Assembly (NCBI GenBank): GCA_029261065.1
Contig: JAJDCB010000030.1
Location: 132,876-196,875, forward strand
Reading direction: 5' to 3'
DNA length: 64,000 nt
Source: Candidatus Omnitrophota bacterium
GTDB lineage: Bacteria > Omnitrophota > Gorgyraeia > Zapsychrales > Zapsychraceae
Shown here: piece by piece, positions 1 through 64,000 of the stretch
Layout of the letters: each line of letters begins with the position of its first letter
Position numbering within the stretch: position 1 is the first letter of the stretch
Program-made: the position numbers and the translations under genes
Notes under the pieces: generated by a model
Database searches by the model: none
Seen by the model: only the letters and a program-made list of their open reading frames with translations
What the model was told of the DNA's origin: nothing

Positions 1-1443
1 GTTCGTTCGATGGAGAATATCGCGGAGGGAAAAATATTTAGTCGTGATAAGTTGTCTGTGGATATTGCAAGTATACGAAATCTTTATTTTGATCGCGGTT
101 ATATTTTTGCTCAAGTAGAAGAAGCAACTTCTTTAGATCCAGATTCTGGTGAAGTTGAAGTAAAGATTGAAATAGAGGAAGGTGGGCTAGCTTATATAGA
201 ACGTGTCAAAATTCAAGGGAATACACGAACAAGAGATATTGTTATCCGTCGAGAACTTAAGATGTCGCCAGGAGATCGATTTGATGGAGCAAAATTGCGT
301 AGAAGTAAAGAAAGGCTTAATAATTTAGGCTATTTTGAAGAGGTTGGTTTTGATATAGAAGATTCCGATAGTTATGATCGCAAAAATCTAGTCGTTAATG
401 TTAAAGAAGCAAAGACCGGAACCTTTAGTTTTGGTGGTGGTTTTTCTACCGTTGATCAAATTGTCGGTTTTGTTGAAATTGAACAGCGTAATTTTGATTT
501 TACAAATTGGCCTACTTTTACAGGAGGCGGGCAGCAATTATCATTAAGAGCAGAAACAGGTTCAACACGAAATAATCTACGATTAAGTTTTACCGAACCT
601 TGGATTTTCGATCATCCTATATCGGGAGGATTTGATGTTTTTAAATCTGATCGGGACCGAGAAGAAGATATCGGTTTTGCTTATGATGAGCAACGTATTG
701 GTGGGGTTCTTCGTTTTGGAAAACAATTTACAGAATATGTCACAGGTAAAGTGTCGTATAAAAACGAAAAAGTTACCATTGAAAATTTTGAAGACGATGT
801 TTCAGCCGACCTACTGGCTGAAGAAGGCGCCAATCGCGTCAGTGTGGCAGGTTTTAGTGTTACTAGAGATACCCGTGATAGCGTTTTTAGTCCCAAAAAA
901 GGGCTTAAAGTGGGTACAAGTTTCGATCTAGCAGGTGGTTTTTTAGGCGGAGATAAGGATTTTTATCGAGTTGAAACAGAAACATTGTATTACATTCCTC
1001 TCAAATTTAAGTCTGTTGTAGAGCTTCATTTAAGAACAGGTATTATCGATGCCTACGGTGATTCTACAAAGGTGCCTATTTTCGAACGCTTTTTTGCCGG
1101 TGGAGCTAGAACGATAAGAGGTTATGAAGAAAGAGGCGTCGGACCTCTTGATTCCCTTACAACGGATCCTATTGGTGGAGAAAGTATGGTTATTGCCAAT
1201 ATCGAATATACCGTACCTCTCATTGAATTTATCAAATTAGCAGCGTTTTTTGACGTTGGTAATGTTTGGGCTGATTTAAATGATTTTGGCTCTGGCGAAT
1301 TTAAGTCAGGAACAGGTCTTGGTTTGAGAATTAAAACACCGATTGGGCCTGTCAATCTAGACTATGGTTATCCTCTCAACGATGAGCCTGGTGAGGTGGA
1401 TCGAACAGGTAAGTTTTATTTTAGTGTAAGTCGTGGTTTTTAA
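1..1443 (+). CDS. bamA: Outer membrane protein assembly factor BamA (Omp85). The C-terminal POTRA and beta-barrel part is present and the 5' end is cut by the window edge.
   Basis: The reading frame is open from base 1. The protein contains the 'VKIQGNTRTRDIVIRRELKMSPGDRFD' POTRA5 motif and a C-terminal beta-barrel ending '...YFSVSRGF' (terminal aromatic). It sits directly upstream of skp-lpxD as in the classical bamA-skp-lpxD cluster. Confidence 0.9.
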   Translation, partial: VRSMENIAEGKIFSRDKLSVDIASIRNLYFDRGYIFAQVEEATSLDPDSGEVEVKIEIEEGGLAYIERVKIQGNTRTRDIVIRRELKMSPGDRFDGAKLRRSKERLNNLGYFEEVGFDIEDSDSYDRKNLVVNVKEAKTGTFSFGGGFSTVDQIVGFVEIEQRNFDFTNWPTFTGGGQQLSLRAETGSTRNNLRLSFTEPWIFDHPISGGFDVFKSDRDREEDIGFAYDEQRIGGVLRFGKQFTEYVTGKVSYKNEKVTIENFEDDVSADLLAEEGANRVSVAGFSVTRDTRDSVFSPKKGLKVGTSFDLAGGFLGGDKDFYRVETETLYYIPLKFKSVVELHLRTGIIDAYGDSTKVPIFERFFAGGARTIRGYEERGVGPLDSLTTDPIGGESMVIANIEYTVPLIEFIKLAAFFDVGNVWADLNDFGSGEFKSGTGLGLRIKTPIGPVNLDYGYPLNDEPGEVDRTGKFYFSVSRGF

Positions 1444-1551
1444 ACATTATCCGAAAAATTTGCGTTGAATTTATGCTAAAATACAGCCTTTTAGTTCGAC
1501 TTTAGCCTGAACGTAAAAAAGTGTATTTCTTATAAATTTGTGTTAATATGT

Positions 1552-1581
1552 GAACCCTGTACGGGTAACTGTGCAGGGTTC
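1552..1581 (+). promoter_or_regulatory. Stable hairpin with an 11-bp stem (one G-U pair) and an 8-nt loop in the bamA-skp intergenic region. It is not followed by a T-run, so it could be a 5'UTR or regulatory structure for skp.
   Basis: The sequence is gaaccctgtac-gggtaact-gtgcagggttc. It lies about 60 nt upstream of the skp RBS (aaggagg). Confidence 0.35.
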
Positions 1582-1640
1582 ATTACATATGATCGTTATA
1601 GTAATTTAAATTATGGTTTGATAATAAAGGAGGCAGAATT

Positions 1641-2141
1641 ATGAAAAATTTAAGAATTATTTCTATCTTGGTTTTGATGACGTTATTTTGTGTTTCAGGC
1701 GTACAAGCTAAAGATGCGGATAAAATTGGTTATGTCGATTTAAGCCGGTTATTTGATGAGTATTACAAAACAAAAGAGTATGACAAAGTATTAGAGGCAA
1801 AGCATAAAGAATTTGAAAAAGAAAGAAATGTTAAAATAGAGCAGGTTCGAGAGTCTCAAGGAAAATTAGGTGTTTTGACGGATGAAAAGAAACAAGAGCT
1901 AGAAGAAGAAATTGAAAAAATGAAAGCGAATCTTCTAGAGTATGACCGTCAGAATAAAACGGATTTAACAAAAGAAAGAAACGAAAAAATAAGAGAAATT
2001 CTTTTAGAGATTGAAAAAATAGTAAGTGATTATGCGGCTAAGAAAGAATTTACGCTTATCTTGAATGATCGTGTTCTTATTTATGGTGATCAAACAATTA
2101 ATTTAACTGAGTCTATTCTTTCAATTTTGAATGAAAAGTAA
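1641..2141 (+). CDS. skp: Periplasmic chaperone Skp/OmpH family
   Basis: It has a signal peptide, 166 aa, a charged K/E-rich coiled-coil, and lies between bamA and lpxD. Confidence 0.75.
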   Translation: MKNLRIISILVLMTLFCVSGVQAKDADKIGYVDLSRLFDEYYKTKEYDKVLEAKHKEFEKERNVKIEQVRESQGKLGVLTDEKKQELEEEIEKMKANLLEYDRQNKTDLTKERNEKIREILLEIEKIVSDYAAKKEFTLILNDRVLIYGDQTINLTESILSILNEK

Positions 2142-2195
2142 GAATCCTGTCGTTCTGTTGTTTTGGCACAGAAGATTATCATAAGGTAAGTTGTT

Positions 2196-3218
2196 ATGCG
2201 TAAGACCTTAAGTGAAATTGCTGCTATAGTCGGAGGCGAAGTAGACGGTGATGAAGATTTAATTATCACAGGACTAAACAGTATCCAAACTGCCAAAGAA
2301 GGCGAACTCACCTTTCTCTCCAACAATAAATATTTATCATTAGTAAAAGAAACAAAAGCCTCGGCCATCATGATTCCTCGGGATATGTCCATCCCGGGGA
2401 AATCTATTATACGCACCGATAACCCTTCTCTTGCCTTTGCTCAAGTGGCTTCTCAGTTAATTAAAGGGGAAGAAAAACATTTTGAGGGTATTCATCAAAG
2501 TGCTGTTATTGCCAAAGAAGTCTGCTTGGGTAAGAATGTTGCTATGGGTCCTAATGTTGTTATTGACAATAAGGTGACGATAGGCGACAACTCTATTATT
2601 TATGCCGGTTCTTATGTTGGGCATGATGCGCAAATCGGTCAAGATTGTTTGATTTATCCTAATGTAACGATCAGAGAGGAAAGTGTCATAGGCGACAGAG
2701 TTATTATTCACAGCGGAACAGTTATTGGATCAGATGGATTTGGTTATGAAAAGGTTGACGGGAAACATGTTAAGATTCCCCAAATTGGTATCACCGTCAT
2801 CGAAGATGATGTTGAGATAGGATCAAACGTTACTATTGATCGGGCTCGATTTAACAAAACACTTATCGGGCGAGGTTCGAAAATTGATAATCTTGTGCAG
2901 ATTGCGCACAATGTTGTTATTGGCGAATATTGTATCATTATTTCACAGGTAGGGATATCAGGTACTGTTGTCATCGAGAAAAATTCTATTTTGGCGGGGC
3001 AAGCTGGTGTTGCTGGTCATCTTACTATTGGAGAGGGTTCTGTTGTTGCCGCGCAAGCAGGTGTGACTAAGTCATTACCAGCTAACAGCTATGTGATGGG
3101 CTATCCTGCCAAACCGCATACCCAAGCCAAAAAGACGTATGCCTCATTACAAAAACTTCCAGAAAATATGAAAGAACTTCGAGCCTTAAAGAAACGTGTT
3201 GAAGAGTTAGAATCTTAA
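2196..3218 (+). CDS. lpxD: UDP-3-O-acylglucosamine N-acyltransferase LpxD
   Basis: 340 aa with N-terminal LpxD domain, hexapeptide-repeat left-handed beta-helix ('[31 protein letters not shown]...') and a C-terminal helical tail. Confidence 0.9.
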
Positions 3219-3239
3219 ATGAAATAATCATTTATAATT

Positions 3240-4568
3240 ATGAAACAAAAGACTATAGCTAAAGATTTAAAAATATCGGGTATAGGTTTACATACAGGTT
3301 GTGATGTCAATATCGTTATCAAACCATCAGATGTCGATACGGGGATTTCTTTTGTGCGTACAGATTTGCCCAACCATCCTAAGATTCATGTTAAACCTTC
3401 AGAGATTTGTTTTCAGTCTGATATGCAACGGTGCACGAGTATTGGACAAGGTGAGAGTGTTATTCACACCGTCGAGCATTTGATGAGTGTACTAAGTGGT
3501 TTGGGGATTCAAAATGTCATTATAGAAATAGATGCTATTGAATTGCCAGGATTAGATGGGAGTGGTTTAGAGTTTTTAAAAAAGATTAAAAAGGCGGGGG
3601 TTCTTGAGCAGGAAAAAAAGGCGAATGTATTTCGTGTTTATGAGCCCGTCGGCGTTGAAGCTAATGGCTCTTCTATATATATTGTTCCAGCCAATGATCT
3701 TAAAATTTCTTATACACTCGACTATGACCATCCTCAATTAAGATCTCAGTTTTATCAAACAATTGTTACGCCTCAAACATTTGAAAATGACATTGCCCCA
3801 AGTCGGACGTTTTGTATGGAAAGTGAAGCAAATGCGTTAAGAGAACATGGTTTAGGAAAGGGAGCAAATTATCAAAATACACTTGTTGTTGGTGAGAATG
3901 GTGTTTTAGAGAATAAGGTACGTTTTCCTGATGAATTTGCAAGACACAAAGTGTTGGATTTTATTGGAGATTTATATCTGTTGGGGATGCCTATTGTCGG
4001 ACATGTCTTTGCCGTTAAAAGTGGTCATTATCTTAATTTACAGATATTAAAGAAACTAAATCAACAAAAATTGAAATGGGAAAAAAAGCGCGAGGTTTTT
4101 GAATTTGACGAGACGGGTTTAAGAGAGATTTCAGTTGAGGAGATTATGCGAATTTTGCCTCATCGGTATCCCTTTTTGTTAGTGGATCGTGTTATAGAGA
4201 TTGAAAAGGGTAAGAAAGCTATTGGGATCAAAAATGTCACAATTAATGACAATTTTTTCCAAGGCCATTTTCCCTCACGTCCTGTAATGCCAGGGGTTTT
4301 GATGGTTGAGGCTATGGCTCAAACGGCTGGTGTTACTGTCTTGACGAATAAGGCTCATCGTGGTAAAGTAGCTTTTTTTATGGCTGTGGATAAGGTTAAG
4401 TTCCGCAAGGTCGTTAGCCCTGGAGACCAGCTTCTTATGGAGGTAGAGGTCGTTAGGGATCGGGAAAAAACGGCCCAAATTCGTGCGCAAGCTAAAGTGG
4501 GAGAAGAGGTTGTGGCAGAAGCGGATATGGTGTTTTCCTTTACAGATCGTAGCTTTTTGGAAGATTAA
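3240..4568 (+). CDS. lpxC-fabZ: Bifunctional UDP-3-O-acyl-GlcNAc deacetylase LpxC fused to 3-hydroxyacyl-ACP dehydratase FabZ
   Basis: The N-terminal ~280 aa are LpxC-like ('ISGIGLHTG', 'HTVEHLMSVLSGLGI', 'HKVLDFIGDLYLLG'). The C-terminal ~150 aa are a FabZ hotdog fold ('LPHRYPFLLVDRV', 'NDNFFQGHFP..PVMPGVLMVEAMAQ'). Confidence 0.9.
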   Translation: MKQKTIAKDLKISGIGLHTGCDVNIVIKPSDVDTGISFVRTDLPNHPKIHVKPSEICFQSDMQRCTSIGQGESVIHTVEHLMSVLSGLGIQNVIIEIDAIELPGLDGSGLEFLKKIKKAGVLEQEKKANVFRVYEPVGVEANGSSIYIVPANDLKISYTLDYDHPQLRSQFYQTIVTPQTFENDIAPSRTFCMESEANALREHGLGKGANYQNTLVVGENGVLENKVRFPDEFARHKVLDFIGDLYLLGMPIVGHVFAVKSGHYLNLQILKKLNQQKLKWEKKREVFEFDETGLREISVEEIMRILPHRYPFLLVDRVIEIEKGKKAIGIKNVTINDNFFQGHFPSRPVMPGVLMVEAMAQTAGVTVLTNKAHRGKVAFFMAVDKVKFRKVVSPGDQLLMEVEVVRDREKTAQIRAQAKVGEEVVAEADMVFSFTDRSFLED

Positions 4569-4634
4569 ATTAACGAAAAGAATTGTTTCTATTTGTTATT
4601 TTTCTTATAGAATAAGAATAGGTTTTTAGAAACT

Positions 4635-5426
4635 ATGGAAAATCTTAATATAAATATACATAAAACAGCTATCGTTCATCCAGGAGCTAAGCTTTCTCCA
4701 GGAGTTTCGATTGGTCCTTATGCCGTTATTGAAGGTCATGTCCAATTAGGCGAGAACGTAAGGGTTGCCTCTCACTGTGTGATTACCGGGCAGACTACCG
4801 TCGGAAGAAATTGTAAAATTTATTCAGGCGCTGTTATCGGTAGTGCCCCTCAAGATCGTAAGCATTCTGCTGACGATAACGTCTTTCTAAATATTGGTGA
4901 AAATAATATTATGCGCGAATATGTGACTATTAATCCAGGCACAGCGCAGGGTGGTGGTAAGACTGTTATTGGTAATGATAATCTTATTATGGCTTATGCC
5001 CATATTGCCCATGATTGCGTTATTGGTAACAATTGTGTGATGGCTAATGCTGCGACGCTGGGTGGTCATGTGACGCTTGAAGATAATGCTGTTATTGGTG
5101 GTTTAAGTGCCGTACATCAATTTGTTCGCTTGGGACGTTTATCTATTGTGGGTGGTTGCTCTAAAGTTGTCCAAGATGTCCCACCATTCTCGATGTGTGA
5201 TGGTCATCCTGTTAAGGTTATTCGAACGAATACGATTGGTCTTAAGCGTACACAAATTACGGAGGACGCCGCACGTGCTCTCAAACAAGCTTTTAAAATA
5301 TTATTTCGATGTGGCTTATCTAAGTCATCAGCCCTTGAGCGCATTGCTGCCGAATTAAAGCCTTGTCCTGAATTGGAACATTTAATGTTTTTTGTTAAAA
5401 CTTCTGAAAGAGGTTTGTGTAGTTAA
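4635..5426 (+). CDS. lpxA: Acyl-ACP--UDP-GlcNAc O-acyltransferase LpxA
   Basis: 263 aa with hexapeptide repeats and an N-terminus 'IHKTAIVHPGAKLSPGVSIGPYAVIEGHVQLGENV' typical of LpxA. Confidence 0.9.
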   Translation: MENLNINIHKTAIVHPGAKLSPGVSIGPYAVIEGHVQLGENVRVASHCVITGQTTVGRNCKIYSGAVIGSAPQDRKHSADDNVFLNIGENNIMREYVTINPGTAQGGGKTVIGNDNLIMAYAHIAHDCVIGNNCVMANAATLGGHVTLEDNAVIGGLSAVHQFVRLGRLSIVGGCSKVVQDVPPFSMCDGHPVKVIRTNTIGLKRTQITEDAARALKQAFKILFRCGLSKSSALERIAAELKPCPELEHLMFFVKTSERGLCS

Positions 5427-5509
5427 AAAGATTTATTTAGGAGTTTCGAAGCTTTAGCGAAATTCCAGGTTGGCTTAATACCCGGTAGTTCATATTTTTG
5501 TTTTAAGGA

Positions 5510-5552
5510 CCAAAGACTTTATTTTATGTAAAGCTTTGGTTTTTGTTTTTTA
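5510..5552 (+). terminator. Terminator-like hairpin (ccaaag...ctttgg) followed by TTTTTGTTTTTT between lpxA and lpxI. It may act as an attenuator or leaky terminator.
   Basis: Inverted repeat at 5510..5539 followed by a T-rich run at 5540..5552, 15 nt before the lpxI start. Confidence 0.35.
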
Positions 5553-5566
5553 TAAGGAATAATTTT

Positions 5567-6376
5567 ATGGAGAAAAAAGTATTAGGGTTAATTGCAGGTA
5601 ATGGCAAGTTCCCCATTGTGTTTGCTAAAAAAGCAAAACAGCAAGGTTATAAGGTTATTACAGCGGGTGTCAAAGGTGATACACTTTTTTTTCTAAAATA
5701 TATGGTAAATAGCTTTTCTATGTTTGACGTCGGTGATTTAAAGGGGTTGTTTGATTATTTTAAAGCCGAAGGTGTTAGTCAAGTGATTATGGCGGGACAA
5801 GTTAATCCAAAAAATTTATTTAAAAAAGATGTTCAATTAGATCAAGAGTTTCAAACTATTTTTGATGCCATTCGTGATCGTAAAGCTGATACAATTTTTA
5901 GTGCTGTTGCCGATAAATTAAAAAACCATGGCATGGAATTGATTGATTCGACGTTTTTATTGCAGGAATATTTAGCGCCAAAAGGAACAATAACGAAACG
6001 CGGACCGACACTAAGAGAATTAGATGATATCGCTTTTGGCAAAGAGATCGCCAAACAAATGGGTGAGATTGATGTTGGTCAAACGGTTGTCATTAAAGAA
6101 AAAGCGATTGTTGCTATTGAGGCGATGGAGGGAACTGATAAAACGATTGATCGCGGTGGTCGCATGGCCCAAGAAGGGGCTGTTGTGGTTAAAATGAGCA
6201 AGCCGGATCAAGACTTTCGTTTTGATGTTCCTGTTATCGGTCCAAGAACAATTCACACCATGATAAAATCTCAAGCCCAATGCTTAGCCATTGAAGAAGG
6301 TAAAACCATTATCATCGATTATGCGAAATGTGTAAAAATGGCAAATAAAGCCGGTATTTGTGTTGTTTGTGCGTAG
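5567..6376 (+). CDS. lpxI: UDP-2,3-diacylglucosamine hydrolase LpxI (DUF1009 family) rather than LpxH
   Basis: The N-terminus 'KKVLGLIAGNGKFPIVFAKKAKQQG' matches the LpxI signature. It is ~270 aa and follows lpxA. The start was moved to the ATG at 5567, the second in-frame Met of the 5543 ORF. Confidence 0.7.
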   Translation: MEKKVLGLIAGNGKFPIVFAKKAKQQGYKVITAGVKGDTLFFLKYMVNSFSMFDVGDLKGLFDYFKAEGVSQVIMAGQVNPKNLFKKDVQLDQEFQTIFDAIRDRKADTIFSAVADKLKNHGMELIDSTFLLQEYLAPKGTITKRGPTLRELDDIAFGKEIAKQMGEIDVGQTVVIKEKAIVAIEAMEGTDKTIDRGGRMAQEGAVVVKMSKPDQDFRFDVPVIGPRTIHTMIKSQAQCLAIEEGKTIIIDYAKCVKMANKAGICVVCA

Positions 6377-6446
6377 TTGTTTTATAATCAAAAATGCACC
6401 TTTTTATCTTCCCCGCGTTTCCTATTAACCCATAAGCCTATTTGGA

Positions 6447-6475
6447 TTGACACCCCATTTCTTTTTCTATATAAT
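6447..6475 (+). promoter_or_regulatory. Near-consensus sigma70 promoter (TTGACA, 17 nt, TATAAT) upstream of lysS
   Basis: TTGACA at 6447-6452, a 17-nt spacer, TATAAT at 6470-6475, and the lysS ATG 53 nt downstream. Confidence 0.5.
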
Positions 6476-6528
6476 CATTAGATTATAAATTCTATTAATA
6501 TTAGTATTATCCAAGGACGTTATAATTT

Positions 6529-7965
6529 ATGGAAGTTGATGAAATTAAGAGAGTTAGGTTAGATAAGCTGCAAGTTTTTCTCGATCGTGGCCTAACAGGT
6601 TACGGAGGGAAATTTGAGCCTTCCCATTCTATTGAAGAAACCCTTAAAGATTTTAAAGAAGGCGAAGAGGTTACCCTTGCTGGGCGATTAATGGCCGTTC
6701 GCGGTCATGGTAAGGTCTTTTTCGCTGATATCATGGATCAAACAGGAAAGATTCAGATATTCTTGAAATCTGCCATTATAGATATGGACATCATCAAAGC
6801 CTTGGATATTGGAGATATTATCGGTATTACAGGTGAGACATTTCAGACCAAAATGGGTCAAGACAGTGTCCGCGTTTCTGAATTAACCATGCTTTCAAAA
6901 TCATTAATGACATTACCTGAGAAGTGGCATGGCCTAAAGGATGTGGAGATTCGTTACAGACAACGATACGTTGACCTCATTGCCAATCCTGAAGTCCGCG
7001 ATGTTTTTATAACACGAAGTCGCGTTGTCAGCAAAATTAGAAGTTATCTAGATGAAAGAAAGTTTCTCGAAGTAGAAACGCCTATGCTTCAACCCATGGC
7101 AGGAGGCGCGCGAGGTCGACCATTTAAAAGCCATCACAACGCCTATGATTTAGATGTTTATATGCGCATTGCCCCAGAATTATATTTAAAGAGACTTCTT
7201 GTCGGCGGTTTAGAACGTGTTTATGAAATAAACCGAAACTTCCGTAACGAAGGTATCTCCACACGACACAATCCTGAATTTACTATGTTAGAAGTTTATC
7301 AATCTTATGGCGACTATGAAGACATGATGAAGCTAACAGAGGATCTCATTAGTTTATTAGCTAAAGAGTTAACTGGTTCCTACAAAGTTCCTTATCAAGG
7401 CAAAGAAATAGATTTTACGACGCCTTGGGAGCGACGATCATTTGCAAAAGTCATTAAAGATAAGTTTGATATCAATCCAGAAGATGATGCCACAACGATG
7501 TTAGATAAGGTTAAGGCCAAAAAGAAAGGGGCTATTAAGCTTGATAAGTTAACGCGTTCGGCTGTTATGACGATTGTTGAAGATATGCTAGAGGAAGATG
7601 AGATTGTAAATCCCGTTTTCTTTACTGATTACTTCACTTTTCTTTGTCCTTTGGCCAAAACATTACCAGAAAACCCTGCCATTTCTGCTCGTTTTGAATG
7701 TTTTATTGCGGGGATGGAAGTGGGCAATGCATACTCTGAGCTTAATGATCCACTAGAACAACGCCGACGCTTGGAAGAAGATCTAGAAGATGATGTTGAA
7801 ACCGGCAATCGATCTTTAGATGAAGATTTTTTAAATGCTTTGGAATACGGGATGCCACCGGCGGGTGGTTTAGGTATTGGTATTGATCGTTTAGTCATGC
7901 TTCTTACAGATTCTCCGTCGATTCGTGATGTGATTTTGTTTCCCTTATTAAAACCTGTGCAATAA
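6529..7965 (+). CDS. lysS: Lysyl-tRNA synthetase (class II)
   Basis: 478 aa with an OB anticodon-binding N-domain and class II motifs ('[23 protein letters not shown]', '[20 protein letters not shown]'). Confidence 0.95.
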
Positions 7966-7986
7966 AGAAATGATGTATCCTTTTAT

Positions 7987-9180
7987 ATGAGCTACGAAAA
8001 TTGGATTAGTTATCGTTATTTGAAAACAAACAAAGGCCGTTTTATTAGTTTCTTGAACTTTGTTTCTATCTCGGGTATTGCAATTGGTGTTATGGCTTTA
8101 ATTGTTGTGATTGGAGTTATGACCGGTTTTGGAAACAACTTGCGAGAAAAGATTATTGGTACAACGCCACATGTCATGATTGAGAAAGAGACAGGTGTTA
8201 AGAATTATCAGGACATTCTTAATCAAGTCAAATCTATTGAAGGCGTTGAAGGGGCCGCTCCTTATGTGCAAGGAAATATATTTATTGAAAGTTCAGGGCA
8301 AGCGTTAGGGCTCGTTGTTCGTGGTATCGACATTGATCATGAAGCTCAAGTGACCAGTGTTGGGCAATATTTGAAAGAGGGGAAGCTTAGCGATTTAGGT
8401 GCAGAGAAAATTATCATCGGAAGTGAGCTAGCGAGATACTTTGGGTATAGCATTGGCGATCAACTAACACTTATTTCTCCTGGTTCGGGTATAGCAGGAG
8501 AAGGGTGGCGTTATGAGTTAGAGGTGGCAGGAATTTTTTCAACAGGTGTTTCAGATTACGACACCAATTTAGTTATCGTCAATTTAAAACAAGCCCAACA
8601 GATATTTAATTTTGATGAGACAACCTCAACGGGAATTGGTGTTAAGTTAACAAACCCAGATCATGCCAATGATGTGAAGTTAAAAATTAATGAAATGTTA
8701 GGTTTTGGTTTTTTAGTTAAGACATGGGTTGATATGAATCGTAATTTGTTTGAAGCTCTGTTCCTTGAGAAGTGGGGTTTATTTATTATTCTTACACTCA
8801 TGGTTCTTGTTGCGTCATTTAATATAATCAGCACGTTAATTGTAACAGTCACAAGTAAAGTTCATGATATTGGCATTTTGCAATCGATTGGTGTTCCCAA
8901 ACGATCGATACGTACAATATTTATTAAGCAAGGAATTTATATTGGTCTTCTCGGAATTTTTTGGGGGCTGGCTTCAGGGCTTGGAATAAGTTACGTTTTA
9001 CACACCTTTGTTGAAGTTCCTGAACAAATTTATTCTATTGATCGCGTCCCTGTTGATATTCAAGCCTTTGATGTTGCAGCCATTGTCTTTTCTGCCTTTT
9101 TCATATGTTTCTTTGCAACTATTTATCCAGCTTCGAAAGCGGCTGGCTTACAGCCTGTGGATGCATTGCGATATGAGTAA
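7987..9180 (+). CDS. lolC: Lipoprotein-releasing system permease LolC/LolE (FtsX/MacB-type)
   Basis: 397 aa with a TM helix, a periplasmic MacB-like domain and a C-terminal FtsX 3-TM module. It is followed by the lolD-like ATPase. Confidence 0.8.
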   Translation: MSYENWISYRYLKTNKGRFISFLNFVSISGIAIGVMALIVVIGVMTGFGNNLREKIIGTTPHVMIEKETGVKNYQDILNQVKSIEGVEGAAPYVQGNIFIESSGQALGLVVRGIDIDHEAQVTSVGQYLKEGKLSDLGAEKIIIGSELARYFGYSIGDQLTLISPGSGIAGEGWRYELEVAGIFSTGVSDYDTNLVIVNLKQAQQIFNFDETTSTGIGVKLTNPDHANDVKLKINEMLGFGFLVKTWVDMNRNLFEALFLEKWGLFIILTLMVLVASFNIISTLIVTVTSKVHDIGILQSIGVPKRSIRTIFIKQGIYIGLLGIFWGLASGLGISYVLHTFVEVPEQIYSIDRVPVDIQAFDVAAIVFSAFFICFFATIYPASKAAGLQPVDALRYE

Positions 9181-9230
9181 CCCGGCGTCTCTAGACGCTG
9201 AGGACTCGGCCCCGCCAAGACGGGGACGGG
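9181..9230. promoter_or_regulatory. Two short GC-rich hairpins (gcgtc-tcta-gacgc and ccccg-ccaaga-cgggg) in the lolE-lolD intergenic spacer
   Basis: A locally GC-rich palindromic sequence in an otherwise AT-rich genome. Its function is unknown. Confidence 0.25.
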
Positions 9231-9263
9231 TTAAATATTTAGAAGGCTTGGTAAGTTAAAAAA

Positions 9264-9941
9264 ATGTTACTTGAAGCAAATAATATTAGTAAAGCATACA
9301 AATTGCCGCGTAATACTCTTGAGGTTTTAAAAGGAGTAAGTCTTAAGGTTAATGAAGGCGAAATTTTGGCGGTTGTCGGACCATCGGGAGCTGGTAAGTC
9401 GACGTTGTTGCATATTTTAGGTGGGTTAGATAATCCTAGTCAAGGCGAAGTGTTGTTAGATGATGTTGATCTCTATTCATTAAATGATGTTGCCCGAGCA
9501 AAAGTGCGTAATCAGAAATTAGGGTTTGTCTTTCAATTTTATCATTTATTGCCAGAGTTTGATGCTCTTGAAAATGTTTTGTTGCCTCTGATGATTAAAG
9601 AAAACAGCGGTAACACCAAACATGTCGAATCTGTCGCTTTAAGTTTATTGGATCGCGTAGGTCTTAAAGAACGAGCAACACATAAACCTTCGGAGTTATC
9701 AGGAGGGGAGCAGCAAAGGGTAGCGATCGCGCGCGCGTTGGTTAATCAACCTAAGCTGATTCTGTGTGATGAACCAACAGGAAATTTAGATTCGGCCAGT
9801 GGCCAACATATTATAGATTTATTATTTGAACTGAGTTCCAAGAATAACCAGACGCTTGTAATTGTTACACATGATGAGAACATCGCTAAGTTATCTCATC
9901 GAACAATTCATCTTCGAGATGGTCAATTACAAAGTATGTAA
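9264..9941 (+). CDS. lolD: Lipoprotein-releasing ABC transporter ATP-binding protein LolD
   Basis: Walker A 'GPSGAGKST', ABC signature 'LSGGEQQRVAIARAL', Walker B 'ILCDEPTGNLD', 225 aa. Confidence 0.85.
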   Translation: MLLEANNISKAYKLPRNTLEVLKGVSLKVNEGEILAVVGPSGAGKSTLLHILGGLDNPSQGEVLLDDVDLYSLNDVARAKVRNQKLGFVFQFYHLLPEFDALENVLLPLMIKENSGNTKHVESVALSLLDRVGLKERATHKPSELSGGEQQRVAIARALVNQPKLILCDEPTGNLDSASGQHIIDLLFELSSKNNQTLVIVTHDENIAKLSHRTIHLRDGQLQSM

Positions 9942-9956
9942 GAGTAAAGAGAGGAT

Positions 9957-10823
9957 ATGATGAAAATTTATTTAGATGGCAAATTAGTTGATCAAAGCGA
10001 AGCTAAGGTTTCTGTTTTTGATCATGGGTTTCTTTATGGTGATGGGGCTTTTGAAGGGATTCGTAGTTATAATAATCTCGTTTTTAAGTTAAAGGAACAT
10101 CTAGACAGACTTTATGAAACGGCGCACACCATGATGATTGATATTCCTTTAACAAAACAACAACTGTCAAAAGCGGTCATTGATACTCTTAAAGCCAACA
10201 AAATAAAAGATGGTTACATCCGTTTAATTGTTACGCGAGGGGTTGGCGATTTAGGATTAGATCCAACTAAATGTAAAGGGAGACCAAGCGTCATAATTAT
10301 TACTGATAAGATTACACTTTATCCTAAAGAGTTGTATAATAAGGGGATGGAAATCATTACCGTTCCTACAATGCGTAATAATCCAGAGGCTTTAAACCCG
10401 ATGTTAAAGTCTCTTAATTATCTAAATAATATTTTTGCCAAGATTGAAGCCAACAATTCAGGGGTGAGTGAGGCGATTATGTTAGATCATCAAGGGTACG
10501 TTGCTGAATGCACAGGAGATAATATTTTTATATTCAAGAACAAAATGTTATCCACGCCAAGTCAAGGTCGCCTTAAAGGCATCACGCGCGATGTCGTTTT
10601 AGGTATGGCTAAGAAGATAAAAACACCCACACAAGAATGTTTAATAACGCGTCATGAAGTTTATACGGCTGAGGAATGTTTTTTAACGGGAACAGCTGCA
10701 GAGATTATCCCTGTTGTTAAAGTGGATGGGCGCATAATAGGAACGGGCAAGCCGGGTGCGTTTACGAAAAAAATTATGAAGTTGTTTCATGAAGCGACGA
10801 ATAAGGATGGGGTTGGGTATTAA
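9957..10823 (+). CDS. ilvE: Branched-chain amino acid aminotransferase (PLP fold type IV; IlvE/Dat family)
   Basis: 'VFDHGFLYGDGAFEGIRSY' and 'LTGTAAEIIPVVKVDGRIIG' align with E. coli IlvE. Confidence 0.8.
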   Translation: MMKIYLDGKLVDQSEAKVSVFDHGFLYGDGAFEGIRSYNNLVFKLKEHLDRLYETAHTMMIDIPLTKQQLSKAVIDTLKANKIKDGYIRLIVTRGVGDLGLDPTKCKGRPSVIIITDKITLYPKELYNKGMEIITVPTMRNNPEALNPMLKSLNYLNNIFAKIEANNSGVSEAIMLDHQGYVAECTGDNIFIFKNKMLSTPSQGRLKGITRDVVLGMAKKIKTPTQECLITRHEVYTAEECFLTGTAAEIIPVVKVDGRIIGTGKPGAFTKKIMKLFHEATNKDGVGY

Positions 10824-10833
10824 ATTCAGCCTG

Positions 10834-10936
10834 TAATCCCCGCGTCAGCCAAAGGCTGATCAGCCTTTGGCTGAAAAGTAGGGAACCATTAATAATTAAA
10901 ACGACTTCGAAGTCCCCGCTTACGCAAGGATGACAT
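10834..10936. repeat. REP/MITE-like inverted-repeat element. It is a degenerate copy of the GTCATCCCCGCGAAAGCGGGGAT family, with a perfect 30-bp palindrome (10845..10874, tcagccaaaggctga|tcagcctttggctga) nested in the loop of the left hairpin.
   Basis: Left arm gtaatccccgcg-[30-bp palindrome]-aaagtagggaacc. Right arm gtccccgcttacgcaaggatgacat (10912..10936). Compare locus 19063..19152. Confidence 0.5.
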
Positions 10937-10968
10937 GAAGTTGAACATGCTGAAAACAAGGCATCATT

Positions 10969-11478
10969 ATGCAATGCGATATATGCGCTAAGAAAAAAGC
11001 AACCGTTCATTTAACAGAGATTGTTGATGAACAAATGTCTGAGATGCATTTGTGCGAGGAGTGTGCGCGCGAAAAAAGTTCTCAAATGGAACAGCAGTTT
11101 GGTTTGGCTGATTTGTTGGCTGGCTTAGGGGACTTTAGTAAACATGTTAAAAGCCCTGATACAACAACTTTACAATGTAATAATTGTGGCATGACCTATG
11201 ATGATTTTAGAAAGTTTGGTCGACTTGGTTGCAGTCAATGCTATGAAGCCTTTAAATCACATCTCTCGACCTTGCTTAAAAAGATTCATGGATCGAATCA
11301 TCATTTTGGTAAAACACCAACGCAGATTCCATCTTCTGAGAAGAAAAAGATTGAAAGTCTGCAAGATTTTAAAAATCAACTCCTCCAAGCTATTCAGATG
11401 GAAGATTTTGAAAAAGCGGCTGAGCTAAGAGACAAAATTCGTGGTTTTGAAAAAAAGAGTAAAGGTAAGAAAGAGTAA
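10969..11478 (+). CDS. mcsA: Protein-arginine kinase activator McsA (two zinc fingers plus a UvrB/C motif)
   Basis: Two CxxC...CxxC pairs ('CDICAKK...CEECA', 'CNNCGMTYDDF...CSQCY') and a UVR motif 'MEDFEKAAELRDKIRGFE'. It lies directly upstream of mcsB-clpC. Confidence 0.75.
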   Translation: MQCDICAKKKATVHLTEIVDEQMSEMHLCEECAREKSSQMEQQFGLADLLAGLGDFSKHVKSPDTTTLQCNNCGMTYDDFRKFGRLGCSQCYEAFKSHLSTLLKKIHGSNHHFGKTPTQIPSSEKKKIESLQDFKNQLLQAIQMEDFEKAAELRDKIRGFEKKSKGKKE

Positions 11479-11486
11479 TAATTGTT

Positions 11487-12539
11487 ATGGAAATTAACGA
11501 TTTAATAAACAATACAGGGCAATGGTTAAAAGGGACGGGAGAGTTCTCTAACATTGTTATGTCATCACGATTAAGATTGGCGCGTAATTTAGTTTTAAAA
11601 CCATTTCCAAATAAGGCGCGAAAGAAAGACTTAGTTGAGATATTAGAACTTATTGAAGGTGTATTGGGAGCTATGAATTATTTAAAAGGCTCTACTCTGT
11701 TTAAAATTGGCGATTTAGACAATGTTGATAAGCAGTTTTTAATTGAAAGACATTTGATGAGCCACGAGCACGCTACTAACCCAGATGGTAAGGCTCTTGT
11801 GGTTTCTAAGGAAGAAGTATTATCCATTATGATTAACGAAGAAGATCATTTACGTATTCAAGTTATGCAGTCTGGTTTAAATTTAGACGAAGCTCTTCAT
11901 ATTGCAAGTTCCATTGACGATGCCCTGTCAAAGAAGTTAGACTTTGCCTTCTCTATTCATTGGGGATATTTAACAGCGTGTCCGACAAATACAGGTACAG
12001 CCATGAGAGGTTCCGTTATGCTTCACCTTCCAGCCTTGGTTATGACCAAACAAATTAATAAAGTGTTGGCTGCCGTATCAAAATTAAGTTTTGCCTCAAG
12101 AGGTTTTTACGGGGAAGGGACGCAGGCGAGTGGTAATTTTTATCAAATTTCAAATCAAGTTTCACTTGGACAAAGCGAGACGGATGTTATTCAAAATATT
12201 AATGGTCTTATTCGACAAATTATCGAGCAGGAAGAACAAGCACGACAAGCGTTGTTGTTGCAAAACAAATTAATGGTTGAAGATAAAATTTATCGTTCTT
12301 TTGGGATTCTTCAAAATGCCCATGTCATCTCAAGTCAAGAAACAGTGGAATTGCTTTCGATGTTACGCTTAGGGATTGATTTAGGTATTATTAAAAATGT
12401 TGACCGAGGAGATATCAATGAGCTTTTTATTATGATTCAACCCGCTCATTTACAAAAGATTGAAACAAAAAAATTAACAGCAGCTGAACGAGATCGAAAA
12501 AGGGCAAGCCTTATTCGGCAAAAGATAGGAGGAAAATAA
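11487..12539 (+). CDS. mcsB: Protein-arginine kinase McsB (ATP:guanido phosphotransferase family)
   Basis: 350 aa with phosphagen-kinase C-domain motifs ('EEDHLRIQVMQSG', 'GYLTACPTNTGTAMRGSVMLHLPAL'). Confidence 0.85.
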   Translation: MEINDLINNTGQWLKGTGEFSNIVMSSRLRLARNLVLKPFPNKARKKDLVEILELIEGVLGAMNYLKGSTLFKIGDLDNVDKQFLIERHLMSHEHATNPDGKALVVSKEEVLSIMINEEDHLRIQVMQSGLNLDEALHIASSIDDALSKKLDFAFSIHWGYLTACPTNTGTAMRGSVMLHLPALVMTKQINKVLAAVSKLSFASRGFYGEGTQASGNFYQISNQVSLGQSETDVIQNINGLIRQIIEQEEQARQALLLQNKLMVEDKIYRSFGILQNAHVISSQETVELLSMLRLGIDLGIIKNVDRGDINELFIMIQPAHLQKIETKKLTAAERDRKRASLIRQKIGGK

Positions 12540-12542
12540 ATC

Positions 12543-14984
12543 ATGTTTAATCGATTTACAGAAAGAGCCAGAAAAGTAATCGTCTATGCTAAAGAAGAAG
12601 CTCGACGGTTTAATCATGATTATATCGGGACAGAACATTTGCTTTTAGGTTTGGTGCGAGAAGGCGAAGGGGTTGCGGCGGCTGTGTTACAAAAATTAGG
12701 ATTGGATTTAGAGGCGATAAGAATTGAAGTGGAAAAATTAGTTCAACCAGGTCCTCAAACACAAGTATTAGGAGATATTCCTTTTACTCCTCGATCAAAA
12801 AAGGCATTGGAACTTTCCGCGGAAGAGGCGCGTGCCTTAGGCCATAATTATATCGGAACGGAACATCTTCTTCTTGGTTTAGTTAAAGAGGGTGAAGGAA
12901 TGGCCTACCGTGTCTTGCTTAATCTTGGATTAGATTTAGGAAAGTTGCGTAATGAAGTTATGGAGCTATTAGGTTCTGGTATTCCAGGTTATGGGTCACA
13001 AGAACCTGTTAAGACAGATAAAACGCCAGCCATCGATGCTTATGGTCGTAATTTAAATAAGTATGCCAAAGATGGTAAGCTTGATCCTGTTATTGGACGA
13101 GCGGAAGAAATTGAACGTATTTTGCAAATCCTTTCTCGTCGAACAAAAAACAATCCTGTGCTTCTCGGAGAAGCAGGTGTTGGTAAAACGGCAATAGTTG
13201 AGGGGTTAGCTCAAAAGATCATTAATGGCGAGGTGCCAGAGCTATTACGAGAAAAAACAATTGTTGTTCTTGATTTAGCTTTGATGATTGCTGGAACGAA
13301 ATATCGTGGACAGTTTGAAGAACGTATCAAAGCGATCATGGATGAAATTAAACGAAATGGAAAAATCATTTTGTTTATTGATGAGTTACACACTCTTGTT
13401 GGTGCGGGTGCCGCTGAAGGAGCCATTGATGCGGCCAACATTTTAAAACCTGCCCTAGCCCGTGGAGAAGTTCAATGTATTGGGGCGACCACTTTAGATG
13501 AATATCGTAAACATATTGAAAAAGATGCCGCTTTAGAAAGACGTTTTCAAACGATTACGGTTGAGCAGCCATCTATTGATGAAGCCATTCAAATTCTAAA
13601 AGGTCTTCGAGATAAATATGAAGCCCATCATCGCGTTAAGTTTTCCGATGAAGCCCTAGATGCTGCTGTGAGACTTTCAGAGCGATACATCTCTGGACGA
13701 GCTTTGCCAGATAAAGCTGTTGATATCCTTGATGAGGCGGGTTCCCGCGCGCGTTTAAAAGCGATGGTTGTTCCTCCAGGGATGAAAGAGTTGGAAGAGG
13801 AGATTGAAAGTTTAAAGAAGGAAAAGGAATCTCATATCAAGAGTCAAGATTTTGAAAAAGCAGCTAAGATGCGAGATCTTGAACGAGAAAATCGTGACAA
13901 GCTTGAAAAAATTAAAAGCGAATGGTCTCAAGAAAGAGATAAGGTCACCTTAACTTTGGGTTATGAAGATATCGCACGTGTCGTTTCTCAATGGACCAAA
14001 ATTCCTTTAGTGCGTTTAGAAGAAAAAGAAACACAAAAGCTTCTTGAGATGGAAAAGCACATGCAAAAAGATGTGGTTGGTCAAGAAGAAGCTATTAGTG
14101 CGATAGCTCGTGCTGTTCGACGCTCTCGAGCTGGTATTAAAGATCCTAGTCGTCCGATTGGATCTTTTATTTTCTTAGGACCAACGGGTGTTGGTAAAAC
14201 ATTGTTGGCTCAAATGTTGGCTGAGTTTATGTTTGGGAGCAAAGATGCTCTTATTCAAATTGATATGTCAGAGTATATGGATAAGTTTAACGTCTCCCGC
14301 CTTATTGGTGCGCCACCTGGGTATGTTGGTTATGAAGAGGGTGGACAGTTAACCGAAAAAGTAAGACGGAAACCTTATTCTGTTGTTTTGTTGGATGAAA
14401 TTGAAAAAGCTCACCCAGATGTTTTTAATTTATTACTTCAAGTTTTTGAAGAAGGCCGTCTAACAGATAGTTTGGCGAGGAAAGTTGACTTTCGAAATAC
14501 AATTATCCTTATGACGTCAAATGTCGGGGCCAGTATGTTAAGAAAACAAGGGTCTTTGGGTTTTAAAGCTCAAACAGATACAGCTGTCACTTATGGCGAC
14601 ATGAAACTCCATTTGCTTGAAGAGGTTAAGAAAACATTTAAACCAGAGTTTCTCAATCGGGTTGATGAAATCATCGTATTTCAATCTTTAACGAAAGAGA
14701 ACTTACGAGACATTGTTAAACTAGAAATTCAGTCTGTCTTTAAGAGGTTAGAGGATAAAGAAATAACCATTCAGTTGTCGGATGACGCGTTAGAGCTGCT
14801 GATCGAAAAAGGATTTGATCCTGTTTACGGCGCTCGTCCTCTGAAAAGAACAATTCAACGGTTATTAGAAGATCCTTTAGCCGAAGAAATTATTTCCGGT
14901 GCGTTTAAAGAAGGAAGTAAAGTTAAGGCAGACCGTGATGGTGATCAAATAGTCTTTAAAGAGAAGAATGCCGCAGCTAAATGA
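12543..14984 (+). CDS. clpC: ATP-dependent Clp protease ATP-binding subunit ClpC
   Basis: 813 aa with Clp-N repeats, two AAA+ modules with Walker A 'GEAGVGKT' and 'GPTGVGKT', and a UVR motif between them ('[16 protein letters not shown]'). Confidence 0.95.
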
Positions 14985-15949
14985 TTTTTCGTATTCTCAT
15001 TTTAGGTTTTCTTTATTTTACAGCATTTACTCGTGTCTGTGACGCGTTAGAAGTCTATCCTTTTAAGGGTAATATTGATTTTGAAAAAAGACAATTTCAA
15101 CTCTCAGTCGATCTTAAAGACGAGGGAACCTTTACAGCGCAATGTGATCAAACATCACCCAAAGATTTTCATCTCTCTCTAGATTTTGATCACTTTCAAA
15201 CCCCTCGATTTAATCTTACCAGTCGTATTGAAAGTTCATTGGAAATTGATATGAATGAGACCTTTGGCCTCAAGGGACAGGTGTGGAGTCAAAATTCTCT
15301 TTTAAATTTTAAACCTGTTCATGATTTAAAAGGAAAATTTGCACTTAAAGATAACAGATTAACCCTTCATTCTTTTAGTTTTGGGAATATGTCGTTAAAA
15401 GGTTTTATGGATGTGGTTAAGCCGTATAAGTTAGATGTGGGTGTAAAATTACTTTCCATGGAAATGGATGAATTTTTAGGTTTCTGGATTAAAGATAAAG
15501 ATTTTAATTCTTCAGGTGATGTTGTTGGCAATATTAAGGTTACCGGAAATCTAGGAAACATGCAGATGCGGGGAGATTTACAAAGTTTAAATGGGTTTGT
15601 TAAAAGATTGGAGTTTGATAGTATTCATCTCAATCTTGCAGGCATTTATCCTCATTTGGAAATTGATGATTCTACAATAACCAAAGCAGATGGTATGAGT
15701 TTTACAATTGCCGGGCCCATCGATTTGGATAATCGATCAAAATTAAAGAAACAAATTAAAGCGTTAAATATAGCTCCTCTTGTTGTGGTGAATGATACGC
15801 AAAAAGAATGGACGATAAAACGATCGAATGAAGATGAATTTGGTGGAAAGACAGAATTGAAATATTTGTTACGTAAGAGAGAAGACGCAATTTCTAAAGG
15901 TGATGAAGAGTCTGATATGCTTGGTGTGCAACGAACGGTTGAATTTTAA
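14981..15949 (+). CDS. Hypothetical secreted protein (signal peptide) lying between clpC and radA
   Basis: 322 aa with a hydrophobic N-terminus and an ATGA overlap with the clpC stop. No family was recognised. Confidence 0.5.
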
Positions 15950-15959
15950 GGAATAAATA

Positions 15960-17321
15960 ATGAAAACAAAGACCATATTTGTTTGTCAAGAATGCGGAAC
16001 AGAGTCTCCCCGATGGGTCGGAAAATGTTCTGGGTGTGAAAGTTGGAATTCTTATGTTGAGGAGCATACATCATCAACGTTAGAGAAAAAAGGCGGCGTT
16101 GTTTTTAAAGAAGATCCGGTATTGTTGTCTGATATTTCAGTAATCAATGAAAAACGATATACAACAGAAATATCAGAACTTGATCGTGTGCTTGGGGGTG
16201 GTGTGGTTCCTGATTCTGTGACACTCATTGGTGGGGATCCAGGAATTGGGAAATCTACATTGTCGTTGCAGATTGCTTGTCGACTGAGTGAAAAAAATTT
16301 TAAAGTTCTTTATGTGAGCGGTGAGGAGTCTGTTAAACAAACAAGTTTGCGGGCGCAACGGATTAGCGCTAATGAGAATAAATTTCTTTATATCGTTAAT
16401 CAAGTCGATATCAACGTGGTCATGAATTATATCCATAAGATGAAGCCTGATGTTGTTATCGTGGATTCCATTCAAGTTGTTTATAACCCTGAGATGTCAT
16501 CAACACCTGGGAGTGTTAGTCAGGTTAGAGAGTGTGCAGCCCTTTTAACTCAAATGGCTAAAACGCGAGGCATTGCGTTATTTATTATTGGTCATGTGAC
16601 TAAAGAAGGGACGCTCGCGGGTCCACGCGTTTTAGAACATATTGTCGATTGTGTTTTGTATTTTGAGGGAGAACGTTATTCGACTTATCGTGTTTTGCGT
16701 GCTACAAAAAACAGATTTGGATCGACTAATGAGATTGGTGTGTTTGAGATGACTTCTATGGGTTTGCAGGAAGTCGTTAATCCATCTGAAATTTTTTTAT
16801 CTGAAAGGCCTGAGAACGCATCAGGTTCTGTCGTGGTTCCTATTATGGAGGGAACGCGTCCCTTTCTTGTTGAGATTCAAGGGTTGGTTAGTCGTTCTAG
16901 TTTTGGTATTGCCCGACAAAAAGCACAAGGGTTTGATGCCAATCGCTTGGCTTTGCTGATTGCTGTCTTAGAAAAACGTATTGGGCTTAATTTACAGGAT
17001 AAGGATATCTTCTTAAATGTTGTAGGAGGGGTCAAGGTTATGGATCCGGCCGCAGATTTAGCTGTTGCTTTAGCCATCGCATCAGCTTTTCTAGATAAAA
17101 ATTTAAGTTTTGAAACGGTTGTGTTAGGTGAAGTAGGGTTATCAGCAGAAGTAAGAAGCGTTAGTCAGATTGCCTTACGTATTATGGAAGCGGATAAGTT
17201 AGGGTTTAAGAGGTGTATACTGCCAAAGAATAATTTAAAATCGAATGTTGATATACGCACCAAAAATATTGAAGTGATAGCCGTAGAGAATGTAAAGCAG
17301 GCCTTGGATTTGTTAAATTAA
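15960..17321 (+). CDS. radA: DNA repair protein RadA/Sms
   Basis: N-terminal C4 zinc finger 'CQECGTESPRWVGKCSGCESWN', RecA-like Walker A 'GGDPGIGKST', 'KNRFG' motif and a C-terminal Lon-like domain. Confidence 0.95.
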   Translation: MKTKTIFVCQECGTESPRWVGKCSGCESWNSYVEEHTSSTLEKKGGVVFKEDPVLLSDISVINEKRYTTEISELDRVLGGGVVPDSVTLIGGDPGIGKSTLSLQIACRLSEKNFKVLYVSGEESVKQTSLRAQRISANENKFLYIVNQVDINVVMNYIHKMKPDVVIVDSIQVVYNPEMSSTPGSVSQVRECAALLTQMAKTRGIALFIIGHVTKEGTLAGPRVLEHIVDCVLYFEGERYSTYRVLRATKNRFGSTNEIGVFEMTSMGLQEVVNPSEIFLSERPENASGSVVVPIMEGTRPFLVEIQGLVSRSSFGIARQKAQGFDANRLALLIAVLEKRIGLNLQDKDIFLNVVGGVKVMDPAADLAVALAIASAFLDKNLSFETVVLGEVGLSAEVRSVSQIALRIMEADKLGFKRCILPKNNLKSNVDIRTKNIEVIAVENVKQALDLLN

Positions 17322-17363
17322 AATGCGTGTGAGAATTAAGAGAAGTGTTTTTAGGAGATACTC

Positions 17364-18371
17364 ATGACCTTATCTTTTATTCGATCGTTCTTTGTTATTG
17401 TTAGTGGTGTCGTGGGATATTATGTCGGCACATTAATTGAGATTCAAAATCATATTGCAGGTTTAGAAGTTGCAACCATGGGTGCCATGGTTGGTTGTTT
17501 AGGGGCCTTGATTTTGATCTTACTTGAAATGCAATTGCGCAGTGTCTCTGTGCGTGGTCTTTCAAGTGTTGTGTTTGGTTTGTTGTTGGGTTTATTTATG
17601 GCCAAACTTATGTCTAGTATTCTTGGGCTACTGCCTTTGGATCCTTTTGTTGTGTCGATTTCTGAAATTGTCTTGATCTTGATTTTCTCCTATCTTGGAG
17701 CTGTTATGGCTATGCGAGGGAAGGATGAATTTAGTCTTATTATTCCTTATGTACGTTTTCGCCGGCAAGATACCAGGGAAGAAGATATTTTACTTGATAC
17801 GAGTGCCATCATTGATGGGCGTATCTATGATATTTATAGATCTCGTTTTCTTAACGGACGACTTGTGGTGCCAAAGTTTGTTCTTTCGGAGTTACAACAG
17901 TTAGGTGATTCCCAGAATGATATCAAACGGGAACGTGGCCGTCGTGGGATGGAGATGTTGCGTCATATGCAAGAAGATCCTAAGGTTGATATTCGTATTC
18001 AAGATAATGATGTTCTTGATGGGTTAGGCGCTGATGAAATGCTTGTGCGAACAGCGAAGATGATGGATGCTCGTGTGTGTACTACAGATTTTAATCTTGA
18101 TCGTGTCGCTGTCTTACAAGGTGTTGAAACGCTTAATATCAACGCTCTTGCCAGTGCTGTTAAGGCAGTTGTTCTTAATGGCGAGGTGTTAACGATTCGT
18201 TTGATTAAGGAAGGTAAAGAGTCTGATCAAGCGATTGGTTTTCTTGAGGATGGGACCATGGTTGTCGTTGGGCAAGCCCGAAGTTTGATTGGCCAAGTGG
18301 TTAGTGTGGCAGTGACATCTTTTTTACAAACACAGTCAGGAAAAATGGTATTTGCCAAAATTGTAAAATAA
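17364..18371 (+). CDS. Membrane-anchored PIN-domain plus TRAM-domain protein (YacL-like)
   Basis: It has N-terminal TM helices, a PIN-like core ('ILLDTSAIIDGRI...') and a C-terminal TRAM-like beta domain. It occupies the same position (radA-x-ispD) as B. subtilis yacL. Confidence 0.75.
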   Translation: MTLSFIRSFFVIVSGVVGYYVGTLIEIQNHIAGLEVATMGAMVGCLGALILILLEMQLRSVSVRGLSSVVFGLLLGLFMAKLMSSILGLLPLDPFVVSISEIVLILIFSYLGAVMAMRGKDEFSLIIPYVRFRRQDTREEDILLDTSAIIDGRIYDIYRSRFLNGRLVVPKFVLSELQQLGDSQNDIKRERGRRGMEMLRHMQEDPKVDIRIQDNDVLDGLGADEMLVRTAKMMDARVCTTDFNLDRVAVLQGVETLNINALASAVKAVVLNGEVLTIRLIKEGKESDQAIGFLEDGTMVVVGQARSLIGQVVSVAVTSFLQTQSGKMVFAKIVK

Positions 18372-18377
18372 ATCATT

Positions 18378-19058
18378 ATGAAAGTTCAAGCCATTATCCC
18401 GAGCGCTGGAACAGGGACGCGTTTAAAAGCATCGAAGCATAAACCATTTGTTGAAATCAATGGCGTCCCGTTAATTGCTTACACTTTAATAGCTTTTGAA
18501 GAAAGTAATTTGGTAAATTCTGTTATTGTTGTTGCTCATAAAGATGCGATTAAAGATATTGAAGATATTGTTGCTGATCAAAAGTTTAAGAAGGTGGCCC
18601 AGGTTGTTGAAGGTGGGGCAACACGTTGTGAGTCGGTTTTTTGTGGTTTAGCCCAAGTTGAGAAAGAAACAGATGTTGTTGTTGTTCATGACGGGGCGCG
18701 AGCGCTTGTGACACCTGAAATTATTGATGGTGCTGTTAGTTTGTGTGAAAGCCAAGGCTCAGTAGTTGTTGCTGTTCCGGTTAAGTCGACGATCAAACAG
18801 GTTGATCAAAAACAGTTAACAATTACCAAAACTTTGGATCGTGCATCACTCTGGGAGATTCAAACACCTCAGGTTTTTAAAAGAGATGTTCTCATAAAGG
18901 CGCATGAACAAAGTGTAGAAGCAACACCTACAGATGATGCGATGTTGGTTGAGATGATGGGAGAGACGGTTAAGATATTTCAAGGCGATTATCGTAATAT
19001 CAAAGTGACAACTCAAGAAGATCTTATTGTGGCGAAGGCGTTTTTGGATGCGAGATAA
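18378..19058 (+). CDS. ispD: 2-C-methyl-D-erythritol 4-phosphate cytidylyltransferase IspD
   Basis: 'AIIPSAGTGTRL' nucleotidyltransferase motif, 226 aa. Confidence 0.9.
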   Translation: MKVQAIIPSAGTGTRLKASKHKPFVEINGVPLIAYTLIAFEESNLVNSVIVVAHKDAIKDIEDIVADQKFKKVAQVVEGGATRCESVFCGLAQVEKETDVVVVHDGARALVTPEIIDGAVSLCESQGSVVVAVPVKSTIKQVDQKQLTITKTLDRASLWEIQTPQVFKRDVLIKAHEQSVEATPTDDAMLVEMMGETVKIFQGDYRNIKVTTQEDLIVAKAFLDAR

Positions 19059-19062
19059 CGAT

Positions 19063-19152
19063 GTCATCCCCGCGAAAGCGGGGATCCATGGGGTAAGGGG
19101 ATTAAGTAGTAGTATTATTATATTGAGGTCCCCGCTTCCGCGGGGATGACAT
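19063..19152. repeat. REP/MITE-like element made of two inverted copies of gtcatccccgcg(a/g)aagcgggga(t/c)c flanking an AT-rich spacer
   Basis: Left arm 19063..19087 (gtcatccccgcgaaagcggggatcc). Right arm 19127..19152 (ggtccccgcttccgcggggatgacat) is its reverse complement with two changes. Each arm is itself a hairpin (atccccgc-gaaa-gcggggat). Confidence 0.6.
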
Positions 19153-19175
19153 TATTTCTTTTATGGATTAAAATT

Positions 19176-19655
19176 ATGACACAACACCGCATAGGAATTG
19201 GTTACGATATTCACCGACTTGTAGAGGGGCGCAAGTTAATTCTCGGAGGCGTTGAGATTCCTTATGAAAAAGGTCTTGATGGGCACTCTGATGCAGATGT
19301 ATTGTTACACGCTATTTGTGATGCCATTTTAGGTGCGATGTGTAAGGGCGATATCGGCGAACATTTTCCTAATACGGACCCCGCTTACAAAGATATTTCA
19401 AGTATCGTATTGTTAGAGAAGGTGGGTGATCTTTTAAAAGAAGAAGGCTATTGCATTACCAACATCGATACCATGCTTCAAGCTGAAGAACCAAATATCA
19501 AATCATTTAAAGCGGCCATGAAAGAAAATATCGCCAAAGCGTTATCCTTAGATGTTGAGACCATCAACATCAAAGCCACCACACAAGAACGTTTAGGAGC
19601 TCTTGGTAACAAAGAAGGCATCGCCGCTTTTGCGAGTGTATTATTAATTAAATAA
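19176..19655 (+). CDS. ispF: 2-C-methyl-D-erythritol 2,4-cyclodiphosphate synthase IspF
   Basis: '[12 protein letters not shown]...[19 protein letters not shown]' matches IspF. The start was set at the internal ATG 19176 because the 19146 ATG lies inside the repeat element. Confidence 0.9.
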
Positions 19656-19670
19656 CATAGGACAAAGTAT

Positions 19671-20354
19671 ATGGGTTTCTTAGGTTTTATATTTACAGTC
19701 TTAACACTCATCATTGCTTTTGCACTGCTTGTGGCTGTTTTCTTTCCACAAGAAGTTAAGTCAACACGCGAAAAAGATCCAGCGGCTAAAGGGTACTTGG
19801 AGATTGTGTTGTTGTACCCAGGCTTACATGCCTTAATTTCTCATCGGATATGTCATTGCCTTTGGAATATGAAAATTCCTTTAATACCACGTATCTTCTC
19901 TCAAATAACACGCCTTTTTACAGGTATTGAAATCCATCCTGGCGCGCAAATTGGTAAGGGTTTGTTTATTGATCATGGGATGGGTGTTGTGATTGGGGAG
20001 ACTGTGATTATTGGATCTGATGTCACTTTATTTCAAGGCGTCACGTTAGGTGGGACAGGTAAACAAACGGGGAAGCGTCATCCAACATTAGAAGACAATG
20101 TTGTTGTTGGAGCGGGAGCTAAAGTGCTTGGTAATATTACGATTGGTACAGGTTCTTATGTTGGGGCCAATGCCGTTGTGATTCGAGATGTTCCAGCACA
20201 GTCAACAGTTGTTGGTGTGCCTGGGCATGTGACAAAGAAAGATGGTAAGAAAGTCGATATTATGGATCACGTGCATGTATCTGATCCTATCATGCAGCAT
20301 ATGAAAGATGTGTTAAAACGTATTAAGAGTCTTGAAGATAAAAAAGAAAATTAA
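19671..20354 (+). CDS. cysE: Serine O-acetyltransferase CysE (start codon uncertain)
   Basis: 'DPAAKGYLEIVLLYPGLHALISHRICHCLW...GIEIHPGAQIGKGLFIDHGMGVVIGETVIIG' is colinear with B. subtilis CysE. The 25 hydrophobic residues after the ATG at 19671 are atypical. An in-frame GTG near 19734 may be the true start. Confidence 0.85.
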   Translation: MGFLGFIFTVLTLIIAFALLVAVFFPQEVKSTREKDPAAKGYLEIVLLYPGLHALISHRICHCLWNMKIPLIPRIFSQITRLFTGIEIHPGAQIGKGLFIDHGMGVVIGETVIIGSDVTLFQGVTLGGTGKQTGKRHPTLEDNVVVGAGAKVLGNITIGTGSYVGANAVVIRDVPAQSTVVGVPGHVTKKDGKKVDIMDHVHVSDPIMQHMKDVLKRIKSLEDKKEN

Positions 20355-20383
20355 GCCCAATTGGGATATCATAAATTTGTATT

Positions 20384-21787
20384 ATGTCTGTTTCCATTTA
20401 CAATTCTCTCACCAAAAAAAAAGAACCGCTGGTTCCTATTGATGGTAAAACGATAAAGATGTACTCCTGTGGCGTGACGGTTTACGACCATTGTCATATA
20501 GGACATGCCCGCAGTCTTTACATATTTAATGTTATCATTACCTACCTTAGATATCGAAAATATGATGTGCATTTCGTGCGTAACATTACAGATGTCGATG
20601 ACAAAATTATTAATAAAGCGATCGAATTAAAAAAAGAAGCTCGTGTTGTTTCGGAGGAGAATATTGAATCTTATTATCAAGACTTAAAGTCTTTAGGGAT
20701 TGCCAAAGCTGATAAGGAGCCTAAGGCTACAGAGAATATTGATGGCATGATTACGATGATTGAATCCCTTATCGAAAAAGGCTTTGCTTATGATGTGGAT
20801 GGTGATGTGTATTTTAATATTCGTCAGTTTAAAACATATGGAAAGCTCTCCGGTCAGAGTATTGAGAAAATGATGGATGCGGTGCGTATTGAGGCGGATG
20901 CTAAGAAAAAAGATCCTCTTGATTTTGCGTTATGGAAAAAATCTAAACAGGGTGAACCATCCTGGGAGAGTCCTTGGGGAGCTGGTCGGCCTGGGTGGCA
21001 TATTGAGTGTTCATGTATGAGTTTAAAACACTTAAATTGTGAAACGTTAGATATTCATGCGGGGGGGCGCGATTTAATCTTTCCCCATCATGAAAATGAA
21101 ATTGCTCAAGCGGAAGCCGCAACAGGGAAACCGTTCGCCAAATATTGGATTCATCATGGTTTGCTAACCATCCGTGGACAAAAAATGGCTAAGTCGTTGG
21201 GTAATTTTATTACAATTAAGGATGCTTTAGAAAAATATAGCGTTGATCAATTAAAGATGTTTTATCTTACATCTCATTATGCGAGTCCTATTGATTTTAC
21301 TGAAGAGAAAATGGAGGAAGCAAATAAGGTTTTAGAGCGATTTCAAATATTGTTTCACAAAACGAAGAACATTGTTTCAGATCCTGCGTTAAATCCTGTT
21401 ACCGCTGACTTTATAGATCAGCATAAAAAAAGTTTCATTGAAGCGATGGACGATGACTTTAACACCGCACGCGGTTTGGCTTCTTTATTTGAGTTGCTCA
21501 ATGATACGAATAAGTTTCTTGATCAAAAGAAAGATAATGATAAGTATCAAGAAATTGTCCTTTGTGCTGTTTTGGCTATTAAAGAGTTTGCTACTGAAGT
21601 CTTTGGTTTGTTTGCATCAGAAAAAGAAGAACAGCTTACGGAAGAAGAAGCTCGTTTGATTGATGAGAGAAAAGCAGCTAGAGAAGATAAAGATTTTAAA
21701 CGATCCGATGAGTTGCGTGATCTGCTTAAGTCTAAAGGTATTAGCGTCGAGGATACGAAAGAAGGGCAAATTTGGAGAAGGGGATGA
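20384..21787 (+). CDS. cysS: Cysteinyl-tRNA synthetase
   Basis: HIGH motif 'CHIGHARSL', KMSKS motif 'KMAKSLGN' and zinc-binding Cys residues, 467 aa. Confidence 0.95.
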   Translation: MSVSIYNSLTKKKEPLVPIDGKTIKMYSCGVTVYDHCHIGHARSLYIFNVIITYLRYRKYDVHFVRNITDVDDKIINKAIELKKEARVVSEENIESYYQDLKSLGIAKADKEPKATENIDGMITMIESLIEKGFAYDVDGDVYFNIRQFKTYGKLSGQSIEKMMDAVRIEADAKKKDPLDFALWKKSKQGEPSWESPWGAGRPGWHIECSCMSLKHLNCETLDIHAGGRDLIFPHHENEIAQAEAATGKPFAKYWIHHGLLTIRGQKMAKSLGNFITIKDALEKYSVDQLKMFYLTSHYASPIDFTEEKMEEANKVLERFQILFHKTKNIVSDPALNPVTADFIDQHKKSFIEAMDDDFNTARGLASLFELLNDTNKFLDQKKDNDKYQEIVLCAVLAIKEFATEVFGLFASEKEEQLTEEEARLIDERKAAREDKDFKRSDELRDLLKSKGISVEDTKEGQIWRRG

Positions 21788-22404
21788 AAGGGTATTTTAT
21801 CACGTTTGAAGGATCAGAAGGGTCTGGGAAAAGTACACAGATTAATCTAATCCACAAATATTTAAAGAAAAGGGAAGTCCCTGTCGTCTTTGTGCGTGAG
21901 CCTGGTGGTGTAAAAATTAGTGAGAAGATTCGTAATCTGTTATTAGATGTGAAGAATGAGGTGATGTGTCAACAATCAGAAACGTTATTGTATATGGCGG
22001 CTCGTGCACAATTGGTTTGCGAAATTATTGAACCTGCGTTAAAAAAAGGGGAGGTTGTTTTGTGCGATCGTTATCTTGATTCAACGGTTGTGTATCAAGG
22101 TTATGGTAGTGGTGTTGATATTGATTTTATTAAAACAATCGGTGCCTTTGCTACACGTTCTATTACACCAGACTTAACATTTATTTTTGATATTGATGCC
22201 AAGGAAGGATTATCCAGAATTAATCGAGCCAAAGATCGCATTGAACAGCGTAATATTAGTTATCACAATCGTGTGCGCAAAGGCTATCAAGAGCTCGCGC
22301 GTTTAGAGCCACAAAGAGTCAAGTTGTTAAAGGGAAATGATAAAAAAGAAGATATTCAACAGCAGGTCTGCGCGCATGTTAGCGCATTGTTGGGATTAAA
22401 ATGA
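21784..22404 (+). CDS. tmk: Thymidylate kinase
   Basis: P-loop 'EGSEGSGKSTQ', 'DRY' motif, about 206 aa. It has an ATGA overlap with the cysS stop. Confidence 0.85.
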   Translation: MKGYFITFEGSEGSGKSTQINLIHKYLKKREVPVVFVREPGGVKISEKIRNLLLDVKNEVMCQQSETLLYMAARAQLVCEIIEPALKKGEVVLCDRYLDSTVVYQGYGSGVDIDFIKTIGAFATRSITPDLTFIFDIDAKEGLSRINRAKDRIEQRNISYHNRVRKGYQELARLEPQRVKLLKGNDKKEDIQQQVCAHVSALLGLK

Positions 22405-23375
22405 TCAAACAAGAGTTTCTCATCGAACAATCCGTAATCCAGAAGTTTAAAACGTTGAAAAAAAACAACCGTATGGCACACGCTTATCTATTTGTCGGCC
22501 CAAGAGGCTCTGGTAAAAAAGAGACGTCTGTTGCTTTGGCTAAAGCCTTAAATTGCGAAGAGCATGCAAAGAGGGATGATTTTTTATTCTGTGATCGTTG
22601 TCCTGCTTGTATGAAAATGAACACAGAACAGCACCCTGATGTTCATATGATTGATAATGGATTTAAAGAAAAGATTAAAATAGAACAAATTAGGGGTATT
22701 ATTAGCCAAATGCGATTAATGCCTTTTATGTCAGAACGGAAGATGTTTATTATCAACCATATAGAGAACTTCACGTTGGAAAGCTCAAACGCTCTATTAA
22801 AGACATTAGAGGAGCCCTCAGCTAAGACATTGTTAATTTTAACAACATCTGTGCCTGAGAAGATTTTAGCGACTATTAAATCCAGGTGTCATCCCGTGGC
22901 TTTTCACGCGCTACCCAACTCTGAGCTTGCTAAGCGGCTTAATCAGTACTATGATGAGAGCATTCTAGACGCTAAAATGTTGTCTCATTTTAGTGATGGT
23001 TCTTTGGGAAAAGCCGTAGAATTGAAAGAAAAGAACTTTTTAGCGTTAAAAGATAGTTATCTTGATGAATTTTTGTTTTCTTATGACAGTGAGAATTTTA
23101 TTAAAAAATTGTTAGCTGATAAAGAAAACATTTATGATTTTTTAAATGTGCTATTTAGTTGGGTTCGAGATGCGATTTTGGTTAAGGCTGGTGTTGAAGA
23201 TGAGCGGCTTATTCATCAAAATCGTATTCAAGATATTCATATGTTTCAGATCAAGTTTACGTTTCAAGAGTTGAATGATCTCAGTCATGAAATCACACGT
23301 GTTTATAAATTAGTTGAAGACAACTTTAATCTAAAAATACCACTTCTTATTATTAAAGAGAAATTGCATAAATAG
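22401..23375 (+). CDS. holB: DNA polymerase III delta' subunit HolB
   Basis: AAA+ clamp-loader fold with 'GPRGSGKK', a zinc module 'CEEH..CDRCPAC' and 'LKTLEEP' (SRC-like). It lies between tmk and the PSP1 gene as in Firmicutes. Confidence 0.8.
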   Translation: MIKQEFLIEQSVIQKFKTLKKNNRMAHAYLFVGPRGSGKKETSVALAKALNCEEHAKRDDFLFCDRCPACMKMNTEQHPDVHMIDNGFKEKIKIEQIRGIISQMRLMPFMSERKMFIINHIENFTLESSNALLKTLEEPSAKTLLILTTSVPEKILATIKSRCHPVAFHALPNSELAKRLNQYYDESILDAKMLSHFSDGSLGKAVELKEKNFLALKDSYLDEFLFSYDSENFIKKLLADKENIYDFLNVLFSWVRDAILVKAGVEDERLIHQNRIQDIHMFQIKFTFQELNDLSHEITRVYKLVEDNFNLKIPLLIIKEKLHK

Positions 23376-23408
23376 CAGAAGATGGTTTTATAAAAATAGG
23401 AGCCGTTT

Positions 23409-24200
23409 ATGGGAAAAGCTGTTCAAGTAAGACTTGGAGAATACCGTCCGGCTACATTATTTGATCTTAATAACATAGAATGTGATCGAGGCGATTTTGT
23501 CGTTTTAGAAGTGGATCGCGGTTCGGAATATGGTTTGGTGATTACAGATGTTAAAAGCACTTGTAAGGGAAAGATAGAAAATACAAAGGGAAGAATTTTA
23601 CGTAAAGCCACAGAAGGCGATTTAAAACAAATAGATAATAATTCCAGTAAAGCAAAAGAAGCGTTAAGTGCCTGTGTGCGCAAAGTTACAGATCGTAAAC
23701 TTGATATGCAGATCGTAAAGGCTGAGTACACTTTTGATAGTAGCAAGATTATATTTTTTTTCACCGCTGATGGTCGTGTTGACTTTCGTAATCTTGTTAA
23801 AGATTTAGCGCGTATTTTTCGCGTTCGTATTGAGCTTAAACAAATAGGTGTCCGTGACAAAGCCAAAATTGTAAGTGGTTATGGTGTTTGTGGTCGAGAA
23901 TTGTGCTGTTCTTCTTATATGAAAGGTTTTCATCCTTTGTCGATCAAGATGGCCAAAGAGCAGGGTTTACCCCTTAATCCATCACGAATTTCTGGGGTCT
24001 GCGGGCGTATAAAATGTTGCATGGCTTATGAATTTAACGTCTATAAAGAGTTTTCGAAATCATTACCTCGTGTTGGTGAAAAAATCACTTGGACGGAGGG
24101 AAAGGGCCGCGTTATTGAGGTTAATATCCTTAAGCGGCTTGTAAGTGCGGAGATGGCGGAAGGTCATATTGTCAAAAAAGAATTTGAGATGAATGCATAG
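23409..24200 (+). CDS. PSP1 C-terminal domain protein (YaaT/RicT-like)
   Basis: 263 aa with a Cys-rich segment 'GVCGRELCCSSYM...GVCGRIKCCMAYE' typical of YaaT. It lies downstream of holB. Confidence 0.8.
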   Translation: MGKAVQVRLGEYRPATLFDLNNIECDRGDFVVLEVDRGSEYGLVITDVKSTCKGKIENTKGRILRKATEGDLKQIDNNSSKAKEALSACVRKVTDRKLDMQIVKAEYTFDSSKIIFFFTADGRVDFRNLVKDLARIFRVRIELKQIGVRDKAKIVSGYGVCGRELCCSSYMKGFHPLSIKMAKEQGLPLNPSRISGVCGRIKCCMAYEFNVYKEFSKSLPRVGEKITWTEGKGRVIEVNILKRLVSAEMAEGHIVKKEFEMNA

Positions 24201-24287
24201 TCTTTTTAGTAGGGTTACTATTGGTGTTTTAATTATATAAAACAATCTATAGTAACCTTTTTTCGTGTCAGTTGAAGAATAGAAATA

Positions 24288-24377
24288 GATTCCCGCTTTC
24301 GCGGGAACGACAGTCATTTGTCATGCGCGTTTTCACAAGAGCGACAATCACTTGTCATTCCCGCGAAAGCGGGAATC
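24288..24377. repeat. REP/MITE-like element, the T-variant of the same family, with two inverted copies of gtcattcccgcgaaagcgggaatc
   Basis: Left arm 24288..24317 is the reverse complement of (atgactgtcgttcccgcgaaagcgggaatc). Right arm 24353..24377 is gtcattcccgcgaaagcgggaatc. The stem change c->t is compensated by g->a relative to locus 19063. Confidence 0.6.
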
Positions 24378-24410
24378 AAATAATAATTTTATTACAAATT
24401 TTACTCAAAT

Positions 24411-25916
24411 ATGAAAAAGAAATTTTACATCACAACTCCCATCTACTACGTAAATGACAAACCTCACATTGGGCATGCCTACACAACGATTTTGGCTGAT
24501 GTTCTAACACGTTTTCATAAGTCTCAAGGGCAAGAAACTTTTTTTCTAACAGGACTTGATGAGCATGGGCAAAAGGTTGAACAAGCCGCTCGTGCGCGTA
24601 ATCTATCCCCCAAAGAACATTGCGACGATTTGGCTCCTCGATTCTTACAACTCTGGGAAAAATTAGAAATTCAATATGACGATTTTATTCGTACCACCGA
24701 AGCCCGTCACGTGAAGGTCGTCCAATCTGCGCTTCAACAAGCCTATGATTCTGGTGATATATATTCCGATGAATATGAAGGTTGGTATTCCGTTGCTGAG
24801 GAGCGTTTTATTACAGAGACTGAAAAAGAGTCAGGCGATTTTCGAGATGTGAAGAAGCTAAAGGAATGTAATTGGTTTTTCCGTATGAGTAAGTATCAAC
24901 AAAAGCTCCTCGATTACATAGAAGATAATCCTAGTTATATCCTACCCGAACATAGAAAGAATGAAATTCTAGGTTTTTTAAGACAACCATTATCAGATTT
25001 ATGTATTTCTCGCCCTAAAGAGCGTTTAAATTGGGGGATTGAGCTTCCTTTTGATCAGGATTATGTGACGTATGTTTGGTTTGATGCATTACTCAATTAT
25101 GTTTCTGGCTCTGGCTATTTATCAGACGATAAAAAATTTAAAGAATGTTGGCCGGCTGATATTCATCTTATTGGAAAAGATATTCTGACAACGCACGCCG
25201 TTTATTGGAGCACGATGTTGTTTTCTCTAAATATCCCGTTACCTAAATCCATTTTTGCTCACGGTTGGTGGATGCTAGATAAATCAAAGATGAGTAAGTC
25301 TTTAGGCAATGTGGTTAATCCTTTAGATTTAATTGATGAATATGGAGTCGATCCTGTTCGGTATTATTTAATGCGAGAGATGGTTTTAGGACAAGATGCG
25401 AATTTTACAATGGAATCGTTTATCAAACGTTTTAATAGTGATTTAGCTAATGATTTTGGAAATCTGCTTAATCGATTAAGTGGGTTAATAGGAAAAAATT
25501 TTGATGGATGTGTTCCAGAAGAAGGTAGTTTGACAGACGACGATCAATTGATAAAACAAGCAGCTGAGAAACTGGATAAGTCTGTAACGGAGATGGTCAA
25601 TCAATTAAAGATTAATGATGCGATTGAAGCGGTTTTGCAATTAGTGCGTATGGTAAACAAATATATGGAGGTACAAGCCCCATGGAAAGTTGCTAAAACA
25701 GATTTATCACGTGCTGGAACCATTCTTTATACAGCCGCAGAAGCCTTACGGATTTCAGCCGTACATCTTCTTCCTGTTATGCCTATAAGAGCTCAGAAAG
25801 TGTTGGATGTTTTAGGCGCTCCTAAGAGTTTGGCACAGTGGGGAGGCCTAAAAGCTGGCACCAAATTAAAAGAACACGAAGCCTTGTTTCCAAGGCTTGA
25901 GATAGATAAAGAGTAA
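24411..25916 (+). CDS. metG: Methionyl-tRNA synthetase, short form lacking the C-terminal tRNA-binding appended domain
   Basis: 'PIYYVNDKPHIGHAYTTILADV' HIGH region and 'KMSKSLGN', 501 aa. Confidence 0.95.
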   Translation: MKKKFYITTPIYYVNDKPHIGHAYTTILADVLTRFHKSQGQETFFLTGLDEHGQKVEQAARARNLSPKEHCDDLAPRFLQLWEKLEIQYDDFIRTTEARHVKVVQSALQQAYDSGDIYSDEYEGWYSVAEERFITETEKESGDFRDVKKLKECNWFFRMSKYQQKLLDYIEDNPSYILPEHRKNEILGFLRQPLSDLCISRPKERLNWGIELPFDQDYVTYVWFDALLNYVSGSGYLSDDKKFKECWPADIHLIGKDILTTHAVYWSTMLFSLNIPLPKSIFAHGWWMLDKSKMSKSLGNVVNPLDLIDEYGVDPVRYYLMREMVLGQDANFTMESFIKRFNSDLANDFGNLLNRLSGLIGKNFDGCVPEEGSLTDDDQLIKQAAEKLDKSVTEMVNQLKINDAIEAVLQLVRMVNKYMEVQAPWKVAKTDLSRAGTILYTAAEALRISAVHLLPVMPIRAQKVLDVLGAPKSLAQWGGLKAGTKLKEHEALFPRLEIDKE

Positions 25917-25932
25917 GAGGGAGAAAGGGTAG

Positions 25933-26970
25933 ATGAATTCACCTACGATTTGTTGGCAAAGAGGATGTGTTAAGTTAATTGATCAAACGAAGTTGCCAAA
26001 TAAATGTGAGTATATTATTTGTCGCGATGTAAAAACGCTTTGGAAAGCGATTAAAGTGTTAAGCGTGCGTGGAGCTCCAGCCATTGGGGTCGCGGCAGGT
26101 TTTGGTGTGTTGTTGGGGATGAAGACATTTAAGGGGGATGACTCAAAGAAGTTTCGTAAACACATTTATAAGGTGTCTGATTACATCGCAACGTCGCGTC
26201 CTACAGCCGTGAATTTGTTTAATGTTTTGGATCGTATGAAAACAGTGCTGGCGCGACACATGGATTTGTCAGTCTCTCAGTTAAAGAAAATACTTACAGA
26301 TGAAGCCTTAGCAATCTATGAAGAAGACCGTCGTGTCTGTCGCGAGATGGGGAAACATGGTGCCAGTTTAATTAAATCTGGTCAAAGTGTGATGACGGTT
26401 TGTAATGCCGGGGCTTTAGCTACCGTCGATTATGGAACGGCGTTGGGTGTGTTCTATAGTGCTAAGGAAAGTAAAAAGAAGTTTAAGGTTTATGCCTGTG
26501 AAACACGACCGCTCCTGCAAGGGGCGCGTTTAACAACATGGGAACTGCTTCGGGCAAAAATTGATACGACTCTAATTTGTGATAACATGGCCGCATCTTT
26601 AATGAAAAAGCAGCAGATAGATGCTATTTTTACAGGAGCTGATCGTATTGCCATGAATGGAGATTCCGCTAATAAAATTGGAACGTATAGTCTAGCTGTA
26701 TTAGCCAAACATCATCGTATTCCTTTCTACATCGTAGCGCCTCGATCAACATTTGATCGAAAGATTAAAACAGGTCGTGATATTCCTATCGAAGAACGTG
26801 GGCGTGAGGAAGTTATTTCTTTTGGAAATCGTCCTACAGCACCAAAAGGTGTTAAAGTTTATAATCCAGCCTTTGATGTGACGGAGAATAAGTTGATAAC
26901 GGCAATAATTACTGAGAAGGGTATTATCCACGCCCCCAATAAGCTTAAAGTTAATCAGTTGTTTTTTTGA
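25933..26970 (+). CDS. mtnA: Methylthioribose-1-phosphate isomerase / eIF-2B alpha-beta-delta family protein (MtnA-like)
   Basis: 345 aa with 'RGAPAIGVAAGFGV' and 'TGADRIAMNGDSANKIGTYSLAVLAKHHRIPFYIVAP' typical of the family. Confidence 0.7.
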   Translation: MNSPTICWQRGCVKLIDQTKLPNKCEYIICRDVKTLWKAIKVLSVRGAPAIGVAAGFGVLLGMKTFKGDDSKKFRKHIYKVSDYIATSRPTAVNLFNVLDRMKTVLARHMDLSVSQLKKILTDEALAIYEEDRRVCREMGKHGASLIKSGQSVMTVCNAGALATVDYGTALGVFYSAKESKKKFKVYACETRPLLQGARLTTWELLRAKIDTTLICDNMAASLMKKQQIDAIFTGADRIAMNGDSANKIGTYSLAVLAKHHRIPFYIVAPRSTFDRKIKTGRDIPIEERGREEVISFGNRPTAPKGVKVYNPAFDVTENKLITAIITEKGIIHAPNKLKVNQLFF

Positions 26971-27003
26971 TGCCTCATAAAAAAAGATTTATAACTTCTT
27001 ATC

Positions 27004-27918
27004 ATGCCTCAAACACTATCTCAATTCGGTGAATTTCCTTTAATAGATTTTCTTAAGAAACAAACCTTTAGAAAAAATAAAGATGTTTTAGAAGGTATCG
27101 GAGATGATACGGCAGTCGTTTCTTATACGAATGATAAGTATCTTTTATTAACGACGGATATGCTTATTGAAGGTGTCCATTTTAAAAAATCGATGGATGC
27201 TTTTTATATTGGTCATAAAGCTTTGGCTTGTAGTATCAGTGACATAGCAGCTATGGGGGGAATGCCTAAATACGCTCTAATTTCGATTGGTTTACCGGCA
27301 GGGTTAGATGTTGCGTTTGTAAAAAAAATATATGAGGGGATGAATCAATTGGCTAAGATGTTTGGCGTGAATATCGTCGGTGGAGATACGGTAAAAGGAA
27401 ATAAGATTATCATTAATGTTTCTCTCACGGGCGAGGTTAAAAAGAAAAATCTCGTTAGACGCAGTACGGCAAAGTTGGGTGATAATATTTATGTGACAGG
27501 TGCTTTGGGACGGTCTTATATAAATGGAGGGCATTTAACGTTTATTCCTCGTATTAACGATTCGCAATATCTTATTAAGCACATTAAGCCAACCGCGATG
27601 ATTGATATCTCGGATGGACTTGTGGCAGATTTAAGGCATGTGGCTAAAGCTTCAAGGCTTAAAGCAAGATTGGATCAGAGTAGAATTCCGCGCACGAAGA
27701 ATGCGACTATTAGTCATGCTTTATATGATGGAGAAGATTTTGAATTACTCTTTACTGCTTCTGCCTACAAAGATGAAAAGTTAATGCGGGCACAAACGAG
27801 GGGGATTGCATTTTTTAAAATAGGAGAAATGATAGCAGGCCGTGGGGGAGAAGTTGATATGATAGATACGAATGGAAAAATAAAAAAAGTTTTAAAAAAA
27901 GGATACATACATTTTTAA
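27004..27918 (+). CDS. thiL: Thiamine-monophosphate kinase ThiL (AIR synthase-related fold)
   Basis: 'FGEFPLIDFL...GIGDDTAVV' N-terminus, 'DISDGLVADLRHV', 304 aa. Confidence 0.85.
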   Translation: MPQTLSQFGEFPLIDFLKKQTFRKNKDVLEGIGDDTAVVSYTNDKYLLLTTDMLIEGVHFKKSMDAFYIGHKALACSISDIAAMGGMPKYALISIGLPAGLDVAFVKKIYEGMNQLAKMFGVNIVGGDTVKGNKIIINVSLTGEVKKKNLVRRSTAKLGDNIYVTGALGRSYINGGHLTFIPRINDSQYLIKHIKPTAMIDISDGLVADLRHVAKASRLKARLDQSRIPRTKNATISHALYDGEDFELLFTASAYKDEKLMRAQTRGIAFFKIGEMIAGRGGEVDMIDTNGKIKKVLKKGYIHF

Positions 27919-28379
27919 TGAAACAAACTGTTCATCATTCGAAAAGTGAGAAAGAAACGCAAAGTTTGGCAGCCAAGCTAGCAAAATTGTTAAAGGGCTC
28001 TGAGATAATTTGTTTATTTGGCGATTTAGGAGCAGGTAAGACCACCTTTGTTAAAGGCATGGCGAAAGCCTTTAAAATTGATCCCAAAACGGTTTCGAGT
28101 CCCACGTTTGTATTTTTAAATATTTATAAAGGAAAGCTACCCTTATATCATTTTGATCTCTATCGCGTGGAAGATATTGAAGATTTAGGAGGCATTGGGT
28201 ATGATGAGTTTCTATACGGCGAAGGTGTTGCTCTTGTGGAATGGGCGGATAAGTTGGGTGAATTGATGCCAAAAGAGTATCTCTCTATTGAAATTTGTCA
28301 TAAGGGAGCGGACACCCGTGATCTTAAGATTAATGCGGTAGGAGAAAAATATGATAAGCTTATCAAAGGTTTAAAGTGA
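27918..28379 (+). CDS. tsaE: tRNA threonylcarbamoyladenosine biosynthesis protein TsaE (YjeE ATPase)
   Basis: 'LFGDLGAGKTTFVKG', 'SPTFVFLNIY', 153 aa. It is followed by tsaB. Confidence 0.85.
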   Translation: MKQTVHHSKSEKETQSLAAKLAKLLKGSEIICLFGDLGAGKTTFVKGMAKAFKIDPKTVSSPTFVFLNIYKGKLPLYHFDLYRVEDIEDLGGIGYDEFLYGEGVALVEWADKLGELMPKEYLSIEICHKGADTRDLKINAVGEKYDKLIKGLK

Positions 28380-29056
28380 TGAAACTTTTAAGCATCGATA
28401 CATCATCAAAAACGTTATCTCTTGCCATTTCAAAGGGAGAGGTTATCCTTGCATACAAAAATACAGCAATCAAAAAAAATTTAGCCGATGTGTTAATGCC
28501 AAATATTTTATCTTTGTTAAAGAAAGCTGGGATGACTTTAAAGAAGTTGGATGGTTTTGTTGTCGGTTTAGGCCCGGGAAGTTTTACCGGTTTGCGTGTG
28601 GGGGTTGCTACTATTAAAGGTTTGGCGTTTGCAACAGAAAAACCTGTTGTTGGGATTTCTAGTCTAGATGTGATTGCCCAAGATGTTAAGCCTTCGGTTT
28701 CTCAAGTTTGTGTCATGGTTGATGCCCGGCGAAATTTGGTGTATTCGGCAATATTTACAAGAAAGAACGGAGTTTTAAAGAAGAGTGGTAAGTATTTATT
28801 AGCTAATTTAGAAGAGACCATTAAGCGCGTTAAAAGTCCAACGGTTTTTGTGGGAGATGGTGCTACGTTATATGAAGAGGGTATTCTAAAAGCTTTAACG
28901 AGTAATGCAGTTTGTGTTGATAAGAAAATTGTTTACCCAGATGCGCGTCGTTTAAGTTTATTGGGATTAGAACGGTTTTTGTTAAAGAATACCGATGATG
29001 TATCAAAACTTGAACCTTTATATCTTTATCCAGAGGATTGCCAAGTGAGACGGTAA
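28376..29056 (+). CDS. tsaB: tRNA threonylcarbamoyladenosine biosynthesis protein TsaB (YeaZ)
   Basis: Inactive Kae1-like ASKHA fold 'LSIDTSSKTLSLAI...GLGPGSFTGLRVGVATIKGLA', 226 aa. Confidence 0.85.
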   Translation: MMKLLSIDTSSKTLSLAISKGEVILAYKNTAIKKNLADVLMPNILSLLKKAGMTLKKLDGFVVGLGPGSFTGLRVGVATIKGLAFATEKPVVGISSLDVIAQDVKPSVSQVCVMVDARRNLVYSAIFTRKNGVLKKSGKYLLANLEETIKRVKSPTVFVGDGATLYEEGILKALTSNAVCVDKKIVYPDARRLSLLGLERFLLKNTDDVSKLEPLYLYPEDCQVRR

Positions 29057-29057
29057 T

Positions 29058-30227
29058 ATGAGTAAATCTAAAGATCATTTGACCTGGGCCCAAGTTGACA
29101 CCAAAGCTATTAAACATAATATAGCTGTGTTGAATCGATTAGCCCAAAAAAATAAGTTTCTCCTTCCAACGCGTCCTAACAATTACAAAAGAAAGAACTC
29201 TGTTGAATTAATGCCTGTTATTAAAGCAGATGCTTATGGTCATGGGATGAAAGAAGTTGCTGCTATTTTGGATCAACAAGGCATTAAACGTTTTGCTGTT
29301 TCCGATCTCAAAGAAGGGAAGTTATTACGGAATCTTGGATTCAAACAACACATTCTTTTGTTTGAAAGCACTCTACCAACCTTTGCTCAAGATATTCTTG
29401 ATTATCAGTTAACACCAACTGTCTGCACGCTTGAGTTAGCACAGAGTCTCAATCGATTAGCTAAAAAGAGTAAAAGGCGTCTCTCTATTCATATTAAAAT
29501 AGATACGGGCATGGGGCGTCTTGGCGTTTGGTATGAGCAGGCACATGATTTTGTTAGACAATTACAAAAGTTACATCATCTCGTTATTACAGGGATTTAT
29601 ACCCATTTTCCTGTTGCTGATACAAACAAAACTTTTACGAGCAATCAAATCAAAAAGCTTTTTCAACTCATACTAACCCTAGATCAGAACGCCTTAGTTA
29701 TTCCTTATATTCATGCATCAAACAGTATGGGATTGATGGGGTATAAGACAAGTGTGCTTAATTTAGCTAGACCTGGTCTCTTGCTTTATGGATTATCTCC
29801 CTCGGTAAATAAAAAAAATGTGCTTAATCTTAAACCTGCATTAAGTGTGAAGTCCACGGTTATTTATATCAAAACATTGGAACGAGGGCGTGGGGTGAGT
29901 TATGGACAGAAGTTTATTGCTAAAAAAAGAATGAAGGTTGCTACCATTCCCATTGGCTATCAAGATGGTTATTTTCGGTCTCTTTCTAATAAAGCTTATG
30001 TTCTTATCGGTGGGTGTCGATGCCCGTTGCTAGGACATGTAACGATGGATCAGATTGTAGTTGATATCACAAAAGTTAAAGATTCTTATTTAGGAATGCC
30101 TGTTGTTATTTTAGGGTCTCAGAAAAAACAAACCATTACAGCAGAAGAACTCGCCAAACATGCCGACACGATCAATTATGAAATTGTCTGTGCTCTTGGG
30201 GCTCGCTTACCTAAAGTTCATCGTTGA
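29058..30227 (+). CDS. alr: Alanine racemase
   Basis: PLP-Lys motif 'MPVIKADAYGHGM', 389 aa, TIM-barrel plus C-terminal beta domain. Confidence 0.9.
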   Translation: MSKSKDHLTWAQVDTKAIKHNIAVLNRLAQKNKFLLPTRPNNYKRKNSVELMPVIKADAYGHGMKEVAAILDQQGIKRFAVSDLKEGKLLRNLGFKQHILLFESTLPTFAQDILDYQLTPTVCTLELAQSLNRLAKKSKRRLSIHIKIDTGMGRLGVWYEQAHDFVRQLQKLHHLVITGIYTHFPVADTNKTFTSNQIKKLFQLILTLDQNALVIPYIHASNSMGLMGYKTSVLNLARPGLLLYGLSPSVNKKNVLNLKPALSVKSTVIYIKTLERGRGVSYGQKFIAKKRMKVATIPIGYQDGYFRSLSNKAYVLIGGCRCPLLGHVTMDQIVVDITKVKDSYLGMPVVILGSQKKQTITAEELAKHADTINYEIVCALGARLPKVHR

Positions 30228-30998
30228 TGTTTTTGTGTCCACATCTGTTTTCTCTACCTTTATTTCTTTCCGTGCTTTTGTTTCTTCCTCTGCCCATTTA
30301 TCAAGAATTTCTGCTCGAGTTGATTGCTGAGTCGATTTTGCCTTTGGTGTCGCAAGTGCAGGTGTGATTGTTTCTACTTCTTTGCTGAGTATTTTCTTTT
30401 TAGGTGAGCTGGTTGTTGCTAGCGTCTTTGATTTTGTTGTATCCGTTTTTGTTACTTTTGCTGGTGTTGTCGCTTTTATTTGGGGTAAAGGTGTTTTTTT
30501 CTGCGCTAAGTTGTTCGTTGTCTTTTTTTTCTTTTGCAGGGTTGTTGCTGCCTTAGGAGGAGTTATTTTTTTCACGGTCGTTGTGGGTGTTATGGTTTCA
30601 CCTTTAGCTAATTGAGAAAGTTGTTTTAATTCTTCCGCTGAGGCCGATAGATCAGATGTGCGCGAGCATTGACTTGCTGTAATTTTACCTTTTTCATCCT
30701 TAGCATAAACCAAATATTTAGCACTTACCTGAAGTTCTTTGCTACAAATGTCATTAGTTTCTGCTAGATCTAGCGTTGTTGAAAAATTACCTTTAAATTT
30801 TTGAAAAACTTTCATTGATACAGTTGTTTCACCAAAGGCATTTTTTGTTTTATTCATAACCTTACCACTAAAGATGATGTCAGATTCAGAAAAGGCTTTT
30901 GAGACATCTAACGATTGGGCGCAACTGCATGCGGCGAAACTTTGAGTTGATGCAAAAAGTAATGTGACAAGTGTTAGTAATCCTATAATATTTTTCAT
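30207..30998 (-). CDS. Hypothetical secreted/lipoprotein with a Cys-containing N-domain and a ~120-aa T/K/P-rich low-complexity tail
   Basis: Signal peptide 'MKNIIGLLTLVTLLFASTQSFAACSC' and a tail 'TPTTTVKKITPPKAATTLQKKKKTTNN...TTPAKVTKTDTTKSKTLATTSSPKKK'. It is convergent with alr and overlaps its 3' end by 21 nt. Confidence 0.55.
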   Translation of the reverse strand: MKNIIGLLTLVTLLFASTQSFAACSCAQSLDVSKAFSESDIIFSGKVMNKTKNAFGETTVSMKVFQKFKGNFSTTLDLAETNDICSKELQVSAKYLVYAKDEKGKITASQCSRTSDLSASAEELKQLSQLAKGETITPTTTVKKITPPKAATTLQKKKKTTNNLAQKKTPLPQIKATTPAKVTKTDTTKSKTLATTSSPKKKILSKEVETITPALATPKAKSTQQSTRAEILDKWAEEETKARKEIKVEKTDVDTKTSTMNFR

Positions 30999-31013
30999 GA
31001 ATAAGTCTCCTTG

Positions 31014-32120
31014 TTAAAAGTTGTATTCAATAACGGAAATAGCAATCCCCGTAAAAATAACCGGTATCATCCAGGCAGAAAGGATAGGAGGAAAGAGTCC
31101 TCCTTTACCAAACGCCAGACAAACCGCATTAGCCACGTAGTACAAAAATCCAATAAGCATAGCAATCCCAAGGGATGTAAAAGTCGTTCCTTTGCGAGAT
31201 CTGATCATCAAAGCAAAGGGGAGGCCTGCTAAAACGATTACAAAATTTCCTATAGGATAAGCAATCTTTTGATGAAAATCGACGCGTAAGTTGTTTAGAG
31301 CCTTGGTCGCTCCACTGTTCGCGAAGCGGTCAATATAGCTTTTGAGTTGTTTGATGTTCATGGATGTGACATTAAGTTGTTGTTTAAGAAAATCTGTGGG
31401 GGTTTCTTTAATGTCCATGAGCTTTTCATCATATATTCTAATTTTATCTGGCCTGTTGATATATTCAGCGTTAAATGTTGTTACTTGAACGGTTGAGAAT
31501 TTCCAAGCGATACCAGTCCAGATACCTTTCAGAGCTACAATTTTTTGTTTAATGTTTTGATCTGTGTCGTGTTCGATAATAGTGATGCCTTCTAATTCTG
31601 TTGTATTAGGCATATAAGAATCAATAAAATAAAGACGGTTTCTAAGGCCATAGAAGGTAAGATTTTTAATTTTATTTTTTTTCTTAGATATGCGATCGAC
31701 AAGGAGAATCATATTTTCATTTCTAATCTGTTTGGTGGTCTCAGTGGCTTGCGGGATGAGTTTTTCATTAAACCAAAAAGCAACGGCGCTAATAATTAAT
31801 CCAAAGCAAAGAGCCGGTTTAGCGATTTGCCAAAAATTTAAGCCACTGGCGCGCATGGCAATGATTTCATTACTGTTGTTCATACTGCTGTATGTCAGAA
31901 GTGTGGCAATAAGGCAGGCAATGGAGGAGGTTTGGGCGATGATGATGGGTAAAAATGATAAATAATATTTTAAGAGAATTTCTAAAGGGACTTTTCTGTC
32001 AATAAACTCATCCAATTGAGTTGTGATATCAATAAGAAGGTATAAAAAGACGAAGATAAACATCGTCAGAAAGAAGATCTTAAGGATAGAGGTATTTATA
32101 TATCGTTCTATGATACGCAT
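31014..32120 (-). CDS. lptG: LPS export ABC permease LptG (YjgP/YjgQ family)
   Basis: 'RIIERYINTSILKIFFLTMFIFVFLYLLID' and 6 TM helices with a periplasmic beta-jellyroll insert. The start was set at the internal Met (MRIIERY). Confidence 0.8.
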   Translation of the reverse strand: MRIIERYINTSILKIFFLTMFIFVFLYLLIDITTQLDEFIDRKVPLEILLKYYLSFLPIIIAQTSSIACLIATLLTYSSMNNSNEIIAMRASGLNFWQIAKPALCFGLIISAVAFWFNEKLIPQATETTKQIRNENMILLVDRISKKKNKIKNLTFYGLRNRLYFIDSYMPNTTELEGITIIEHDTDQNIKQKIVALKGIWTGIAWKFSTVQVTTFNAEYINRPDKIRIYDEKLMDIKETPTDFLKQQLNVTSMNIKQLKSYIDRFANSGATKALNNLRVDFHQKIAYPIGNFVIVLAGLPFALMIRSRKGTTFTSLGIAMLIGFLYYVANAVCLAFGKGGLFPPILSAWMIPVIFTGIAISVIEYNF

Positions 32121-33193
32121 TTTATATTTAGATAAAGGGCTATGGACCCAGATATTGTGTTTGGCACCCACATGATGATCGCGGGGGGTGCAATGTTTTT
32201 AATACTTAACGCTTCGCATCCAATAGATATTAAATAATAAAAAGCCGCACAAAGAATAGCAAAAACGACATTAGCAGATTTTTCGCGACGATGCGTAATA
32301 ACAGCTATGGGAAAGCCCAACATCATAAATATAAGTGTGGCAAAAGACCATGTAATCTTACGATGGAACTCTGTTTCCAGGCGTCCCGTATCAACAAGTA
32401 AACGTTCTAAATTATGAATTTCATCCTTTAATTCCGCTAAACTCATCCCCTTTGGTTTCTTCTCAACCTTTTTCTTTTTGTTAGAAAGGTCAAGAGTCAT
32501 AAAGAAGTTGTCAAAATTCAGTTTATAAAAACTGTTAGGATTTGTTAAATTAGGCTCATCCGATGTCCCGTTGATCAGTTTTAATTTAATCTGATCCTTA
32601 CCAGGAACGGGAGTAAACTCACCTTCCTTAGCGATGATGGTTCGTGTCGGTTTGCCTTCTTGAGGCTGATAGATGGTTACATTATACATCTTATTGCCAT
32701 CAATTTTGTGAATAAATAAAATTTGATTATCAAAAGAATGAATAAACATTCCCGCCTCAATAAGGGCTGTAGGATTTTGCACACCTAATGTTTTAAGAAG
32801 TTTATGTCGTTTATGATGCGTATCAGGAATGATGCGATCGTTGATGATGAGGGCGACTAAACTAAGGATGATGCCAATAATGAGAAGAGGGGTAAGAAGT
32901 TTTGTAAGATGAATACCGTTGGCGCGTAGGGCCAGGATTTCGTTATCAGCCGATAATCGACTAAACCCAAGAATGACCGCCGCCAAACAAGAAAATGGCA
33001 AAATGTAACCAAGCCACAAAGGAATCGAATAAAGAAAAACTTCGCCAATAACAGAGAGATGGACACCCTTATTTATGACGAGATTAGTCAGTTGAATAAG
33101 ATTTCCTAACATAAAGATGCCAACAAGAATCGACATCGCCAGGAAAAAAGGAACGATGCATTCGATGAGGATGTAGTTTCTTATAATTTTCAT
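32108..33193 (-). CDS. lptF: LPS export ABC permease LptF (YjgP/YjgQ family)
   Basis: 'MKIIRNYILIECIVPFFLAMSILVGIFMLGN' matches the LptF/G N-terminus. It is tandem with a second copy and is the upstream gene of the pair. The start was set at MKIIRNY. Confidence 0.8.
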   Translation of the reverse strand: MKIIRNYILIECIVPFFLAMSILVGIFMLGNLIQLTNLVINKGVHLSVIGEVFLYSIPLWLGYILPFSCLAAVILGFSRLSADNEILALRANGIHLTKLLTPLLIIGIILSLVALIINDRIIPDTHHKRHKLLKTLGVQNPTALIEAGMFIHSFDNQILFIHKIDGNKMYNVTIYQPQEGKPTRTIIAKEGEFTPVPGKDQIKLKLINGTSDEPNLTNPNSFYKLNFDNFFMTLDLSNKKKKVEKKPKGMSLAELKDEIHNLERLLVDTGRLETEFHRKITWSFATLIFMMLGFPIAVITHRREKSANVVFAILCAAFYYLISIGCEALSIKNIAPPAIIMWVPNTISGSIALYLNIKCVS

Positions 33194-33206
33194 GGTATAA
33201 AAGTTT

Positions 33207-33262
33207 GTCATTCCCGCGAACACGGGAATCTATATGGATACCTGTTGTCACGGGTATGACAG
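33207..33262. repeat. REP/MITE-like element (gtcattcccgcgaacacgggaatc plus a degenerate inverted copy) between comFC and lptF
   Basis: Left arm 33207..33230. Right arm 33241..33262 (cctgttgtcacgggtatgacag) reverse-complements to ctgtcatacccgtgacaacagg. It belongs to the same family as loci 10.8 kb, 19.1 kb and 24.3 kb. Confidence 0.5.
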
Positions 33263-33272
33263 TTTTAAATCA

Positions 33273-33998
33273 TTAACGAATCGCTAGCGTCAAAACTCCA
33301 ACAGTGTTAGCCCCTGCTTCTTTCAGTGTTTGTGCTGCTTGCGAAGAGGTTGCCCCTGTTGTTAGTAAATCGTCTATAAGAAGAATAGATTTGTTATTTA
33401 CATTTGAAGGAGTACTCATTTTAAAAGCCGATGTGAGGTTTGTCCAGCGATCTTTTCGACTTAATGATGTTTGATTCTTTGTGTGTTCTACGCGTTTTAA
33501 AATATTTGGCTTTAGGGGAATCTTGTAATACTTAGATAATCCTTGGGCCAGACAAAAAGCCTGATTATACCCCCTTTCCCGTTGTCGCGTTGGATGGAGG
33601 GGGATGGGAATAAGCAAATCAAATTGTTGGATATCTAGACTGTATTTTTTGACATGGGAAATCATTAGATTCGCTAATGTGTGGCGTAGCATAGTCTTTT
33701 GACCATATTTAAAGGAATGAATCATTTTTTTTAAATGAGCTGTATAAAGACAAGCTCCCCAAGCAAAATCAAAATGGGGCTTGTAGGTGCGGCAATTATG
33801 GCAAAGGGCAGCCACATAGGGCCCCTGTAGGTGTCTGTTACACTTTTGACAGAAAGGCGGGAAGTTCATCCTCATGCATCTCAAACAATCCGGACACACT
33901 CCTTCCTGGGAATTTTGGGTAGGTATTTGATTATGGCAAATAAAACAATTACGGGGGAAGACCAGATCACATAATCCGGTAATGATGTGTTGAATCAT
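33273..33998 (-). CDS. comFC: ComF family protein (ComFC-like; double zinc ribbon plus phosphoribosyltransferase domain)
   Basis: N-terminal CxxC...CxxC ribbons ('CFICHNQ...CPDCL...CQKCNRHL...CHNC') and a C-terminal PRTase motif 'ILLIDDLLTTGATSSQAAQTLKEAGA'. Confidence 0.8.
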   Translation of the reverse strand: MIQHIITGLCDLVFPRNCFICHNQIPTQNSQEGVCPDCLRCMRMNFPPFCQKCNRHLQGPYVAALCHNCRTYKPHFDFAWGACLYTAHLKKMIHSFKYGQKTMLRHTLANLMISHVKKYSLDIQQFDLLIPIPLHPTRQRERGYNQAFCLAQGLSKYYKIPLKPNILKRVEHTKNQTSLSRKDRWTNLTSAFKMSTPSNVNNKSILLIDDLLTTGATSSQAAQTLKEAGANTVGVLTLAIR

Positions 33999-34005
33999 TG
34001 GGGTT
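33878..34005. repeat. Direct repeat copy 1 (128 bp) covering comFC codons 1-40 plus 7 nt of leader
   Basis: 124 of 128 nt are identical to 34727..34854. Confidence 0.85.
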
Positions 34006-34570
34006 TATGAAATCCGATTTTGTTTTTAGATTTTATTGGTGGTTCCAGTAGTTTTTTAATGGCTTCAAAGACAATTTTAAATTGATGATCATATTTATTC
34101 TCCATCATTTCTATTTTTTGTCTCAACTGTTTGTGTGTAGACATCAATTCACGTAATTTGGTAAATGTCCGCATAATTTGGATGTTGACCTGAATGGCGC
34201 GTTTGCTTTTAAGGACGCTGGAAAGCATTGCAATACCTTGCTCGGTAAAGGCATATGGGACGTATTTTAAATTGTGTCCTCTTTTCAAGGTCACAATTTG
34301 TGACCTTGAAGAGGCAGGATTAGCCTTCTCGGAAGTTAGAATTTGTGATCTCCAAATTTTGATTTCTTCTTTTGTCATTTGGAACATAAAATCTTTTGGA
34401 AAACGTTCTAGGTTTCGTTTAACGGCTTGATTAAGGGCTTTTGTTTCGACACCATAAAGCAGGGCTAAGTCTTTGTCTAGCATTACTTTATGATTTCTCA
34501 GGAACAGTATTTTATTTTCAATAATTTCAGATGATGAGATGTTTGTTGATGCTGATGATTTTTTTGTCAT
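33995..34570 (-). CDS. ORF6N-domain protein (KilA-N-related, phage/mobile-element associated DNA-binding family)
   Basis: 'LDKDLALLYGVETKALNQAVKRNLERFPKDFMFQMTKEE...SQIVTLKRGHNLKYVPYAFTEQGIAMLSSVLKSKRAIQVNIQIMRTF' matches the conserved ORF6N core. Its stop overlaps the comFC start (ATGA). Confidence 0.7.
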   Translation of the reverse strand: MTKKSSASTNISSSEIIENKILFLRNHKVMLDKDLALLYGVETKALNQAVKRNLERFPKDFMFQMTKEEIKIWRSQILTSEKANPASSRSQIVTLKRGHNLKYVPYAFTEQGIAMLSSVLKSKRAIQVNIQIMRTFTKLRELMSTHKQLRQKIEMMENKYDHQFKIVFEAIKKLLEPPIKSKNKIGFHKPQ

Positions 34571-34623
34571 TATTTCCCCTCATGTCACATGGATTATCTT
34601 TAATTTATACTGGGGGAAATTTT

Positions 34624-34893
34624 TTATGAAGGGGGAAATACGAATAGAAATAACATAGCATACAAAATATTAAGGGTCAATCTGCAATTATCGTCTGATA
34701 GATAATTGTTAAGGTGGAAAATTTTTTGTTGAATCAATCTCAAACAATCCGGACATACTCTTTCCTGGGACTTTTGGGTAGGTATTTGATTATGGCAAAT
34801 AAAACAATTACGGGGGAAGACCAGATCACTTAATCCGGTAATGATGTGTTGAATCATTGGGGTTATCGTAGCCTTGACTTTAGGGATAGTCAA
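34624..34893 (-). pseudogene. Duplicated 5' fragment of comFC (first about 40 codons) that diverges to an early stop
   Basis: It encodes 'MIQHIITGLSDLVFPRNCFICHNQIPTQKSQERVCPDCL', near-identical to the ComFC N-terminus, followed by unrelated sequence. Confidence 0.6.
34727..34854. repeat. Direct repeat copy 2 (128 bp) of the comFC 5' end
   Basis: See copy 1. The two copies flank a ~720-bp segment carrying the ORF6N gene. Confidence 0.85.
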
Positions 34894-34985
34894 ATAAAGG
34901 GTTTTTTTGAAAAGGGTATTAAATAATTTTTTTTAAGTTAAACTAAATGAGTTGAAGGTTATGTCATGTATGAATAGGAGAAAAA

Positions 34986-36185
34986 TTGAAAATTAAAATA
35001 ATTATTACTTTAGGATTTTTTGTGTTTTTATTGGGCGGTATTTTAGAGGCTGATCCTGCTTTAATAAAACAGTTGTCTGAGCTTTATAAGGCCAAATTAA
35101 CGAGTCCGGCATACCAAGATTGGAAGCAGGTTAACCATCGTACGATGGAAGGCCAGTCCTTTGAAGAAGAGAGGCAAATAAAAAAAGTTATTTCTCAAAT
35201 GACTAAGCAGGTTAATGTTCCCGAGGGTAAGCCTGTCTCAGTTATTCCGATCAAAACGAGTAATTTTCCTAATGTTGATGGTAAGATTCAAGAAGGGGAG
35301 TGGGAGGGGGCATTAGAAATAGATATTGGGTATGGTGATGTCTATACGCCAATTTATTTGCTCTCTGATTCAAAAAGGCTTTATGTGGCAGCCGATGTTA
35401 TTCAGGGAAAGACTAGAAAGACTTCTTTTTTCTTTAAGTATCATATTGATTTAACTCCGTTCTTACGTCGAGAACAAGTCAATCTTTATCCTGGCTCAAC
35501 GCAGCTTCAAAGTTCCCGCTTGGTCTATCAAAAAGAGTTTGGTATCTCTTTTTATTGGAATTATGATTCACATATCTATCGAAATGCACGGGGTGCAGGA
35601 AGTAGGGCCAGTGGGCATCAGCAATATGAACTTGTTATTGATTTAAGCGAAGCGAATATTCATAGGGATGTTCCCTTCTCTAGTTTTATTCAGATCGGAA
35701 CGGATTCCAAAAAAATGGTTTTAAGCAATGGGCGAGAATATCAAAAACCAATGTTTTTAGGACTCTTGGGTTCTAATATTCGACCGCATTGGTTTGTGAT
35801 CAGTGATTCGTATATCTCTGACCCCAATAATGTTGTTGCAAAAGAAGTTATTGAGCATCCGCATATTTCTAAGATTAATCCTGGTAGGAAAGTCATTGAT
35901 TATGAGAAATATGTTGTGAAAGGCGCATACACCATTTTTTATTTTTACACAGATTGGTGTAAACCTTGCCATGTGTTAGGGCCGAGATTGGAGAATCTAG
36001 CCAAAAGCCGTGAAGATGTCTACGTGCGCAAAATTGATTGTGATGTCATCGATTCTCCTGAAAACATGGCCAACGATATCGCTGGATATCCAACTGTCAC
36101 TATATTTGGAAAAAATGGACAGATTCTTCATGATAAAGTCATTTATTTAGAACCTATTGAAAAAATATTGGACGAGATGTTTTAG
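34986..36185 (+). CDS. Secreted protein with a C-terminal thioredoxin domain (WCKPC active site) and an uncharacterised ~270-aa N-terminal domain. It appears to use a TTG start.
   Basis: Signal peptide 'KIKIIITLGFFVFLLGGILEA', C-terminus 'YFYTDWCKPCHVLGPRLENLAKS...AGYPTVTIFGKNGQ', and RBS aggag 5 nt before the TTG. Confidence 0.55.
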   Translation: MKIKIIITLGFFVFLLGGILEADPALIKQLSELYKAKLTSPAYQDWKQVNHRTMEGQSFEEERQIKKVISQMTKQVNVPEGKPVSVIPIKTSNFPNVDGKIQEGEWEGALEIDIGYGDVYTPIYLLSDSKRLYVAADVIQGKTRKTSFFFKYHIDLTPFLRREQVNLYPGSTQLQSSRLVYQKEFGISFYWNYDSHIYRNARGAGSRASGHQQYELVIDLSEANIHRDVPFSSFIQIGTDSKKMVLSNGREYQKPMFLGLLGSNIRPHWFVISDSYISDPNNVVAKEVIEHPHISKINPGRKVIDYEKYVVKGAYTIFYFYTDWCKPCHVLGPRLENLAKSREDVYVRKIDCDVIDSPENMANDIAGYPTVTIFGKNGQILHDKVIYLEPIEKILDEMF

Positions 36186-36200
36186 TGTTTTCAATGACAA

Positions 36201-39200
36201 TTATTTTCTTCTCTTCATTAAAAAAACACTTCCGTAAGTATCAATTACCCACACACCGTCTTTGGCATTCGTCATAAATACAATACCGTTACCATATTTA
36301 ATGGAAGGGTCTTTAACCTCCTGTGTAAATGTTTTTTTGATTTGATCGTGGATATTGATATTGGCCATGGTCCATTGAAATGTCAGAAGACGATTCCCAT
36401 CTGTTGCCATAGGAATTAAACGCGTTTGAGGGTGTCCCATGATGGGTTCACCGGTTAAATTATTTGGAGGTCGAGGAATTTCTATTCCCGTGTATCCGGA
36501 AGGTTTATAACCAATCAGCCAAGTTTTAACGTTTGTCTTTGGATCATAACGTGATATGCCTGACTTAGGCATGTAGTAAGTAATCCTACCATCAGAAAAA
36601 ATTAATTTCTCAACATCTAGGTTTTCTTTAACACGTTGGGTTAATACTTTGCTTTTAAAATTGTATTGCCAAAGGCCATTTCGAGAAACATCTCCTGCGA
36701 TGCTTAACCATAGATTATCGTTTTGCTCATCAATGGCAATGGATTTAATTTGATAACTTCTTCCTGCATCTAAGGCGTTGTCAGCTGACAGATTGGTTGT
36801 TGAAGCAAGAATTTCATAATCCCAATTTTGAGTGTTAAGAGCAATCAAACCAGATTTCCCTTTCAGTCCAAACTTTTGATCTTTACTCAGCGGACCGACA
36901 CCGACATAAAGTAAGTCTTTATGACTGGCTAAGGATAAAATGTTATCAAAGGGGAAGGTGGTCGTTGTGTTTAATATTTTTGCTTGGTTTGCAGAAGTTG
37001 TAGGCTCTGTGACAAGGTAGTATCCCTGATAATTTGAACCAGATTTAAGGGCATGTTGAGAGGGAATAATTGTTCCTGTTTGTTTCTTAACGGCAATGAT
37101 ACCGACATTTGTGCCTACAAATATAAATTGATCATTGGTAGCCATGGCTGTAACTTCTAGCGGTTTTTTGGGTGAGCTTTGTACTTTTATAAACCCAACT
37201 TTACGAATTTTATCTGGATAATTTAATGGATACTCATAAAAGTTAACAAGATTTAACCCTTGACCTTGCACATGAATATCTACAGTGTAGAAGGTATTGT
37301 CATGAATAAAGAATTTTTCAAAGAAGAAGTTTGATCGTGTTTCAATTCTACCTAAACTGCTTTGCGCATCACCTAGTTGGTAGCCAACGCGAGTTGGCAT
37401 CTTTTCGAGTGTATAGTCTGAAACCGATTCATTTGATTTGCTTTTATTAGGAGATCCTGTTGTGTACACCTCATCAACAAGGGTATAGGCGCTACTACGT
37501 GCGCTAATGGCTCCATCTGTATTGTGTGATTGAGATGATTTTGGAGAGTTATAAGCTACAAATACGGCGGTACCTTGATTATTATGTCCTCTGACAACGC
37601 TATTTTTAAAAGAGTCGCTGCCATCATCTGGAAACATAGTACTGTAATCAACATCTTCGCCTAAGCGAGGTGGTTCTAACTCGGGACTCATTCGTAAATA
37701 GTAAGGGCTTTTGTCCAATTCAAGGTAAGCTTGATATTTGGGTTCGAAATTTTTTTTGACTCCAAGTTTAACTAATTTTAGTTCCAGTCGTCCTCGAAGA
37801 AGTTTTGCATCTGAAGAACTGTTTTTATAATTGTTTTGTTCAAGCACAGCGATCATTTTATTTAATGTTTGCACAAGCTGCGCCTTTTTTTTCGCTATTT
37901 CAAGAGCATTAAGATAAGGCCAAACATGCTGCCGCCAGGCAACTAAATTATTAGCATCATTGGATCGAATCATCCCCGCAAACACGGATTGCAAAGTTTG
38001 GATTAGCTCAGGGCTGTGATTCAAAGCGGCATGGGTAGTGGCTGTCCTTATTAAATTAGGTAAAATCGAGAGATCTTCTAGTTGCCAAATCGGATGGGAG
38101 TAAGGGAAACTATTTGTTAGGATTTGTAATTGAGCGATTGAAGATGCATTTTTTTCGTATGGTATTAAATGATTGAAACTGACAAGACGTACAAAATCGT
38201 TTGTGCTTTTAGTGTAAGCTTGAAATAATTTTTTTAATTTTGGATAAAGTCTATGATGGTTATCAATTGCTGTGCAATACAATAAACCTTTAAAGCGTGC
38301 GGGATGATAATCATTCTCCGTCTCAATAAATGCTGTGATGATATTTTTTAAAAATGGAACAATTTTACTCGAATCTTTAGGCTTGCTATCCATAATAAGA
38401 TCCTTCTTGTCGCGCCATGATTGCCAATAGGCTTTTGAATTAGTAAGATTTTTATAATGGTTTTTATAAAAGTCTTCTTGAAATTTAAGAAGCTGTTTAC
38501 GCATATTCATGAACTGATCATTGAGTTTTTTAACATGATATTCATCGTCATGAATTTGAACCGGTAAAGGCCATTCGCCACGTTCATGATAATAACGGCT
38601 TGTGTTGGGATACTTTATGGGATTCGGAATTTCAAGGCTAACTTCTAATCCTGTATCGACACGTCTGGCGTGTTCGCGTGCTAATTCGTAGTAAAGCGTG
38701 TAGCTGCGTAAAAAGGCGGAGACGGTACGTTTTTTCTTTTCTAAATTGTCATAAGAGGTATGAGGTCTACTGGAAGCTTTTTTTAAAATCGTTGAGGTGT
38801 CTCCCCAAAAACTTCTATTAACGTTAATTTTATTTTTTGACGGAAGAGTATTATCCGTTTTAGATTTGATCTGCACAACGGTGACGGCTTTCGTATTGCC
38901 TGGATGAAACGAGCTTGAGAGACCTGCTGTCATTCCACCAAATCCATCTGCTAACGTCCAACCCATCTCATACCAACTACGGGCTAACCAATAACGTGCT
39001 TTTTGTGTAGGGTTTAAACTAAAGGCAACCTCGGCATGTTGAATGGCTAGATCATGTTCGGCGCTTGATAAGAACAGAGGAACACGTTTGAGAAAGAGTT
39101 TGGCTTCCTCTACAGGGGAAATTTGTTTTACATCGGTTGTTTTAACATTAATAGCATTAAGGATTTTTTTATTTAAGATATTACGCGCTTTTTGAATATT

Positions 39201-40304
39201 TTGTGTTGGAATGTTAAATTTAATTTTTTTGGTTGAAAGATCTTTCATGGAATGAATATTAAGCGAGACGGCTAATTCCGTTTGTCCTTGAGTATATTTC
39301 AAACTTCCATCAAGTAATAGTAGAGATGACTTTAGCTGTTGATCCATCTGTGTTAATCGTAATTCTTCGTTGAGGTAACGAAGATGCTCTCGGTCTAAAA
39401 CTATGACTTGCGAAGATTTTGACAAATCTGCTGTCAGAAACATTTTTAAGGCTTCAATGTGGCCATCTAAGGCGACGGTCGGTTCTTCACTTTTAAAATC
39501 CAAAAAAGCAATATGATGTCTTTGGGGAGCTGGTGTTTTAAGAGTTTGATTCGTTTGGACAATAGCCTCGACAATCCAATCAAGATTTTTTTTCACATGG
39601 GCTTGTTCTAGAAGAACAGTATTTAATGTTATGGCTGTTGTACTTTCTACAAAACGTAAACGTATCATGGGTGGCTCAGATGTTGGCACTTTTTCTACAA
39701 TAAGCAAAACATCCGCCGATAATAAATTCCCTAACTTTGCCGATTGTTTTGGATCGATAAAGCCTCCAGCACTTAGAGATAGCTCATCAATGGCGTTCCA
39801 GATCTGTGTTCTTTCTAAAAGGACAAGATTATCGAGTTGAGAAAGTTGAACTTCTAGTAGATCGATGACGGGCTCATAGACATTGCGCTGATTTTGACCG
39901 GGGATGATGGCTATTTGAATGGAGGGAAGATTTGAAGGCGGGATGTAAGTACTTTCTGTTAACCCATCTTTGAATGGAGCTGCAGATTTAAATTCGCTAA
40001 TGTGTTGTATCTGTTGAGGTGTGTCATTGTAATTTGGTACTGTTCCAATAGTGCTTTTGGATAATGATGCAGGGTCGATCCCTCTTTTGCGCAATTCATT
40101 ATGGGATTTCTTTAGTTGCCTTTTATAATCCTTGGATTTCATCCATTGGGAATAATCGTTATAAAAGTCAGTCGAACCTTGAGATTTTGCCATCTTAGTA
40201 TTCCAATATATCCTCTCATAGTGATAAGGACTAGAAGGCCGCAGGAATATAACAAACATACCTGTGAGAATGAGGGAATAAATGAGTAATCTTTTTGCGT
40301 TCAT
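36201..40304 (-). CDS. Giant (1367 aa) secreted multidomain protein: N-terminal TM/signal, two CsgG/LpoB-like periplasmic modules, a long TPR/helical region and a C-terminal beta-propeller. It is a paralogue of 54800..57892.
   Basis: Hydrophobic N-terminus 'LLIYSLILTGMFVIFL'. The modules 'IQIAIIPGQN...LVLLERTQIWNAIDELSL' and 'HIAFLDFKSEE...VIVLDREHLRYLNEEL' fit a CsgG-like pattern. The C-terminal region 'ILSLASHKDLLYVGVGP...GKSGLIALN...NLWLSIAGDVSRNGLWQYNFKSK' is colinear with the C-terminus of the 1030-aa protein. Confidence 0.7.
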   Translation of the reverse strand: MNAKRLLIYSLILTGMFVIFLRPSSPYHYERIYWNTKMAKSQGSTDFYNDYSQWMKSKDYKRQLKKSHNELRKRGIDPASLSKSTIGTVPNYNDTPQQIQHISEFKSAAPFKDGLTESTYIPPSNLPSIQIAIIPGQNQRNVYEPVIDLLEVQLSQLDNLVLLERTQIWNAIDELSLSAGGFIDPKQSAKLGNLLSADVLLIVEKVPTSEPPMIRLRFVESTTAITLNTVLLEQAHVKKNLDWIVEAIVQTNQTLKTPAPQRHHIAFLDFKSEEPTVALDGHIEALKMFLTADLSKSSQVIVLDREHLRYLNEELRLTQMDQQLKSSLLLLDGSLKYTQGQTELAVSLNIHSMKDLSTKKIKFNIPTQNIQKARNILNKKILNAINVKTTDVKQISPVEEAKLFLKRVPLFLSSAEHDLAIQHAEVAFSLNPTQKARYWLARSWYEMGWTLADGFGGMTAGLSSSFHPGNTKAVTVVQIKSKTDNTLPSKNKINVNRSFWGDTSTILKKASSRPHTSYDNLEKKKRTVSAFLRSYTLYYELAREHARRVDTGLEVSLEIPNPIKYPNTSRYYHERGEWPLPVQIHDDEYHVKKLNDQFMNMRKQLLKFQEDFYKNHYKNLTNSKAYWQSWRDKKDLIMDSKPKDSSKIVPFLKNIITAFIETENDYHPARFKGLLYCTAIDNHHRLYPKLKKLFQAYTKSTNDFVRLVSFNHLIPYEKNASSIAQLQILTNSFPYSHPIWQLEDLSILPNLIRTATTHAALNHSPELIQTLQSVFAGMIRSNDANNLVAWRQHVWPYLNALEIAKKKAQLVQTLNKMIAVLEQNNYKNSSSDAKLLRGRLELKLVKLGVKKNFEPKYQAYLELDKSPYYLRMSPELEPPRLGEDVDYSTMFPDDGSDSFKNSVVRGHNNQGTAVFVAYNSPKSSQSHNTDGAISARSSAYTLVDEVYTTGSPNKSKSNESVSDYTLEKMPTRVGYQLGDAQSSLGRIETRSNFFFEKFFIHDNTFYTVDIHVQGQGLNLVNFYEYPLNYPDKIRKVGFIKVQSSPKKPLEVTAMATNDQFIFVGTNVGIIAVKKQTGTIIPSQHALKSGSNYQGYYLVTEPTTSANQAKILNTTTTFPFDNILSLASHKDLLYVGVGPLSKDQKFGLKGKSGLIALNTQNWDYEILASTTNLSADNALDAGRSYQIKSIAIDEQNDNLWLSIAGDVSRNGLWQYNFKSKVLTQRVKENLDVEKLIFSDGRITYYMPKSGISRYDPKTNVKTWLIGYKPSGYTGIEIPRPPNNLTGEPIMGHPQTRLIPMATDGNRLLTFQWTMANINIHDQIKKTFTQEVKDPSIKYGNGIVFMTNAKDGVWVIDTYGSVFLMKRRK

Positions 40305-40520
40305 GGCTTTGTATTATAGGGTAGTATTGGATTTTTGACAAGTTTGGTAGAAGATTACCGCAGGTGTATGTGGTTTTTATAGCATGTATATATAACCTGT
40401 TTATTTACAACTATTTATGTAAAAAGTGAGTCTTTGAGAATATCATTATTAATTTTTATTCATACGTAACTTGTTTATTAACAATGTTTTAAGAAAAATA
40501 AATTAATCCCTCTCCCTCCC

Positions 40521-40553
40521 TTGCATCTAGGTGTACTATGTTCTATAATACAC
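40521..40553 (+). promoter_or_regulatory. Predicted sigma70 promoter (TTGCAT, 17 nt, TATAAT) overlapped by the palindrome GTGTA-N13-TACAC, a candidate operator for the downstream GntR regulator
   Basis: TTGCAT at 40521-40526, TATAAT at 40544-40549, inverted repeat at 40531-40535 and 40549-40553. It lies 74 nt upstream of the first DUF3592 gene. Confidence 0.4.
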
Positions 40554-40626
40554 TTAGGACATCAAACGAGGTTAAGGTGTTCGAAGCTGTGGTTAGGCTT
40601 GATGGGTATATAAGGAGGGCGTTATT

Positions 40627-41070
40627 ATGTTGTTTCGTATTAATAAATTTGAAGGTTTTATCATTTTGGTCATTGGGTGTTTTATCATGTTTTCTTGTTA
40701 TAACAAGGCTCAATTGACTAAGGAAAGTAAGGGTTGGCCAACTGTTGAGGCTCAAGTGATCTCAACTAATATGATAGAGGAGGAGTTTTTTCCTTTAAAT
40801 TACTTGGGTTTGAAATGGAAGTCTCAGGTGACATATTCTTATGATGTTGCTGGAACGAATTACACCAAGGATATAGAGAAGAGTTTGATGAATCACGCTC
40901 GTGCTGAGAAATTTATTCAAAAATATCCTGTGAATGAAAAGTTAAATATTCACTATAATCCAGAAAACCCAGATGAAATGGTCTTTGATCAGGGCATCCA
41001 TAGAGAATTGTATCTGAGTTCAATTTTGGGTATTGGTATTGTGGTGGCTGGGTTGTTGTTGTGTTTGTAG
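40627..41070 (+). CDS. DUF3592-family membrane protein
   Basis: N-terminal TM helix, 'KGWPTVEAQVIS...LKWKSQVTYSYDVAGTNYT', C-terminal TM helix. It is a paralogue of the next gene. Confidence 0.55.
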   Translation: MLFRINKFEGFIILVIGCFIMFSCYNKAQLTKESKGWPTVEAQVISTNMIEEEFFPLNYLGLKWKSQVTYSYDVAGTNYTKDIEKSLMNHARAEKFIQKYPVNEKLNIHYNPENPDEMVFDQGIHRELYLSSILGIGIVVAGLLLCL

Positions 41071-41089
41071 TATTAAGGAGCGCATTAAA

Positions 41090-41542
41090 ATGAGGTTACA
41101 TATTAATAAATTTGATAGTTTAATTATTCTTGTCATTGTCTCTTTTTTCATGATTTCCTATTTTAAAAAGGCTAATCTTACGCAAGCACGTAAAACATGG
41201 CCAACGGTTGAAGGCCGAGTGGTAGCAACAGAAATAATAAAGGAAGAATACTTTCCTTTAGGTTACTTTGGGCTGAAATGGAGGGCTCAAGTAACATATT
41301 CTTATGATATAGGTGGTATTAAATATACAGATGATATAAAAACATGTTTTATGAGTAGTTCAGACGTTCAAGAATTTGTTAACGGTTATAATACAAATGT
41401 TTATGTGAATGTTAATTATAATCCAGAAAATTCGAGCGAGACAAATTTGGGTCATGTAAATGGTTATGACAATTTTCTTTGTAATTTGCCTATTTTTATG
41501 TTTGTTTCATTTGGGGATTCAAATATTTTCTTTTGGGACTAA
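41090..41542 (+). CDS. DUF3592-family membrane protein (tandem paralogue)
   Basis: 'KTWPTVEGRVVATE...LKWRAQVTYSYDIGGIKYT', about 45% identical to the previous ORF. The start was set at the ATG preceded by RBS aggag. Confidence 0.55.
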   Translation: MRLHINKFDSLIILVIVSFFMISYFKKANLTQARKTWPTVEGRVVATEIIKEEYFPLGYFGLKWRAQVTYSYDIGGIKYTDDIKTCFMSSSDVQEFVNGYNTNVYVNVNYNPENSSETNLGHVNGYDNFLCNLPIFMFVSFGDSNIFFWD

Positions 41543-41568
41543 AGAAAAAAAGAGGAAAAGAGCACATT

Positions 41569-41952
41569 ATGCTGGCATTTTCTGTAGAATTTAAATCAGG
41601 GGTTCCCATGTATGAGCAGGTGGTGTTTGCTGTGAAGAAAGCGATGATTAGTGGGCAATTAAGGGCTGGGGAGAAGTTTCCTTCGGTAAGAGAGATGAGT
41701 AAGGAATTAAAGATTAATCCTAACACCGCTCAAAAGGTTGTTGCTCATTTAGTTAGAGAAAAGCTCTTAACGATTGAACCGGGGAAGGGAAGCTTTGTTA
41801 ATGATTTTACGCGCGCCACAGATGAGAAGTTTGATGAAGTATTAGTGCCTCAAATTGAGCAGCTGGTTGTAGAGGCTAAGCGATTATCGATTGATCAAGA
41901 TGAAATCTTAAAGGCCATTCAAAATTTGTGGAATAAAGAGCAAGGAGAGTAG
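41569..41952 (+). CDS. GntR-family transcriptional regulator (short YtrA-like type)
   Basis: wHTH 'EKFPSVREMSKELKINPNTAQKVVAHLVREKLLTIEPGKGSFV', about 127 aa. It is followed by an ABC ATPase and permease, as in ytrA-type operons. Confidence 0.8.
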   Translation: MLAFSVEFKSGVPMYEQVVFAVKKAMISGQLRAGEKFPSVREMSKELKINPNTAQKVVAHLVREKLLTIEPGKGSFVNDFTRATDEKFDEVLVPQIEQLVVEAKRLSIDQDEILKAIQNLWNKEQGE

Positions 41953-41956
41953 AGAT

Positions 41957-42877
41957 ATGGCAAACGTCATTGAAATCCAGGGGTTAAGCAAAAGCTTTGC
42001 AAAGATTCAAACGGTAAAAGATGTGAGTCTCACGATTCCTAGGGGAAGTATTTTTGCTCTTCTAGGTCCTAATGGGGCTGGCAAATCGACAACGATTAAG
42101 ATGTTGATGAATTTTATTCAACCGAATCAAGGAAAAATATCAGTGTTAGGTGTTGATGGGCAGAAACTAGGGCCCAAACAATTAGAACAGATCGGTTATG
42201 TATCGGAAAATCAAGAAATGTTGCCGTGGATGACGGTGGATCAGTTTCTTAAATTTTGCAGCACAATGTATCCAACGTGGAATCAGGGGTATTGTCAGCA
42301 GCTAATGGAGAAGTTTCGCCTGCCGGGGAATCAAAAAATCAAAGATTTATCACGCGGGATGAAGATGAAGGTGGCTTTGATTTCATCTATCGCTTATCGT
42401 CCGCAATTACTTATCTTAGATGAACCGTTTAGCGGCCTTGATCCCCTGGTTCGTGAAGAGTTGATCACAGGGGTTTTAGATCTGACTGAAAATGAAAATT
42501 GGACGATTCTACTTTCTTCACATGATATGGAAGAGGTGGAGCGGTTAGCGGATCATGTCGGTATCATGAATAACGGTGAGCTTGTTTTGAATGAAGAAAT
42601 AGAATCTCTACAACAGCGGTTTCGTCAGATAGAGATCGTGCTAGAACAACCATCTGTCGGTACGATCCCCGAAAAGGATGACTTGTATTTGATAGAGAAT
42701 CAGGATCGTCTCATTCGTTTTGTTGATAGTCAATATCAAGCGCTGCAAAGGGAAGAACTCTATAAGCAACTATTTCCATCGTTAGTAAGCGTGAACGTTA
42801 AGGTGATGACATTAAGAGAAGTCTTTATTGCACTTGCCAAACATTATTCTATTCAAGGATTAAAGGCCGCCTCATGA
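41957..42877 (+). CDS. ABC transporter ATP-binding protein
   Basis: Walker A 'GPNGAGKST', signature 'LSRGMKMKVAL', Walker B 'LILDEP', 306 aa with a C-terminal extension. Confidence 0.9.
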   Translation: MANVIEIQGLSKSFAKIQTVKDVSLTIPRGSIFALLGPNGAGKSTTIKMLMNFIQPNQGKISVLGVDGQKLGPKQLEQIGYVSENQEMLPWMTVDQFLKFCSTMYPTWNQGYCQQLMEKFRLPGNQKIKDLSRGMKMKVALISSIAYRPQLLILDEPFSGLDPLVREELITGVLDLTENENWTILLSSHDMEEVERLADHVGIMNNGELVLNEEIESLQQRFRQIEIVLEQPSVGTIPEKDDLYLIENQDRLIRFVDSQYQALQREELYKQLFPSLVSVNVKVMTLREVFIALAKHYSIQGLKAAS

Positions 42878-42934
42878 AATGGGCGAGCCTCGTCATTTTT
42901 ATGAAAATAAAGAGACAACGACGGGAGAAATAGT

Positions 42935-44683
42935 ATGGCCATGGTTTTTCAAATATTGAAAAAAGATGTGTATCGATTACGGATGTGGATCTTTGTTTGG
43001 TTCGTTTTTCTGGGTTTGCAAATGGTGTTGGGGTTGAAGGCGACACATTTATCTATTCATAATTTATATTTTCAATTATCTTTGCCTATGATTTTTGGGG
43101 TTGTTGGTATCTCACAGATTTTGCTTATGGCCATTATCATTTCTTTTCTTATCCACGAGGATGCTTTAGTAGGTACAACATCTTTCTGGATGTCTCGTCC
43201 CATTGCTCGGTCATCTTTATTCATGTCAAAATTTACGTTTGTGTGTTTAGTACTAATCTTGCCTTCTCTTATTATGGAGATGATCGTATTGGCAGCTAAT
43301 CATTTTAGCTTCCAACTTCTTTTATTAGGTGTTCCTGAAATTTTACTAGAGAAATTAATTCTGATCGTTCCTTTGATGGTTTTAGCCTCTGTAACCATTC
43401 GATTATCACAATATACGTTTATTGGTATTAGTTTTTTGTTTGTCTATGTGCTCCTGATGCCAGGTATGGTACATAGTAGTATTTTTTTGCCAATATTTCG
43501 AACACACAGTTTCACACATTATGTGGATATCACTACATTTCATTTTTATTCGTTACGTTTGTCTTCTCAGTTAATTGCCCAAATTTTATTTTTAATACTA
43601 AGTATGATAGTACTCATTCATCAATTTTTGACGCGACGTACAAAAAGAACATTTTGTTTTATTGTTATTGCCTTTGTGATGGCTAATGGTGTTGGTTATC
43701 AATGGAAGATTGATTTTTTGAAAGAGAATTCCTCTAAACAAGTTCAAGAAGTTGTGGATCCCGTTATTAAGGTTTCTCTGGATTTAAATCATGTTTTTAT
43801 CGATAACATGCCTAGAGCGGGGGCCAAGGCTAAGAAGATAAAAGTTATCCAAGTTAAACAAGACGTTAAAGGTCTTTCAGACAAATATTTAACGTTTTTA
43901 AAAGAAACAAAGAATGCTCGCATGATTTACGATGATGGGTTCACTCTAACATCTGAAACAATGGGTGCCAGAATTTCAAAAGATTCCTATGGAGATTACA
44001 GAATTATGAAGTCTTTACAAATCGTTTTGAAAGATTATGAATTGATGAATCCTTTTGAGAAAGAATTTTCATATTCACATATTTTTCAACTTCCCGAACA
44101 AACATTTAATCTTCATAAAGGTAAAATTGGACGGTTTGAGGCGCGATTAATTTACGATATCTATGAATATCAACTAGACGTAGCCCTTTCAGCTAAAGCT
44201 TTTCAAAGATACTCTAATAATTCAGAAGATTTAGCCATTTTAGATGTAAACAAACGTCAGGATGGGGTTACGATTTTTGTTGTTGAGAAAAATAGTAACT
44301 TTTTATTCGATAGAAGCAAACCTTATGTTAGTCAAGGGTATCACGATATGCTGTCAGCTAATAGTTTTGAGCAAGTGTATTTACTGCGCAATAAACGTTT
44401 GAAACAAGCCTATTTGGCAGAAATATCTAATGATAGGATTGTTTTAAATCAGAATGTTATGCGGTCACATTCACAACGGATGACGCAAAAAATTAAACCC
44501 CTAGATTTTCTTCACATCAATGAACGCAATGAAGATATGCCTGTGATTGATGAGGATTGGTTGAAAGATGCTGAACTGATACGGTTACGTGCAAAGAAAG
44601 TTGGTTCTGTAGAGAAGGATGTTTCATATTCAAGATTTTACTTGCCAGCTCAATCAAGCGAGCTTAAGGCAAGGGGGAAGTAA
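42935..44683 (+). CDS. ABC-2-type transporter permease with a large C-terminal extracytoplasmic domain
   Basis: It has about 6 N-terminal TM helices and a ~330-aa soluble C-terminal region, and is co-operonic with the ATPase. Confidence 0.6.
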   Translation: MAMVFQILKKDVYRLRMWIFVWFVFLGLQMVLGLKATHLSIHNLYFQLSLPMIFGVVGISQILLMAIIISFLIHEDALVGTTSFWMSRPIARSSLFMSKFTFVCLVLILPSLIMEMIVLAANHFSFQLLLLGVPEILLEKLILIVPLMVLASVTIRLSQYTFIGISFLFVYVLLMPGMVHSSIFLPIFRTHSFTHYVDITTFHFYSLRLSSQLIAQILFLILSMIVLIHQFLTRRTKRTFCFIVIAFVMANGVGYQWKIDFLKENSSKQVQEVVDPVIKVSLDLNHVFIDNMPRAGAKAKKIKVIQVKQDVKGLSDKYLTFLKETKNARMIYDDGFTLTSETMGARISKDSYGDYRIMKSLQIVLKDYELMNPFEKEFSYSHIFQLPEQTFNLHKGKIGRFEARLIYDIYEYQLDVALSAKAFQRYSNNSEDLAILDVNKRQDGVTIFVVEKNSNFLFDRSKPYVSQGYHDMLSANSFEQVYLLRNKRLKQAYLAEISNDRIVLNQNVMRSHSQRMTQKIKPLDFLHINERNEDMPVIDEDWLKDAELIRLRAKKVGSVEKDVSYSRFYLPAQSSELKARGK

Positions 44684-44701
44684 GGGAAGGAGGGGGTAAA
44701 G

Positions 44702-44887
44702 ATGATGTTAAATCAAATGTCTGATGAAAAATTAATAGAAAAAGTTAATACTTTAGAAGAGGCCGAGCGCCGCGTTTATTTAGAATTAAAAAAGCGCAAA
44801 ATTCCGTTAATTCGTAAGAATGGAAAAGTCATTATTTTGAATCCAGATTCAAAATTATGGTTAAAAAAATATTGTGCGATGCTTTAA
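44702..44887 (+). CDS. Small hypothetical protein (61 aa)
   Basis: An ORF with RBS-like 'ggaggggg' upstream. No family was recognised. Confidence 0.3.
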   Translation: MMLNQMSDEKLIEKVNTLEEAERRVYLELKKRKIPLIRKNGKVIILNPDSKLWLKKYCAML

Positions 44888-44926
44888 TTTTTGTGAATTT
44901 CGCATAAACCTTGAAAGGAAACAAAG

Positions 44927-45973
44927 ATGAGAAAAATATTACTACTTATTATTATGATGGCCATGTCTTTACCGGCTATGGCGCAGGAGATGACGGCACA
45001 GGAGATTGTGCAAAAGGCGAAAGAGAAATATCAATCTATGAAAAGTTACTCTTCAAAGGTTCGTAGTATCTCAGAGGGGGCTATTTCGGGGCGACCATTT
45101 AAGGATTCAAGGAAGGCCGAGGTTATAATGGCTCGTCCTAATCTCTATAAAATTACGTGGAGCAATGTGAAGCCTTATCAAGGGAAGGAAGATGTTGTTT
45201 GGAATAGTGGCGAAGGGGCTTATATGTATAGTTCTATGACGAACGGTTATTCTAAATATAATTCCGATGTTATGATTTTTGGTGCAGCAACAGGGATCTC
45301 TTCAAACGCCACATTAACGATGCCTTCAATCTTTTATGCCTTGCCGGAAATGCCGTCATTTTTTGATTCATTAAAAAAATTGGAATATTTAGGGGTTGAG
45401 AATGTGGCTGGCAAAGATTGTTATAAGTTAAAGGGCAAAACGCTTTATTCATCCGAGCATTATATCTGGATTGAGGTGGGGCAGTTTTTGTTAATTAAAA
45501 ATCAATATGTTCATGATGTTGATTCTTCTATGGCTGAGAAAGTTGAGATGAGCGACGAACAATATGCAGAATCTGTTCGGGCAATGGGGGTTGAGGTGAC
45601 AGATGAGAAAATTGCTTTTATGAAAAAAATGTCTGATTTTGGACAGGAAATGACAGAAAATGTAGAAATAGATTTGCAGCGTAAAGAAATTTTTACAAAT
45701 ATTAAGGTTGATGAGTCGGTTGAGAATTATAATTTTGATTTTAAAGTGCCAGCCAGTGCCAAACTAGAAACTAATTATTTTGATGCAATGTTTTCTGGTG
45801 ATATTGATTTGGATAAGCTCCAAGAATCTCAAGAAGCTCTCATGGAGATGATGGGCAAGGAAGACTTTGATCCAAAGGAAACTCAGAAAATAATGAAAGA
45901 TTTGGAAGATTCAATGAACGTAGATTCAAAGAATGAGAAAAATAAAGAACATATGCAAGATGATGCTTATTAG
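44927..45973 (+). CDS. Secreted LolA-fold-like (outer-membrane lipoprotein carrier/sorting-like) protein with an acidic C-terminal extension
   Basis: Signal peptide 'LLLIIMMAMSLPAMAQE' and an N-terminal pattern 'QEIVQKAKEKYQSMKSYSSKV...PNLYKITW' resembling LolA/LolB/DUF4367-type unclosed barrels. This is a weak assignment. Confidence 0.45.
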   Translation: MRKILLLIIMMAMSLPAMAQEMTAQEIVQKAKEKYQSMKSYSSKVRSISEGAISGRPFKDSRKAEVIMARPNLYKITWSNVKPYQGKEDVVWNSGEGAYMYSSMTNGYSKYNSDVMIFGAATGISSNATLTMPSIFYALPEMPSFFDSLKKLEYLGVENVAGKDCYKLKGKTLYSSEHYIWIEVGQFLLIKNQYVHDVDSSMAEKVEMSDEQYAESVRAMGVEVTDEKIAFMKKMSDFGQEMTENVEIDLQRKEIFTNIKVDESVENYNFDFKVPASAKLETNYFDAMFSGDIDLDKLQESQEALMEMMGKEDFDPKETQKIMKDLEDSMNVDSKNEKNKEHMQDDAY

Positions 45974-45991
45974 CAAGGAGTTTAATAATAA

Positions 45992-46813
45992 ATGAGGATA
46001 CGAAATATTACTATTATGGGAGTGTTGTGTTTGCTGCTGACGAGTTTCGCTTCTTCTCAAGAAGTTGTTTCAAACGAGAACGATTCTTCTTTTGAGTTAG
46101 TTGTATTTCCAGCGCAGTTTTTTGAAAATAAAGAGCAGCAGGCTGGAGAACATCATTATTTTGGTGGTCAGACGATATATTTACCGTTTGTGACAAATGG
46201 ATCGAAACCTTCAGTGCTAAAGGTTGAGCTGGTGCAAAAAGCATTTTCGTTAACTGCGCAGTATGAAACAAATGCGCAGGTTGATTTGGATGCAAATCAG
46301 ATTGTCATAGATCTTCCCATTGTTAAAAGAGAAGTTGTATTTGAAATGATCATCAAACAGCAAGACATGACGGAAAAAAGTTGGATGGATGTTGTTCGTG
46401 TTGACATTCATGTCTATCCCAACGATATCCTTAAGCCCATGCAAGAGTGGGCCAAAGAGGTTCAATTGCGGATTAAAGATCGAGAAGGGGTTTTGACGCA
46501 AGTATTGGAGGAAAAAGAAATTGAATATGTCGATTACAGGGCGGCTTACCCTAAGAAGGAAGATATTAAAGCTGTGACGATTGTGGTGGGGGATCCTGAT
46601 GAAAAATTTTTAGAGGAGAAGACGTGGCATGCCACGGAGAGTTTGATTATATTACGCAACAAAGAGGGGGGATTGCCCAAGGTTTTGGTGCGTCCCATTA
46701 AGACGGGGATGTTGATTGACTCTTCAGTGCCCACGGTTGGGAAGCTTAAGAATAATCCGCGAAATCAAAAAATGTTGTTGGAGACCATACGATTATCCAA
46801 CACGCTTAATTAA
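45992..46813 (+). CDS. Hypothetical secreted protein
   Basis: Signal peptide, 273 aa. No family was recognised. Confidence 0.5.
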   Translation: MRIRNITIMGVLCLLLTSFASSQEVVSNENDSSFELVVFPAQFFENKEQQAGEHHYFGGQTIYLPFVTNGSKPSVLKVELVQKAFSLTAQYETNAQVDLDANQIVIDLPIVKREVVFEMIIKQQDMTEKSWMDVVRVDIHVYPNDILKPMQEWAKEVQLRIKDREGVLTQVLEEKEIEYVDYRAAYPKKEDIKAVTIVVGDPDEKFLEEKTWHATESLIILRNKEGGLPKVLVRPIKTGMLIDSSVPTVGKLKNNPRNQKMLLETIRLSNTLN

Positions 46814-46828
46814 ATAGGAGGAAGTAAA

Positions 46829-47863
46829 ATGAAATTAGTCGAAAAAATGAAATGTGTTGTAACGATGATTTTGGTAGGAGGGGTAATGTTAGTGTTCTCA
46901 ACATCATCTTTCGCTCAAGAAGTCGTCAAAGAAAGTGAAGGTGAAAGTAAAAGTGAAGTGGTTACCCCATCTTACACAGTCGCTGTATTACCTTTTGAAG
47001 CCAGCGGCAATGAGTTAAAGGATGTGGCCCCAGAGGTGTCGCTTCTTATGAATACTTGTCTTTCTGGGAAAGATGGGATTGCCTTGGTCGAACGGGACAA
47101 GTTGGATAAAGCGATCTCAGAGATGGAGATTGGGATTTCAGGAACAGTGGATCCCCAAATAGCGGCTCAAATTGGACAAATTACGGGTGCTAAAATTCTG
47201 ATTACAGGTCGCGTGTTTGTTGTCCAGAATGAATTGTTTTTGGTCGCCAAGATTATTGGTTCTGAAACAAGCCAGGTGTTTGCTGAAACAGTTAGTATTT
47301 CTTTTAAAGAGTCTCACGCGGATGCGACGAAACAACTGGCTCAAAAAGTTGCCAGAACAATTGCTGCTAAAGGTGAAACATTAATCGCGAAGAAAAAGCA
47401 AACGCATGATTCTCTGGAAGATTTAAAGTACATGTTAGAAGGACGAGAGAATCTTCCTGTTATTTCTGTAGCCATTATTGAACGTCATGTGAGCCAACTC
47501 ACATTAGATCCTGCGGCAGAAACAGAAATTAATATGACATTAGCCAGTGTCGGCTTCCCCATAGTTGATCCTAATACAACTGTCGAACAACCAGACATTG
47601 AAATTACAGGCGAAGCCTTTAGCGAATTCGGCATGAGAAACGGCAATCTTGTTTCCACCAAAGCACGCGTAGAAGTCAAAGTCATCGAACGCACAACCGG
47701 CAAAATCCTCGCCGTCGATCGCGAAACAGGTGTCGCTGTCGATTTATCCGAACAAATAGCCGGCAAGACAGCCATTCAAGAAGCCGCTAAGAAAATTGCT
47801 ATTCGTATCATTCCAAAGATTGTTGATTCTATGGAAGATTCTAAGGTGTTTGTTTCGGAATAG
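46829..47863 (+). CDS. Secreted protein with tandem CsgG/LpoB-like periplasmic modules
   Basis: Signal peptide, 'SYTVAVLPFEASGNELKD...IALVERDKLDKAISEMEIGISG...GAKILITGRVF' and a second related module 'LPVISVAIIERHVSQL...'. Confidence 0.55.
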   Translation: MKLVEKMKCVVTMILVGGVMLVFSTSSFAQEVVKESEGESKSEVVTPSYTVAVLPFEASGNELKDVAPEVSLLMNTCLSGKDGIALVERDKLDKAISEMEIGISGTVDPQIAAQIGQITGAKILITGRVFVVQNELFLVAKIIGSETSQVFAETVSISFKESHADATKQLAQKVARTIAAKGETLIAKKKQTHDSLEDLKYMLEGRENLPVISVAIIERHVSQLTLDPAAETEINMTLASVGFPIVDPNTTVEQPDIEITGEAFSEFGMRNGNLVSTKARVEVKVIERTTGKILAVDRETGVAVDLSEQIAGKTAIQEAAKKIAIRIIPKIVDSMEDSKVFVSE

Positions 47864-47898
47864 AGGAATTCATGTTTTGTAAAGAGGAGAATAATTAT

Positions 47899-49125
47899 AT
47901 GAATAAGAAAATGATGTTGATATGCCTTATGTGTGCTTTTGTAGGCTGTTTCTTTAATACGAATTATATTCATGCCGCTGATGATCCTTACTTAAATGAT
48001 TTAAGGATAAGAGATCAATATAAAGAAAACATTCATAATCTTTTTGTGCAGGGAGATTTTAATCAGCTCGAACAAATTATGAAGCAAGCCAAAGAACTCA
48101 ATGACAGGTTTGCATCCGGTAGTTTTAAGCTTGATTATTTTTATAGAGGGATCGCATTGAATATTGACGATTTTTATATTGAAGATTTTGATGAACCTAT
48201 TGCTTTGTTAAAAGAATGGATTGAGGAATTCCCAAACTCTGTGACTCCGAAAATTGCGTTGAGTCATATGTATAGGAATCTTGCCTGGAAGCATCGAGGT
48301 TCAACTGTCTCAGCGGATGTCACGGAGAGTGGGTATGATAATTTTAATACTATTTTAGGACAATCAGAAGATCTGCTTAAGGAAGCTCAAAAATTAGATG
48401 ACAAAGATCCAGCTCTTTACGTTGTTTGGATAGGAGTCAATACAGGCTTGGGTGGTTTAAATGCTAAGGACAATGTCTATGACTTAGTTAAAAAGACGAT
48501 GGCAATCGATTCACAATATTACATGTCCTATATTTATGCGTCCACGACACTGTTGCCTCGTTGGCATGGTGATAAAGGGGAGGTAGAAACCTTTGCAGCC
48601 TCCATTGCGGATCAAACCAGTGATGAGATGTATATGCGTATAGCGGTTGCTGTTAGAGAATATACGGGCGAAGATGGTTTTTTAAAATTTAATTTTGATT
48701 GGAAGCGAGTTCATAACGGGTTTAAGGAAGTGCATTCGCAGTATAAAAGTTTGTATTACTTAAACAATTATGCCTGGTATTCCGCTTACGAGAAAGATCA
48801 AGATTTAGCAAAGAGTTTGTTTGCCGTGATTGGCGATAAATGGGACAGCGATGCCCAAAAGTTATGGAAAAGTAAAAAACGATTTGCTGCCTATAAACAC
48901 TGGGCCTCAACAGGTCAAGATTATCCAAAGAAAGAGGTTACGACCAAGAACGGCAAGTACGAAGGTATTTATGAAACGTATGACGATAAAACAAAAAAAA
49001 CAACCATGTGGTTGTATGAAGATGGCAAGTTAAATGGAAATACAAAAGCCTATAATGAAGATGGTTCGATTTATGGATCTTGGATGTATAAAGATGGAGT
49101 ATATGTGGGGCAAGGGCCGTACTAA
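47899..49125 (+). CDS. Hypothetical secreted protein with C-terminal MORN-like repeats. It is a paralogue of 61750..62781.
   Basis: Signal peptide. 'FASGSFKLDYFYRGI' aligns with 'FPSGSWKLDYYYRGL' in the paralogue. The C-terminus 'KNGKYEGIYETYDDKTKKTTMWLYEDGKLNGNTKAYNEDGS' is MORN-like. Confidence 0.55.
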   Translation: MNKKMMLICLMCAFVGCFFNTNYIHAADDPYLNDLRIRDQYKENIHNLFVQGDFNQLEQIMKQAKELNDRFASGSFKLDYFYRGIALNIDDFYIEDFDEPIALLKEWIEEFPNSVTPKIALSHMYRNLAWKHRGSTVSADVTESGYDNFNTILGQSEDLLKEAQKLDDKDPALYVVWIGVNTGLGGLNAKDNVYDLVKKTMAIDSQYYMSYIYASTTLLPRWHGDKGEVETFAASIADQTSDEMYMRIAVAVREYTGEDGFLKFNFDWKRVHNGFKEVHSQYKSLYYLNNYAWYSAYEKDQDLAKSLFAVIGDKWDSDAQKLWKSKKRFAAYKHWASTGQDYPKKEVTTKNGKYEGIYETYDDKTKKTTMWLYEDGKLNGNTKAYNEDGSIYGSWMYKDGVYVGQGPY

Positions 49126-49145
49126 GAAAGTAATATTATTTTATT

Positions 49146-52100
49146 ATGAATAAAAATTTTTTATTAACTGTAATCATGTTTATTGGCATCACGTGTTTGT
49201 TGCAACCTGATTTATGCGCGCAGGATGCTCAACAGAAGATTGCGGTTATTAACATTCCACAATCTGATGTCACAACCATGACTGTCGGTCCGTTGGTCGC
49301 GAAGCGGGGGGATCAGGCTTGGTTGAGTAAGGCGATTGCGGATCTTTTGATTAAGAATTTATCTGAGGTGCAGTCTCTTGTGATTCTTGAGCGTGAGCGG
49401 ATGCAGGCCTTTTCGGATGAGGTGGGGTTAACGGATTCGGCGTTATTCAATCAAGAAAAAGCGTTGCGGGTTGGACGTGTGGCCCGTGTGGATCAGGTTG
49501 TTTATGGGAGTTATGAGTTAAAGGGTGGCATAATTACGGTATCCATTTTTTTGATGGATTTGGAAACTCAAAATATTGTACTGACAGATCAGATTTCAGG
49601 TTCTTATGATCAACTGCGTTCTTTGATGAAACAATTGGTATTTCGGTTTCTTCAAGAGAAGCAGGTGGTGTTAAGTGAGGTGGAGAAGAAAAATATTCAG
49701 TTTCAAGTGACGGATTCCATTACAGCCACGGAGTATTTTTATCGCGGAGTTGACTCTTATGATCAAGGACAATACCCCGAAGCCTTTGGAAAATTCCTAA
49801 AAGCTTCTCATCAAGATTCAAGTTATGTTGAAGCATTACTTTGGGTAGGACGAATGTTTGAGGCGCAAGGATTTTATAATCATGCAGTGATTGCGTATCA
49901 AAAACTCTATGATTCTTATCCGCAAAGTGTTGAAGGGCGTGATGCGTTATTGTTCGCGGGGAAGGTCTTGGAATTTAAGCTGGAAGATTTTAAACGCGCG
50001 GTGGATACCTACCGTAGTCTAACAGCCATCAAACCCGTTAATCCCCACAGTTTGTATGCATCATTTCGATTAGGCCATGTGTTACAAAAGCAGGGAGATG
50101 CATTAGAAGCCTATCATCATTTTCAAAAGATTGATGATTTTCGTGAGAGCTGGAATAAAGGTTCTGCCCGTATTTTAAAGAATAATCAACGCACATCACG
50201 TTTTGTCAGTTGGCGAGAAGTGTTAGCTCTTTATAAAGAATCTATTGTGTCTATGATTTCCGTTTACAAAAATCTTTTGAATCAAAATCAACTTGAAAAT
50301 ATTCCAAAACCACCTCGAGGTGTGATCGTTTTAGATGCGGATAATCCAGTATTTGAAGAAAACGTTTTTGATCACACGCCTTCTTTATTTCCTAATGAAC
50401 AGGACCGTGCAACTTGGAGGGAAAGAATTTATGTTGTGATTGTTCCAAAAGGGAGGAGAGCCGTGGGAGTTGACTTTAGTATTACAGGCCAAATTCAGGC
50501 GATGAACCCAGGTTATGATTATACAATGCGTATTCTTCCCTTTCCATTACCAAGAGATTTTGATCGTTATTGGTATGGTGTCATCTTTGGTCAAACAAGA
50601 GAGAAAACAACATTGCGAAAATCTGTTTCGTTTTTTGGGGATCAATTGGATGTGTTTGCCATTCAATTGATAGAAAATCCGTCCAAGATTTTTGATTGGA
50701 GGTTAAAAGCCAAATTAATTAATGAGAGTGATGTCGATGATGATACAGAGGTTGTCGAAGTTGTAGAAAAAGAGGAGTTCTGGGAAGGCAAGCCGTTGGC
50801 GCAAATTCCTTTGCAAGGAAATAAATTGGCAGGAGCCACCCGTTTGTTGCAACAGGCGTGGTATCAGTCGAAGAAGGAATTGGATATCTTGTATGATCCA
50901 GCAAGTGGTTATCATTTGGTTGTGACGCAAGGTGAGATTGATGGGGAACAAATAGATTTGTGGTATGCACATAGTCAAGACGGAGTGGTGTGGTCGGATT
51001 TAGAGAGACTTGATATTAATTCTTCGAGTGAAGAATTTAATCCTCGCCTATTACGCGCAGAGGATGGGCGTATTCATTTGGCATGGAATTCAAACAGACA
51101 AGGAAATGGGTGGGAGTTGTGGATGAGTTCATTGAACGATAATAAAACGTGGGCAAGTCCTCATCGCATTGCATTAGAAAAGATTGCGGAGTCTGGTATG
51201 GAGAAAAGAAGATCGAGCATGATGTATGATCTTCTAGATTATGATCTCCTTCAAGATATCCGTGGTCAATGGATTTTGGCTTATTATTCGTATGATGCGC
51301 ATGCCATGGTGTTGTTAAAATCTTTAGATACCAAAGATTGGAGTCATCTAGCTAGCGTGCCTACAAAAGGAGCTTATGGAGCTTCGCTTACTCAGGATAG
51401 TTCTGGCGTTTACCGTTTAGGTTTTGTTGGTCATGGCGGAAAAATTTATCTTTTAAGTTCCAATGATGCCATTGATTGGCATACGCGTCCGATTAAAATT
51501 AGTTTTTGGAATCAGTCATTTTCTCCTACCCCTACCATTCATCGCATGCGTTTGTTTCCTTTGGAAATAGGAAATCTGTTGATGTTAATTTCCGATAATC
51601 AATACGGTTTGCAATTTGCTCGTTTTCAAGCAGACACCGAAGACCCTGTTTTAGACTTAGTTAGTCGTGTTGGTCTTCAACCTTATGGCGTAGCACGCAT
51701 GGGTCCTAACAATTATTTAGTTGCCATAAAAGAAGATGAAGAAATCATTTTGAAACAATACAAAAAGTTTAATGTTAGTGGGAAGGAAATTAAAAAAGAT
51801 ACGCGCAATTGGCCAATCTATGAGGAGACAGAAAAAGATGCAGAAGGTCATGTTTGGACACGTACGTTTGCCCAAGAGCGACGCCGTGTATCAGATGTGA
51901 CCGCATTGGGTCTTGAAGCAAACGGTCGTTTGTGGTGGGGGATTGAGACGGGGGTTATGTATAAACATGGCCAACACTTTTATGCGACGGATGTTTCTTT
52001 AGGGTTCTTTTATCATTTCGTCACCGATATTACGAGTTGTTCGGATGAACGTGTTTGGTTTTCCTCACATTTTTTAAATAAACCAGAATTAGGTGTTATT

Positions 52101-52787
52101 CAACAAAGACACATTAAACCAAACGGGCGGCCTCGTATTGCAACGGTGATGGTTCCAGAAGTGCGTGGTGCTATTACGGATGTCACGTGTGGCCTAAATG
52201 AAGATCATCTTTATGTAGGGACATCTAAAGGAAACATCGTTGGATTTAATGGCAAAGATATTTTTTGGAATGAGATTTTAGAGCTTGATGATTATGTCAC
52301 GGCGTTAGACTATAACAAAAAGACGAGGGACCTTTGGGTGGGGACAAAATCAAACGGCGTTTATCAATATCATAATGGAAAGCTTAAACAACATTTTTAT
52401 TTAAGATATGGTTTGCCTTCAAACGAAGTCGCTGACCTTGTTGTTGATCAACAAGGAACGGTGTGGGTCGCTCTTTATGGAAATGGTCTTATGCAATATA
52501 AAAAGGGTGAGTGGTATCAATTTACACCGAACAATTCGCATGTGTTGTATTGGTCTATGAATCATTTGGCAGCTGATAGTAAAAAAGGGATTTGGTATTT
52601 GCCACACGATGATGTTAGGTCAAAAGGTTTAGGTTTTTTTGATGGGGCCAAATTTGAGACATATAACCCACCGCATCATATTTTACCAAGCCCGAGTTCC
52701 TTAGTTGTCTCCCCAAAAGGAACGGTGTGGGTTGGAACGTGGTTTGAAGGAGTTTATCAATTAGAAAGGAAAGCAGGCACGCGATGA
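49146..52787 (+). CDS. Large (1213 aa) secreted protein: CsgG-like module, TPR, BNR/Asp-box-like propeller and C-terminal Reg_prop-like beta-propeller repeats
   Basis: Signal peptide. 'QKIAVINIPQSD...LVILERERMQAFSDEVGL'. TPR 'YFYRGVDSYDQGQYPEAFGKFLKA'. Asp-box-like 'SQDGVVWS', 'NDNKTWAS', 'SNDAIDWHT'. Propeller repeats 'TRDLWVGTKSNGVYQYHNGKLKQHF...GTVWVALYGNGLMQYKKGEWYQF'. Confidence 0.7.
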   Translation: MNKNFLLTVIMFIGITCLLQPDLCAQDAQQKIAVINIPQSDVTTMTVGPLVAKRGDQAWLSKAIADLLIKNLSEVQSLVILERERMQAFSDEVGLTDSALFNQEKALRVGRVARVDQVVYGSYELKGGIITVSIFLMDLETQNIVLTDQISGSYDQLRSLMKQLVFRFLQEKQVVLSEVEKKNIQFQVTDSITATEYFYRGVDSYDQGQYPEAFGKFLKASHQDSSYVEALLWVGRMFEAQGFYNHAVIAYQKLYDSYPQSVEGRDALLFAGKVLEFKLEDFKRAVDTYRSLTAIKPVNPHSLYASFRLGHVLQKQGDALEAYHHFQKIDDFRESWNKGSARILKNNQRTSRFVSWREVLALYKESIVSMISVYKNLLNQNQLENIPKPPRGVIVLDADNPVFEENVFDHTPSLFPNEQDRATWRERIYVVIVPKGRRAVGVDFSITGQIQAMNPGYDYTMRILPFPLPRDFDRYWYGVIFGQTREKTTLRKSVSFFGDQLDVFAIQLIENPSKIFDWRLKAKLINESDVDDDTEVVEVVEKEEFWEGKPLAQIPLQGNKLAGATRLLQQAWYQSKKELDILYDPASGYHLVVTQGEIDGEQIDLWYAHSQDGVVWSDLERLDINSSSEEFNPRLLRAEDGRIHLAWNSNRQGNGWELWMSSLNDNKTWASPHRIALEKIAESGMEKRRSSMMYDLLDYDLLQDIRGQWILAYYSYDAHAMVLLKSLDTKDWSHLASVPTKGAYGASLTQDSSGVYRLGFVGHGGKIYLLSSNDAIDWHTRPIKISFWNQSFSPTPTIHRMRLFPLEIGNLLMLISDNQYGLQFARFQADTEDPVLDLVSRVGLQPYGVARMGPNNYLVAIKEDEEIILKQYKKFNVSGKEIKKDTRNWPIYEETEKDAEGHVWTRTFAQERRRVSDVTALGLEANGRLWWGIETGVMYKHGQHFYATDVSLGFFYHFVTDITSCSDERVWFSSHFLNKPELGVIQQRHIKPNGRPRIATVMVPEVRGAITDVTCGLNEDHLYVGTSKGNIVGFNGKDIFWNEILELDDYVTALDYNKKTRDLWVGTKSNGVYQYHNGKLKQHFYLRYGLPSNEVADLVVDQQGTVWVALYGNGLMQYKKGEWYQFTPNNSHVLYWSMNHLAADSKKGIWYLPHDDVRSKGLGFFDGAKFETYNPPHHILPSPSSLVVSPKGTVWVGTWFEGVYQLERKAGTR

Positions 52788-53602
52788 GAAAGTTTATTTT
52801 TATGATAGGCGTGTTGGCGTTGTTGATACCAACACAAGGTTTAGCGGATAGTAAAGAGAAGCCCGTGATTGTGATTATTCCTTTTGAGAATGCGACAGGA
52901 AAAGAGGCGTATGAATCTCTATCGACAGGCCTGCCTGATTTGTTAACTGCTTTTCTTTCTCCCTATGATGAGAGGGTAACGATCATTGATCGAGGTTTAT
53001 TAGAATCGGTCTTCTCAGAGAAAAGTTTATCATGGGAAGGTTTTACCAGCGAGAAATCTTGGACGCAGTTAGGTCAGTTATCTCAAGCCGATTATATTTT
53101 ACGGGGAAGCGTGTTATTTTCAGATAATAAATTTACGATTAATGCATCACTTTATGAGCTCGAGTCCACACAGTTGTTAAAAGCATTTGAAAGTTATGGG
53201 AGCTCAAAAAATTTATCTCATCTTGTTCAAAAGATAACAGTACAATTAGCCGAATATTTAAAAACAGATATCAAATTAATTGAGGATCTCCCCATCGATG
53301 ATAACCCTGAGAAAAGTTTTAATTTTATATCAGGAGTTGGATATTATTACAACGGTCAGTTTGAGTTGGCGTTAACATATTTTATGAAAGTTTTGGAATC
53401 GCATCCTGATGATGAATTAGCACAATATTGGTTGGCTAAAACTTTTCAAGAGGCAGGGATGGTGGATCATGCGCAATTGGAGTTTAGGGTGTTTTTAAAG
53501 AAACATCCTAAGAGTGAAAAATTTTCAGAGGTTAAAGGTTATCTCATTATCCCAAAAGAAGAAAAGGAGAAGGGGCATGAAGAAGTTAAAGTTACCGATT
53601 AA
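52784..53602 (+). CDS. Secreted CsgG/LpoB-like module fused to a TPR domain
   Basis: Signal peptide. 'KPVIVIIPFENATGKEAYESLSTGLPDLLTAFLSPYDERVTIIDRGLLESVFSEKSL'. The C-terminal TPR 'YYYNGQFELALTYFMKVLESHPDDELAQYWLAKTFQEAG'. Confidence 0.6.
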   Translation: MRKFIFMIGVLALLIPTQGLADSKEKPVIVIIPFENATGKEAYESLSTGLPDLLTAFLSPYDERVTIIDRGLLESVFSEKSLSWEGFTSEKSWTQLGQLSQADYILRGSVLFSDNKFTINASLYELESTQLLKAFESYGSSKNLSHLVQKITVQLAEYLKTDIKLIEDLPIDDNPEKSFNFISGVGYYYNGQFELALTYFMKVLESHPDDELAQYWLAKTFQEAGMVDHAQLEFRVFLKKHPKSEKFSEVKGYLIIPKEEKEKGHEEVKVTD

Positions 53603-54236
53603 TTTTGCTTTGCTGGGCTTATTTACAGGAGAAATTTTGATTCTTGGAGCTCTTATATTTGTATCGATATTTGTTAATCCTACTGAAGCATCCTGGCCTC
53701 CTCAAAAGGGAGAAGTTTTTCCTAATGTTGAATTTATTGATCAAAAGGGGAATAAAACATTTATGTCGGAGTTTAAAGGAGATGTTGTGTTGGTCGAGTA
53801 TGTTGGTATGAATTGTCCAGCTTGCCAGGCTTTTTCTGGTGGTAATGATCCAGCCATTGGTCCTTATCAGAATAATGCTTTGCAAAAAGGTCTGCCATCC
53901 ATTGAAAAATTACTTCCTAAGTATTCTGGAGGTGTTGGCCTTTCTGATAAAAGAATTACGTATGTGGCGATACTGCTCTATGACATGTCATTAAAGGATA
54001 CGAATTCTGATGAAGCGGCTCAGTGGGCGAAGCATTTTCGATTTAATCGGGAGGAAAAGGAAGTTGTTCTTGTTCCGGTTAAAGATTTACGCGGCAATGC
54101 CAGTTTTAACTTAATCCCGGGATTTTGTGTGTTAGATAAAAATTTAGTTGTCCGCTCAGAGAGCGCCGGACATCACCCAAAAGAAAATCTTTATACCGAG
54201 ACGTTACCAATGGTGGGGAGGCTGATCAATGAATAG
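53574..54236 (+). CDS. Secreted thiol-disulfide oxidoreductase (redoxin/TlpA-like thioredoxin fold, CPAC motif)
   Basis: 'GEVFPNVEFIDQKGNKTFMSEFKGDVVLVEYVGMNCPACQAF'. The start was set at the ATG with RBS aaggag, overlapping the upstream gene by 29 nt. Confidence 0.6.
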   Translation, partial: GMKKLKLPINFALLGLFTGEILILGALIFVSIFVNPTEASWPPQKGEVFPNVEFIDQKGNKTFMSEFKGDVVLVEYVGMNCPACQAFSGGNDPAIGPYQNNALQKGLPSIEKLLPKYSGGVGLSDKRITYVAILLYDMSLKDTNSDEAAQWAKHFRFNREEKEVVLVPVKDLRGNASFNLIPGFCVLDKNLVVRSESAGHHPKENLYTETLPMVGRLINE

Positions 54237-54771
54237 AGTTGTCGTCACAAGTTTTATTTTAATCATTTCGTCATTTGTTGTTTCTTTTAGCAACGCTTGG
54301 GCGTTAAGCGTAGAAGAAGCGTACAGGGCCATTCCTCATCAAAGAACTCTTTTTAATGAAGATAAAGCTAAGATGTCTTTGACAGAGAAAGAATTCTTAG
54401 ATGAATTTTTTGCCCTAACAGACTTAGCTGTTATCCAACGTGTTGAATTGCTTTTATGGACCACAACCCATGGCAAGAAGGGAAAAAATTCAAAGAATTA
54501 CGATAATATCCTCTCGCAATTAGAAGATTTAAATGAGCCAACGAATTTGAGGGAAGTGCATCAATTAATTATTGGCGCCATCAAAGATCAGCAATCTTTT
54601 TATCAAGAGTGGGATAAACAATATAAAAGTCTCCCGTCACACCCAAAAGTTCGTAGCGCTAGTCAGAAATTACGACAAGCCTACAGTATTCTCATGCGAC
54701 TTTATCCACAGGAAGGCCCGCATAATAAGGCTGCCTTATTTGATCATTTGTGTGCGTTGGATTTTTTGTAG
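54229..54771 (+). CDS. Hypothetical secreted protein
   Basis: Signal peptide 'VVVTSFILIISSFVVSFSNAWA', 180 aa. Confidence 0.45.
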   Translation: MNRVVVTSFILIISSFVVSFSNAWALSVEEAYRAIPHQRTLFNEDKAKMSLTEKEFLDEFFALTDLAVIQRVELLLWTTTHGKKGKNSKNYDNILSQLEDLNEPTNLREVHQLIIGAIKDQQSFYQEWDKQYKSLPSHPKVRSASQKLRQAYSILMRLYPQEGPHNKAALFDHLCALDFL

Positions 54772-54799
54772 GACAATATTATAAAAATCGAAAATAATT

Positions 54800-57700
54800 A
54801 TGTTAATGAAGTATTTTAAATTCAAAATTCCATTCTTTGTTGTGTGTGCCTTATTTTGCATGCAGAACGTATGGATTGCAAACTCAGAAGCGAATTTAGA
54901 TAAGGTCAGAACTGTTGCGATAGTTCCAGGGGTTCTGGATAAAGCTCCTTCCGAGTTGTTATTAGTTAAGATGGAGGAGGCTTTATCGCATTTAGATCAA
55001 GTGCGTTTATTAGAGAGGGCGCAGGTTTATAAGGTTTTAGATGAGCGAGAGCTTAGATTGTCCGGACTTGTCGATGATAATCGGGCGTTGGGTGGGTGGT
55101 TATCGGCGAGTTTGATGGTATTTGTTGAGAAGCTGCCGGATGCCCAAGATGCGGTGATTCGTATCCGTGTCGTTGAAAGTGAGACAGGAATTATTATGAG
55201 TTCGGCATTACACTTAGCTAGCGCGTTAACGCAGGATATTAATGTTGTCATAGAACTGCTACAAAAGGCGATTGATAAAAATAATGTGCCTTTAGAAGAT
55301 AGGGTGTATGTAAGTGTATTAGGGTTTGAGAGTGAAGAGTTAGGAACATCATTAGATGGTCTTGCGCGTGCTTTGACGTTATTTGTAACACATGATTTAG
55401 CGAGTTTGGATAAGGTTATTGTTCTTGAACGGGAGCAGGTAGCACATCTTAATAGTGAACAAGAGTGGATGGGGTTAAATTTGAGGTTAAAGGGTTCGGG
55501 TGTTTTGATAGAGGGGGGTTTAAGTTATTCAGTGGGAAAGAAGGAAGAGGTAAATGTGGATGTCGTACTAAGGCCCACTGGTGGCGGGGACAGGCAACAA
55601 ATGTCTTTAGTGATGAAGCCAAAAGATGTTTCTTTGTTGCGCCAAGGGCTTCTTGACTTTGTTCGTCAGAAATTAGATATACAGTCTTCAAAAGATTTTA
55701 CTGCTAATCCGAAGCAAGAAGGGGCGATGTTTTTATCCCAGATTCCATTTTTGATGTCAATCGGTGACTATGAAACAGCTGTTCAAAATGCAGAGGTGGC
55801 TTATGCGTTATTAGGGAATCAAGAGTCAAGGTATTGGGCTGCGCGAGCCTGGTATCTTTTGGGAAGAACGTTTGCTAAAGATTTTAAAACGACATTGTGG
55901 CACCCTGGTTGGTCTAATGTTGGGTATTCTATAAGTGTCGCCCATATTAAAAGAGAAGATTTTTATGTTAATATCACGAGAGACAGTAGTATATCAAGAT
56001 CTGGTTATTCCTCTGCAAATCCGAATCGAGGTTATGATTTACCAAATGACGATAAGGTTCGCGCCTTGTTAGCTATCAGTCGGTGTTATAACTTTATCCA
56101 TCAGATGCTTCGTGTGCATATAGATCAATTTGCACAAGGCCAGGTAACGGAGATTGAGTTTCCAGATCCTCTCAAATCTAAAATACTACCAACATTGCCT
56201 GTTTATGGAAGGGATGATCGTAAGTTGACATATGAGGTATTGGGCGAATCAGATAGTTTTATGAAATATTACGAACAGATTATTGATATGGAATTAGAGC
56301 AGCATAAAATGTTGAGCACCTTTTACGGTAAACATTACGATCATTCAAAGAAAGCAAAATATTTGTATTGGACATCTTGGATGCGAAGAAAAAATACACT
56401 TAACCGTTATTATGGAAGTAGTGATGAGTATCTTATGGCGTATATGGTCGATGCTGTTAAAAGTTTTATATTGCTTCCTAAGGATGATGATATAAAGTTT
56501 GATGCCTTAAGAAAAATGATCAAACCTCATGGTCGTATTTTAGATAAGCAGAAGAAACTTTATGGGGATTTGCTTCATCATAAAAGCCCTGATGCCCGTA
56601 AAATGGGGAAAATAATGTTTAAGTTGCTTGAGCGCAAAGAAGAATCTCGGGGGACTTGGTCTCAGGGAAAAACGCAGCGTAGTGGTGCAAAGAAAACAAC
56701 AGCTGCTTCTGTTTCAAAGAACAATAAAAGCTTTGGCAAATACAAAATTGATAGTTTTGGTCCTATTGGAAAGCAGGTCTCAATGGAGTCGCTCTATATT
56801 AACTGGAGCAATTCTCTTTTTGGTGAGGGAAAGCCCATCATGAATAATATTTGTATGGATGGAACAGCCCTTTATTATTTTGAAACATTTAAAGTTTCTA
56901 AAACGTCATTCAAAGTTGTTGCCCATAAACATGATTTTTCAAAAAGTAATGATTATCAAAAATTAGGTGAGGCCATTATTAATGTGCGTAAAACAGATCC
57001 AAAAATGATAACGGCATGTGCGGTGGGTAAGGATTATGTTTATGTTGGGACACCTGGGGGATTAATTGTAGTCCCAAAGGTTCCTGATGAAAAATTAAAT
57101 GTTGTTAAAGTTTTTACGGAAGATAATGGGCTTGCTGATAACAGAATTCTATCGTTAGCTTATCATGGCGAAAAAGTTTATATAGGTGTTGGGCCAACGT
57201 TTGCCAATGAATATGGGTGGGTAGGAAAGTCAGGTCTTGTTGAATTCGATCCAAATAATGCTCGATATAAATTAATCGCAACAAACGGCGCGTTTGAAAA
57301 TGTGGATGGACTTAACGGCGGAGGAAATTATCAAATCTCTGCCATATTAACAGATAAGAAGCGCAATTGTCTTTGGTTAGCTGTTACGGCCAATCAAGAT
57401 CGAAGTGGTATTTGGCGTTATGATTTAAACACAAAGGAGATTAGTCTTGTTGCTAAAGAACATTCAGGTATCAAAGCAATGGCGTGGAGCAGAGCGGATA
57501 TTATTTATCCTTTGTATAACGTAGGGTTAGTTCATTTTGATCCAGACACAAAGAAGAAAACATGGCTTGCCTCAAATGTTAATGCTGAATGGCATAAAGC
57601 TTATAATCAAAAAACTCCTCTTGGAGTAACAGGTGAGCCAACATTTGGATTTCATACAGCACGCTTATGGCCCATGGCCTATGATCAAGATTATGTTTTT

Positions 57701-57892
57701 GCCGTAACTCAAAGGGGGAGTATTTTTGAATTATATAGCAAAAAAAATCTTAAAACCAACTCCAATGGCATTAGCCAAAACGCCGTACCCAGACCAAATT
57801 TTCTAACAAACATTAGCCATGTGATTCATAATCCGTTTGGAGTTTGGGTGGTTAATGATAATGCTCAAGTTTATTTGTTGAGGAGGAAATAA
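54800..57892 (+). CDS. Large (1030 aa) secreted protein, a paralogue of the 1367-aa protein, with two CsgG-like modules, a TPR/helical region and a C-terminal beta-propeller
   Basis: Signal peptide. 'VRTVAIVPGVLDKAPSELLLVKMEEALSHLDQVRLLERAQVYKVLDEREL'. 'VYVSVLGFESEELGTSLDGLARALTLFVTHDLASLDKVIVLEREQVAHL'. The C-terminal region 'ILSLAYHGEKVYIGVGP...GKSGLVEFD...CLWLAVTANQDRSGIWRYDLNTKE' is colinear with the 1367-aa protein. Confidence 0.7.
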   Translation: MLMKYFKFKIPFFVVCALFCMQNVWIANSEANLDKVRTVAIVPGVLDKAPSELLLVKMEEALSHLDQVRLLERAQVYKVLDERELRLSGLVDDNRALGGWLSASLMVFVEKLPDAQDAVIRIRVVESETGIIMSSALHLASALTQDINVVIELLQKAIDKNNVPLEDRVYVSVLGFESEELGTSLDGLARALTLFVTHDLASLDKVIVLEREQVAHLNSEQEWMGLNLRLKGSGVLIEGGLSYSVGKKEEVNVDVVLRPTGGGDRQQMSLVMKPKDVSLLRQGLLDFVRQKLDIQSSKDFTANPKQEGAMFLSQIPFLMSIGDYETAVQNAEVAYALLGNQESRYWAARAWYLLGRTFAKDFKTTLWHPGWSNVGYSISVAHIKREDFYVNITRDSSISRSGYSSANPNRGYDLPNDDKVRALLAISRCYNFIHQMLRVHIDQFAQGQVTEIEFPDPLKSKILPTLPVYGRDDRKLTYEVLGESDSFMKYYEQIIDMELEQHKMLSTFYGKHYDHSKKAKYLYWTSWMRRKNTLNRYYGSSDEYLMAYMVDAVKSFILLPKDDDIKFDALRKMIKPHGRILDKQKKLYGDLLHHKSPDARKMGKIMFKLLERKEESRGTWSQGKTQRSGAKKTTAASVSKNNKSFGKYKIDSFGPIGKQVSMESLYINWSNSLFGEGKPIMNNICMDGTALYYFETFKVSKTSFKVVAHKHDFSKSNDYQKLGEAIINVRKTDPKMITACAVGKDYVYVGTPGGLIVVPKVPDEKLNVVKVFTEDNGLADNRILSLAYHGEKVYIGVGPTFANEYGWVGKSGLVEFDPNNARYKLIATNGAFENVDGLNGGGNYQISAILTDKKRNCLWLAVTANQDRSGIWRYDLNTKEISLVAKEHSGIKAMAWSRADIIYPLYNVGLVHFDPDTKKKTWLASNVNAEWHKAYNQKTPLGVTGEPTFGFHTARLWPMAYDQDYVFAVTQRGSIFELYSKKNLKTNSNGISQNAVPRPNFLTNISHVIHNPFGVWVVNDNAQVYLLRRK

Positions 57893-59421
57893 TGATGAAA
57901 AAAGTTGTGACTTTATTACTCATTCTCTGCTTTAGTCAAATGGTATATACAGAAGTATCAATATCTAATGTTGAAGTTGTTAAGGATGCGACGTATGAAG
58001 AGGCGCTAAGGTATATTGAAGAAGAGGAGTATGAGAAGGCTGTGGAGATACTCAAAGAAGCTATTGTGGACGACGAAGATAATGCTTCGTATCATTCCTC
58101 TATAGGTTGGGCTTATCATTCCCTTGAGAAAACGAATAAAGCAAAAGAACATTATGAAAAGGCAATTGAATTGGATACGGAAGATTATATAGTTTATTTT
58201 TATCTTTCGATCATGTCTAGTAATTTTGAAGAAAGGGTTGGTTGGCTTAAACGGGCTGCAAAGAGGTTTCCTAGACAACCTGTGTTTTTTGAATCTTTGT
58301 TTATTTATTATGAAGCTGAGGCGATCGCAGAAAGTTACAAAGGTAATACGGAGGTTGCGATCAAACTTTTGCAAGAGTATAGAAGTGTGGTTGATCATTA
58401 TTTTAAGACAATTGAAAGTCAATCTGAACCTTTAAGTGATGCTGTTCAAGTTATTAATTCAGGTATTAGAGAGCGTGTTGATCAATCGTTGGGTTTGGAA
58501 GAAATGTTTAAAAAAGACGCGGAACAGTATAAGGCATTGGGAGAAGCTAATCGTTTAAGAAATACTGGTGAGCTTCAGGATGCGATCAAGCATTATGATA
58601 GTGCCCTTGGAATCAGTGATGCTGTTGATCATTTTGTTTATAACAATCGTGGCAAAATTTATCAACAGTTAGGAAATCTTGATCAAGCTTTGGCAGATTT
58701 TAATAGCGCTATTGAAATAAGTCCCAAGGACTCTGTATTTATTAGGCACCGCGCCCAAGTGTATTTAGCGAAAGGGGATGAAGAGAAAGCTTTTGAAGGT
58801 TTTCAATCGGTTATTGATTTAGATCCTGAATCAGGAAAAGGATACGTTGTTAGAGGATGGGCGTACGAAACTTTAGGGCAGTTTGATAAAGCGATATTAG
58901 ATTATAGCAAAGCCATAGAGATTAATGATAAGCATGTTTATAACGCGTATAGTAATCGTAGTAGAGCGTACAGAAGAATAGATAGGTTGGAGGAATCGAT
59001 GGTGGATATTAAGAAAGCGATTGAACTTAACCCGGGGGCGTCAGTTTATTTCACGGATGTTGGTTTTATTTATTTGGATCAAGGAAAGTTTGAAGAAGCC
59101 ATTGAGGCGTTTAATAAAACAAATTTGGATTTTCATAAGTTTGCTAATTCCTATTTCGGACGGTATTTAGCTTTAAAGGCAAAGGGTCATATTGAGCAAG
59201 CCAATGACGATTTAAAGAAAGTTCGCGAGCTTGATATTGGTTTAGCGGAAAACACCGTTATAACAGCCAAACAATTTGAGAAGGCGAATAGGATACGGCA
59301 AGCCTTACAGTATATGAATTATGCCTTTGAAATCAATCCAGAGTTGGAAGTTAAGTATAAAGATTTTGTGGATGTCTTAAAATCAAAATTAGTTGATTCG
59401 AAGGAAGGGAGAGTGGAATGA
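57892..59421 (+). CDS. Secreted TPR-repeat protein (tandem paralogue 1)
   Basis: Signal peptide and multiple TPR units ('ALADFNSAIEISPKDSVFIRHRAQVYLAKGDEEKAFEGFQSVIDLDPESGKGYVVRGWAYETLGQFDKAILDYSKAIEIN'). Confidence 0.75.
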   Translation: MMKKVVTLLLILCFSQMVYTEVSISNVEVVKDATYEEALRYIEEEEYEKAVEILKEAIVDDEDNASYHSSIGWAYHSLEKTNKAKEHYEKAIELDTEDYIVYFYLSIMSSNFEERVGWLKRAAKRFPRQPVFFESLFIYYEAEAIAESYKGNTEVAIKLLQEYRSVVDHYFKTIESQSEPLSDAVQVINSGIRERVDQSLGLEEMFKKDAEQYKALGEANRLRNTGELQDAIKHYDSALGISDAVDHFVYNNRGKIYQQLGNLDQALADFNSAIEISPKDSVFIRHRAQVYLAKGDEEKAFEGFQSVIDLDPESGKGYVVRGWAYETLGQFDKAILDYSKAIEINDKHVYNAYSNRSRAYRRIDRLEESMVDIKKAIELNPGASVYFTDVGFIYLDQGKFEEAIEAFNKTNLDFHKFANSYFGRYLALKAKGHIEQANDDLKKVRELDIGLAENTVITAKQFEKANRIRQALQYMNYAFEINPELEVKYKDFVDVLKSKLVDSKEGRVE

Positions 59422-60929
59422 GAAAAATAGCTTTGTTATTAATAATTTTAGGCGTCAGTCAAATAGCCTTGGCACAGGTCGATGTGCTAGAAGTTGAAGA
59501 AGTTAAGGATGCGATCTATGAGGAGGCGGAAAATTATTTCGATGACGAAGAGTATGAGAAGGCTGTGGAGATACTTAAAACTGCCCTCACGGAGAATGAA
59601 AACAATGCTTCATATCATGTCTTAATAGGTGGAGCTTATTCATTACTTGATAAGAAAGATGAAGCTAAAGAACATATTGAGCGGGCCATTACGTTGAATC
59701 CAGATGATATGGAGGTTTATCTCAGTCGATTTTTTTTAACAGATGACTTTGAAGAACAGATGGACGGGCTTAAACAGGCTATAAAGAAATTTCCTAGGGA
59801 ACCTGCGTTTTATGCTTTAGCGTTTACTTTCTATAAGGCTAATGCTATTTCTGAAGGCTCTATTGGAAATACAGACATTGCCATAAAATATTTGGAAGAA
59901 TATAGAAGTTTAGCTGAGAATTATTTCAAGGTCATTGAAAGTCAATCCGAACCATTAAGTGAAGAAATTCAATTATTAAATTCAATGACTAAGGAAAGTC
60001 TAGAGACAATGGGGGCATGGGTAGCCAGGTTGAAAAAAGATGGGGAGCAGTTTAAGGCATTGAATGAAGCCAATCGTTTAAGAGATAAGGGCGAGTTAGA
60101 AGAGGCTATAAAACATTATGACATGGCCATTAACATAAGTGATGCGTTTGATCATTGGATTTATAACCATCAAGGTCATGTTTATAAGCAGTTAGGAAAT
60201 TTTGATCAAGCGTTGCTAGTTTTTAGTAAAGCTATTGAAATAACTCCTCAGGACGCTTCTTTATATAGGCACCGTGCTCAAGTTCATTTAGCTAAAGGGA
60301 ATGAACAAAAAGCCTTTGAAGATTTTCAAGCGGCTATTGATTTAGATCCTAAGGATGGGCGAGCTTATATCTACAGGGGATTGGTGTATAAATCTTTAGG
60401 GCAGTTTGATAAAGCGATATTGGATTTTAGTAAGGCTATAGAAATTAATGATGAGTATGCTTATGCAGCGTATGGTAACCGCAGTGAAGTGTATAGAAGA
60501 TTAGATAAATTCGAGGAGTCGAAGGTAGATATTAATAAAGCCTTTGAACTTAAACCAGAGGCTGTAGATTATCTTATGAATGTTGGCTTAATTTATCTAG
60601 ATCAAGGAAAATTTGAAGAAGCCATTGCAGAGTTTAACAAAAGAATTAATGATGATTTGCACTTTGCTTCTGCTTATGTAGGACGATATTTTGCCTTAAA
60701 AGCAAAGGGCGATATTTCACAAGCTCAAGATGATTTAGAAAAAGTTCGAGAACTCGACATAGGTCAAGCGGAATATATAGTAGAAATAGCAAAACTATTT
60801 GAAAAGGCGAATATGATTCACAAATCTTTAAAATACATGAATTATGCCATTGAAATCAATCCGGAGTTAGAAGTTAAGTACGAAGATTACATAGATGTAT
60901 TAAAGTCTAAATTAGCTGATTCAAAATAA
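59418..60929 (+). CDS. Secreted TPR-repeat protein (tandem paralogue 2, about 50% identical to paralogue 1, ATGA overlap)
   Basis: It is colinear with the previous ORF along its whole length ('...KYMNYAIEINPELEVKYEDYIDVLKSKLADSK' versus '...QYMNYAFEINPELEVKYKDFVDVLKSKLVDSK'). Confidence 0.75.
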   Translation: MRKIALLLIILGVSQIALAQVDVLEVEEVKDAIYEEAENYFDDEEYEKAVEILKTALTENENNASYHVLIGGAYSLLDKKDEAKEHIERAITLNPDDMEVYLSRFFLTDDFEEQMDGLKQAIKKFPREPAFYALAFTFYKANAISEGSIGNTDIAIKYLEEYRSLAENYFKVIESQSEPLSEEIQLLNSMTKESLETMGAWVARLKKDGEQFKALNEANRLRDKGELEEAIKHYDMAINISDAFDHWIYNHQGHVYKQLGNFDQALLVFSKAIEITPQDASLYRHRAQVHLAKGNEQKAFEDFQAAIDLDPKDGRAYIYRGLVYKSLGQFDKAILDFSKAIEINDEYAYAAYGNRSEVYRRLDKFEESKVDINKAFELKPEAVDYLMNVGLIYLDQGKFEEAIAEFNKRINDDLHFASAYVGRYFALKAKGDISQAQDDLEKVRELDIGQAEYIVEIAKLFEKANMIHKSLKYMNYAIEINPELEVKYEDYIDVLKSKLADSK

Positions 60930-60941
60930 ACGGAGGTAAGG

Positions 60942-61433
60942 ATGAAAGGACAAATGAAATTTGGATTGTTATTATTAGCCGCATTTTTAGGAGGCGTGGT
61001 TTCAAATCTAATTTTTAAACCGACAACATTAAGCGCCGATGATTTGCGTTTGTTGCGCACTTATCATTTTCAATTGTGGGATAAATCGGCAGATAGAATG
61101 ACGGCTGAGCTTTTAACTCCTAAGGGGAATGGGGCGATTATGAATTTAAATGGGAGTGATGGTCGGGAGCGGGTGCAATTAGGTTCTTATGCTGGCAATT
61201 ATTCTAAGGCTGAGCGGGGACAACCTTTTATTGGGTTGTCTGATAACTCTAACCGTTTACGTATGCTTCATCGGTTGGCCGGTGGCAACGAGGCTCCCGT
61301 TATTATTTTTAAAGATACTAAAAAACGTGATCGTATTGTTTTTGGTTTAGCTCTTAACGGAGAGGAAGAAGAACCTTTTTTTGCTTATTTTGATAATGAT
61401 GGAAAGAAACATATGGTGTTTGGGTCGTATTAG
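60942..61433 (+). CDS. Hypothetical secreted or membrane-anchored protein
   Basis: Hydrophobic N-terminus 'FGLLLLAAFLGGVVSNLIF', 163 aa. Confidence 0.45.
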   Translation: MKGQMKFGLLLLAAFLGGVVSNLIFKPTTLSADDLRLLRTYHFQLWDKSADRMTAELLTPKGNGAIMNLNGSDGRERVQLGSYAGNYSKAERGQPFIGLSDNSNRLRMLHRLAGGNEAPVIIFKDTKKRDRIVFGLALNGEEEEPFFAYFDNDGKKHMVFGSY

Positions 61434-61458
61434 TGATTACAGAGAGGGAGGTTTAATT

Positions 61459-61710
61459 ATGCATCCATTGGGAGTTTTTACACCTATACTATTAATAGTC
61501 AGCTTTGCTCTTTTGATCTGGGCGGCTTGGGAAATTTTTACGTCAAAAAATGATGTGGCTTGGAAAGCATTGTGGATATTGGAAATGATCGTGTGTTTTT
61601 ATATTTTACCGTTTGGGGCATTGATAGGGGTTGCGATATATTTTTATGTGGGAAGAAAAGGAGTCAAACAACAGCAGAGCAGGACTTATGAGAAGGAAGA
61701 TTTGCAGTAG
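61459..61710 (+). CDS. Small two-TM membrane protein of the PLDc_N type (cardiolipin synthase N-terminal-like)
   Basis: 'FTPILLIVSFALLIWAAWEIFTSKN...WILEMIVCFYILPFGALIGVAIYFYVGRKG'. The start was set at the ATG with RBS gggagg. Confidence 0.45.
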   Translation: MHPLGVFTPILLIVSFALLIWAAWEIFTSKNDVAWKALWILEMIVCFYILPFGALIGVAIYFYVGRKGVKQQQSRTYEKEDLQ

Positions 61711-61749
61711 GTGTGTCTTTTAAAAATGTATCAAATTAAGGGGTTGGTA

Positions 61750-62781
61750 ATGAAGAGGTTTATAACGATAGCGTTATTTTGTTTGTTAAATGTAACTTGT
61801 TTTATCTCGATATCGAGTGGGGCCGCGGTAGATCCGATGTATGTGGATGAGATGCAAAGGAGCGAGCTTAAGAATCAGGTGAAGGAGTTATTAGTTGATG
61901 AGGATTTTATAAGTTTGGAACATATGGCCCAAGATTTTCGAGATAACAAAGTGTTGTTTCCTTCGGGGAGTTGGAAATTGGATTATTATTATCGAGGATT
62001 ATCAAAGGCGTTGGGGGATGTGAATCATGAGAGTTATAAGTCTTATATGCAAATACTAAAAAGGTGGGGGAAGGCTTATCCAAAATCTGTGACGCAAAGG
62101 ATCGTATTGGCGAATCTTTATTCAGATTATGGATGGTTTCATCGAGGTTCGGGATATTCTGAAACAGTCACGGATGATGGGGCTAAAAAATTAAAGAAGT
62201 ATCTTTCCCTGTCACAAAAGGTGTTAAAGAAGGTGTCAAAATCTGAAATCAAAGATCCGTATGTGTATACAACATGGGTTTTAGTGGGGATGGGTTTAAG
62301 CTTATCTAAGGAAGAGTTGTACGACATCGTTGAACAAGGCAATAAAGTTGAGCCAACCTTCTACGCTACTTATTTGTGGATGGCCGAGGCGATGTTACCT
62401 CGATGGGGTGCCGCATTTAATGACATTTATGAATATGTGGATTGGTTGGATGATCGGATACCAAGTGAGCAAAAGGATGAGATTTATACGCGTGTCATGA
62501 TAAAGGTTTTTGCCGTGGTAGGTGGTCGGGTTTATAAAGATGTTTATGAGTTTCCTTGGGAAAGAACCAAAAATGGATTTTTACAATTAAGAAAAAAATA
62601 TCCACAAGGATTTTGGATTCTAAATCAGTTTGCTTTGTTCTCCTGCATTCTTAAAGACGATGATGTGGGCTATGGTCTCATCAACGAAATTGGAGACCTC
62701 TGGAATCAAGACTCCGTAGATGTCTGGCGATCAGCAAGTTATTTTTTAAAATGGCAGTTGTATTATGAGTCTTATAAATGA
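61750..62781 (+). CDS. Hypothetical secreted protein (paralogue of 47899..49125)
   Basis: Signal peptide. 'LFPSGSWKLDYYYRGL', 'ANLYSDYGWFHRGSGYSETVTDDG' and 'MLPRWG' are shared with the paralogue. Confidence 0.55.
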   Translation: MKRFITIALFCLLNVTCFISISSGAAVDPMYVDEMQRSELKNQVKELLVDEDFISLEHMAQDFRDNKVLFPSGSWKLDYYYRGLSKALGDVNHESYKSYMQILKRWGKAYPKSVTQRIVLANLYSDYGWFHRGSGYSETVTDDGAKKLKKYLSLSQKVLKKVSKSEIKDPYVYTTWVLVGMGLSLSKEELYDIVEQGNKVEPTFYATYLWMAEAMLPRWGAAFNDIYEYVDWLDDRIPSEQKDEIYTRVMIKVFAVVGGRVYKDVYEFPWERTKNGFLQLRKKYPQGFWILNQFALFSCILKDDDVGYGLINEIGDLWNQDSVDVWRSASYFLKWQLYYESYK

Positions 62782-63431
62782 TGACGAACCGTAGAATAAG
62801 ATATAGCAGCATTTTAATTATTTCATTATCAGTTGTTTTTGGGTCTTTTTATTCTCGTCAGAGTACAGTTGCCGCCAATCAAGAAGATTATTTGCAGCTT
62901 TGGGCTAAAAATAGGGCGTTGATGTTTTCTTTGCATGCTGAGGGAAAAAAGGTGGAGTCTTTGAAAGTGGCTGAAGATAATTTTGAGTTTATCAAACAAT
63001 ATACAAATAGAGAACATCCTAAGTATATGATGTCCTTGCATCATGTGGCCTACATTAATTATGATTTACGACGTTATGATATTGCTGAGAAACAATTTTT
63101 GGAAACACTTAAGATGTATCAAGATTACGAACGTTATAGGGACAGTTTAGCGCCTAACGAGAGGAAAAAAGTTGGCCTTGGATTCGGCTCAGGCAATGAG
63201 CAGGTCCTATTAGGATTAATCTATCAAGCAACGAACCGTCCAGCCTTAGCAGAAGAATACTTGTTAGCGTCGATTAAATATTATGAAGGCAGATATCCGG
63301 AGTATGCCTGGTACTATAAAGACATTCTATTTATTATGGCTGATTATTATTCAAACATGGGACGCATGGCGAAATCTCGAGAATACATTAAGAAAGGGAA
63401 AGCTCTAAAGGCTCAAAAGAAAGGGAGTTGA
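62778..63431 (+). CDS. Secreted TPR-like protein (paralogue of the next ORF)
   Basis: 'SLKVAEDNFEFIKQYTNREHPKYMMSLHHVAYINYDLRRYDIAEKQFLETL...PEYAWYYKDILFIMADYY'. Confidence 0.5.
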   Translation: MMTNRRIRYSSILIISLSVVFGSFYSRQSTVAANQEDYLQLWAKNRALMFSLHAEGKKVESLKVAEDNFEFIKQYTNREHPKYMMSLHHVAYINYDLRRYDIAEKQFLETLKMYQDYERYRDSLAPNERKKVGLGFGSGNEQVLLGLIYQATNRPALAEEYLLASIKYYEGRYPEYAWYYKDILFIMADYYSNMGRMAKSREYIKKGKALKAQKKGS

Positions 63432-63440
63432 TATTATATT

Positions 63441-64000
63441 ATGATCATTTTATTGAGAAGATTAACAATTTTCATTCTTACCATTATGTTATTAGTTTTT
63501 GTTGTTCGTTCGGGCTCAACAAATAAAGAGAAGATGTCTATAGGTCAGGAATGGCATCAAAGAAAACAGAATATGTTTGCCTTGCACAAAGAAGGACAGA
63601 AAAAGGCTTCACTGAAGGTTGCAGAAGACACTTTTGAATGGATCAAACAATTTGCAACTCAAGAAAATTTGATTTATGTGGAATCTTTAAATCATATCGC
63701 GTGGTTGTTGTTTGATTTAAAGCGCTATGAAAAAGCTGAGAAACTTTTTTTAGAAGTCTATCCTTTGTATGAAGCGATCGAAACGCTCAATCTAACATTG
63801 CCAGAAGATAAAAAGGTTCGTATTCCTAGTGTTCATGGCCTTGGAAATACGATGGTATTATTAGGAAATGTTTATGAATATACAGGCCGTTATGAGTTAG
63901 CGCTAGAACAGTATTTAGATGCCAAAGACTATTTTAAGGCCAAATTGCCTGATCATGCGTGGTATTACAAGATCATACTCAATAATGTTTCTAATATGTA
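63441..64000 (+). CDS. Secreted TPR-like protein (paralogue of 62778..63431), 3' truncated by the window edge
   Basis: The frame is open to the window end. 'SLKVAEDTFEWIKQFATQENLIYVESLNHIAWLLFDLKRYEKAEKLFLEVY...PDHAWYYKIILNNVSNM' is colinear with the previous ORF. Confidence 0.5.
   Translation, partial: MIILLRRLTIFILTIMLLVFVVRSGSTNKEKMSIGQEWHQRKQNMFALHKEGQKKASLKVAEDTFEWIKQFATQENLIYVESLNHIAWLLFDLKRYEKAEKLFLEVYPLYEAIETLNLTLPEDKKVRIPSVHGLGNTMVLLGNVYEYTGRYELALEQYLDAKDYFKAKLPDHAWYYKIILNNVSNM

Follow-up and report, generated by a model that had tools for sequence, protein, structure and literature searches.

What is the 90-bp element that lies between the ispD and ispF genes of a Candidatus Omnitrophota genome, and which enzyme, if any, does it belong to? 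The element is found at one of four intergenic loci with inverted hairpin pairs in the 64,000-nucleotide stretch of DNA analyzed here (the window), and the original prediction had described these loci as a REP/BIME- or MITE-like family, possibly mobilized by a RAYT/IS200-type transposase encoded elsewhere. The description as a REP/BIME-like family stands: the repeats are hairpins with a tag, most of them arranged as inverted pairs and located between genes. With regard to their identity, the window units very probably represent the CGTC-tagged REP superfamily, family 1, in its TGTC variant, and thereby the NTS/SRM repeats of the GIY-YIG nuclease, Ssn, with the tags-outward pairs as gene-less relatives of a unit-ssn-unit cassette.

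The window contains eight copies, some of them decayed, of a 27-nt unit made up of a TGTC tag, an 8-bp stem beginning with AT, a 4-nt loop, the complementary stem, and a 3-nt tail whose first base is nearly always C. A search with the 23-nt consensus GTCATYCCCGCGAAAGCGGGRAT, allowing up to three mismatches, gave five close matches at 19063-19085 (+), 19128-19150 (-), 24289-24311 (-), 24354-24376 (+) and 33207-33229 (+), versus none in 100 dinucleotide-preserving shuffles, in agreement with the paired hairpin units predicted at four intergenic loci. A looser, hairpin-aware scan recovered two additional, diverged units at 33238-33260 (-) and 10912-10934 (-), and a third diverged unit (10832-10888, +) was recognized by direct reading of the sequence. 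As predicted, each unit is itself a hairpin (8-bp stem, 4-nt loop) and the units are GC-rich in an AT-rich genome (~65% G+C versus ~38% for the window). The tag is TGTC in seven of the eight units and TGTA in the decayed left unit at 10.8 kb. Stems in the window are ATCCCCGC, ATTCCCGC, ATACCCGT and, in one instance, GTTCCCGC, while the loops include GAAA, GGAA, GAAC, GACA and GTAA. The tails are likewise varied (CCA twice, CTA twice, CTC, CAA and TTC), and the leading C is absent from only one. An Rfam search of the window returned no matches at gathering thresholds.

The 19.1 kb locus is a complete tags-outward pair of 90 bp (19062..19151) with a 43-nt spacer, situated within the ispD-ispF spacer, and its inverted repeat is 96% complementary. 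The left unit (19062..19088, +) reads TGTC, ATCCCCGC, GAAA, GCGGGGAT, CCA and begins 4 nt past the ispD stop codon, while the right unit (19125..19151, -) reads TGTC, ATCCCCGC, GGAA, GCGGGGAC, CTC and ends 24 nt ahead of the ispF ATG at 19176. As a single strand, the pair is foldable as one long hairpin or as two short ones, with predicted energies for the element of -53.9 kcal/mol as RNA (z -8.2) and -27.4 kcal/mol as DNA (z -7.2). At 24.3 kb, both tags point inward: one unit (24286..24312, -) consists of TGTC, GTTCCCGC, GAAA, GCGGGAAT, CTA, and the other (24353..24379, +), positioned 31 nt ahead of a metG-like ATG at 24411, consists of TGTC, ATTCCCGC, GAAA, GCGGGAAT, CAA. Between these two units are the tag-like remnants AGTCATT and TGTCATGCGCG.

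The remaining two loci are less well preserved. At 33.2 kb, a unit composed of TGTC, ATTCCCGC, GAAC, ACGGGAAT, CTA (33206..33232, +) lies 12 nt from the start of an LptF/LptG-family gene (33193, - strand), and together with its diverged partner (33235..33261, -; TGTC, ATACCCGT, GACA, ACAGGTAT, CCA) it forms a 56-bp tags-outward pair. At 10.8 kb, the decayed left unit (10832..10888, +) has the order TGTA, ATCCCCGC, G, a 30-nt palindrome, AAAG, TAGGGAAC, CA; its loop is interrupted by a perfect palindrome, TCAGCCAAAGGCTGA plus its complement (10845..10874), that occurs only once in the window. The decayed right unit (10909..10935, -; TGTC, ATCCTTGC, GTAA, GCGGGGAC, TTC) completes a 104-bp tags-outward pair. 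The decay of the 10.8 kb units and of the right unit at 33.2 kb, together with the variable tails, suggests that these are old, eroding copies. The uniform architecture originally proposed is therefore only partly borne out: inverted pairs are present at all four loci, but the tags face inward at 24.3 kb (n = 1) and outward at 10.8, 19.1 and 33.2 kb (n = 3). Likewise, the idea of two like copies per locus requires qualification, as the left unit at 10.8 kb is split by the palindrome and the right unit at 33.2 kb differs in both stem and loop.

All four loci lie between co-directional genes. The 10.8 kb locus is flanked by genes for a class IV aminotransferase and a small UVR-motif protein, the 19.1 kb locus by ispD and ispF, the 24.3 kb locus by a PSP1-domain gene and the methionyl-tRNA synthetase-like (metG-like) gene, and the 33.2 kb locus by a phosphoribosyltransferase-like gene and the LptF/LptG gene, on the - strand. 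One gene away from the 33.2 kb pair, positions 33995-34570 encode a protein with an ORF6N domain, a domain that is often phage-linked. The nearest relatives of the window's IspD among its homologues are 59% identical. As anticipated, spurious ORFs cross the units, namely 24063..24317 (-), 24272..24457 (+), and an ispF extended from 19146, and their translations contain the peptides MTVVPAKAGI and RFPLSRER, which we take to be typical read-through products of such repeats. The genuine ispF start is ATG 19176, since its product is the called gene. The repeats thus create both spurious ORFs and a false, extended ispF start, a point of practical relevance for annotation.

The unit is by no means confined to these four loci. 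A further copy occurs ~2.4 kb beyond the right end of the window, and a scan for the exact 23-mer, with one genome taken per species, gave at least 120 stretches of other genomes. Hosts among the matches listed include Alpha-, Beta-, Gamma- and Deltaproteobacteria, Dehalococcoidia and other Chloroflexota, Parcubacteria, Saccharibacteria, Peribacteria, Omnitrophota, Nitrospirota, Planctomycetota, Verrucomicrobiota, Bacteroidota, Acidobacteriota and Gemmatimonadota, among others, so that an exact unit is common to very distant phyla. A total of 280 units was found in 120 loci among the matches listed. In this set, GAAA is the commonest loop (186 units) and stem position 3 is T-A in 190 units, C-G in 61 and G-C in 16, counts biased by the use of the pattern to choose one or more units in every locus. 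No such selection acted on the first tag base, on tails and partner units, or on orientations. Here, the tag is CGTC in 149 units and TGTC in 89, the tail is CCA in 191, and neighboring pairs are tags-outward in 67 cases, tags-inward in 12 and direct in 9.

The compensatory stem substitution that had been proposed is present in the window, where the third stem pair is C-G in both units at 19.1 kb but T-A in those at 24.3 and 33.2 kb. Covariation was then considered across genomes. Among 102 distinct units with 4-nt loops, 97.1% of stem cells are paired and there are 87 double changes versus ~12 after shuffling, although the finder used to collect these units itself demands pairing and so biases the count. 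To avoid this bias, units were chosen in a second test by tag, tail and the first two stem pairs only; 96.7% of cells at the six inner stem positions were then paired, whereas shuffles averaged 78.0% and never exceeded 82.1%. Inner positions 3, 5, 6, 7 and 8, five of the six, each show several pair types. The hairpin is kept by compensatory changes and is under selection. No variation is seen among the 102 aligned units at G2, T3 and C4 of the tag or at C25 after the stem, the bases identified as critical for the nuclease (PMC11893778).

These features lead to two separate literatures. CGTC REPs were defined by Di Nocera et al. in 2013 (PMC3733652) as hairpins that carry CGTC, frequently replaced by TGTC or CCTC, at the terminus, with a stem of 8 bp in families 1 and 2 or otherwise of 9 bp that almost always begins with A-T followed by T-A, a loop of 4 nt in family 1 or of 5 nt, a short tail with the consensus CCA, and one predominant kind of inverted pair. 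Members of family CGTC-1 include the dRS3 repeats of Neisseria and RPE-6 of Rickettsia conorii (PMC3733652). The window units share the [C/T]GTC tag, the 8-bp, AT-first stem, the 4-nt loop, a single dominant type of inverted pair, a placement between unidirectional genes, and the rarity of direct pairs; their tails, in contrast, vary, with the consensus CCA in two units. The tags-outward pairs would correspond to the "HH" pairs of that study. Unlike GTAG REPs, CGTC REPs were found with no flanking transposase gene and with no RAYT between units in any host, and their spread was left unexplained (PMC3733652); that report covered five host phyla and gave no dedicated enzyme.

The second literature supplies the enzyme. 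Chenal et al. (Nat Commun 2025, PMC11893778) described a 28-nt NTS with the consensus CGTCATTCCCGCGMAVGCGGGAATCYRG and a more general SRM with the search pattern HGTCWYN(0-2)YYVSBRHN(0-5)WNVSBRGN(0-2)RNCYNB. This pattern matches two of the eight window units (19062-19089 and 33206-33233) versus 0.11 expected, the others failing in the tail or stem, and four window units have 3-4 mismatches to the NTS consensus. Core, directional tag and the C after the stem are held in common, and the differences lie in the tag, which is TGTC in the window versus CGTC, in the variable tails, and in the host, as Omnitrophota is a phylum absent from the main text of PMC11893778. Several window units are decayed, and tails other than CCA occur (CAA, CTA, CTC, TTC), so that some units may have ceased to be substrates. 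Neither the main text nor the reference list of PMC11893778 mentions Di Nocera and colleagues, and the equation of CGTC REPs with SRMs is therefore a linkage made here. It joins the CGTC REPs of 2013, described without an enzyme, to the SRM repeats of the Ssn nucleases, described in 2025, and the window repeats are a new host-phylum member of this family.

The published biochemistry is informative with regard to what such a unit can do. SsnA is a 94-aa GIY-YIG nuclease of Neisseria (CDD cd10448), and SRMs occur near 71% of its homologues, and on both sides of 42%; conversely, a homologue is encoded in 81% of genomes with more than 200 SRMs (PMC11893778). As single-stranded DNA, the NTS adopts a hairpin form, and SsnA binds it in single-stranded form only, with a Kd of ~4.5 nM; neither duplex DNA, RNA nor the opposite strand serves as a substrate, and RNA is also unbound (PMC11893778). 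Binding requires the palindromic stem sequence and, above all, the C directly after it, while cleavage occurs a few bases 5' of the tag and needs the three bases (GTC) before the palindrome (PMC11893778). In N. meningitidis, SsnA reduces transformation by NTS-bearing DNA about five-fold (PMC11893778). Strand-specific binding and cleavage were shown for the Neisseria and Wolbachia pairs only, and the NTS-ssnA-NTS arrangement was likened to an insertion sequence, as a hypothesis, with domestication suggested (PMC11893778).

The same nuclease was recovered here independently. When all ORFs of the 120 listed loci were clustered in a hunt for partner genes, one small cluster stood out, comprising four ORFs of ~95 aa whose median distance to a unit is 26 nt. 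Each encodes a stand-alone GIY-YIG nuclease (PF01541, E 1e-13 to 1e-18), and no other small gene recurs beside units in the 120 listed loci. In three of these loci (L100, L101 and L054), the gene lies exactly between two tags-outward units, and in L055, another Omnitrophota MAG, it is present with units beside it. ABC ATPases, histidine kinases and dehydrogenases also came up as potential partners and were rejected as large, ubiquitous families that recur by chance. The link between the unit and a GIY-YIG nuclease was, of course, already published in 2025 (PMC11893778).

The arrangement was also approached from the side of the protein. A set of 80 metagenomic loci was drawn by GIY-YIG protein alignment only and then scanned with a general tagged-hairpin finder. 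A + unit was found within 120 bp upstream of the gene in 64 of the 80 loci, a - unit within 120 bp downstream in 61, and both in 52, with tags outward; a few of the loci without both units may be cut by a contig end. Just upstream of the gene, + units number 6.25 per kb, and just downstream of it - units number 5.89 per kb, versus 0.15-0.30 in the far flanks and 0.19 in shuffles (both strands together). The repeat-ssn-repeat architecture of the NTS/SRM system is thus reproduced from loci chosen by protein. The resulting cassette is ~355 bp in length (median near 360 bp) and consists of a unit, a leader of ~12 nt, an ssn gene of ~95 codons, a trailer of ~5 nt and an inverted unit. The start codon is typically 8-16 nt from the stem end and the stop codon 4-8 nt from the other stem, with the tail of that unit itself sometimes providing the stop codon, and the encoded proteins are 93-100 aa.

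The borders of the cassette are sharp. In pairwise comparisons with 400 bp of flank available per side, DNA similarity starts and stops 0-7 nt from the outer tags, and a shared neighboring gene occurs in only 16 of 3160 locus pairs, ten of which represent one syntenic group of five loci. No target-site duplication of 2-5 nt was found above chance in the 52 complete cassettes, and none is visible at the window pairs. The ends of certain cassettes are those of the window: L163 carries GTCATCCCCGCGAAAGCGGGGATCCA (C-G type) at both ends of its ssn gene, with a 26-nt terminus identical to 19062..19088, while L124, L133 and L138 carry TGTCATTCCCGCGAAAGCGGGAATCCA (T-A type, as in the window) at both ends of theirs. 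An HMM search of all six frames gave no ssn gene in the 64-kb window, and no ssn ORF remnants were found in the window or in the gene-less pairs of the 120 listed loci. This is a further difference from the NTS/SRM systems, and the role shown for SsnA in Neisseria, the restriction of incoming, transforming DNA, is not to be assumed for the window.

The Ssn family is very large, with 9,686 clusters at 50% identity (E up to 1e-10) and 5,740 or more at 90% identity. The motif Y..Y......NGTLYIGVT..L..R...H......GFT is retained in more than 90% of its sequences, as is an REK motif containing the catalytic glutamate. Ssn identity is 63% for pairs with the same flanking stem versus 60% for pairs with different stems, a signal of co-variation too weak to support a claim. 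The predicted model (pLDDT 92.9) has its best matches in the UPF0213 proteins 1ZG2 and 1YWL and in the Slx1 nuclease domain, and no Ssn structure is present among its structural matches. The GIY-YIG fold is common to all of these, at identities of 24-29% to UPF0213 and 21-32% to Slx1 nuclease domains. Slx1 differs from Ssn in that it requires Slx4 and cuts branched DNA. The model match agrees with a 2006 study in which such proteins were grouped in a non-eukaryotic Slx1 cluster; the same study reported a GIY-YIG domain freshly inserted into an HsdR gene.

Tblastn against plasmid records, a set that includes some actual chromosomes and chromids, located the gene in genera listed as CGTC-REP hosts, and 11 loci were inspected. 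Of the listed hosts, N. gonorrhoeae, A. lipoferum, N. aromaticivorans and S. meliloti have the gene beside units of their own. Canonical flanks are present in Aeromonas caviae, Sphingobium and Shinella, as well as in Novosphingobium aromaticivorans, which has its own units with 5-nt loops. In Azospirillum lipoferum, the gene lies between sufB and sufC with one pair on each side, whereas no clear units were seen in Photobacterium or in one Rhizobium. Planktothrix and Spirosoma possess variant hairpins, Sinorhizobium meliloti has CCTC-tagged units with a 9-bp stem, and in Neisseria gonorrhoeae the gene is embedded within a cluster of 16 dRS3-type units.

The transposase partner suggested in the original prediction fares poorly by comparison. 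It is barely conceivable that the window repeats are classical REP/REPIN elements mobilized by a RAYT (an IS200/IS605-type Y1 transposase) encoded elsewhere, even though short, tagged hairpins in intergenic, inverted pairs have the general look of such a system. The tag is [C/T]GTC instead of GTAG, and a RAYT/IS200-type transposase is therefore not the expected partner. Indeed, no RAYT flanked by CGTC units is known from any host in the 2013 survey (PMC3733652), no transposase family recurs beside the units in the 120 listed loci, no Y1_Tnp match was obtained among the 17 window ORFs scanned against Pfam, and the gene that does lie between units is that of a GIY-YIG nuclease. The GTAG REP/REPIN/BIME elements and their RAYTs are nonetheless instructive, as they too consist of tagged hairpins, often in inverted pairs, with a single small, nuclease-type gene between its own repeats and recognition of a single-stranded hairpin. 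The two systems are not homologous, as RAYT is an HUH Y1 transposase with a covalent intermediate and Ssn is a GIY-YIG hydrolytic nuclease. It is also very improbable that a site-specific recombinase or an insertion sequence uses the units as its attachment or target sites. Such a role has precedent in the Neisseria dRS3 repeats, a known target of a phage recombinase (PMC11893778), and might seem attractive given the foreign 30-nt palindrome exactly in the left-hand loop of the 10.8 kb pair and the ORF6N-domain protein encoded near the 33.2 kb pair. However, no recombinase, IS or prophage gene is found beside any of the four loci, and a role as target would be secondary, leaving the origin and the conserved tag of the repeats unaccounted for.

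It is also unlikely that the hairpins act mainly as RNA, whether as terminators or as 3'-end stabilizers, with the nuclease link being incidental in this genome. The four loci lie between co-directional genes and would be transcribed, as has been argued for many REPs (PMC3733652), the 19.1 kb element is very stable as RNA, the commonest loop is GAAA, and a simple terminator scan flags two of the units. Against this, terminator-like sites in the region number 9 versus 9.6 in shuffles, and the 19.1 and 33.2 kb pairs are inside likely operons (ispD-ispF and upstream of lptF/G, respectively), where termination would be harmful. Moreover, the units occur in both orientations, so that half of them would present a UUUC loop, RNA is unbound by SsnA (PMC11893778), and the conserved, unpaired tag and the C after the stem are explained by the nuclease and not by RNA folding. 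A secondary effect on transcripts may nevertheless occur.

If the units are indeed the repeats of Ssn, an enzyme encoded elsewhere in this Omnitrophota genome would recognize them, and the repeats accordingly mark the genome as a likely Ssn host. The enzyme would act on them whenever they are in single-stranded form, as in replication, repair or DNA uptake. A tags-outward pair would be cleavable at its left border on the top strand and at its right border on the bottom strand; with one such site per strand, a single cut would be made in each, at the 5' edge of the element on that strand. This differs from IS200-type excision, in which two cuts are made on one strand. The pairs at 10.8, 19.1 and 33.2 kb would then be gene-less relatives of the cassette, carried as passengers in operon spacers, a relationship proposed because they have the same ends and the same geometry as unit-ssn-unit. 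From the sequences, it is equally possible that tags-outward pairs are deletion derivatives of the cassette or that they are pre-existing pairs into which the gene inserts. As the gene-less pairs contain no ssn ORF remnant, descent is argued from shared ends and geometry only, and the two directions are not separable, since both would leave an identical split-spacer pattern. Counted against the reading as Ssn repeats and cassette relatives were the less common, tags-inward layout of the 24.3 kb locus and the lack of an ssn gene in the window.

Finally, one could go further and suggest true autonomous mobility for the ~355-bp cassette, which would move via single-stranded DNA with the GIY-YIG nuclease alone, the gene-less pairs being its non-autonomous copies. 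This proposal is tentative, and we consider it somewhat less probable than its negation; the points added in its favor are the sharp borders at the tags, the lack of target duplication, and insertion contexts that are nearly all different, some of them inside operons. The comparison with IS-derived MITEs is apt in that these are also short, gene-less elements sharing both ends with a longer, gene-carrying one. Unlike MITEs, however, the elements described here lack a target-site duplication, have hairpins at their ends in place of simple terminal inverted repeats, and go with a cassette that encodes no transposase and whose transposition is putative. Were the proposal true, the cassette would be among the smallest autonomous mobile elements known, the 2013 question of what spreads CGTC REPs would be answered, and the system would extend to Omnitrophota, bacteria of the candidate phyla radiation, Chloroflexota and other phyla. 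The idea of the cassette as an autonomous element, with the window pairs as its passengers, is the sole novelty remaining after the two earlier reports, and it is unproven. Apart from their biology, Ssn enzymes are of interest as tools for single-strand DNA work.

The repeats also leave a mark on assemblies. Multi-copy repeats usually cause contigs to break inside or just after them, and the window units break short-read assemblies in this manner: short-read contig L001 terminates just past the 24353..24379 unit of the 24.3 kb locus, and contig L202 terminates inside the unit that lies beyond the window's right end.

A clear case of a repeat-flanked cassette lodged within a conserved operon is provided by plasmid AZO_p3 of Azospirillum lipoferum 4B, where the gene for the single-strand DNA nuclease Ssn, with a complete repeat pair on either side, lies between sufB and sufC (locus L204, 1374-1880). 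The gene-less unit pair between ispD and ispF at 19.1 kb of the window resembles this arrangement, in that it too is situated within a likely operon. At L054, an ssn locus from another genome, several half-units (GTTGGGAATGACA, GTTGAGAATGAAA and GTCGGGAATGATA) lie downstream of the cassette at 1578-1780 in a loose tandem with the common spacer ATGCATCAAG, suggesting that one end of the cassette was partially duplicated, and repeatedly so.

The repeats also leave their mark on gene calling and on assembly. Many database Ssn records (e.g., P0241, P0244, and P0260) carry 30-60 additional N-terminal residues. The repeat has probably misled gene calling in these cases, since the extension at another ssn locus (L101, 833-1198) is a translation of the upstream hairpin (PVAPSFPRKRES...). 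Two short-read contigs of run SRR15505515, L202 and L001, end within or just past a unit (L202:4418-4455, terminating ...TGTCATTCCCGCGAAAGCGG, and L001:10520-10553), which shows that assemblies are broken by these repeats. The L202 end lies outside the window, ~2.4 kb to its right, and thus reveals one additional unit copy there.

The same repeat seems to have been described in two separate literatures. The classification of CGTC REPs was published in 2013 with Di Nocera as first author (PMC3733652), and the SRM repeats of the 2025 Ssn paper (PMC11893778) appear to be its CGTC-1 to CGTC-3 families, with host species in common. Neither the main text nor the references of the 2025 paper mention Di Nocera (0 hits in a text search).

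Within the window, two of the pairs bear possible traces of later change. At 10.8 kb, the decayed left unit has a perfect 30-nt palindrome (10845-10874), consisting of TCAGCCAAAGGCTGA and then its own reverse complement, placed exactly within its loop; the palindrome resembles a small insertion there, and no second copy occurs elsewhere in the window. At 24.3 kb, tag-like remnants that lack hairpins (AGTCATT and TGTCATGCGCG) lie between the two tags-inward units, at 24312-24352, and they suggest that this locus is the eroded junction of at least two former elements. A possible further unit, CGTCATTTTTATGAAAATAAAGAG, is found at 42891-42914, in the spacer that separates an ABC ATPase gene from the following one. 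It possesses a CGTC tag, a GAAA loop, and an AT-rich 8-bp stem with seven of the eight positions paired, and could be either a unit that has drifted heavily towards AT or a match by chance.

A sigma-70-like promoter sequence (score 10/12) occupies 19146-19174, where the right unit at 19.1 kb supplies ATGACA with its outward-facing tag, TAAAAT follows 17 nt on, and the site ends 2 nt upstream of the ispF ATG. This match may mean nothing, since the frequency of promoter-like sites in this region does not exceed that in shuffled sequences. Finally, a 191-aa protein with an ORF6N domain, which is frequent in DNA-binding proteins of phages or mobile elements, is encoded on the minus strand at 33995-34570, at a distance of one gene from the pair at 33.2 kb.

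What the first reader, a model, noticed from the sequence alone, without database searches (positions are those of the whole stretch)
33273..34893. ORF6N-domain gene cassette inserted exactly at the comFC start codon and flanked by a 128-bp duplication of the comFC 5' end
The segments 33878..34005 and 34727..34854 are 124/128 identical direct repeats. Each covers comFC codons 1-40 plus 7 nt of leader. Between them lies a ~720-bp segment encoding an ORF6N/KilA-N-related DNA-binding protein, a family typical of phages and integrative elements. Its stop codon overlaps the intact comFC start (ATGA), so the cassette is now translationally coupled to comFC-lptF-lptG. The distal repeat copy heads a decayed comFC fragment (34624..34893). 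This looks like an integrative module that targets the 5' end of a competence gene and regenerates it, the mirror image of islands that regenerate tRNA 3' ends. No integrase is present, which suggests a remnant or a trans-mobilised cassette.
Basis: seen in the sequence. Interest (0 to 1): 0.65.

Follow-up and report, generated by a model that had tools for sequence, protein, structure and literature searches.

The report
ORF6N gene cassette inserted into comFC
A small stand-alone DNA-binding gene (a candidate anti-phage gene) sits inside the front end of a DNA-uptake gene of an uncultivated Omnitrophota-like bacterium with 128 bases of the target copied on both sides, so the host gene stays intact; the same insertion signature recurs around this gene family in unrelated metagenomes.

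Summary
It brackets a 731-bp insert holding one ORF6N (PF10543) gene that also matches the PADLOC candidate-defence family PDC-S05. The repeat is 7 nt of leader plus comFC codons 1-40. The downstream copy continues into intact comFC-lptF-lptG. The upstream copy keeps the ancestral promoter layout and now heads a 77-aa chimeric remnant. Homology of the ORF6N gene to relatives stops at ...IGFH, so its last three codons and its TGA (ATGA overlap) come from the comFC leader. Relatives at 54-58% identity have comFC-lptF-lptG without ORF6N. No integrase or transposase was found in the ORFs of at least 150 aa scanned within about 10 kb. The signature is not unique: 8 of 70 testable ORF6N loci from other metagenomes carry 34-102-bp duplications of local host sequence around a lone ORF6N gene, against 0 of 97 shifted controls. 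The best reading is a duplicative insertion of a non-autonomous single-gene cassette by an unknown mechanism. It does not look like a remnant island that carries its own comFC 5' end. The family also holds a conserved, covarying palindrome inside its coding sequence and is often next to comM.

The parts
34865..34893 (-). Promoter-like site TTGACT-17-TACGAT. It ends exactly where the distal repeat begins, 7 nt before the ATG, and is inferred to be the ancestral, near-leaderless comFC promoter.
   Evidence: Consensus scan, 9/12 match, which is weak on its own. The 58%-identical relative L070 has the same layout, TTGACA-17-TACTAT-6 nt-GTG.
34737..34864 (-). Distal (upstream) copy of the 128-nt repeat: 7-nt leader plus comFC codons 1-40 plus 1 nt.
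34624..34857 (-). Chimeric remnant ORF of 77 aa plus stop: comFC residues 1-40 with three substitutions, then 37 residues read from the cassette's 5' region.
   Evidence: (partial DZR_2 match)
34006..34736 (-). Inserted cassette, 731 bp, 33.2% G+C against 37.4% in the flanks.
34727..34736 (-). First 10 nt of the insert, TGATTCAACA, identical to comFC positions -1 to +9. This is a junction microhomology or templated filler.
   Evidence: family D3; about 1% of random 20-mers match as well. It is not a general feature of the other loci.
34652..34680 (-). The cassette's own promoter-like site, TTGACC-17-TATGTT, with TG before the -10 hexamer.
33995..34570 (-). ORF6N / PDC-S05 gene, 191 aa. The last 3 codons (KPQ) and the TGA are supplied by the comFC leader.
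34281..34313 (-). 33-nt palindrome inside the ORF6N coding sequence, core TCACAAATTGTGA, encoding SSRSQIVTLKR. A degenerate second copy lies at 34325-34359.
   Evidence: (I4)
33878..34005 (-). Proximal copy of the 128-nt repeat, which is the true 5' end of intact comFC.
33273..33998 (-). Intact comFC (ComF family: double zinc ribbon plus phosphoribosyltransferase-like domain).
31014..33223 (-). lptF (32108-33223) and lptG (31014-32171), downstream in the same operon.

Best explanation
A 731-bp, non-autonomous single-gene cassette was inserted into the first 40 codons of comFC. It carries its own promoter-like site, a ribosome-binding site and an ORF6N/PDC-S05 DNA-binding gene. The event duplicated 128 bp of target: 7 nt of leader plus codons 1-40. 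The upstream copy stayed joined to the ancestral near-leaderless promoter and is now a dead 77-aa chimera. The downstream copy stayed joined to the rest of comFC, so comFC-lptF-lptG survives. These genes are now read from transcripts that start at the old promoter and/or the cassette promoter and run through ORF6N. comFC translation is probably re-initiated at the ATGA overlap, since there is no Shine-Dalgarno sequence. This geometry is a recurrent signature of the gene family: a lone ORF6N gene bracketed by a long duplication of local host DNA whose length varies from locus to locus. The cassette is therefore best seen as a mobile unit that inserts duplicatively. It is moved in trans or by a host break-repair or replication process, because it encodes no recombinase. 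What is shown: the anatomy, the absence of ORF6N at this site in relatives, the recurrence in other loci, and the lack of a nearby recombinase. What is inferred: that the duplication arose at insertion (staggered breaks filled in, or an equivalent process), the read-through and translational coupling, and that the encoded protein is a dimeric palindrome-binding regulator or candidate defence factor.
For: Anatomy and sharp repeat boundaries.
Homology to the closest cassette (L068, 76% aa identity) starts at the RBS and stops exactly at GGATTTCAT, 1 nt before the repeat. Family-wide conservation ends at ...IGF, followed by unrelated tails.
Relatives at 54-58% comFC identity have comFC as the first gene of comFC-lptF-lptG with no ORF6N.
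The distal copy keeps the same -35/-10/start layout as relative L070.
No terminator-like site occurs in 33200-35100.
The four repeat differences are 3 nonsynonymous to 1 synonymous, as expected if one copy is drifting.
Recurrence: of 70 testable ORF6N loci, 21 have direct repeats spanning the gene against 2 with inverted repeats. Eight have clean host-sequence duplications of 34-102 bp (L081, L099, L105, L110, L118, L140, L151, L152), against 0 of 97 shifted controls; Fisher p=7.5e-4. In L118, L140 and L152 the duplicated piece is the 3' end of the upstream gene.
Insert G+C is below flank G+C in all 9 cases.
Mobility: the L134 and L136 cassettes are 94% identical over about 640 nt with unrelated flanks. 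L112, L113 and L124 are 98.5-99.6% identical in the gene, with shared flanks of only 250-400 nt.
All ORFs of at least 150 aa from 24.4 to 44.7 kb match housekeeping families or nothing.
Precedent for long variable duplications: IS1549/IS1634, 8-514 bp (PMC2266710).
Against: No empty site in a close relative could be found. The next-best comFC in 5.8 billion proteins is 58% identical, so the insertion is inferred from family-level synteny only.
The cassettes share no terminal repeats or end motifs. Their 5' and 3' extents vary: 21-260 nt upstream of the start codon and -11 to 176 nt past the stop. That is unlike any defined transposon.
No mobilising enzyme is identified.
In L118 and L140 the differences between the two copies are mostly synonymous or conservative (and my reading of the frames). 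That fits two selected gene ends, or gene conversion, better than simple decay.
Four of the eight other cases are only about 80% identical and lie in non-coding DNA.
Many ORF6N loci have no flanking duplication at all.
The reads of the source assembly were not available.
Confidence: 0.6

Rival explanations
1. The locus is a remnant, or a cis-mobilisable piece, of a site-specific integrative element whose attP carried its own copy of the comFC 5' end. Integration displaced the host 5' end (distal fragment) and regenerated the gene. The integrase and the rest of the element were later lost, or act in trans.
For: The geometry matches that of known gene-end-regenerating elements. ORF6N genes lie directly beside tyrosine integrases at the edge of Bacteroides/Parabacteroides elements. 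In Omnitrophota, comM carries a large-serine-recombinase element (L068). It also carries an island with ORF6N plus a diverged 147-nt comM duplicate (L180). These show that elements which duplicate or disrupt a competence gene exist in this phylum.
Against: No integrase within about 10 kb. Only 166 nt separate the distal repeat from the ORF6N start codon, so a deletion would have had to end almost exactly at attL. The same compact architecture occurs at eight other loci, each with different, locus-specific repeat sequences and lengths. A site-specific system would not give that. The 3:1 nonsynonymous-to-synonymous pattern does not look like two functional alleles, though n=4.
Confidence: 0.12
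2. Campbell-type integration. A DNA fragment from a related strain held the cassette plus the adjoining first 128 nt of comFC. It was taken up, circularised by an illegitimate join (GAGAT|TGATTCAACA) and recombined homologously with the resident comFC 5' end. That duplicates the homology without any transposition chemistry.
For: It gives exactly the observed order. It explains locus-specific repeats of arbitrary length and variable cassette ends. It explains the odd 10-nt junction identity as a microhomology join. It could explain the mostly synonymous differences between copies in L118 and L140. The host encodes competence genes.
Against: It needs a prior simple insertion next to comFC in a donor, so the original insertion is left unexplained. 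A 128-bp homology with 3% divergence is a poor recombination substrate. Nothing explains why this would recur specifically around ORF6N (0 of 97 controls). The differences in the window are mostly nonsynonymous.
Confidence: 0.15
3. ORF6N is an old resident partner or regulator of competence genes in Omnitrophota. The distal comFC fragment arose by a local rearrangement (dispersed duplication or template switch), not by arrival of ORF6N.
For: Close relatives of this ORF6N lie 15-105 nt upstream of comM in divergent lineages (L068, L178/L179, L182, L154, L090). Others lie just downstream of comM (L076, L178, L180). The overlap with comFC suggests co-expression. A relative's comFC promoter is preceded by seven GTCACA hexamers, which is the half-site of the ORF6N palindrome.
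Against: comFC relatives lack ORF6N. The distal copy, not the proximal one, has the ancestral promoter-to-start layout. The cassette has lower G+C than its flanks. A 128-nt dispersed duplication landing 731 nt upstream has no simple mechanism.
Confidence: 0.08
4. Assembly artefact. A duplicated or chimeric join was made by the metagenome assembler from strain variants.
For: The source is a metagenome-assembled contig and its reads could not be examined. In principle, two strains with simple insertions 128 nt apart could be joined through the shared cassette.
Against: The copies differ at 4 positions, and the longest identical run is 58 nt. All four junction sequences are unique. The same architecture appears in eight other contigs from independent samples and assemblers. 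The frame, overlap and promoter details are biologically coherent.
Confidence: 0.05

Closest known systems
IS1549 / IS1634 (IS1634 family insertion sequences)
   Same: They are bacterial elements documented to leave long direct duplications of the target whose length varies from copy to copy (8-514 bp), with no mechanistic model (PMC2266710). The ORF6N cassettes show 34-128 bp.
   Different: Those are autonomous IS elements with a DDE transposase and terminal inverted repeats. The cassette encodes only a DNA-binding protein, has no detectable inverted ends and has variable extents.
Integrative elements that regenerate the gene they enter (phage 21 and e14 in icd; SXT in the 5' end of prfC). 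Cited from my own knowledge, not checked here.
   Same: Insertion inside a protein-coding gene, with a direct repeat of the gene end on both sides, one intact gene and one orphan fragment. SXT also supplies a new 5' end and a promoter.
   Different: Those carry an integrase and a fixed attP with their own copy of the gene end, and always use the same site. Here there is no integrase, and every locus has a different repeat.
Cis-mobilisable elements (CIMEs) of streptococcal ICEs. Cited from my own knowledge.
   Same: Small integrase-less segments bounded by att-type direct repeats that can be moved by a related element's enzymes.
   Different: CIMEs carry the att sites of a specific ICE at a specific locus. 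The ORF6N cassettes are bounded by local host sequence.
PDC-S05, a PADLOC single-gene candidate defence system
   Same: The protein matches three PDC-S05 profiles (E=5.7e-58, 2e-55, 8e-40). One PDC-S05 representative reduced plating of T7 and T5 about 1000-fold in E. coli (bioRxiv 10.1101/2024.09.26.614923).
   Different: The tested representative was described as having a RhuM domain, so it may be a different sub-type. No defence activity is shown for this protein, and this locus is not in a defence island.
Phage ORF6N / KilA-N-type anti-repressors
   Same: Pfam ORF6N. PHROG anti-repressor families match. The predicted N-terminal DNA-binding-like domain is followed by long helices.
   Different: The viral homologues are only 41-53% identical. 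This subfamily is chromosomal, stand-alone and 60-76% identical across phyla.

Membership tests
ORF6N domain family (PF10543) | Match to the Pfam model above the gathering score | tested here: met
   114.1 bits against a cut-off of 27.8, covering the full model 1-86
PDC-S05 (PADLOC candidate defence) | Match to the PDC-S05 profile HMMs | tested here: met
   E=5.7e-58, 2e-55 and 8e-40
PDC-S05 (PADLOC candidate defence) | Confers phage resistance | not testable with these tools
   There is only a report for another representative.
Site-specific integrative element that regenerates its target gene | Integrase/recombinase gene within or beside the element | tested here: not met
   The insert has one ORF6N gene. 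All ORFs of at least 150 aa from 24.4 to 44.7 kb match housekeeping families or nothing.
Site-specific integrative element that regenerates its target gene | Direct repeats (attL/attR) containing the end of the target gene | tested here: met
   128-nt repeat holding comFC codons 1-40
Site-specific integrative element that regenerates its target gene | The same att sequence or target is used by related elements | tested here: not met
   Eight other cassettes have unrelated, locus-specific repeats.
Insertion sequence / transposon (including the IS1634 type) | Encodes a transposase | tested here: not met
   Only ORF6N is present. The model shows a DNA-binding-like domain plus helices.
Insertion sequence / transposon (including the IS1634 type) | Terminal inverted repeats or conserved ends | tested here: not met
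   No shared end motifs, and the ends vary in position.
Insertion sequence / transposon (including the IS1634 type) | Direct duplication of target sequence at the insertion site | tested here: met
   128 bp here and 34-102 bp at eight other loci.
Integron gene cassette | attC recombination site at the 3' end, within an array next to intI | tested here: not met
   The 3' end abuts the comFC leader directly. There is no intI and no array. The only strong palindrome is inside the ORF.
ComF family (ComFC/GntX) | N-terminal zinc ribbon plus C-terminal phosphoribosyltransferase-like domain | tested here: met
   DZR_2 and Pribosyltran in Pfam. TIGR00201 and NF008616 hits are below their curated cut-offs. 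More than 1900 homologues, many named ComF.

The most novel reading that the evidence does not exclude
The stand-alone ORF6N/PDC-S05 genes would be a previously undescribed kind of non-autonomous single-gene mobile cassette. They insert with long duplications of the target whose length varies from locus to locus (34-128 bp), so that genes hit near their ends are rebuilt. They carry, inside their own coding sequence, a conserved covarying 25-35-bp palindrome (core TCACAAWTTGTGA). The same palindrome also occurs in their promoters and free-standing in phage genomes. It would serve as the protein's recognition site and possibly as the cis element for mobility. In Omnitrophota these cassettes would preferentially sit at competence genes (comM, comFC), coupling a defence-type DNA-binding protein to DNA uptake.
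Probability: 0.25. Interest if true: 0.8.

Novelty: new variant of a known kind. Interest (0 to 1): 0.6.

Why it matters
Single-gene candidate defence genes such as PDC-S05 are among the most abundant items in environmental defence catalogues, yet how they spread without a recombinase of their own is not known. A reproducible insertion signature would give a testable handle on that question. The signature here is a long target duplication of varying length that preserves the gene that was hit. The only bacterial precedent for such duplications (IS1549/IS1634) is itself unexplained. The palindrome embedded in the coding sequence is a second handle: it predicts a specific DNA site for a protein family whose mechanism is unknown. 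For this genome, the insertion rewires expression of comFC and of the normally essential lptF/lptG genes through a foreign gene. If the link to competence genes is real, it would connect DNA uptake with a defence-type regulator in a poorly known phylum.

Tried and rejected
1. Empty-site search. Exact-protein look-ups of the window's ORF6N, its comFC and P0001 found nothing. The GTDB species scan gave 45% as the best comFC match. The 5.8-billion-protein search gave 58% as the next best. No close relative exists in these collections.
2. Second copies in the window. There is no other ORF6N gene and no third repeat copy.
3. Junction microhomology as a general rule. Only the window shows it (10 nt); the other eight loci do not.
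4. Shared cassette ends or terminal inverted repeats. None were found.
5. Polarising the four repeat differences with homologues. The positions are variable, so this was uninformative.
6. Rfam. Only a sub-threshold chance hit.
7. PDB fold search with the AlphaFold model. No hit below E=1, only weak MerR/Dachshund-like resemblance.
8. Literature. ORF6N is mentioned only in passing, and no relevant paper contains the palindrome sequence.
9. dnaN/gyrB as a second recurrent neighbour. All four loci turned out to be one lineage, more than 93% identical.
10. Repeats flanking ORF6N in L182, L106, L137 and L153. These are genome-wide REP-like elements or copies of the ORF6N palindrome, not target duplications. 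L144, L106, L122, L092, L068 and L178 are tandem ORF6N arrays. All of these were excluded from the count of eight.
11. Plasmid homologues. They are at most 50% identical and sit next to integrases in Bacteroidales elements, a different context.
Full report
OBSERVATION
The direct repeat exists. The repeat finder returns one 128-nt pair at 33878-34005 and 34737-34864, 97% identical. The alignment shows identity starting abruptly at AACCCCAATG and ending abruptly after GTTTGAGAT, with four mismatches. A 34-nt probe from the repeat finds only these two sites in the window, with none expected by chance. A self-BLAST finds no third copy.

All genes here are on the minus strand. comFC is 33273-33998 (double zinc ribbon plus phosphoribosyltransferase-like domain). 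lptF and lptG follow it. The 731 bp between the repeats (34006-34736) hold one ORF, 33995-34570, which matches Pfam ORF6N at E=3.8e-33. Its TGA overlaps the comFC ATG. The distal copy starts an open frame at ATG 34857. That frame reads comFC residues 1-40 (C10S, N29K, G33R, one silent change), then 37 unrelated residues, and stops at 34624.

WHAT THE INSERT IS
The protein belongs to a very large and unusually conserved family. The search hit its 8000-candidate limit, with many members 60-76% identical. They carry source names from Omnitrophica, Patescibacteria, Planctomycetes, Nitrospirae and others. It matches three profiles of the PADLOC candidate single-gene defence system PDC-S05 (E down to 5.7e-58) and PHROG anti-repressor families. 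A preprint reports that one PDC-S05 representative lowered plating of T7 and T5 about 1000-fold. That representative was described as carrying a RhuM domain.

An AlphaFold model (mean pLDDT 74) shows an N-terminal alpha/beta domain and long C-terminal helices (residues 123-175). This layout suggests a dimeric DNA-binding protein. No solved structure matched significantly.

DNA homology to the nearest cassette (L068, Omnitrophica, 76% aa identity) begins at the ribosome-binding site and ends exactly at GGATTTCAT. That is one base before the 128-nt repeat. Across the family, conservation ends at ...IGF and is followed by unrelated tails of 0-40 residues. In the window the gene therefore has no stop codon of its own. 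Its last three codons and the TGA come from the comFC leader.

The cassette has a promoter-like site of its own (TTGACC-17-TATGTT, 34680-34652). No terminator-like site occurs anywhere in 33200-35100. Its G+C is 33.2%, against 37.4% in the flanks.

IS IT AN INSERTION?
No close relative of this genome exists in the collections. The next-best comFC is 58% identical. The test therefore rests on family-level synteny. In relatives at 54-58% identity (L070-L075), comFC is the first gene of a conserved comFC-lptF-lptG operon with no ORF6N.

In L070 the start codon is preceded by TTGACA-17-TACTAT-6 nt. The window's distal copy has the same layout, TTGACT-17-TACGAT-7 nt-ATG, with the -10 hexamer ending exactly where the repeat begins. 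The distal copy is thus contiguous with ancestral upstream DNA, and the proximal copy is contiguous with the rest of the gene. That is the geometry of an insertion with target duplication.

All ORFs of at least 150 aa within about 10 kb on either side match housekeeping families (metG, thiL, tsaE, tsaB, alr and others) or no family. None matches an integrase or transposase family.

THE SIGNATURE RECURS
I fetched 80 ORF6N loci from metagenomes and compared the DNA upstream and downstream of each gene. Of 70 testable loci, 21 have direct repeats spanning the gene and 2 have inverted repeats. Fourteen have repeats close to both gene ends. The same test at positions shifted by 2.4-3.2 kb gave 0 of 97.

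I then removed tandem ORF6N arrays, REP-like elements and copies of the family palindrome. Eight loci remain with clean duplications of local host sequence: L081 (66 bp), L099 (68), L105 (92), L110 (102), L118 (65, 95% identical), L140 (49, 92%), L151 (65, 89%) and L152 (34, 88%). Each has sharp boundaries and no third copy in its locus (Fisher p=7.5e-4). In L118, L140 and L152 the duplicated piece is the 3' end of the upstream gene.

Inserts are 558-793 bp, and insert G+C is always below flank G+C. The inserts have no shared end motif, and the amount of 5' and 3' non-coding sequence varies.

Recent mobility is indicated by two groups. The L134 and L136 cassettes are 94% identical over about 640 nt in unrelated flanks. 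L112, L113 and L124 are 98.5-99.6% identical in the gene but share only 250-400 nt of flank.

The only bacterial precedent I could document for long, variable-length target duplications is IS1549/IS1634 (8-514 bp, mechanism unknown; PMC2266710). Those are autonomous insertion sequences.

MECHANISM, AND WHAT REMAINS INFERRED
The best-supported account is a duplicative insertion of a non-autonomous single-gene cassette. Possible routes are staggered breaks that are filled in, a replication-based equivalent, or Campbell-type recombination of a circularised cassette-plus-flank fragment. Sequence alone cannot separate these.

The window has a 10-nt identity (TGATTCAACA) between the first bases of the insert and the comFC start, about 1% likely by my null. 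It looks like a microhomology or templated join, and it is not seen at the other loci. The window's 3:1 nonsynonymous-to-synonymous differences fit drift of one copy. In L118 and L140 the differences are mostly synonymous or conservative, which fits gene conversion or a donor-borne copy.

It needs a deletion ending almost at attL at nine loci, and a different att sequence at each.

An assembly artefact is unlikely. The copies are 3% diverged, the longest identical run is 58 nt, all four junctions are unique, and the pattern recurs in independent assemblies. Reads were not available, however.

Functionally, comFC, lptF and lptG must now be transcribed through the cassette. With no Shine-Dalgarno sequence before the ATG, translation presumably restarts at the ATGA overlap. 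This is inference.

SIDE FINDINGS THAT BEAR ON FUNCTION
(1) A conserved palindrome lies inside the coding sequence.
- In the window it is at 34281-34313. It folds as single-stranded DNA at -16.2 kcal/mol, z=-5.3.
- In 59 copies the core TCACAAnTTGTGA is nearly invariant, and the outer seven base pairs covary: 135 double-sided changes against 59±6 in shuffles, and 82% of cells paired against 27-45% in slid controls. G-U pairs are very few.
- Codon choice at the motif is extreme even in genes of 57-64% G+C: Ser TCA 51/58, Val GTG 51/51, Gln CAA 51/58.
- The encoded residues fall in the low-confidence loop of the model.
- Extra copies sit just outside the gene in several loci, including promoter regions.
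- The exact 19-mer AGGTCACAAWTTGTGACCT occurs in 43 viral contigs. My rough estimate is that fewer than one is expected by chance. Fourteen copies lie inside ORF6N homologues and 29 lie in other, mostly non-coding, contexts.
- The simplest reading is a DNA site recognised by the dimeric protein. This is inference.

(2) The closest relatives of this ORF6N sit next to comM.
- Upstream of comM by 15-105 nt: L068, L178/L179, L182, L154 and L090. Downstream of comM: L076, L178 and L180. Degenerate tandem copies often accompany them.
- Together with comFC here, this is a notable link to competence genes. It could instead reflect an insertion hot spot. In the same phylum comM also carries a serine-recombinase element (L068) and an island with a diverged comM duplicate (L180).

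(3) In L070, seven GTCACA hexamers (the palindrome half-site) cluster just upstream of the comFC promoter.

VERDICT
The locus is a new variant of known kinds: target-duplicating insertion, and integrase-less cassettes. It is of moderate-to-good interest because the signature generalises to an abundant, poorly understood gene family.

Noticed in passing
window 34281-34313 (and 34325-34359); alignment A4 of 59 copies from L068, L076-L154: The ORF6N/PDC-S05 genes carry a 25-35-bp palindrome inside the coding sequence, with core TCACAAWTTGTGA and covarying outer stem. Codon choice there is extreme, even in high-GC genes. The encoded residues form a low-confidence loop in the model.
   Followed up: yes
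L183-L225 (viral contigs): The exact 19-nt palindrome AGGTCACAAWTTGTGACCT occurs in 43 IMG/VR contigs. Fourteen copies lie inside ORF6N homologues and 29 lie in non-ORF6N, mostly non-coding, contexts, some just upstream of genes. These could be free-standing binding sites in phage genomes.
   Followed up: partly
L068 5001-6337; L178 3414-6689; L179; L182 557-2709; L154; L090; L076; L180 1-1343: Close relatives of the window's ORF6N are repeatedly adjacent to comM. They lie upstream of it by 15-105 nt and/or directly downstream. Degenerate tandem ORF6N copies often lie beside them.
   Followed up: partly
L070 4967-5023: Seven GTCACA hexamers (five direct, two inverted) cluster within 57 nt just upstream of the comFC promoter of a relative that lacks ORF6N at that locus. 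The hexamer is the half-site of the ORF6N palindrome.
   Followed up: partly
L180 1-147 and 3387-3533; L068 6200-8203: comM is a target of other elements in Omnitrophota. One is an island (ORF6N, a hypothetical gene, a DUF4143 ATPase) followed by an 86%-identical 147-nt comM fragment. Another is a 667-aa large serine recombinase element that cuts comM near its Walker A motif.
   Followed up: partly
L144 3945-5487; L106 3791-4848; L122; L092 3-46: Head-to-tail tandem arrays of ORF6N genes. In L144 the stop of one copy overlaps the start of the next (ATGA), as ORF6N and comFC do in the window.
   Followed up: partly
window 33205-33260 and 24285-24377; L182 25-112, 449-532, 1082-1171: REP-like palindromic intergenic elements (GTCATTCCCGCGAAGGCGGGAATC type) recur in the window, for example between comFC and lptF. 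In L182 they separate small accessory genes (GIY-YIG, ORF6N) upstream of comM.
   Followed up: no
window 31014-33998; L070, L073-L075: comFC is co-oriented and tightly linked with lptF-lptG in the window and in the two relative lineages examined (54-58% identical). This is an unusual pairing of a competence gene with LPS-transport genes.
   Followed up: no
L166 1-6525 (P0074, 16 contigs): Another ORF6N copy lies in a toxin-antitoxin and CRISPR type I-B island (DUF4276, DUF433/DUF5615, MazE/PIN, Cas6b, Cas8b), next to an ORF6N fragment.
   Followed up: no
window 36201-40304 (minus strand): A 1367-aa ORF next to the locus has no convincing Pfam domain; only a faint CsgG-like stretch is seen.
   Followed up: no
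L112 / L113 / L124, about 90 nt upstream of ORF6N: The promoter-region palindrome TGGTCACAAATTGTGACCGG (L113) appears as TGGTCATAAATTATGACCGG in L112 and L124. This is a compensatory double change that keeps the symmetry. The shared unit also includes a small zinc-ribbon ORF downstream of ORF6N.
   Followed up: no

Follow-up and report, generated by a model that had tools for sequence, protein, structure and literature searches.

In this study, we analysed the gene of a 1367-aa protein on a 64-kb stretch of Omnitrophota chromosomal DNA (referred to here as the window, meaning all of the DNA analysed). The product is most likely an inner-membrane-anchored periplasmic protein and may be the large subunit of an uncharacterised three-protein envelope module of PVC bacteria. 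The cell envelopes of these bacteria are unusual and poorly understood, and their ECF sigma repertoires are very large. A periplasmic module that is conserved and linked to an ECF sigma/anti-sigma pair represents a concrete, testable entry to PVC envelope biology; the cassette is present in cultivable planctomycetes and verrucomicrobia. Two readings of the first-pass annotation change as a result: the 'giant adhesin' falls away, and the 'central expansion' gives way to an apparent deletion in a paralogue.

The gene and the architecture of its product

The gene and the segments of its product are as follows.

36201..40304, minus strand: gene of the 1367-aa protein (1367 codons plus stop), a complete ORF with an ATG start
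40313..40341, minus strand: sigma-70-like promoter match TTGTCA-17-TATAAT, whose end is 8 nt upstream of the ATG
40233..40298, minus strand: hydrophobic segment, aa 3-24, the sole such segment in the protein
39930..40232, minus strand: K/S/Y-rich linker, aa 25-125, specific to this protein and missing in the six aligned long forms
39537..39920, minus strand: alpha/beta module 1, aa 129-256, TolB-N/LpoB/PelC/CsgG-like fold (AF2, Foldseek)
39153..39518, minus strand: alpha/beta module 2, aa 263-384, a repeat of module 1 that has diverged
37710..39116, minus strand: TPR-like helical solenoid, aa 397-865 (~470 aa; AF2, with Foldseek matches to TPR proteins)
37419..37709, minus strand: linker ahead of the propeller, aa 866-962, mostly predicted disordered
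36204..37418, minus strand: beta-propeller, aa ~964-1367 (~400 aa), Reg_prop-like at family level

The ORF list and the translation contain no internal stop, and residues ~125-1366 are matched by six independent homologues of 1243-1308 aa, each in one HSP. Because these long homologues align without a break, the gene is real and uninterrupted and is no assembly artefact, a possibility that had been raised earlier. Its GC (0.375) and GC3 (0.31) are both like those of the neighbouring genes, and it is native to the genome. For the RadA encoded in the window, every best match that carries a name (72-79% identity) comes from Omnitrophota. The surrounding genes encode BamA, LpxD, LpxC-FabZ, LysS, LolCE, ClpB, RadA, CysS, MetG, Alr and LptFG; the supposed 'island' is thus housekeeping chromosome. 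Nor does 'giant' set the gene apart, since the same window holds genes for proteins of 1213 and 1030 aa, and one gene on a related Omnitrophota contig is at least 3800 aa long. That it is the only large minus-strand gene is true for 34.9-64 kb but not overall, as five minus-strand genes lie at 30207..34570. By consensus comparison only, the promoter match agrees with the consensus at 11 of 12 positions. Because there is no Shine-Dalgarno sequence between this match and the ATG, the mRNA may be leaderless.

AlphaFold modelling (two AF2 models; pLDDT 84 and 83, pTM 0.83 and 0.80) gave the order signal anchor, ~100-aa linker, two alpha/beta modules, TPR-like helices, linker and beta-propeller. 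Together with Foldseek, this bears out the domain order first proposed (two CsgG-like modules, helical repeats, propeller), although the helical part spans ~470 aa (aa 397-865) rather than ~700 aa. Export, likewise proposed, is consistent with the N-terminal hydrophobic segment; because no obvious signal-peptidase or lipobox site is present there, aa 3-24 probably form an uncleaved signal anchor. The N-terminus (MNAKRLLIYSLILTGMFVIFLRPSSP) has no Cys and so does not carry a CsgG-type lipobox. Within the linker that follows, aa 100-118 were modelled at low confidence.

Module 1 bears the family motif L-x-L-L-E-R-x-x-I-x-x-x-I-x-E and shares 30-36% identity with the N-terminal modules of three proteins encoded nearby (344, 272 and 1213 aa), while module 2 has the motif L-D-R-E-H-L-x-x-L-x-x-E. 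The Pfam CsgG model matches aa 140-202 at 22.2 bits (cut-off 20.8), covering only profile positions 34-95 of 210; both modules are ~125 aa in size and lack long hairpins in the AF2 models, and neither is a full-length CsgG domain. Foldseek matched the modules to the TolB N-domain, GNA1162, LpoB and PelC, all weakly (E 3e-3 to 7e-2, TM 0.4-0.6), the top match being TolB 7mx5_B (E=2.9e-3, prob 1.0) at fold level only. The solenoid is interrupted by a disordered insertion at aa 459-512. In the linker ahead of the propeller, the first part is conserved among long forms (P-E-x-E-P-P-R motif) and aa ~900-960 are S/N-rich. The propeller has 28 predicted strands, giving about seven blades (AF2), and Foldseek matched it to BamB, to the BT4673/BT4663 sensor propellers and to WD40 proteins at E~1e-8. 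The sequence alone gave no Pfam match to PD40, Reg_prop or TolB_N. The Reg_prop link comes through the PDB sequence of BT4673, which was matched by the broad family profile at E=7.6e-22 and by the long-form-only profile at E=0.0076. No catalytic domain was found in the protein, and its chain, with a single N-terminal membrane segment, contains no HisKA, HATPase, receiver or AraC output domain.

The protein family and the paralogue pair

The protein belongs to a large, uncharacterised family. An exhaustive HMMER search returned 1460 representative clusters at E<=1e-3 (190 at E<=1e-30); apart from the partial CsgG match, the family is not covered by any Pfam or NCBIfam model, and a literature search found no experiment or publication on any member. 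The family hallmark seen in profile and alignments, an export signal followed by tandem modules with L-V-E-R...E and L-D-R-E-H-L...E motifs, is present in our protein. Almost all of the ~90 homologues inspected open with a Sec signal peptide of the classical cleavable type, apparently unlike the 1367-aa protein, and a lipobox-like pattern occurs in eight of these N-termini, in several of which it lies too near the start of the protein to be a real lipobox. The double module at the N-terminus stays constant across the family, whereas the C-terminal region differs between members (propeller, ankyrin, HEAT, TPR or WG repeats, or lectin-like domains), and members occur in multi-copy tandem arrays with variable C-terminal domains. 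Colinearity over residues ~125-1366 was found with the long forms P0009/10/11/13/14/16 and with the protein of locus L005, in single HSPs at 26-32% identity.

A short-form member of the family is encoded in the same window.

54800..57892, plus strand: 1030-aa paralogue with a cleavable-type signal peptide

Pairwise BLASTP aligned the two proteins in two segments, residues 124-694 with residues 31-588 of the paralogue (27% identity, E=5e-64) and residues 993-1366 with residues 692-1030 (25% identity, E=3e-36). The segments are colinear and lie outside low-complexity sequence, to which the similarity might have been confined. The N-terminal modules thus align as first described, and the C-terminal colinearity is confirmed but extends over ~375 aa instead of ~230 aa. 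In 100 NJ bootstraps the two proteins were never sisters, each being nearer to proteins of other genomes; they are true paralogues, in agreement with the old duplication postulated earlier.

The large central expansion that was to have followed this duplication is not borne out. Of the 50 family members aligned, nearly all keep the helical stretch at about residues 690-870, but in the paralogue only ~30% of its columns are occupied; missing there are the pre-propeller linker and the greater part of the solenoid's second half. Because nearly all members keep this stretch and six long forms match the 1367-aa protein end to end, the alignments indicate that the paralogue lost ~180 aa of helical sequence and that no expansion took place in the longer protein. 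What the latter has in addition is only two linkers, one of ~100 aa at the N-terminus and one of ~95 aa ahead of the propeller (aa 871-965), the second being typical of the subgroup of long forms.

Presumed partner genes and the conserved cassette

Four further genes of the window are relevant here.

45992..46813, plus strand: secreted 273-aa protein with no known domain, orthologue of the gene preceding the 344-aa family
46829..47863, plus strand: secreted 344-aa protein with a CsgG-like module, orthologue of the gene directly preceding genes of the double-module family elsewhere
49146..52787, plus strand: 1213-aa protein with one CsgG-like module, TPR and BNR/Reg_prop propellers
52784..53602, plus strand: 272-aa protein with a CsgG-like module and TPR, grouped in one cluster with the 344-aa family

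A LolA-like DUF2092 gene (44927..45973) lies upstream of the 273-aa gene.

In other genomes, a secreted protein of ~280-330 aa is encoded first, then a secreted ~320-aa module protein and then the double-module protein. The last gene is immediately 3' of the 344-aa-family gene in all five of the loci L001-L005, and a 273-aa-family gene comes before the latter in L001-L003 and L005, the L004 sequence ending upstream. The 344-aa family has 186 confirmed places in GTDB species-representative genomes, and the 80 of these 186 that were listed are mostly from PVC bacteria (Verrucomicrobiota, Planctomycetota, Lentisphaerota, Kiritimatiellia and Omnitrophota). Where enough downstream DNA was available, a double-module protein was encoded within three genes downstream of the partner gene in 42 of 58 loci. 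Because its orthologues directly precede genes of the double-module family in other genomes, the 344-aa protein is presumed to be the partner subunit of this family; the 273-aa protein is presumed to be the third subunit, since its orthologues precede the 344-aa-family gene in 59 of 69 loci.

In the window, the gene under study does not occupy the position directly downstream that is usual for its family: it lies 5.7 kb upstream of the 273-aa/344-aa pair and is read from the other strand. Downstream of this pair come genes for a 417-aa and the 1213-aa protein and, six genes on, that of the 1030-aa paralogue. With its analogous architecture, the 1213-aa protein represents another type of large subunit encoded in this operon.

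In Verrucomicrobiota and Planctomycetota, the cassette is often headed by genes for an ECF sigma factor (Sigma70_r2 + r4_2) and a single-TM anti-sigma-like protein. Neither the 64-kb window nor the Omnitrophota-like loci L001-L007 contain an ECF sigma gene of this type, and a signalling link for our protein is therefore extrapolated from other phyla. The cassette genes may make up a regulon that the sigma factor controls, as opposed to a sensor acting on it.

Proposed role and alternative explanations

Taking the architecture together with the cassette, we tentatively propose that the 1367-aa protein serves as the large scaffold subunit, with a ligand-binding function, in a periplasmic complex that is connected to envelope signalling. 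The double module would dock it onto the 344-aa and 273-aa partners, which are encoded in trans at 45992..47863, with the solenoid serving as a spacer or scaffold. The propeller could recognise a ligand from the envelope or the environment, perhaps a glycan, in the way of the Reg_prop propellers of Bacteroides hybrid two-component sensors, and the complex would either report to an envelope-stress (ECF-type) pathway or be its main product. No enzymatic activity is expected. By Foldseek and the broad family profile, though far less clearly by the long-form-only profile, the propeller repeats resemble those of BT4663/BT4673 of these hybrid systems (Reg_prop, PF07494), and like the propellers there, ours may be a periplasmic ligand-binding module that feeds or accompanies transcriptional signalling. 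However, our protein has one propeller rather than two and lacks the Y_Y_Y, histidine kinase, receiver and AraC output parts; where signalling genes accompany its family, they are separate ECF sigma and anti-sigma genes, in contrast to the Bacteroides hybrids.

A wider reading, unlikely in our estimation, is that the cassette (ECF sigma, anti-sigma, the 273-aa-type protein, at least one 344-aa-family protein and at least one large double-module protein) constitutes an undescribed PVC envelope-sensing system. In such a system, a CsgG/PelC-fold assembly with interchangeable periplasmic repeat-domain receptors (propeller, ankyrin, HEAT, WG or lectin-like) would control the ECF sigma factor via the anti-sigma factor, and the Omnitrophota would have kept the receptor complex uncoupled from the sigma pair.

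It is unlikely that the protein is instead a subunit of an outer-membrane-associated polymer exporter of the Pel or curli kind, in which its modules and those of the 344-aa protein would be arranged as a ring beneath the outer membrane, with the solenoid as the counterpart of the PelB TPR scaffold and the propeller handling the substrate. The modules do have a match in the PelC dodecamer and a weak Pfam score for CsgG, and they share with PelC, CsgG, LpoB and GNA1162 (PDB 5t10, 4q6l, 4hrv; PF03783) the fold, the helix motif E-R-x-x-I/L-x-x-x-L-x-E and the envelope location. Those proteins, however, are single-domain outer-membrane lipoproteins, whereas ours has large extra domains; PelC and CsgG need for their outer-membrane attachment a lipobox that both our protein and the 344-aa protein lack, and modules of ~125 aa are too small for the CsgG transmembrane hairpins. 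The clustering of several module-bearing genes and the LolA-like DUF2092 gene upstream (44927..45973) would suit an exporter, but the neighbours scanned include no barrel porin, glycosyltransferase, amyloid subunit or polysaccharide-synthesis gene and gave no Pfam/NCBIfam match to csgA/B/E/F, and linkage to ECF sigma and anti-sigma genes is untypical of such systems. The TPR-like scaffold is analogous to PelB, and the long periplasmic helical repeats of PelB and LpoA likewise work with a small alpha/beta lipoprotein-type domain; unlike them, our protein fuses scaffold and alpha/beta modules in one chain, and it has no porin domain, in contrast to PelB, and is not known to be linked to a PBP, in contrast to LpoA.

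LpoA and LpoB are TPR or alpha/beta activators of peptidoglycan synthases. A Tol-Pal/Lpo-like envelope-biogenesis factor, bridging the inner membrane to the peptidoglycan or outer membrane and regulating wall synthesis or tethering, is a quite unlikely identity for the 1367-aa protein, even though TolB is the best structural match of its N-terminal modules, LpoB comes next, and many genes of the window serve envelope biogenesis (BamA, LpxD, LpxC, LolCE, LptFG, Alr). TolB (e.g., PDB 7mx5) is likewise periplasmic and combines an N-terminal alpha/beta domain of this fold with a C-terminal protein-binding propeller. Our protein differs in having two such modules, followed by ~470 aa of helical repeats before the propeller; in a Reg_prop-like propeller of about seven blades, with no PD40 repeats detected, where TolB has a six-bladed PD40 propeller; and in being membrane-anchored and about three times the size of TolB. 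The tolQ-tolR-tolA-tolB-pal context is absent among the genes scanned around this gene and five homologues. In addition, LpoA and LpoB are lipoproteins and our protein is not, and multi-copy arrays with ankyrin, HEAT and WG variants are ill-suited to a single-copy core machine.

Least probable, and very unlikely, is the surface adhesin or attachment factor of the first-pass annotation, whose propeller would bind host or prey cells in an epibiotic or predatory lifestyle: the literature associates Omnitrophota with traits of host dependence or predation and with very large proteins, adhesion is among the functions that beta-propellers and repeat domains can have, and paralogue arrays with variable repeat domains would suit a diversified binding repertoire, but the protein has a single N-terminal anchor, no lipobox and no outer-membrane barrel, autotransporter, Ig, cadherin, fibronectin or other adhesin domain that we could find, secretion-system genes are absent among the adjacent genes scanned, every fold match is to a periplasmic protein type, and the family occurs in free-living Verrucomicrobiota and Planctomycetota in operons tied to ECF sigma and anti-sigma genes.

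Gene setting and domain anatomy of the 1367-aa protein

The following genes in the window are considered here.

36201..40304, minus strand: 1367-aa protein (T), the subject of this analysis
54800..57892, plus strand: 1030-aa protein (P), paralogue of T
45992..46813, plus strand: 273-aa protein, presumed partner of T
46829..47863, plus strand: 344-aa protein, presumed partner of T

The T ORF is uninterrupted over its 1367 aa, and the GC and GC3 of the gene are like those of the neighbouring genes. Housekeeping genes in the window encode BamA, LpxD, an LpxC-FabZ fusion, LysS, LolCE, ClpB, RadA, CysS, MetG, Alr and LptF/G; given this context and the native composition, we rejected a foreign origin of the region, and the 'island' of the first-pass annotation is ordinary chromosome. 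The window's RadA places the organism in Omnitrophota, every named best hit (72-79% identity) bearing that label. Nor is T the only minus-strand gene, as five more lie at 30207..34570, and 1367 aa is not giant for Omnitrophota, where one gene on a related contig spans at least 3800 aa and the giant-gene literature concerns genes far larger than that of T. A near-consensus match to a sigma-70-like promoter (TTGTCA-17-TATAAT; a consensus match only) lies upstream of T with 8 nt between its end and the ATG (window 40305..40345). No Shine-Dalgarno sequence precedes this ATG, and the T mRNA may be leaderless. Scanning the window for Rfam families and tRNAs returned no RNA genes.

Divergent from T, the region 40627..42877 encodes a tandem pair of DUF3592 membrane proteins, paralogues with 50% identity, and beyond them a GntR-type regulator and an ABC ATPase. 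On the minus strand at 33273..34570, the gene for a protein with an ORF6N domain, a domain frequent in mobile elements, adjoins that for a ComF-like double-zinc-ribbon phosphoribosyltransferase. The LpxC-FabZ fusion gene (3240..4568; bifunctional deacetylase/dehydratase) lies within a lipid A gene cluster.

T has a single hydrophobic segment (aa 3-24), followed by R-P-S-S-P. Because neither a lipobox nor a good signal-peptidase site follows it, this segment probably stays uncleaved as a signal anchor, judging from the sequence. About 100 aa of K/S/Y-rich linker separate it from the first module, whereas in almost all homologues a classical signal peptide stands right before that module. Two AlphaFold2 models built on family alignments, T100-720 (pLDDT 84, pTM 0.83) and T690-1367 (pLDDT 83, pTM 0.80), gave the following architecture.

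Domains of T in the AlphaFold2 models
T129-256: alpha/beta module 1
T263-384: alpha/beta module 2
T397-865: helical solenoid, with a disordered insertion at T459-512
T866-962: linker, largely disordered
T~964-1367: all-beta domain of 28 strands

Foldseek searches against the PDB related the alpha/beta modules to the TolB N-domain, GNA1162, LpoB and PelC (E 3e-3 to 7e-2, prob 1.0), the helices to TPR proteins, and the C-terminal domain to BamB, the BT4673/BT4663 periplasmic sensor propellers and WD40 propellers (E~1e-8). The family profile likewise matched the BT4673 sensor propeller (E=7.6e-22), a match that was weak with a profile of long-form sequences only (E=0.0076). The single Pfam match of T was a partial CsgG hit (22.2 bits, profile positions 34-95 of 210), and module 1 shares 30% identity with modules of the co-encoded 344-aa protein. 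Within the linker, residues 871-890 (window ~37635..37694) carry the motif S-P-E-L-E-P-P-R-L...D, of which five positions are invariant among long-form homologues (1243-1308 aa, aligning end to end with T); AlphaFold leaves it unstructured, and it could be a short linear docking motif.

The T family and the paralogue P

A word-indexed protein search with full-length T matched nothing except T itself, and a genome-collection scan with T peptide patterns gave zero relatives. Exhaustive HMMER searching with a profile of P and two T fragments recovered 1460 family representatives at E<=1e-3 and 190 at E<=1e-30. For six of them (1243-1308 aa), of which one is labelled Candidatus Omnitrophota, one HSP with T spans T~125-1366 (26-29% identity). 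A protein of the Omnitrophota-like locus L005, with 31.8% identity in 1305 alignment columns, is the nearest complete relative identified. Most remaining members are about 1050 aa long and have in common the double module, solenoid and propeller, the C-terminal part being replaced or extended in some by ankyrin, HEAT, TPR, WG-repeat, CarboxypepD_reg or DUF1349 domains. We rejected the idea of fused signalling domains, since the additional domains of N-terminally extended members are all of binding type (CarboxypepD_reg, DUF1349, HEAT, TPR and WG repeats); family members showed neither a catalytic nor a kinase domain. NCBIfam holds no family for T or for the 344-aa or 273-aa protein, and its match to P is sub-threshold only. 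Up to five family genes stand in tandem, and in other PVC bacteria paralogues form large arrays, as at L086 (1..18230), with five successive ankyrin-rich genes of ~1400 aa, a CsgG-like module being shown in four, and at L085 (1..17282), where HEAT-repeat genes lie between four large CsgG-like genes, together with an FGE-sulfatase gene.

Pairwise BLASTP bore out the proposal that P is a true paralogue of T: two colinear segments match, T124-694 with P31-588 (27% identity, E=5e-64) and T993-1366 with P692-1030 (25% identity, E=3e-36), neither of them low-complexity. The two were sisters in 0 of 100 neighbour-joining bootstraps, and the duplication is therefore old, as had been suggested. The accompanying claim of a large central expansion in T did not hold. 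By column occupancy, T690-870 is present in nearly all family members and mostly missing in P, so the length difference is mainly due to deletion in P. Only the long-form group has the linker T871-965, whose first part shows sequence conservation there despite predicted disorder.

A conserved PVC cassette and a proposed role for T

On the contigs of four homologues and at L005, the T-family gene lies directly 3' of a gene for a secreted protein of ~310-345 aa that carries a CsgG-like module, this gene being itself preceded in four of these five loci by one for a secreted ~280-330-aa protein (the fifth, L004, is truncated upstream). The window's orthologues are the 344-aa protein (41-68% identity to its counterparts) and the 273-aa protein (38% to that of the Omnitrophota-like locus L002). 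Their genes head a tightly spaced plus-strand operon, which also encodes a 1213-aa protein with a CsgG-like module, TPR and BNR/Reg_prop propellers, a 272-aa protein combining a CsgG-like module with TPR, P and two TPR proteins. T lies apart from it, on the opposite strand and 5.7 kb further upstream. No PDB sequence matched the 344-aa family profile, and the 273-aa profile gave only noise.

Species-representative genomes were scanned with the 344-aa family, which is more conserved than that of T. Relatives were confirmed at 186 places, of which 80 loci were kept, mostly from Verrucomicrobiota, Planctomycetota, Lentisphaerota/Victivallales, Kiritimatiellia and Omnitrophota. Clustering of their ORFs gave a recurrent order.

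Gene order of the cassette
Position 1: ECF sigma factor (Sigma70_r2 + r4_2)
Position 2: single-pass anti-sigma-like protein
Position 3: 273-aa family
Position 4: 344-aa family, one to six copies
Position 5: large proteins, one to three

Among the 69 loci with a 344-aa-family ORF, the 273-aa family lies upstream in 59, an anti-sigma-like gene no more than four genes upstream in 34, and an ECF sigma gene within the same distance in 23 (37 loci overall). The T-type double module follows within three genes in 42 of the 58 loci that extend 1.5 kb or more downstream. A cassette-type sigma factor is absent from the window and from the Omnitrophota-like loci. Literature searches (CsgG-like, ECF, Planctomycetes, Verrucomicrobia) found no account of the family or cassette, the planctomycete ECF papers being only partly covered, so that an earlier description is possible; CsgG goes unmentioned in the ECF reclassification paper.

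The ECF sigma/anti-sigma linkage in two other phyla suggests that the T complex senses or responds to envelope conditions, and we tentatively regard T as a periplasmic, non-enzymatic, modular component of such a complex, a reading with a real but less than even chance of being correct. Most simply, the constant N-terminal double module, similar in kind to the modules of the 344-aa protein, would serve as a docking or assembly element, the solenoid as a scaffold and the propeller as a binding module, whose place other repeat domains take in paralogues; the complex could be either input or output of the ECF pathway. In propeller type T may resemble the Bacteroides hybrid two-component sensors, although it lacks their kinase output.

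Three other roles are less well supported, and the multi-copy, domain-swapping nature of the family speaks against them all. T shares the module fold of PelC, LpoB and CsgG but has no lipobox and no CsgG transmembrane region, for which reason we rejected it as a true CsgG channel; participation in a Pel/curli-like export ring is unlikely, since lipoboxes are absent, as are barrels and polymer-synthesis genes among the neighbours scanned. T resembles TolB in its alpha/beta N-domain and propeller but, having neither PD40 repeats nor tol-pal context, is not a TolB orthologue, and a Tol/Lpo-like function in envelope biogenesis is slightly less probable again, lipoboxes being absent and no tol-pal genes lying among those scanned. 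A surface adhesin, the 'surface or attachment factor' of the first-pass annotation, is the most doubtful and is unsupported, as adhesin domains and barrels are absent; of that interpretation the old duplication stands, and the expansion and adhesin role do not. T is best described as a combination of known periplasmic folds from a PVC family that is widespread but has no name. As one member of this uncharacterised family, the gene is of moderate interest, and the conserved cassette tying T-type proteins to ECF signalling is the more valuable by-product.

Observations on the operon and related loci

Directly after P, at 57892..60929, are tandem TPR-protein genes (509 and 503 aa, 60% identical), the start codon of the first overlapping the stop codon of P. 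Within the same operon, the 240-aa and 180-aa ORFs at 53514..54771 together correspond to one 393-aa orthologue at locus L006. The alignment to this orthologue switches reading frame (53682-54194 in one, 54301-54768 in another), so the gene is frameshifted or split, by decay or sequencing error.

L006 also has a counterpart of the window's 344-aa protein, at 67% identity, as well as an orthologue of the 1213-aa gene. It is one of four loci (with L011, L048 and L057) whose PVC-type cassettes lie in records labelled Acidobacteriota (a 3.59-Mb chromosome, OY760074.1) and Bifidobacterium/Bifidobacteriaceae; these labels are probably wrong. At L001 (1..7888, Omnitrophota MAG), the gene of at least 3800 aa has a protein-kinase domain and lies directly upstream of a 329-aa/323-aa/1273-aa cassette.
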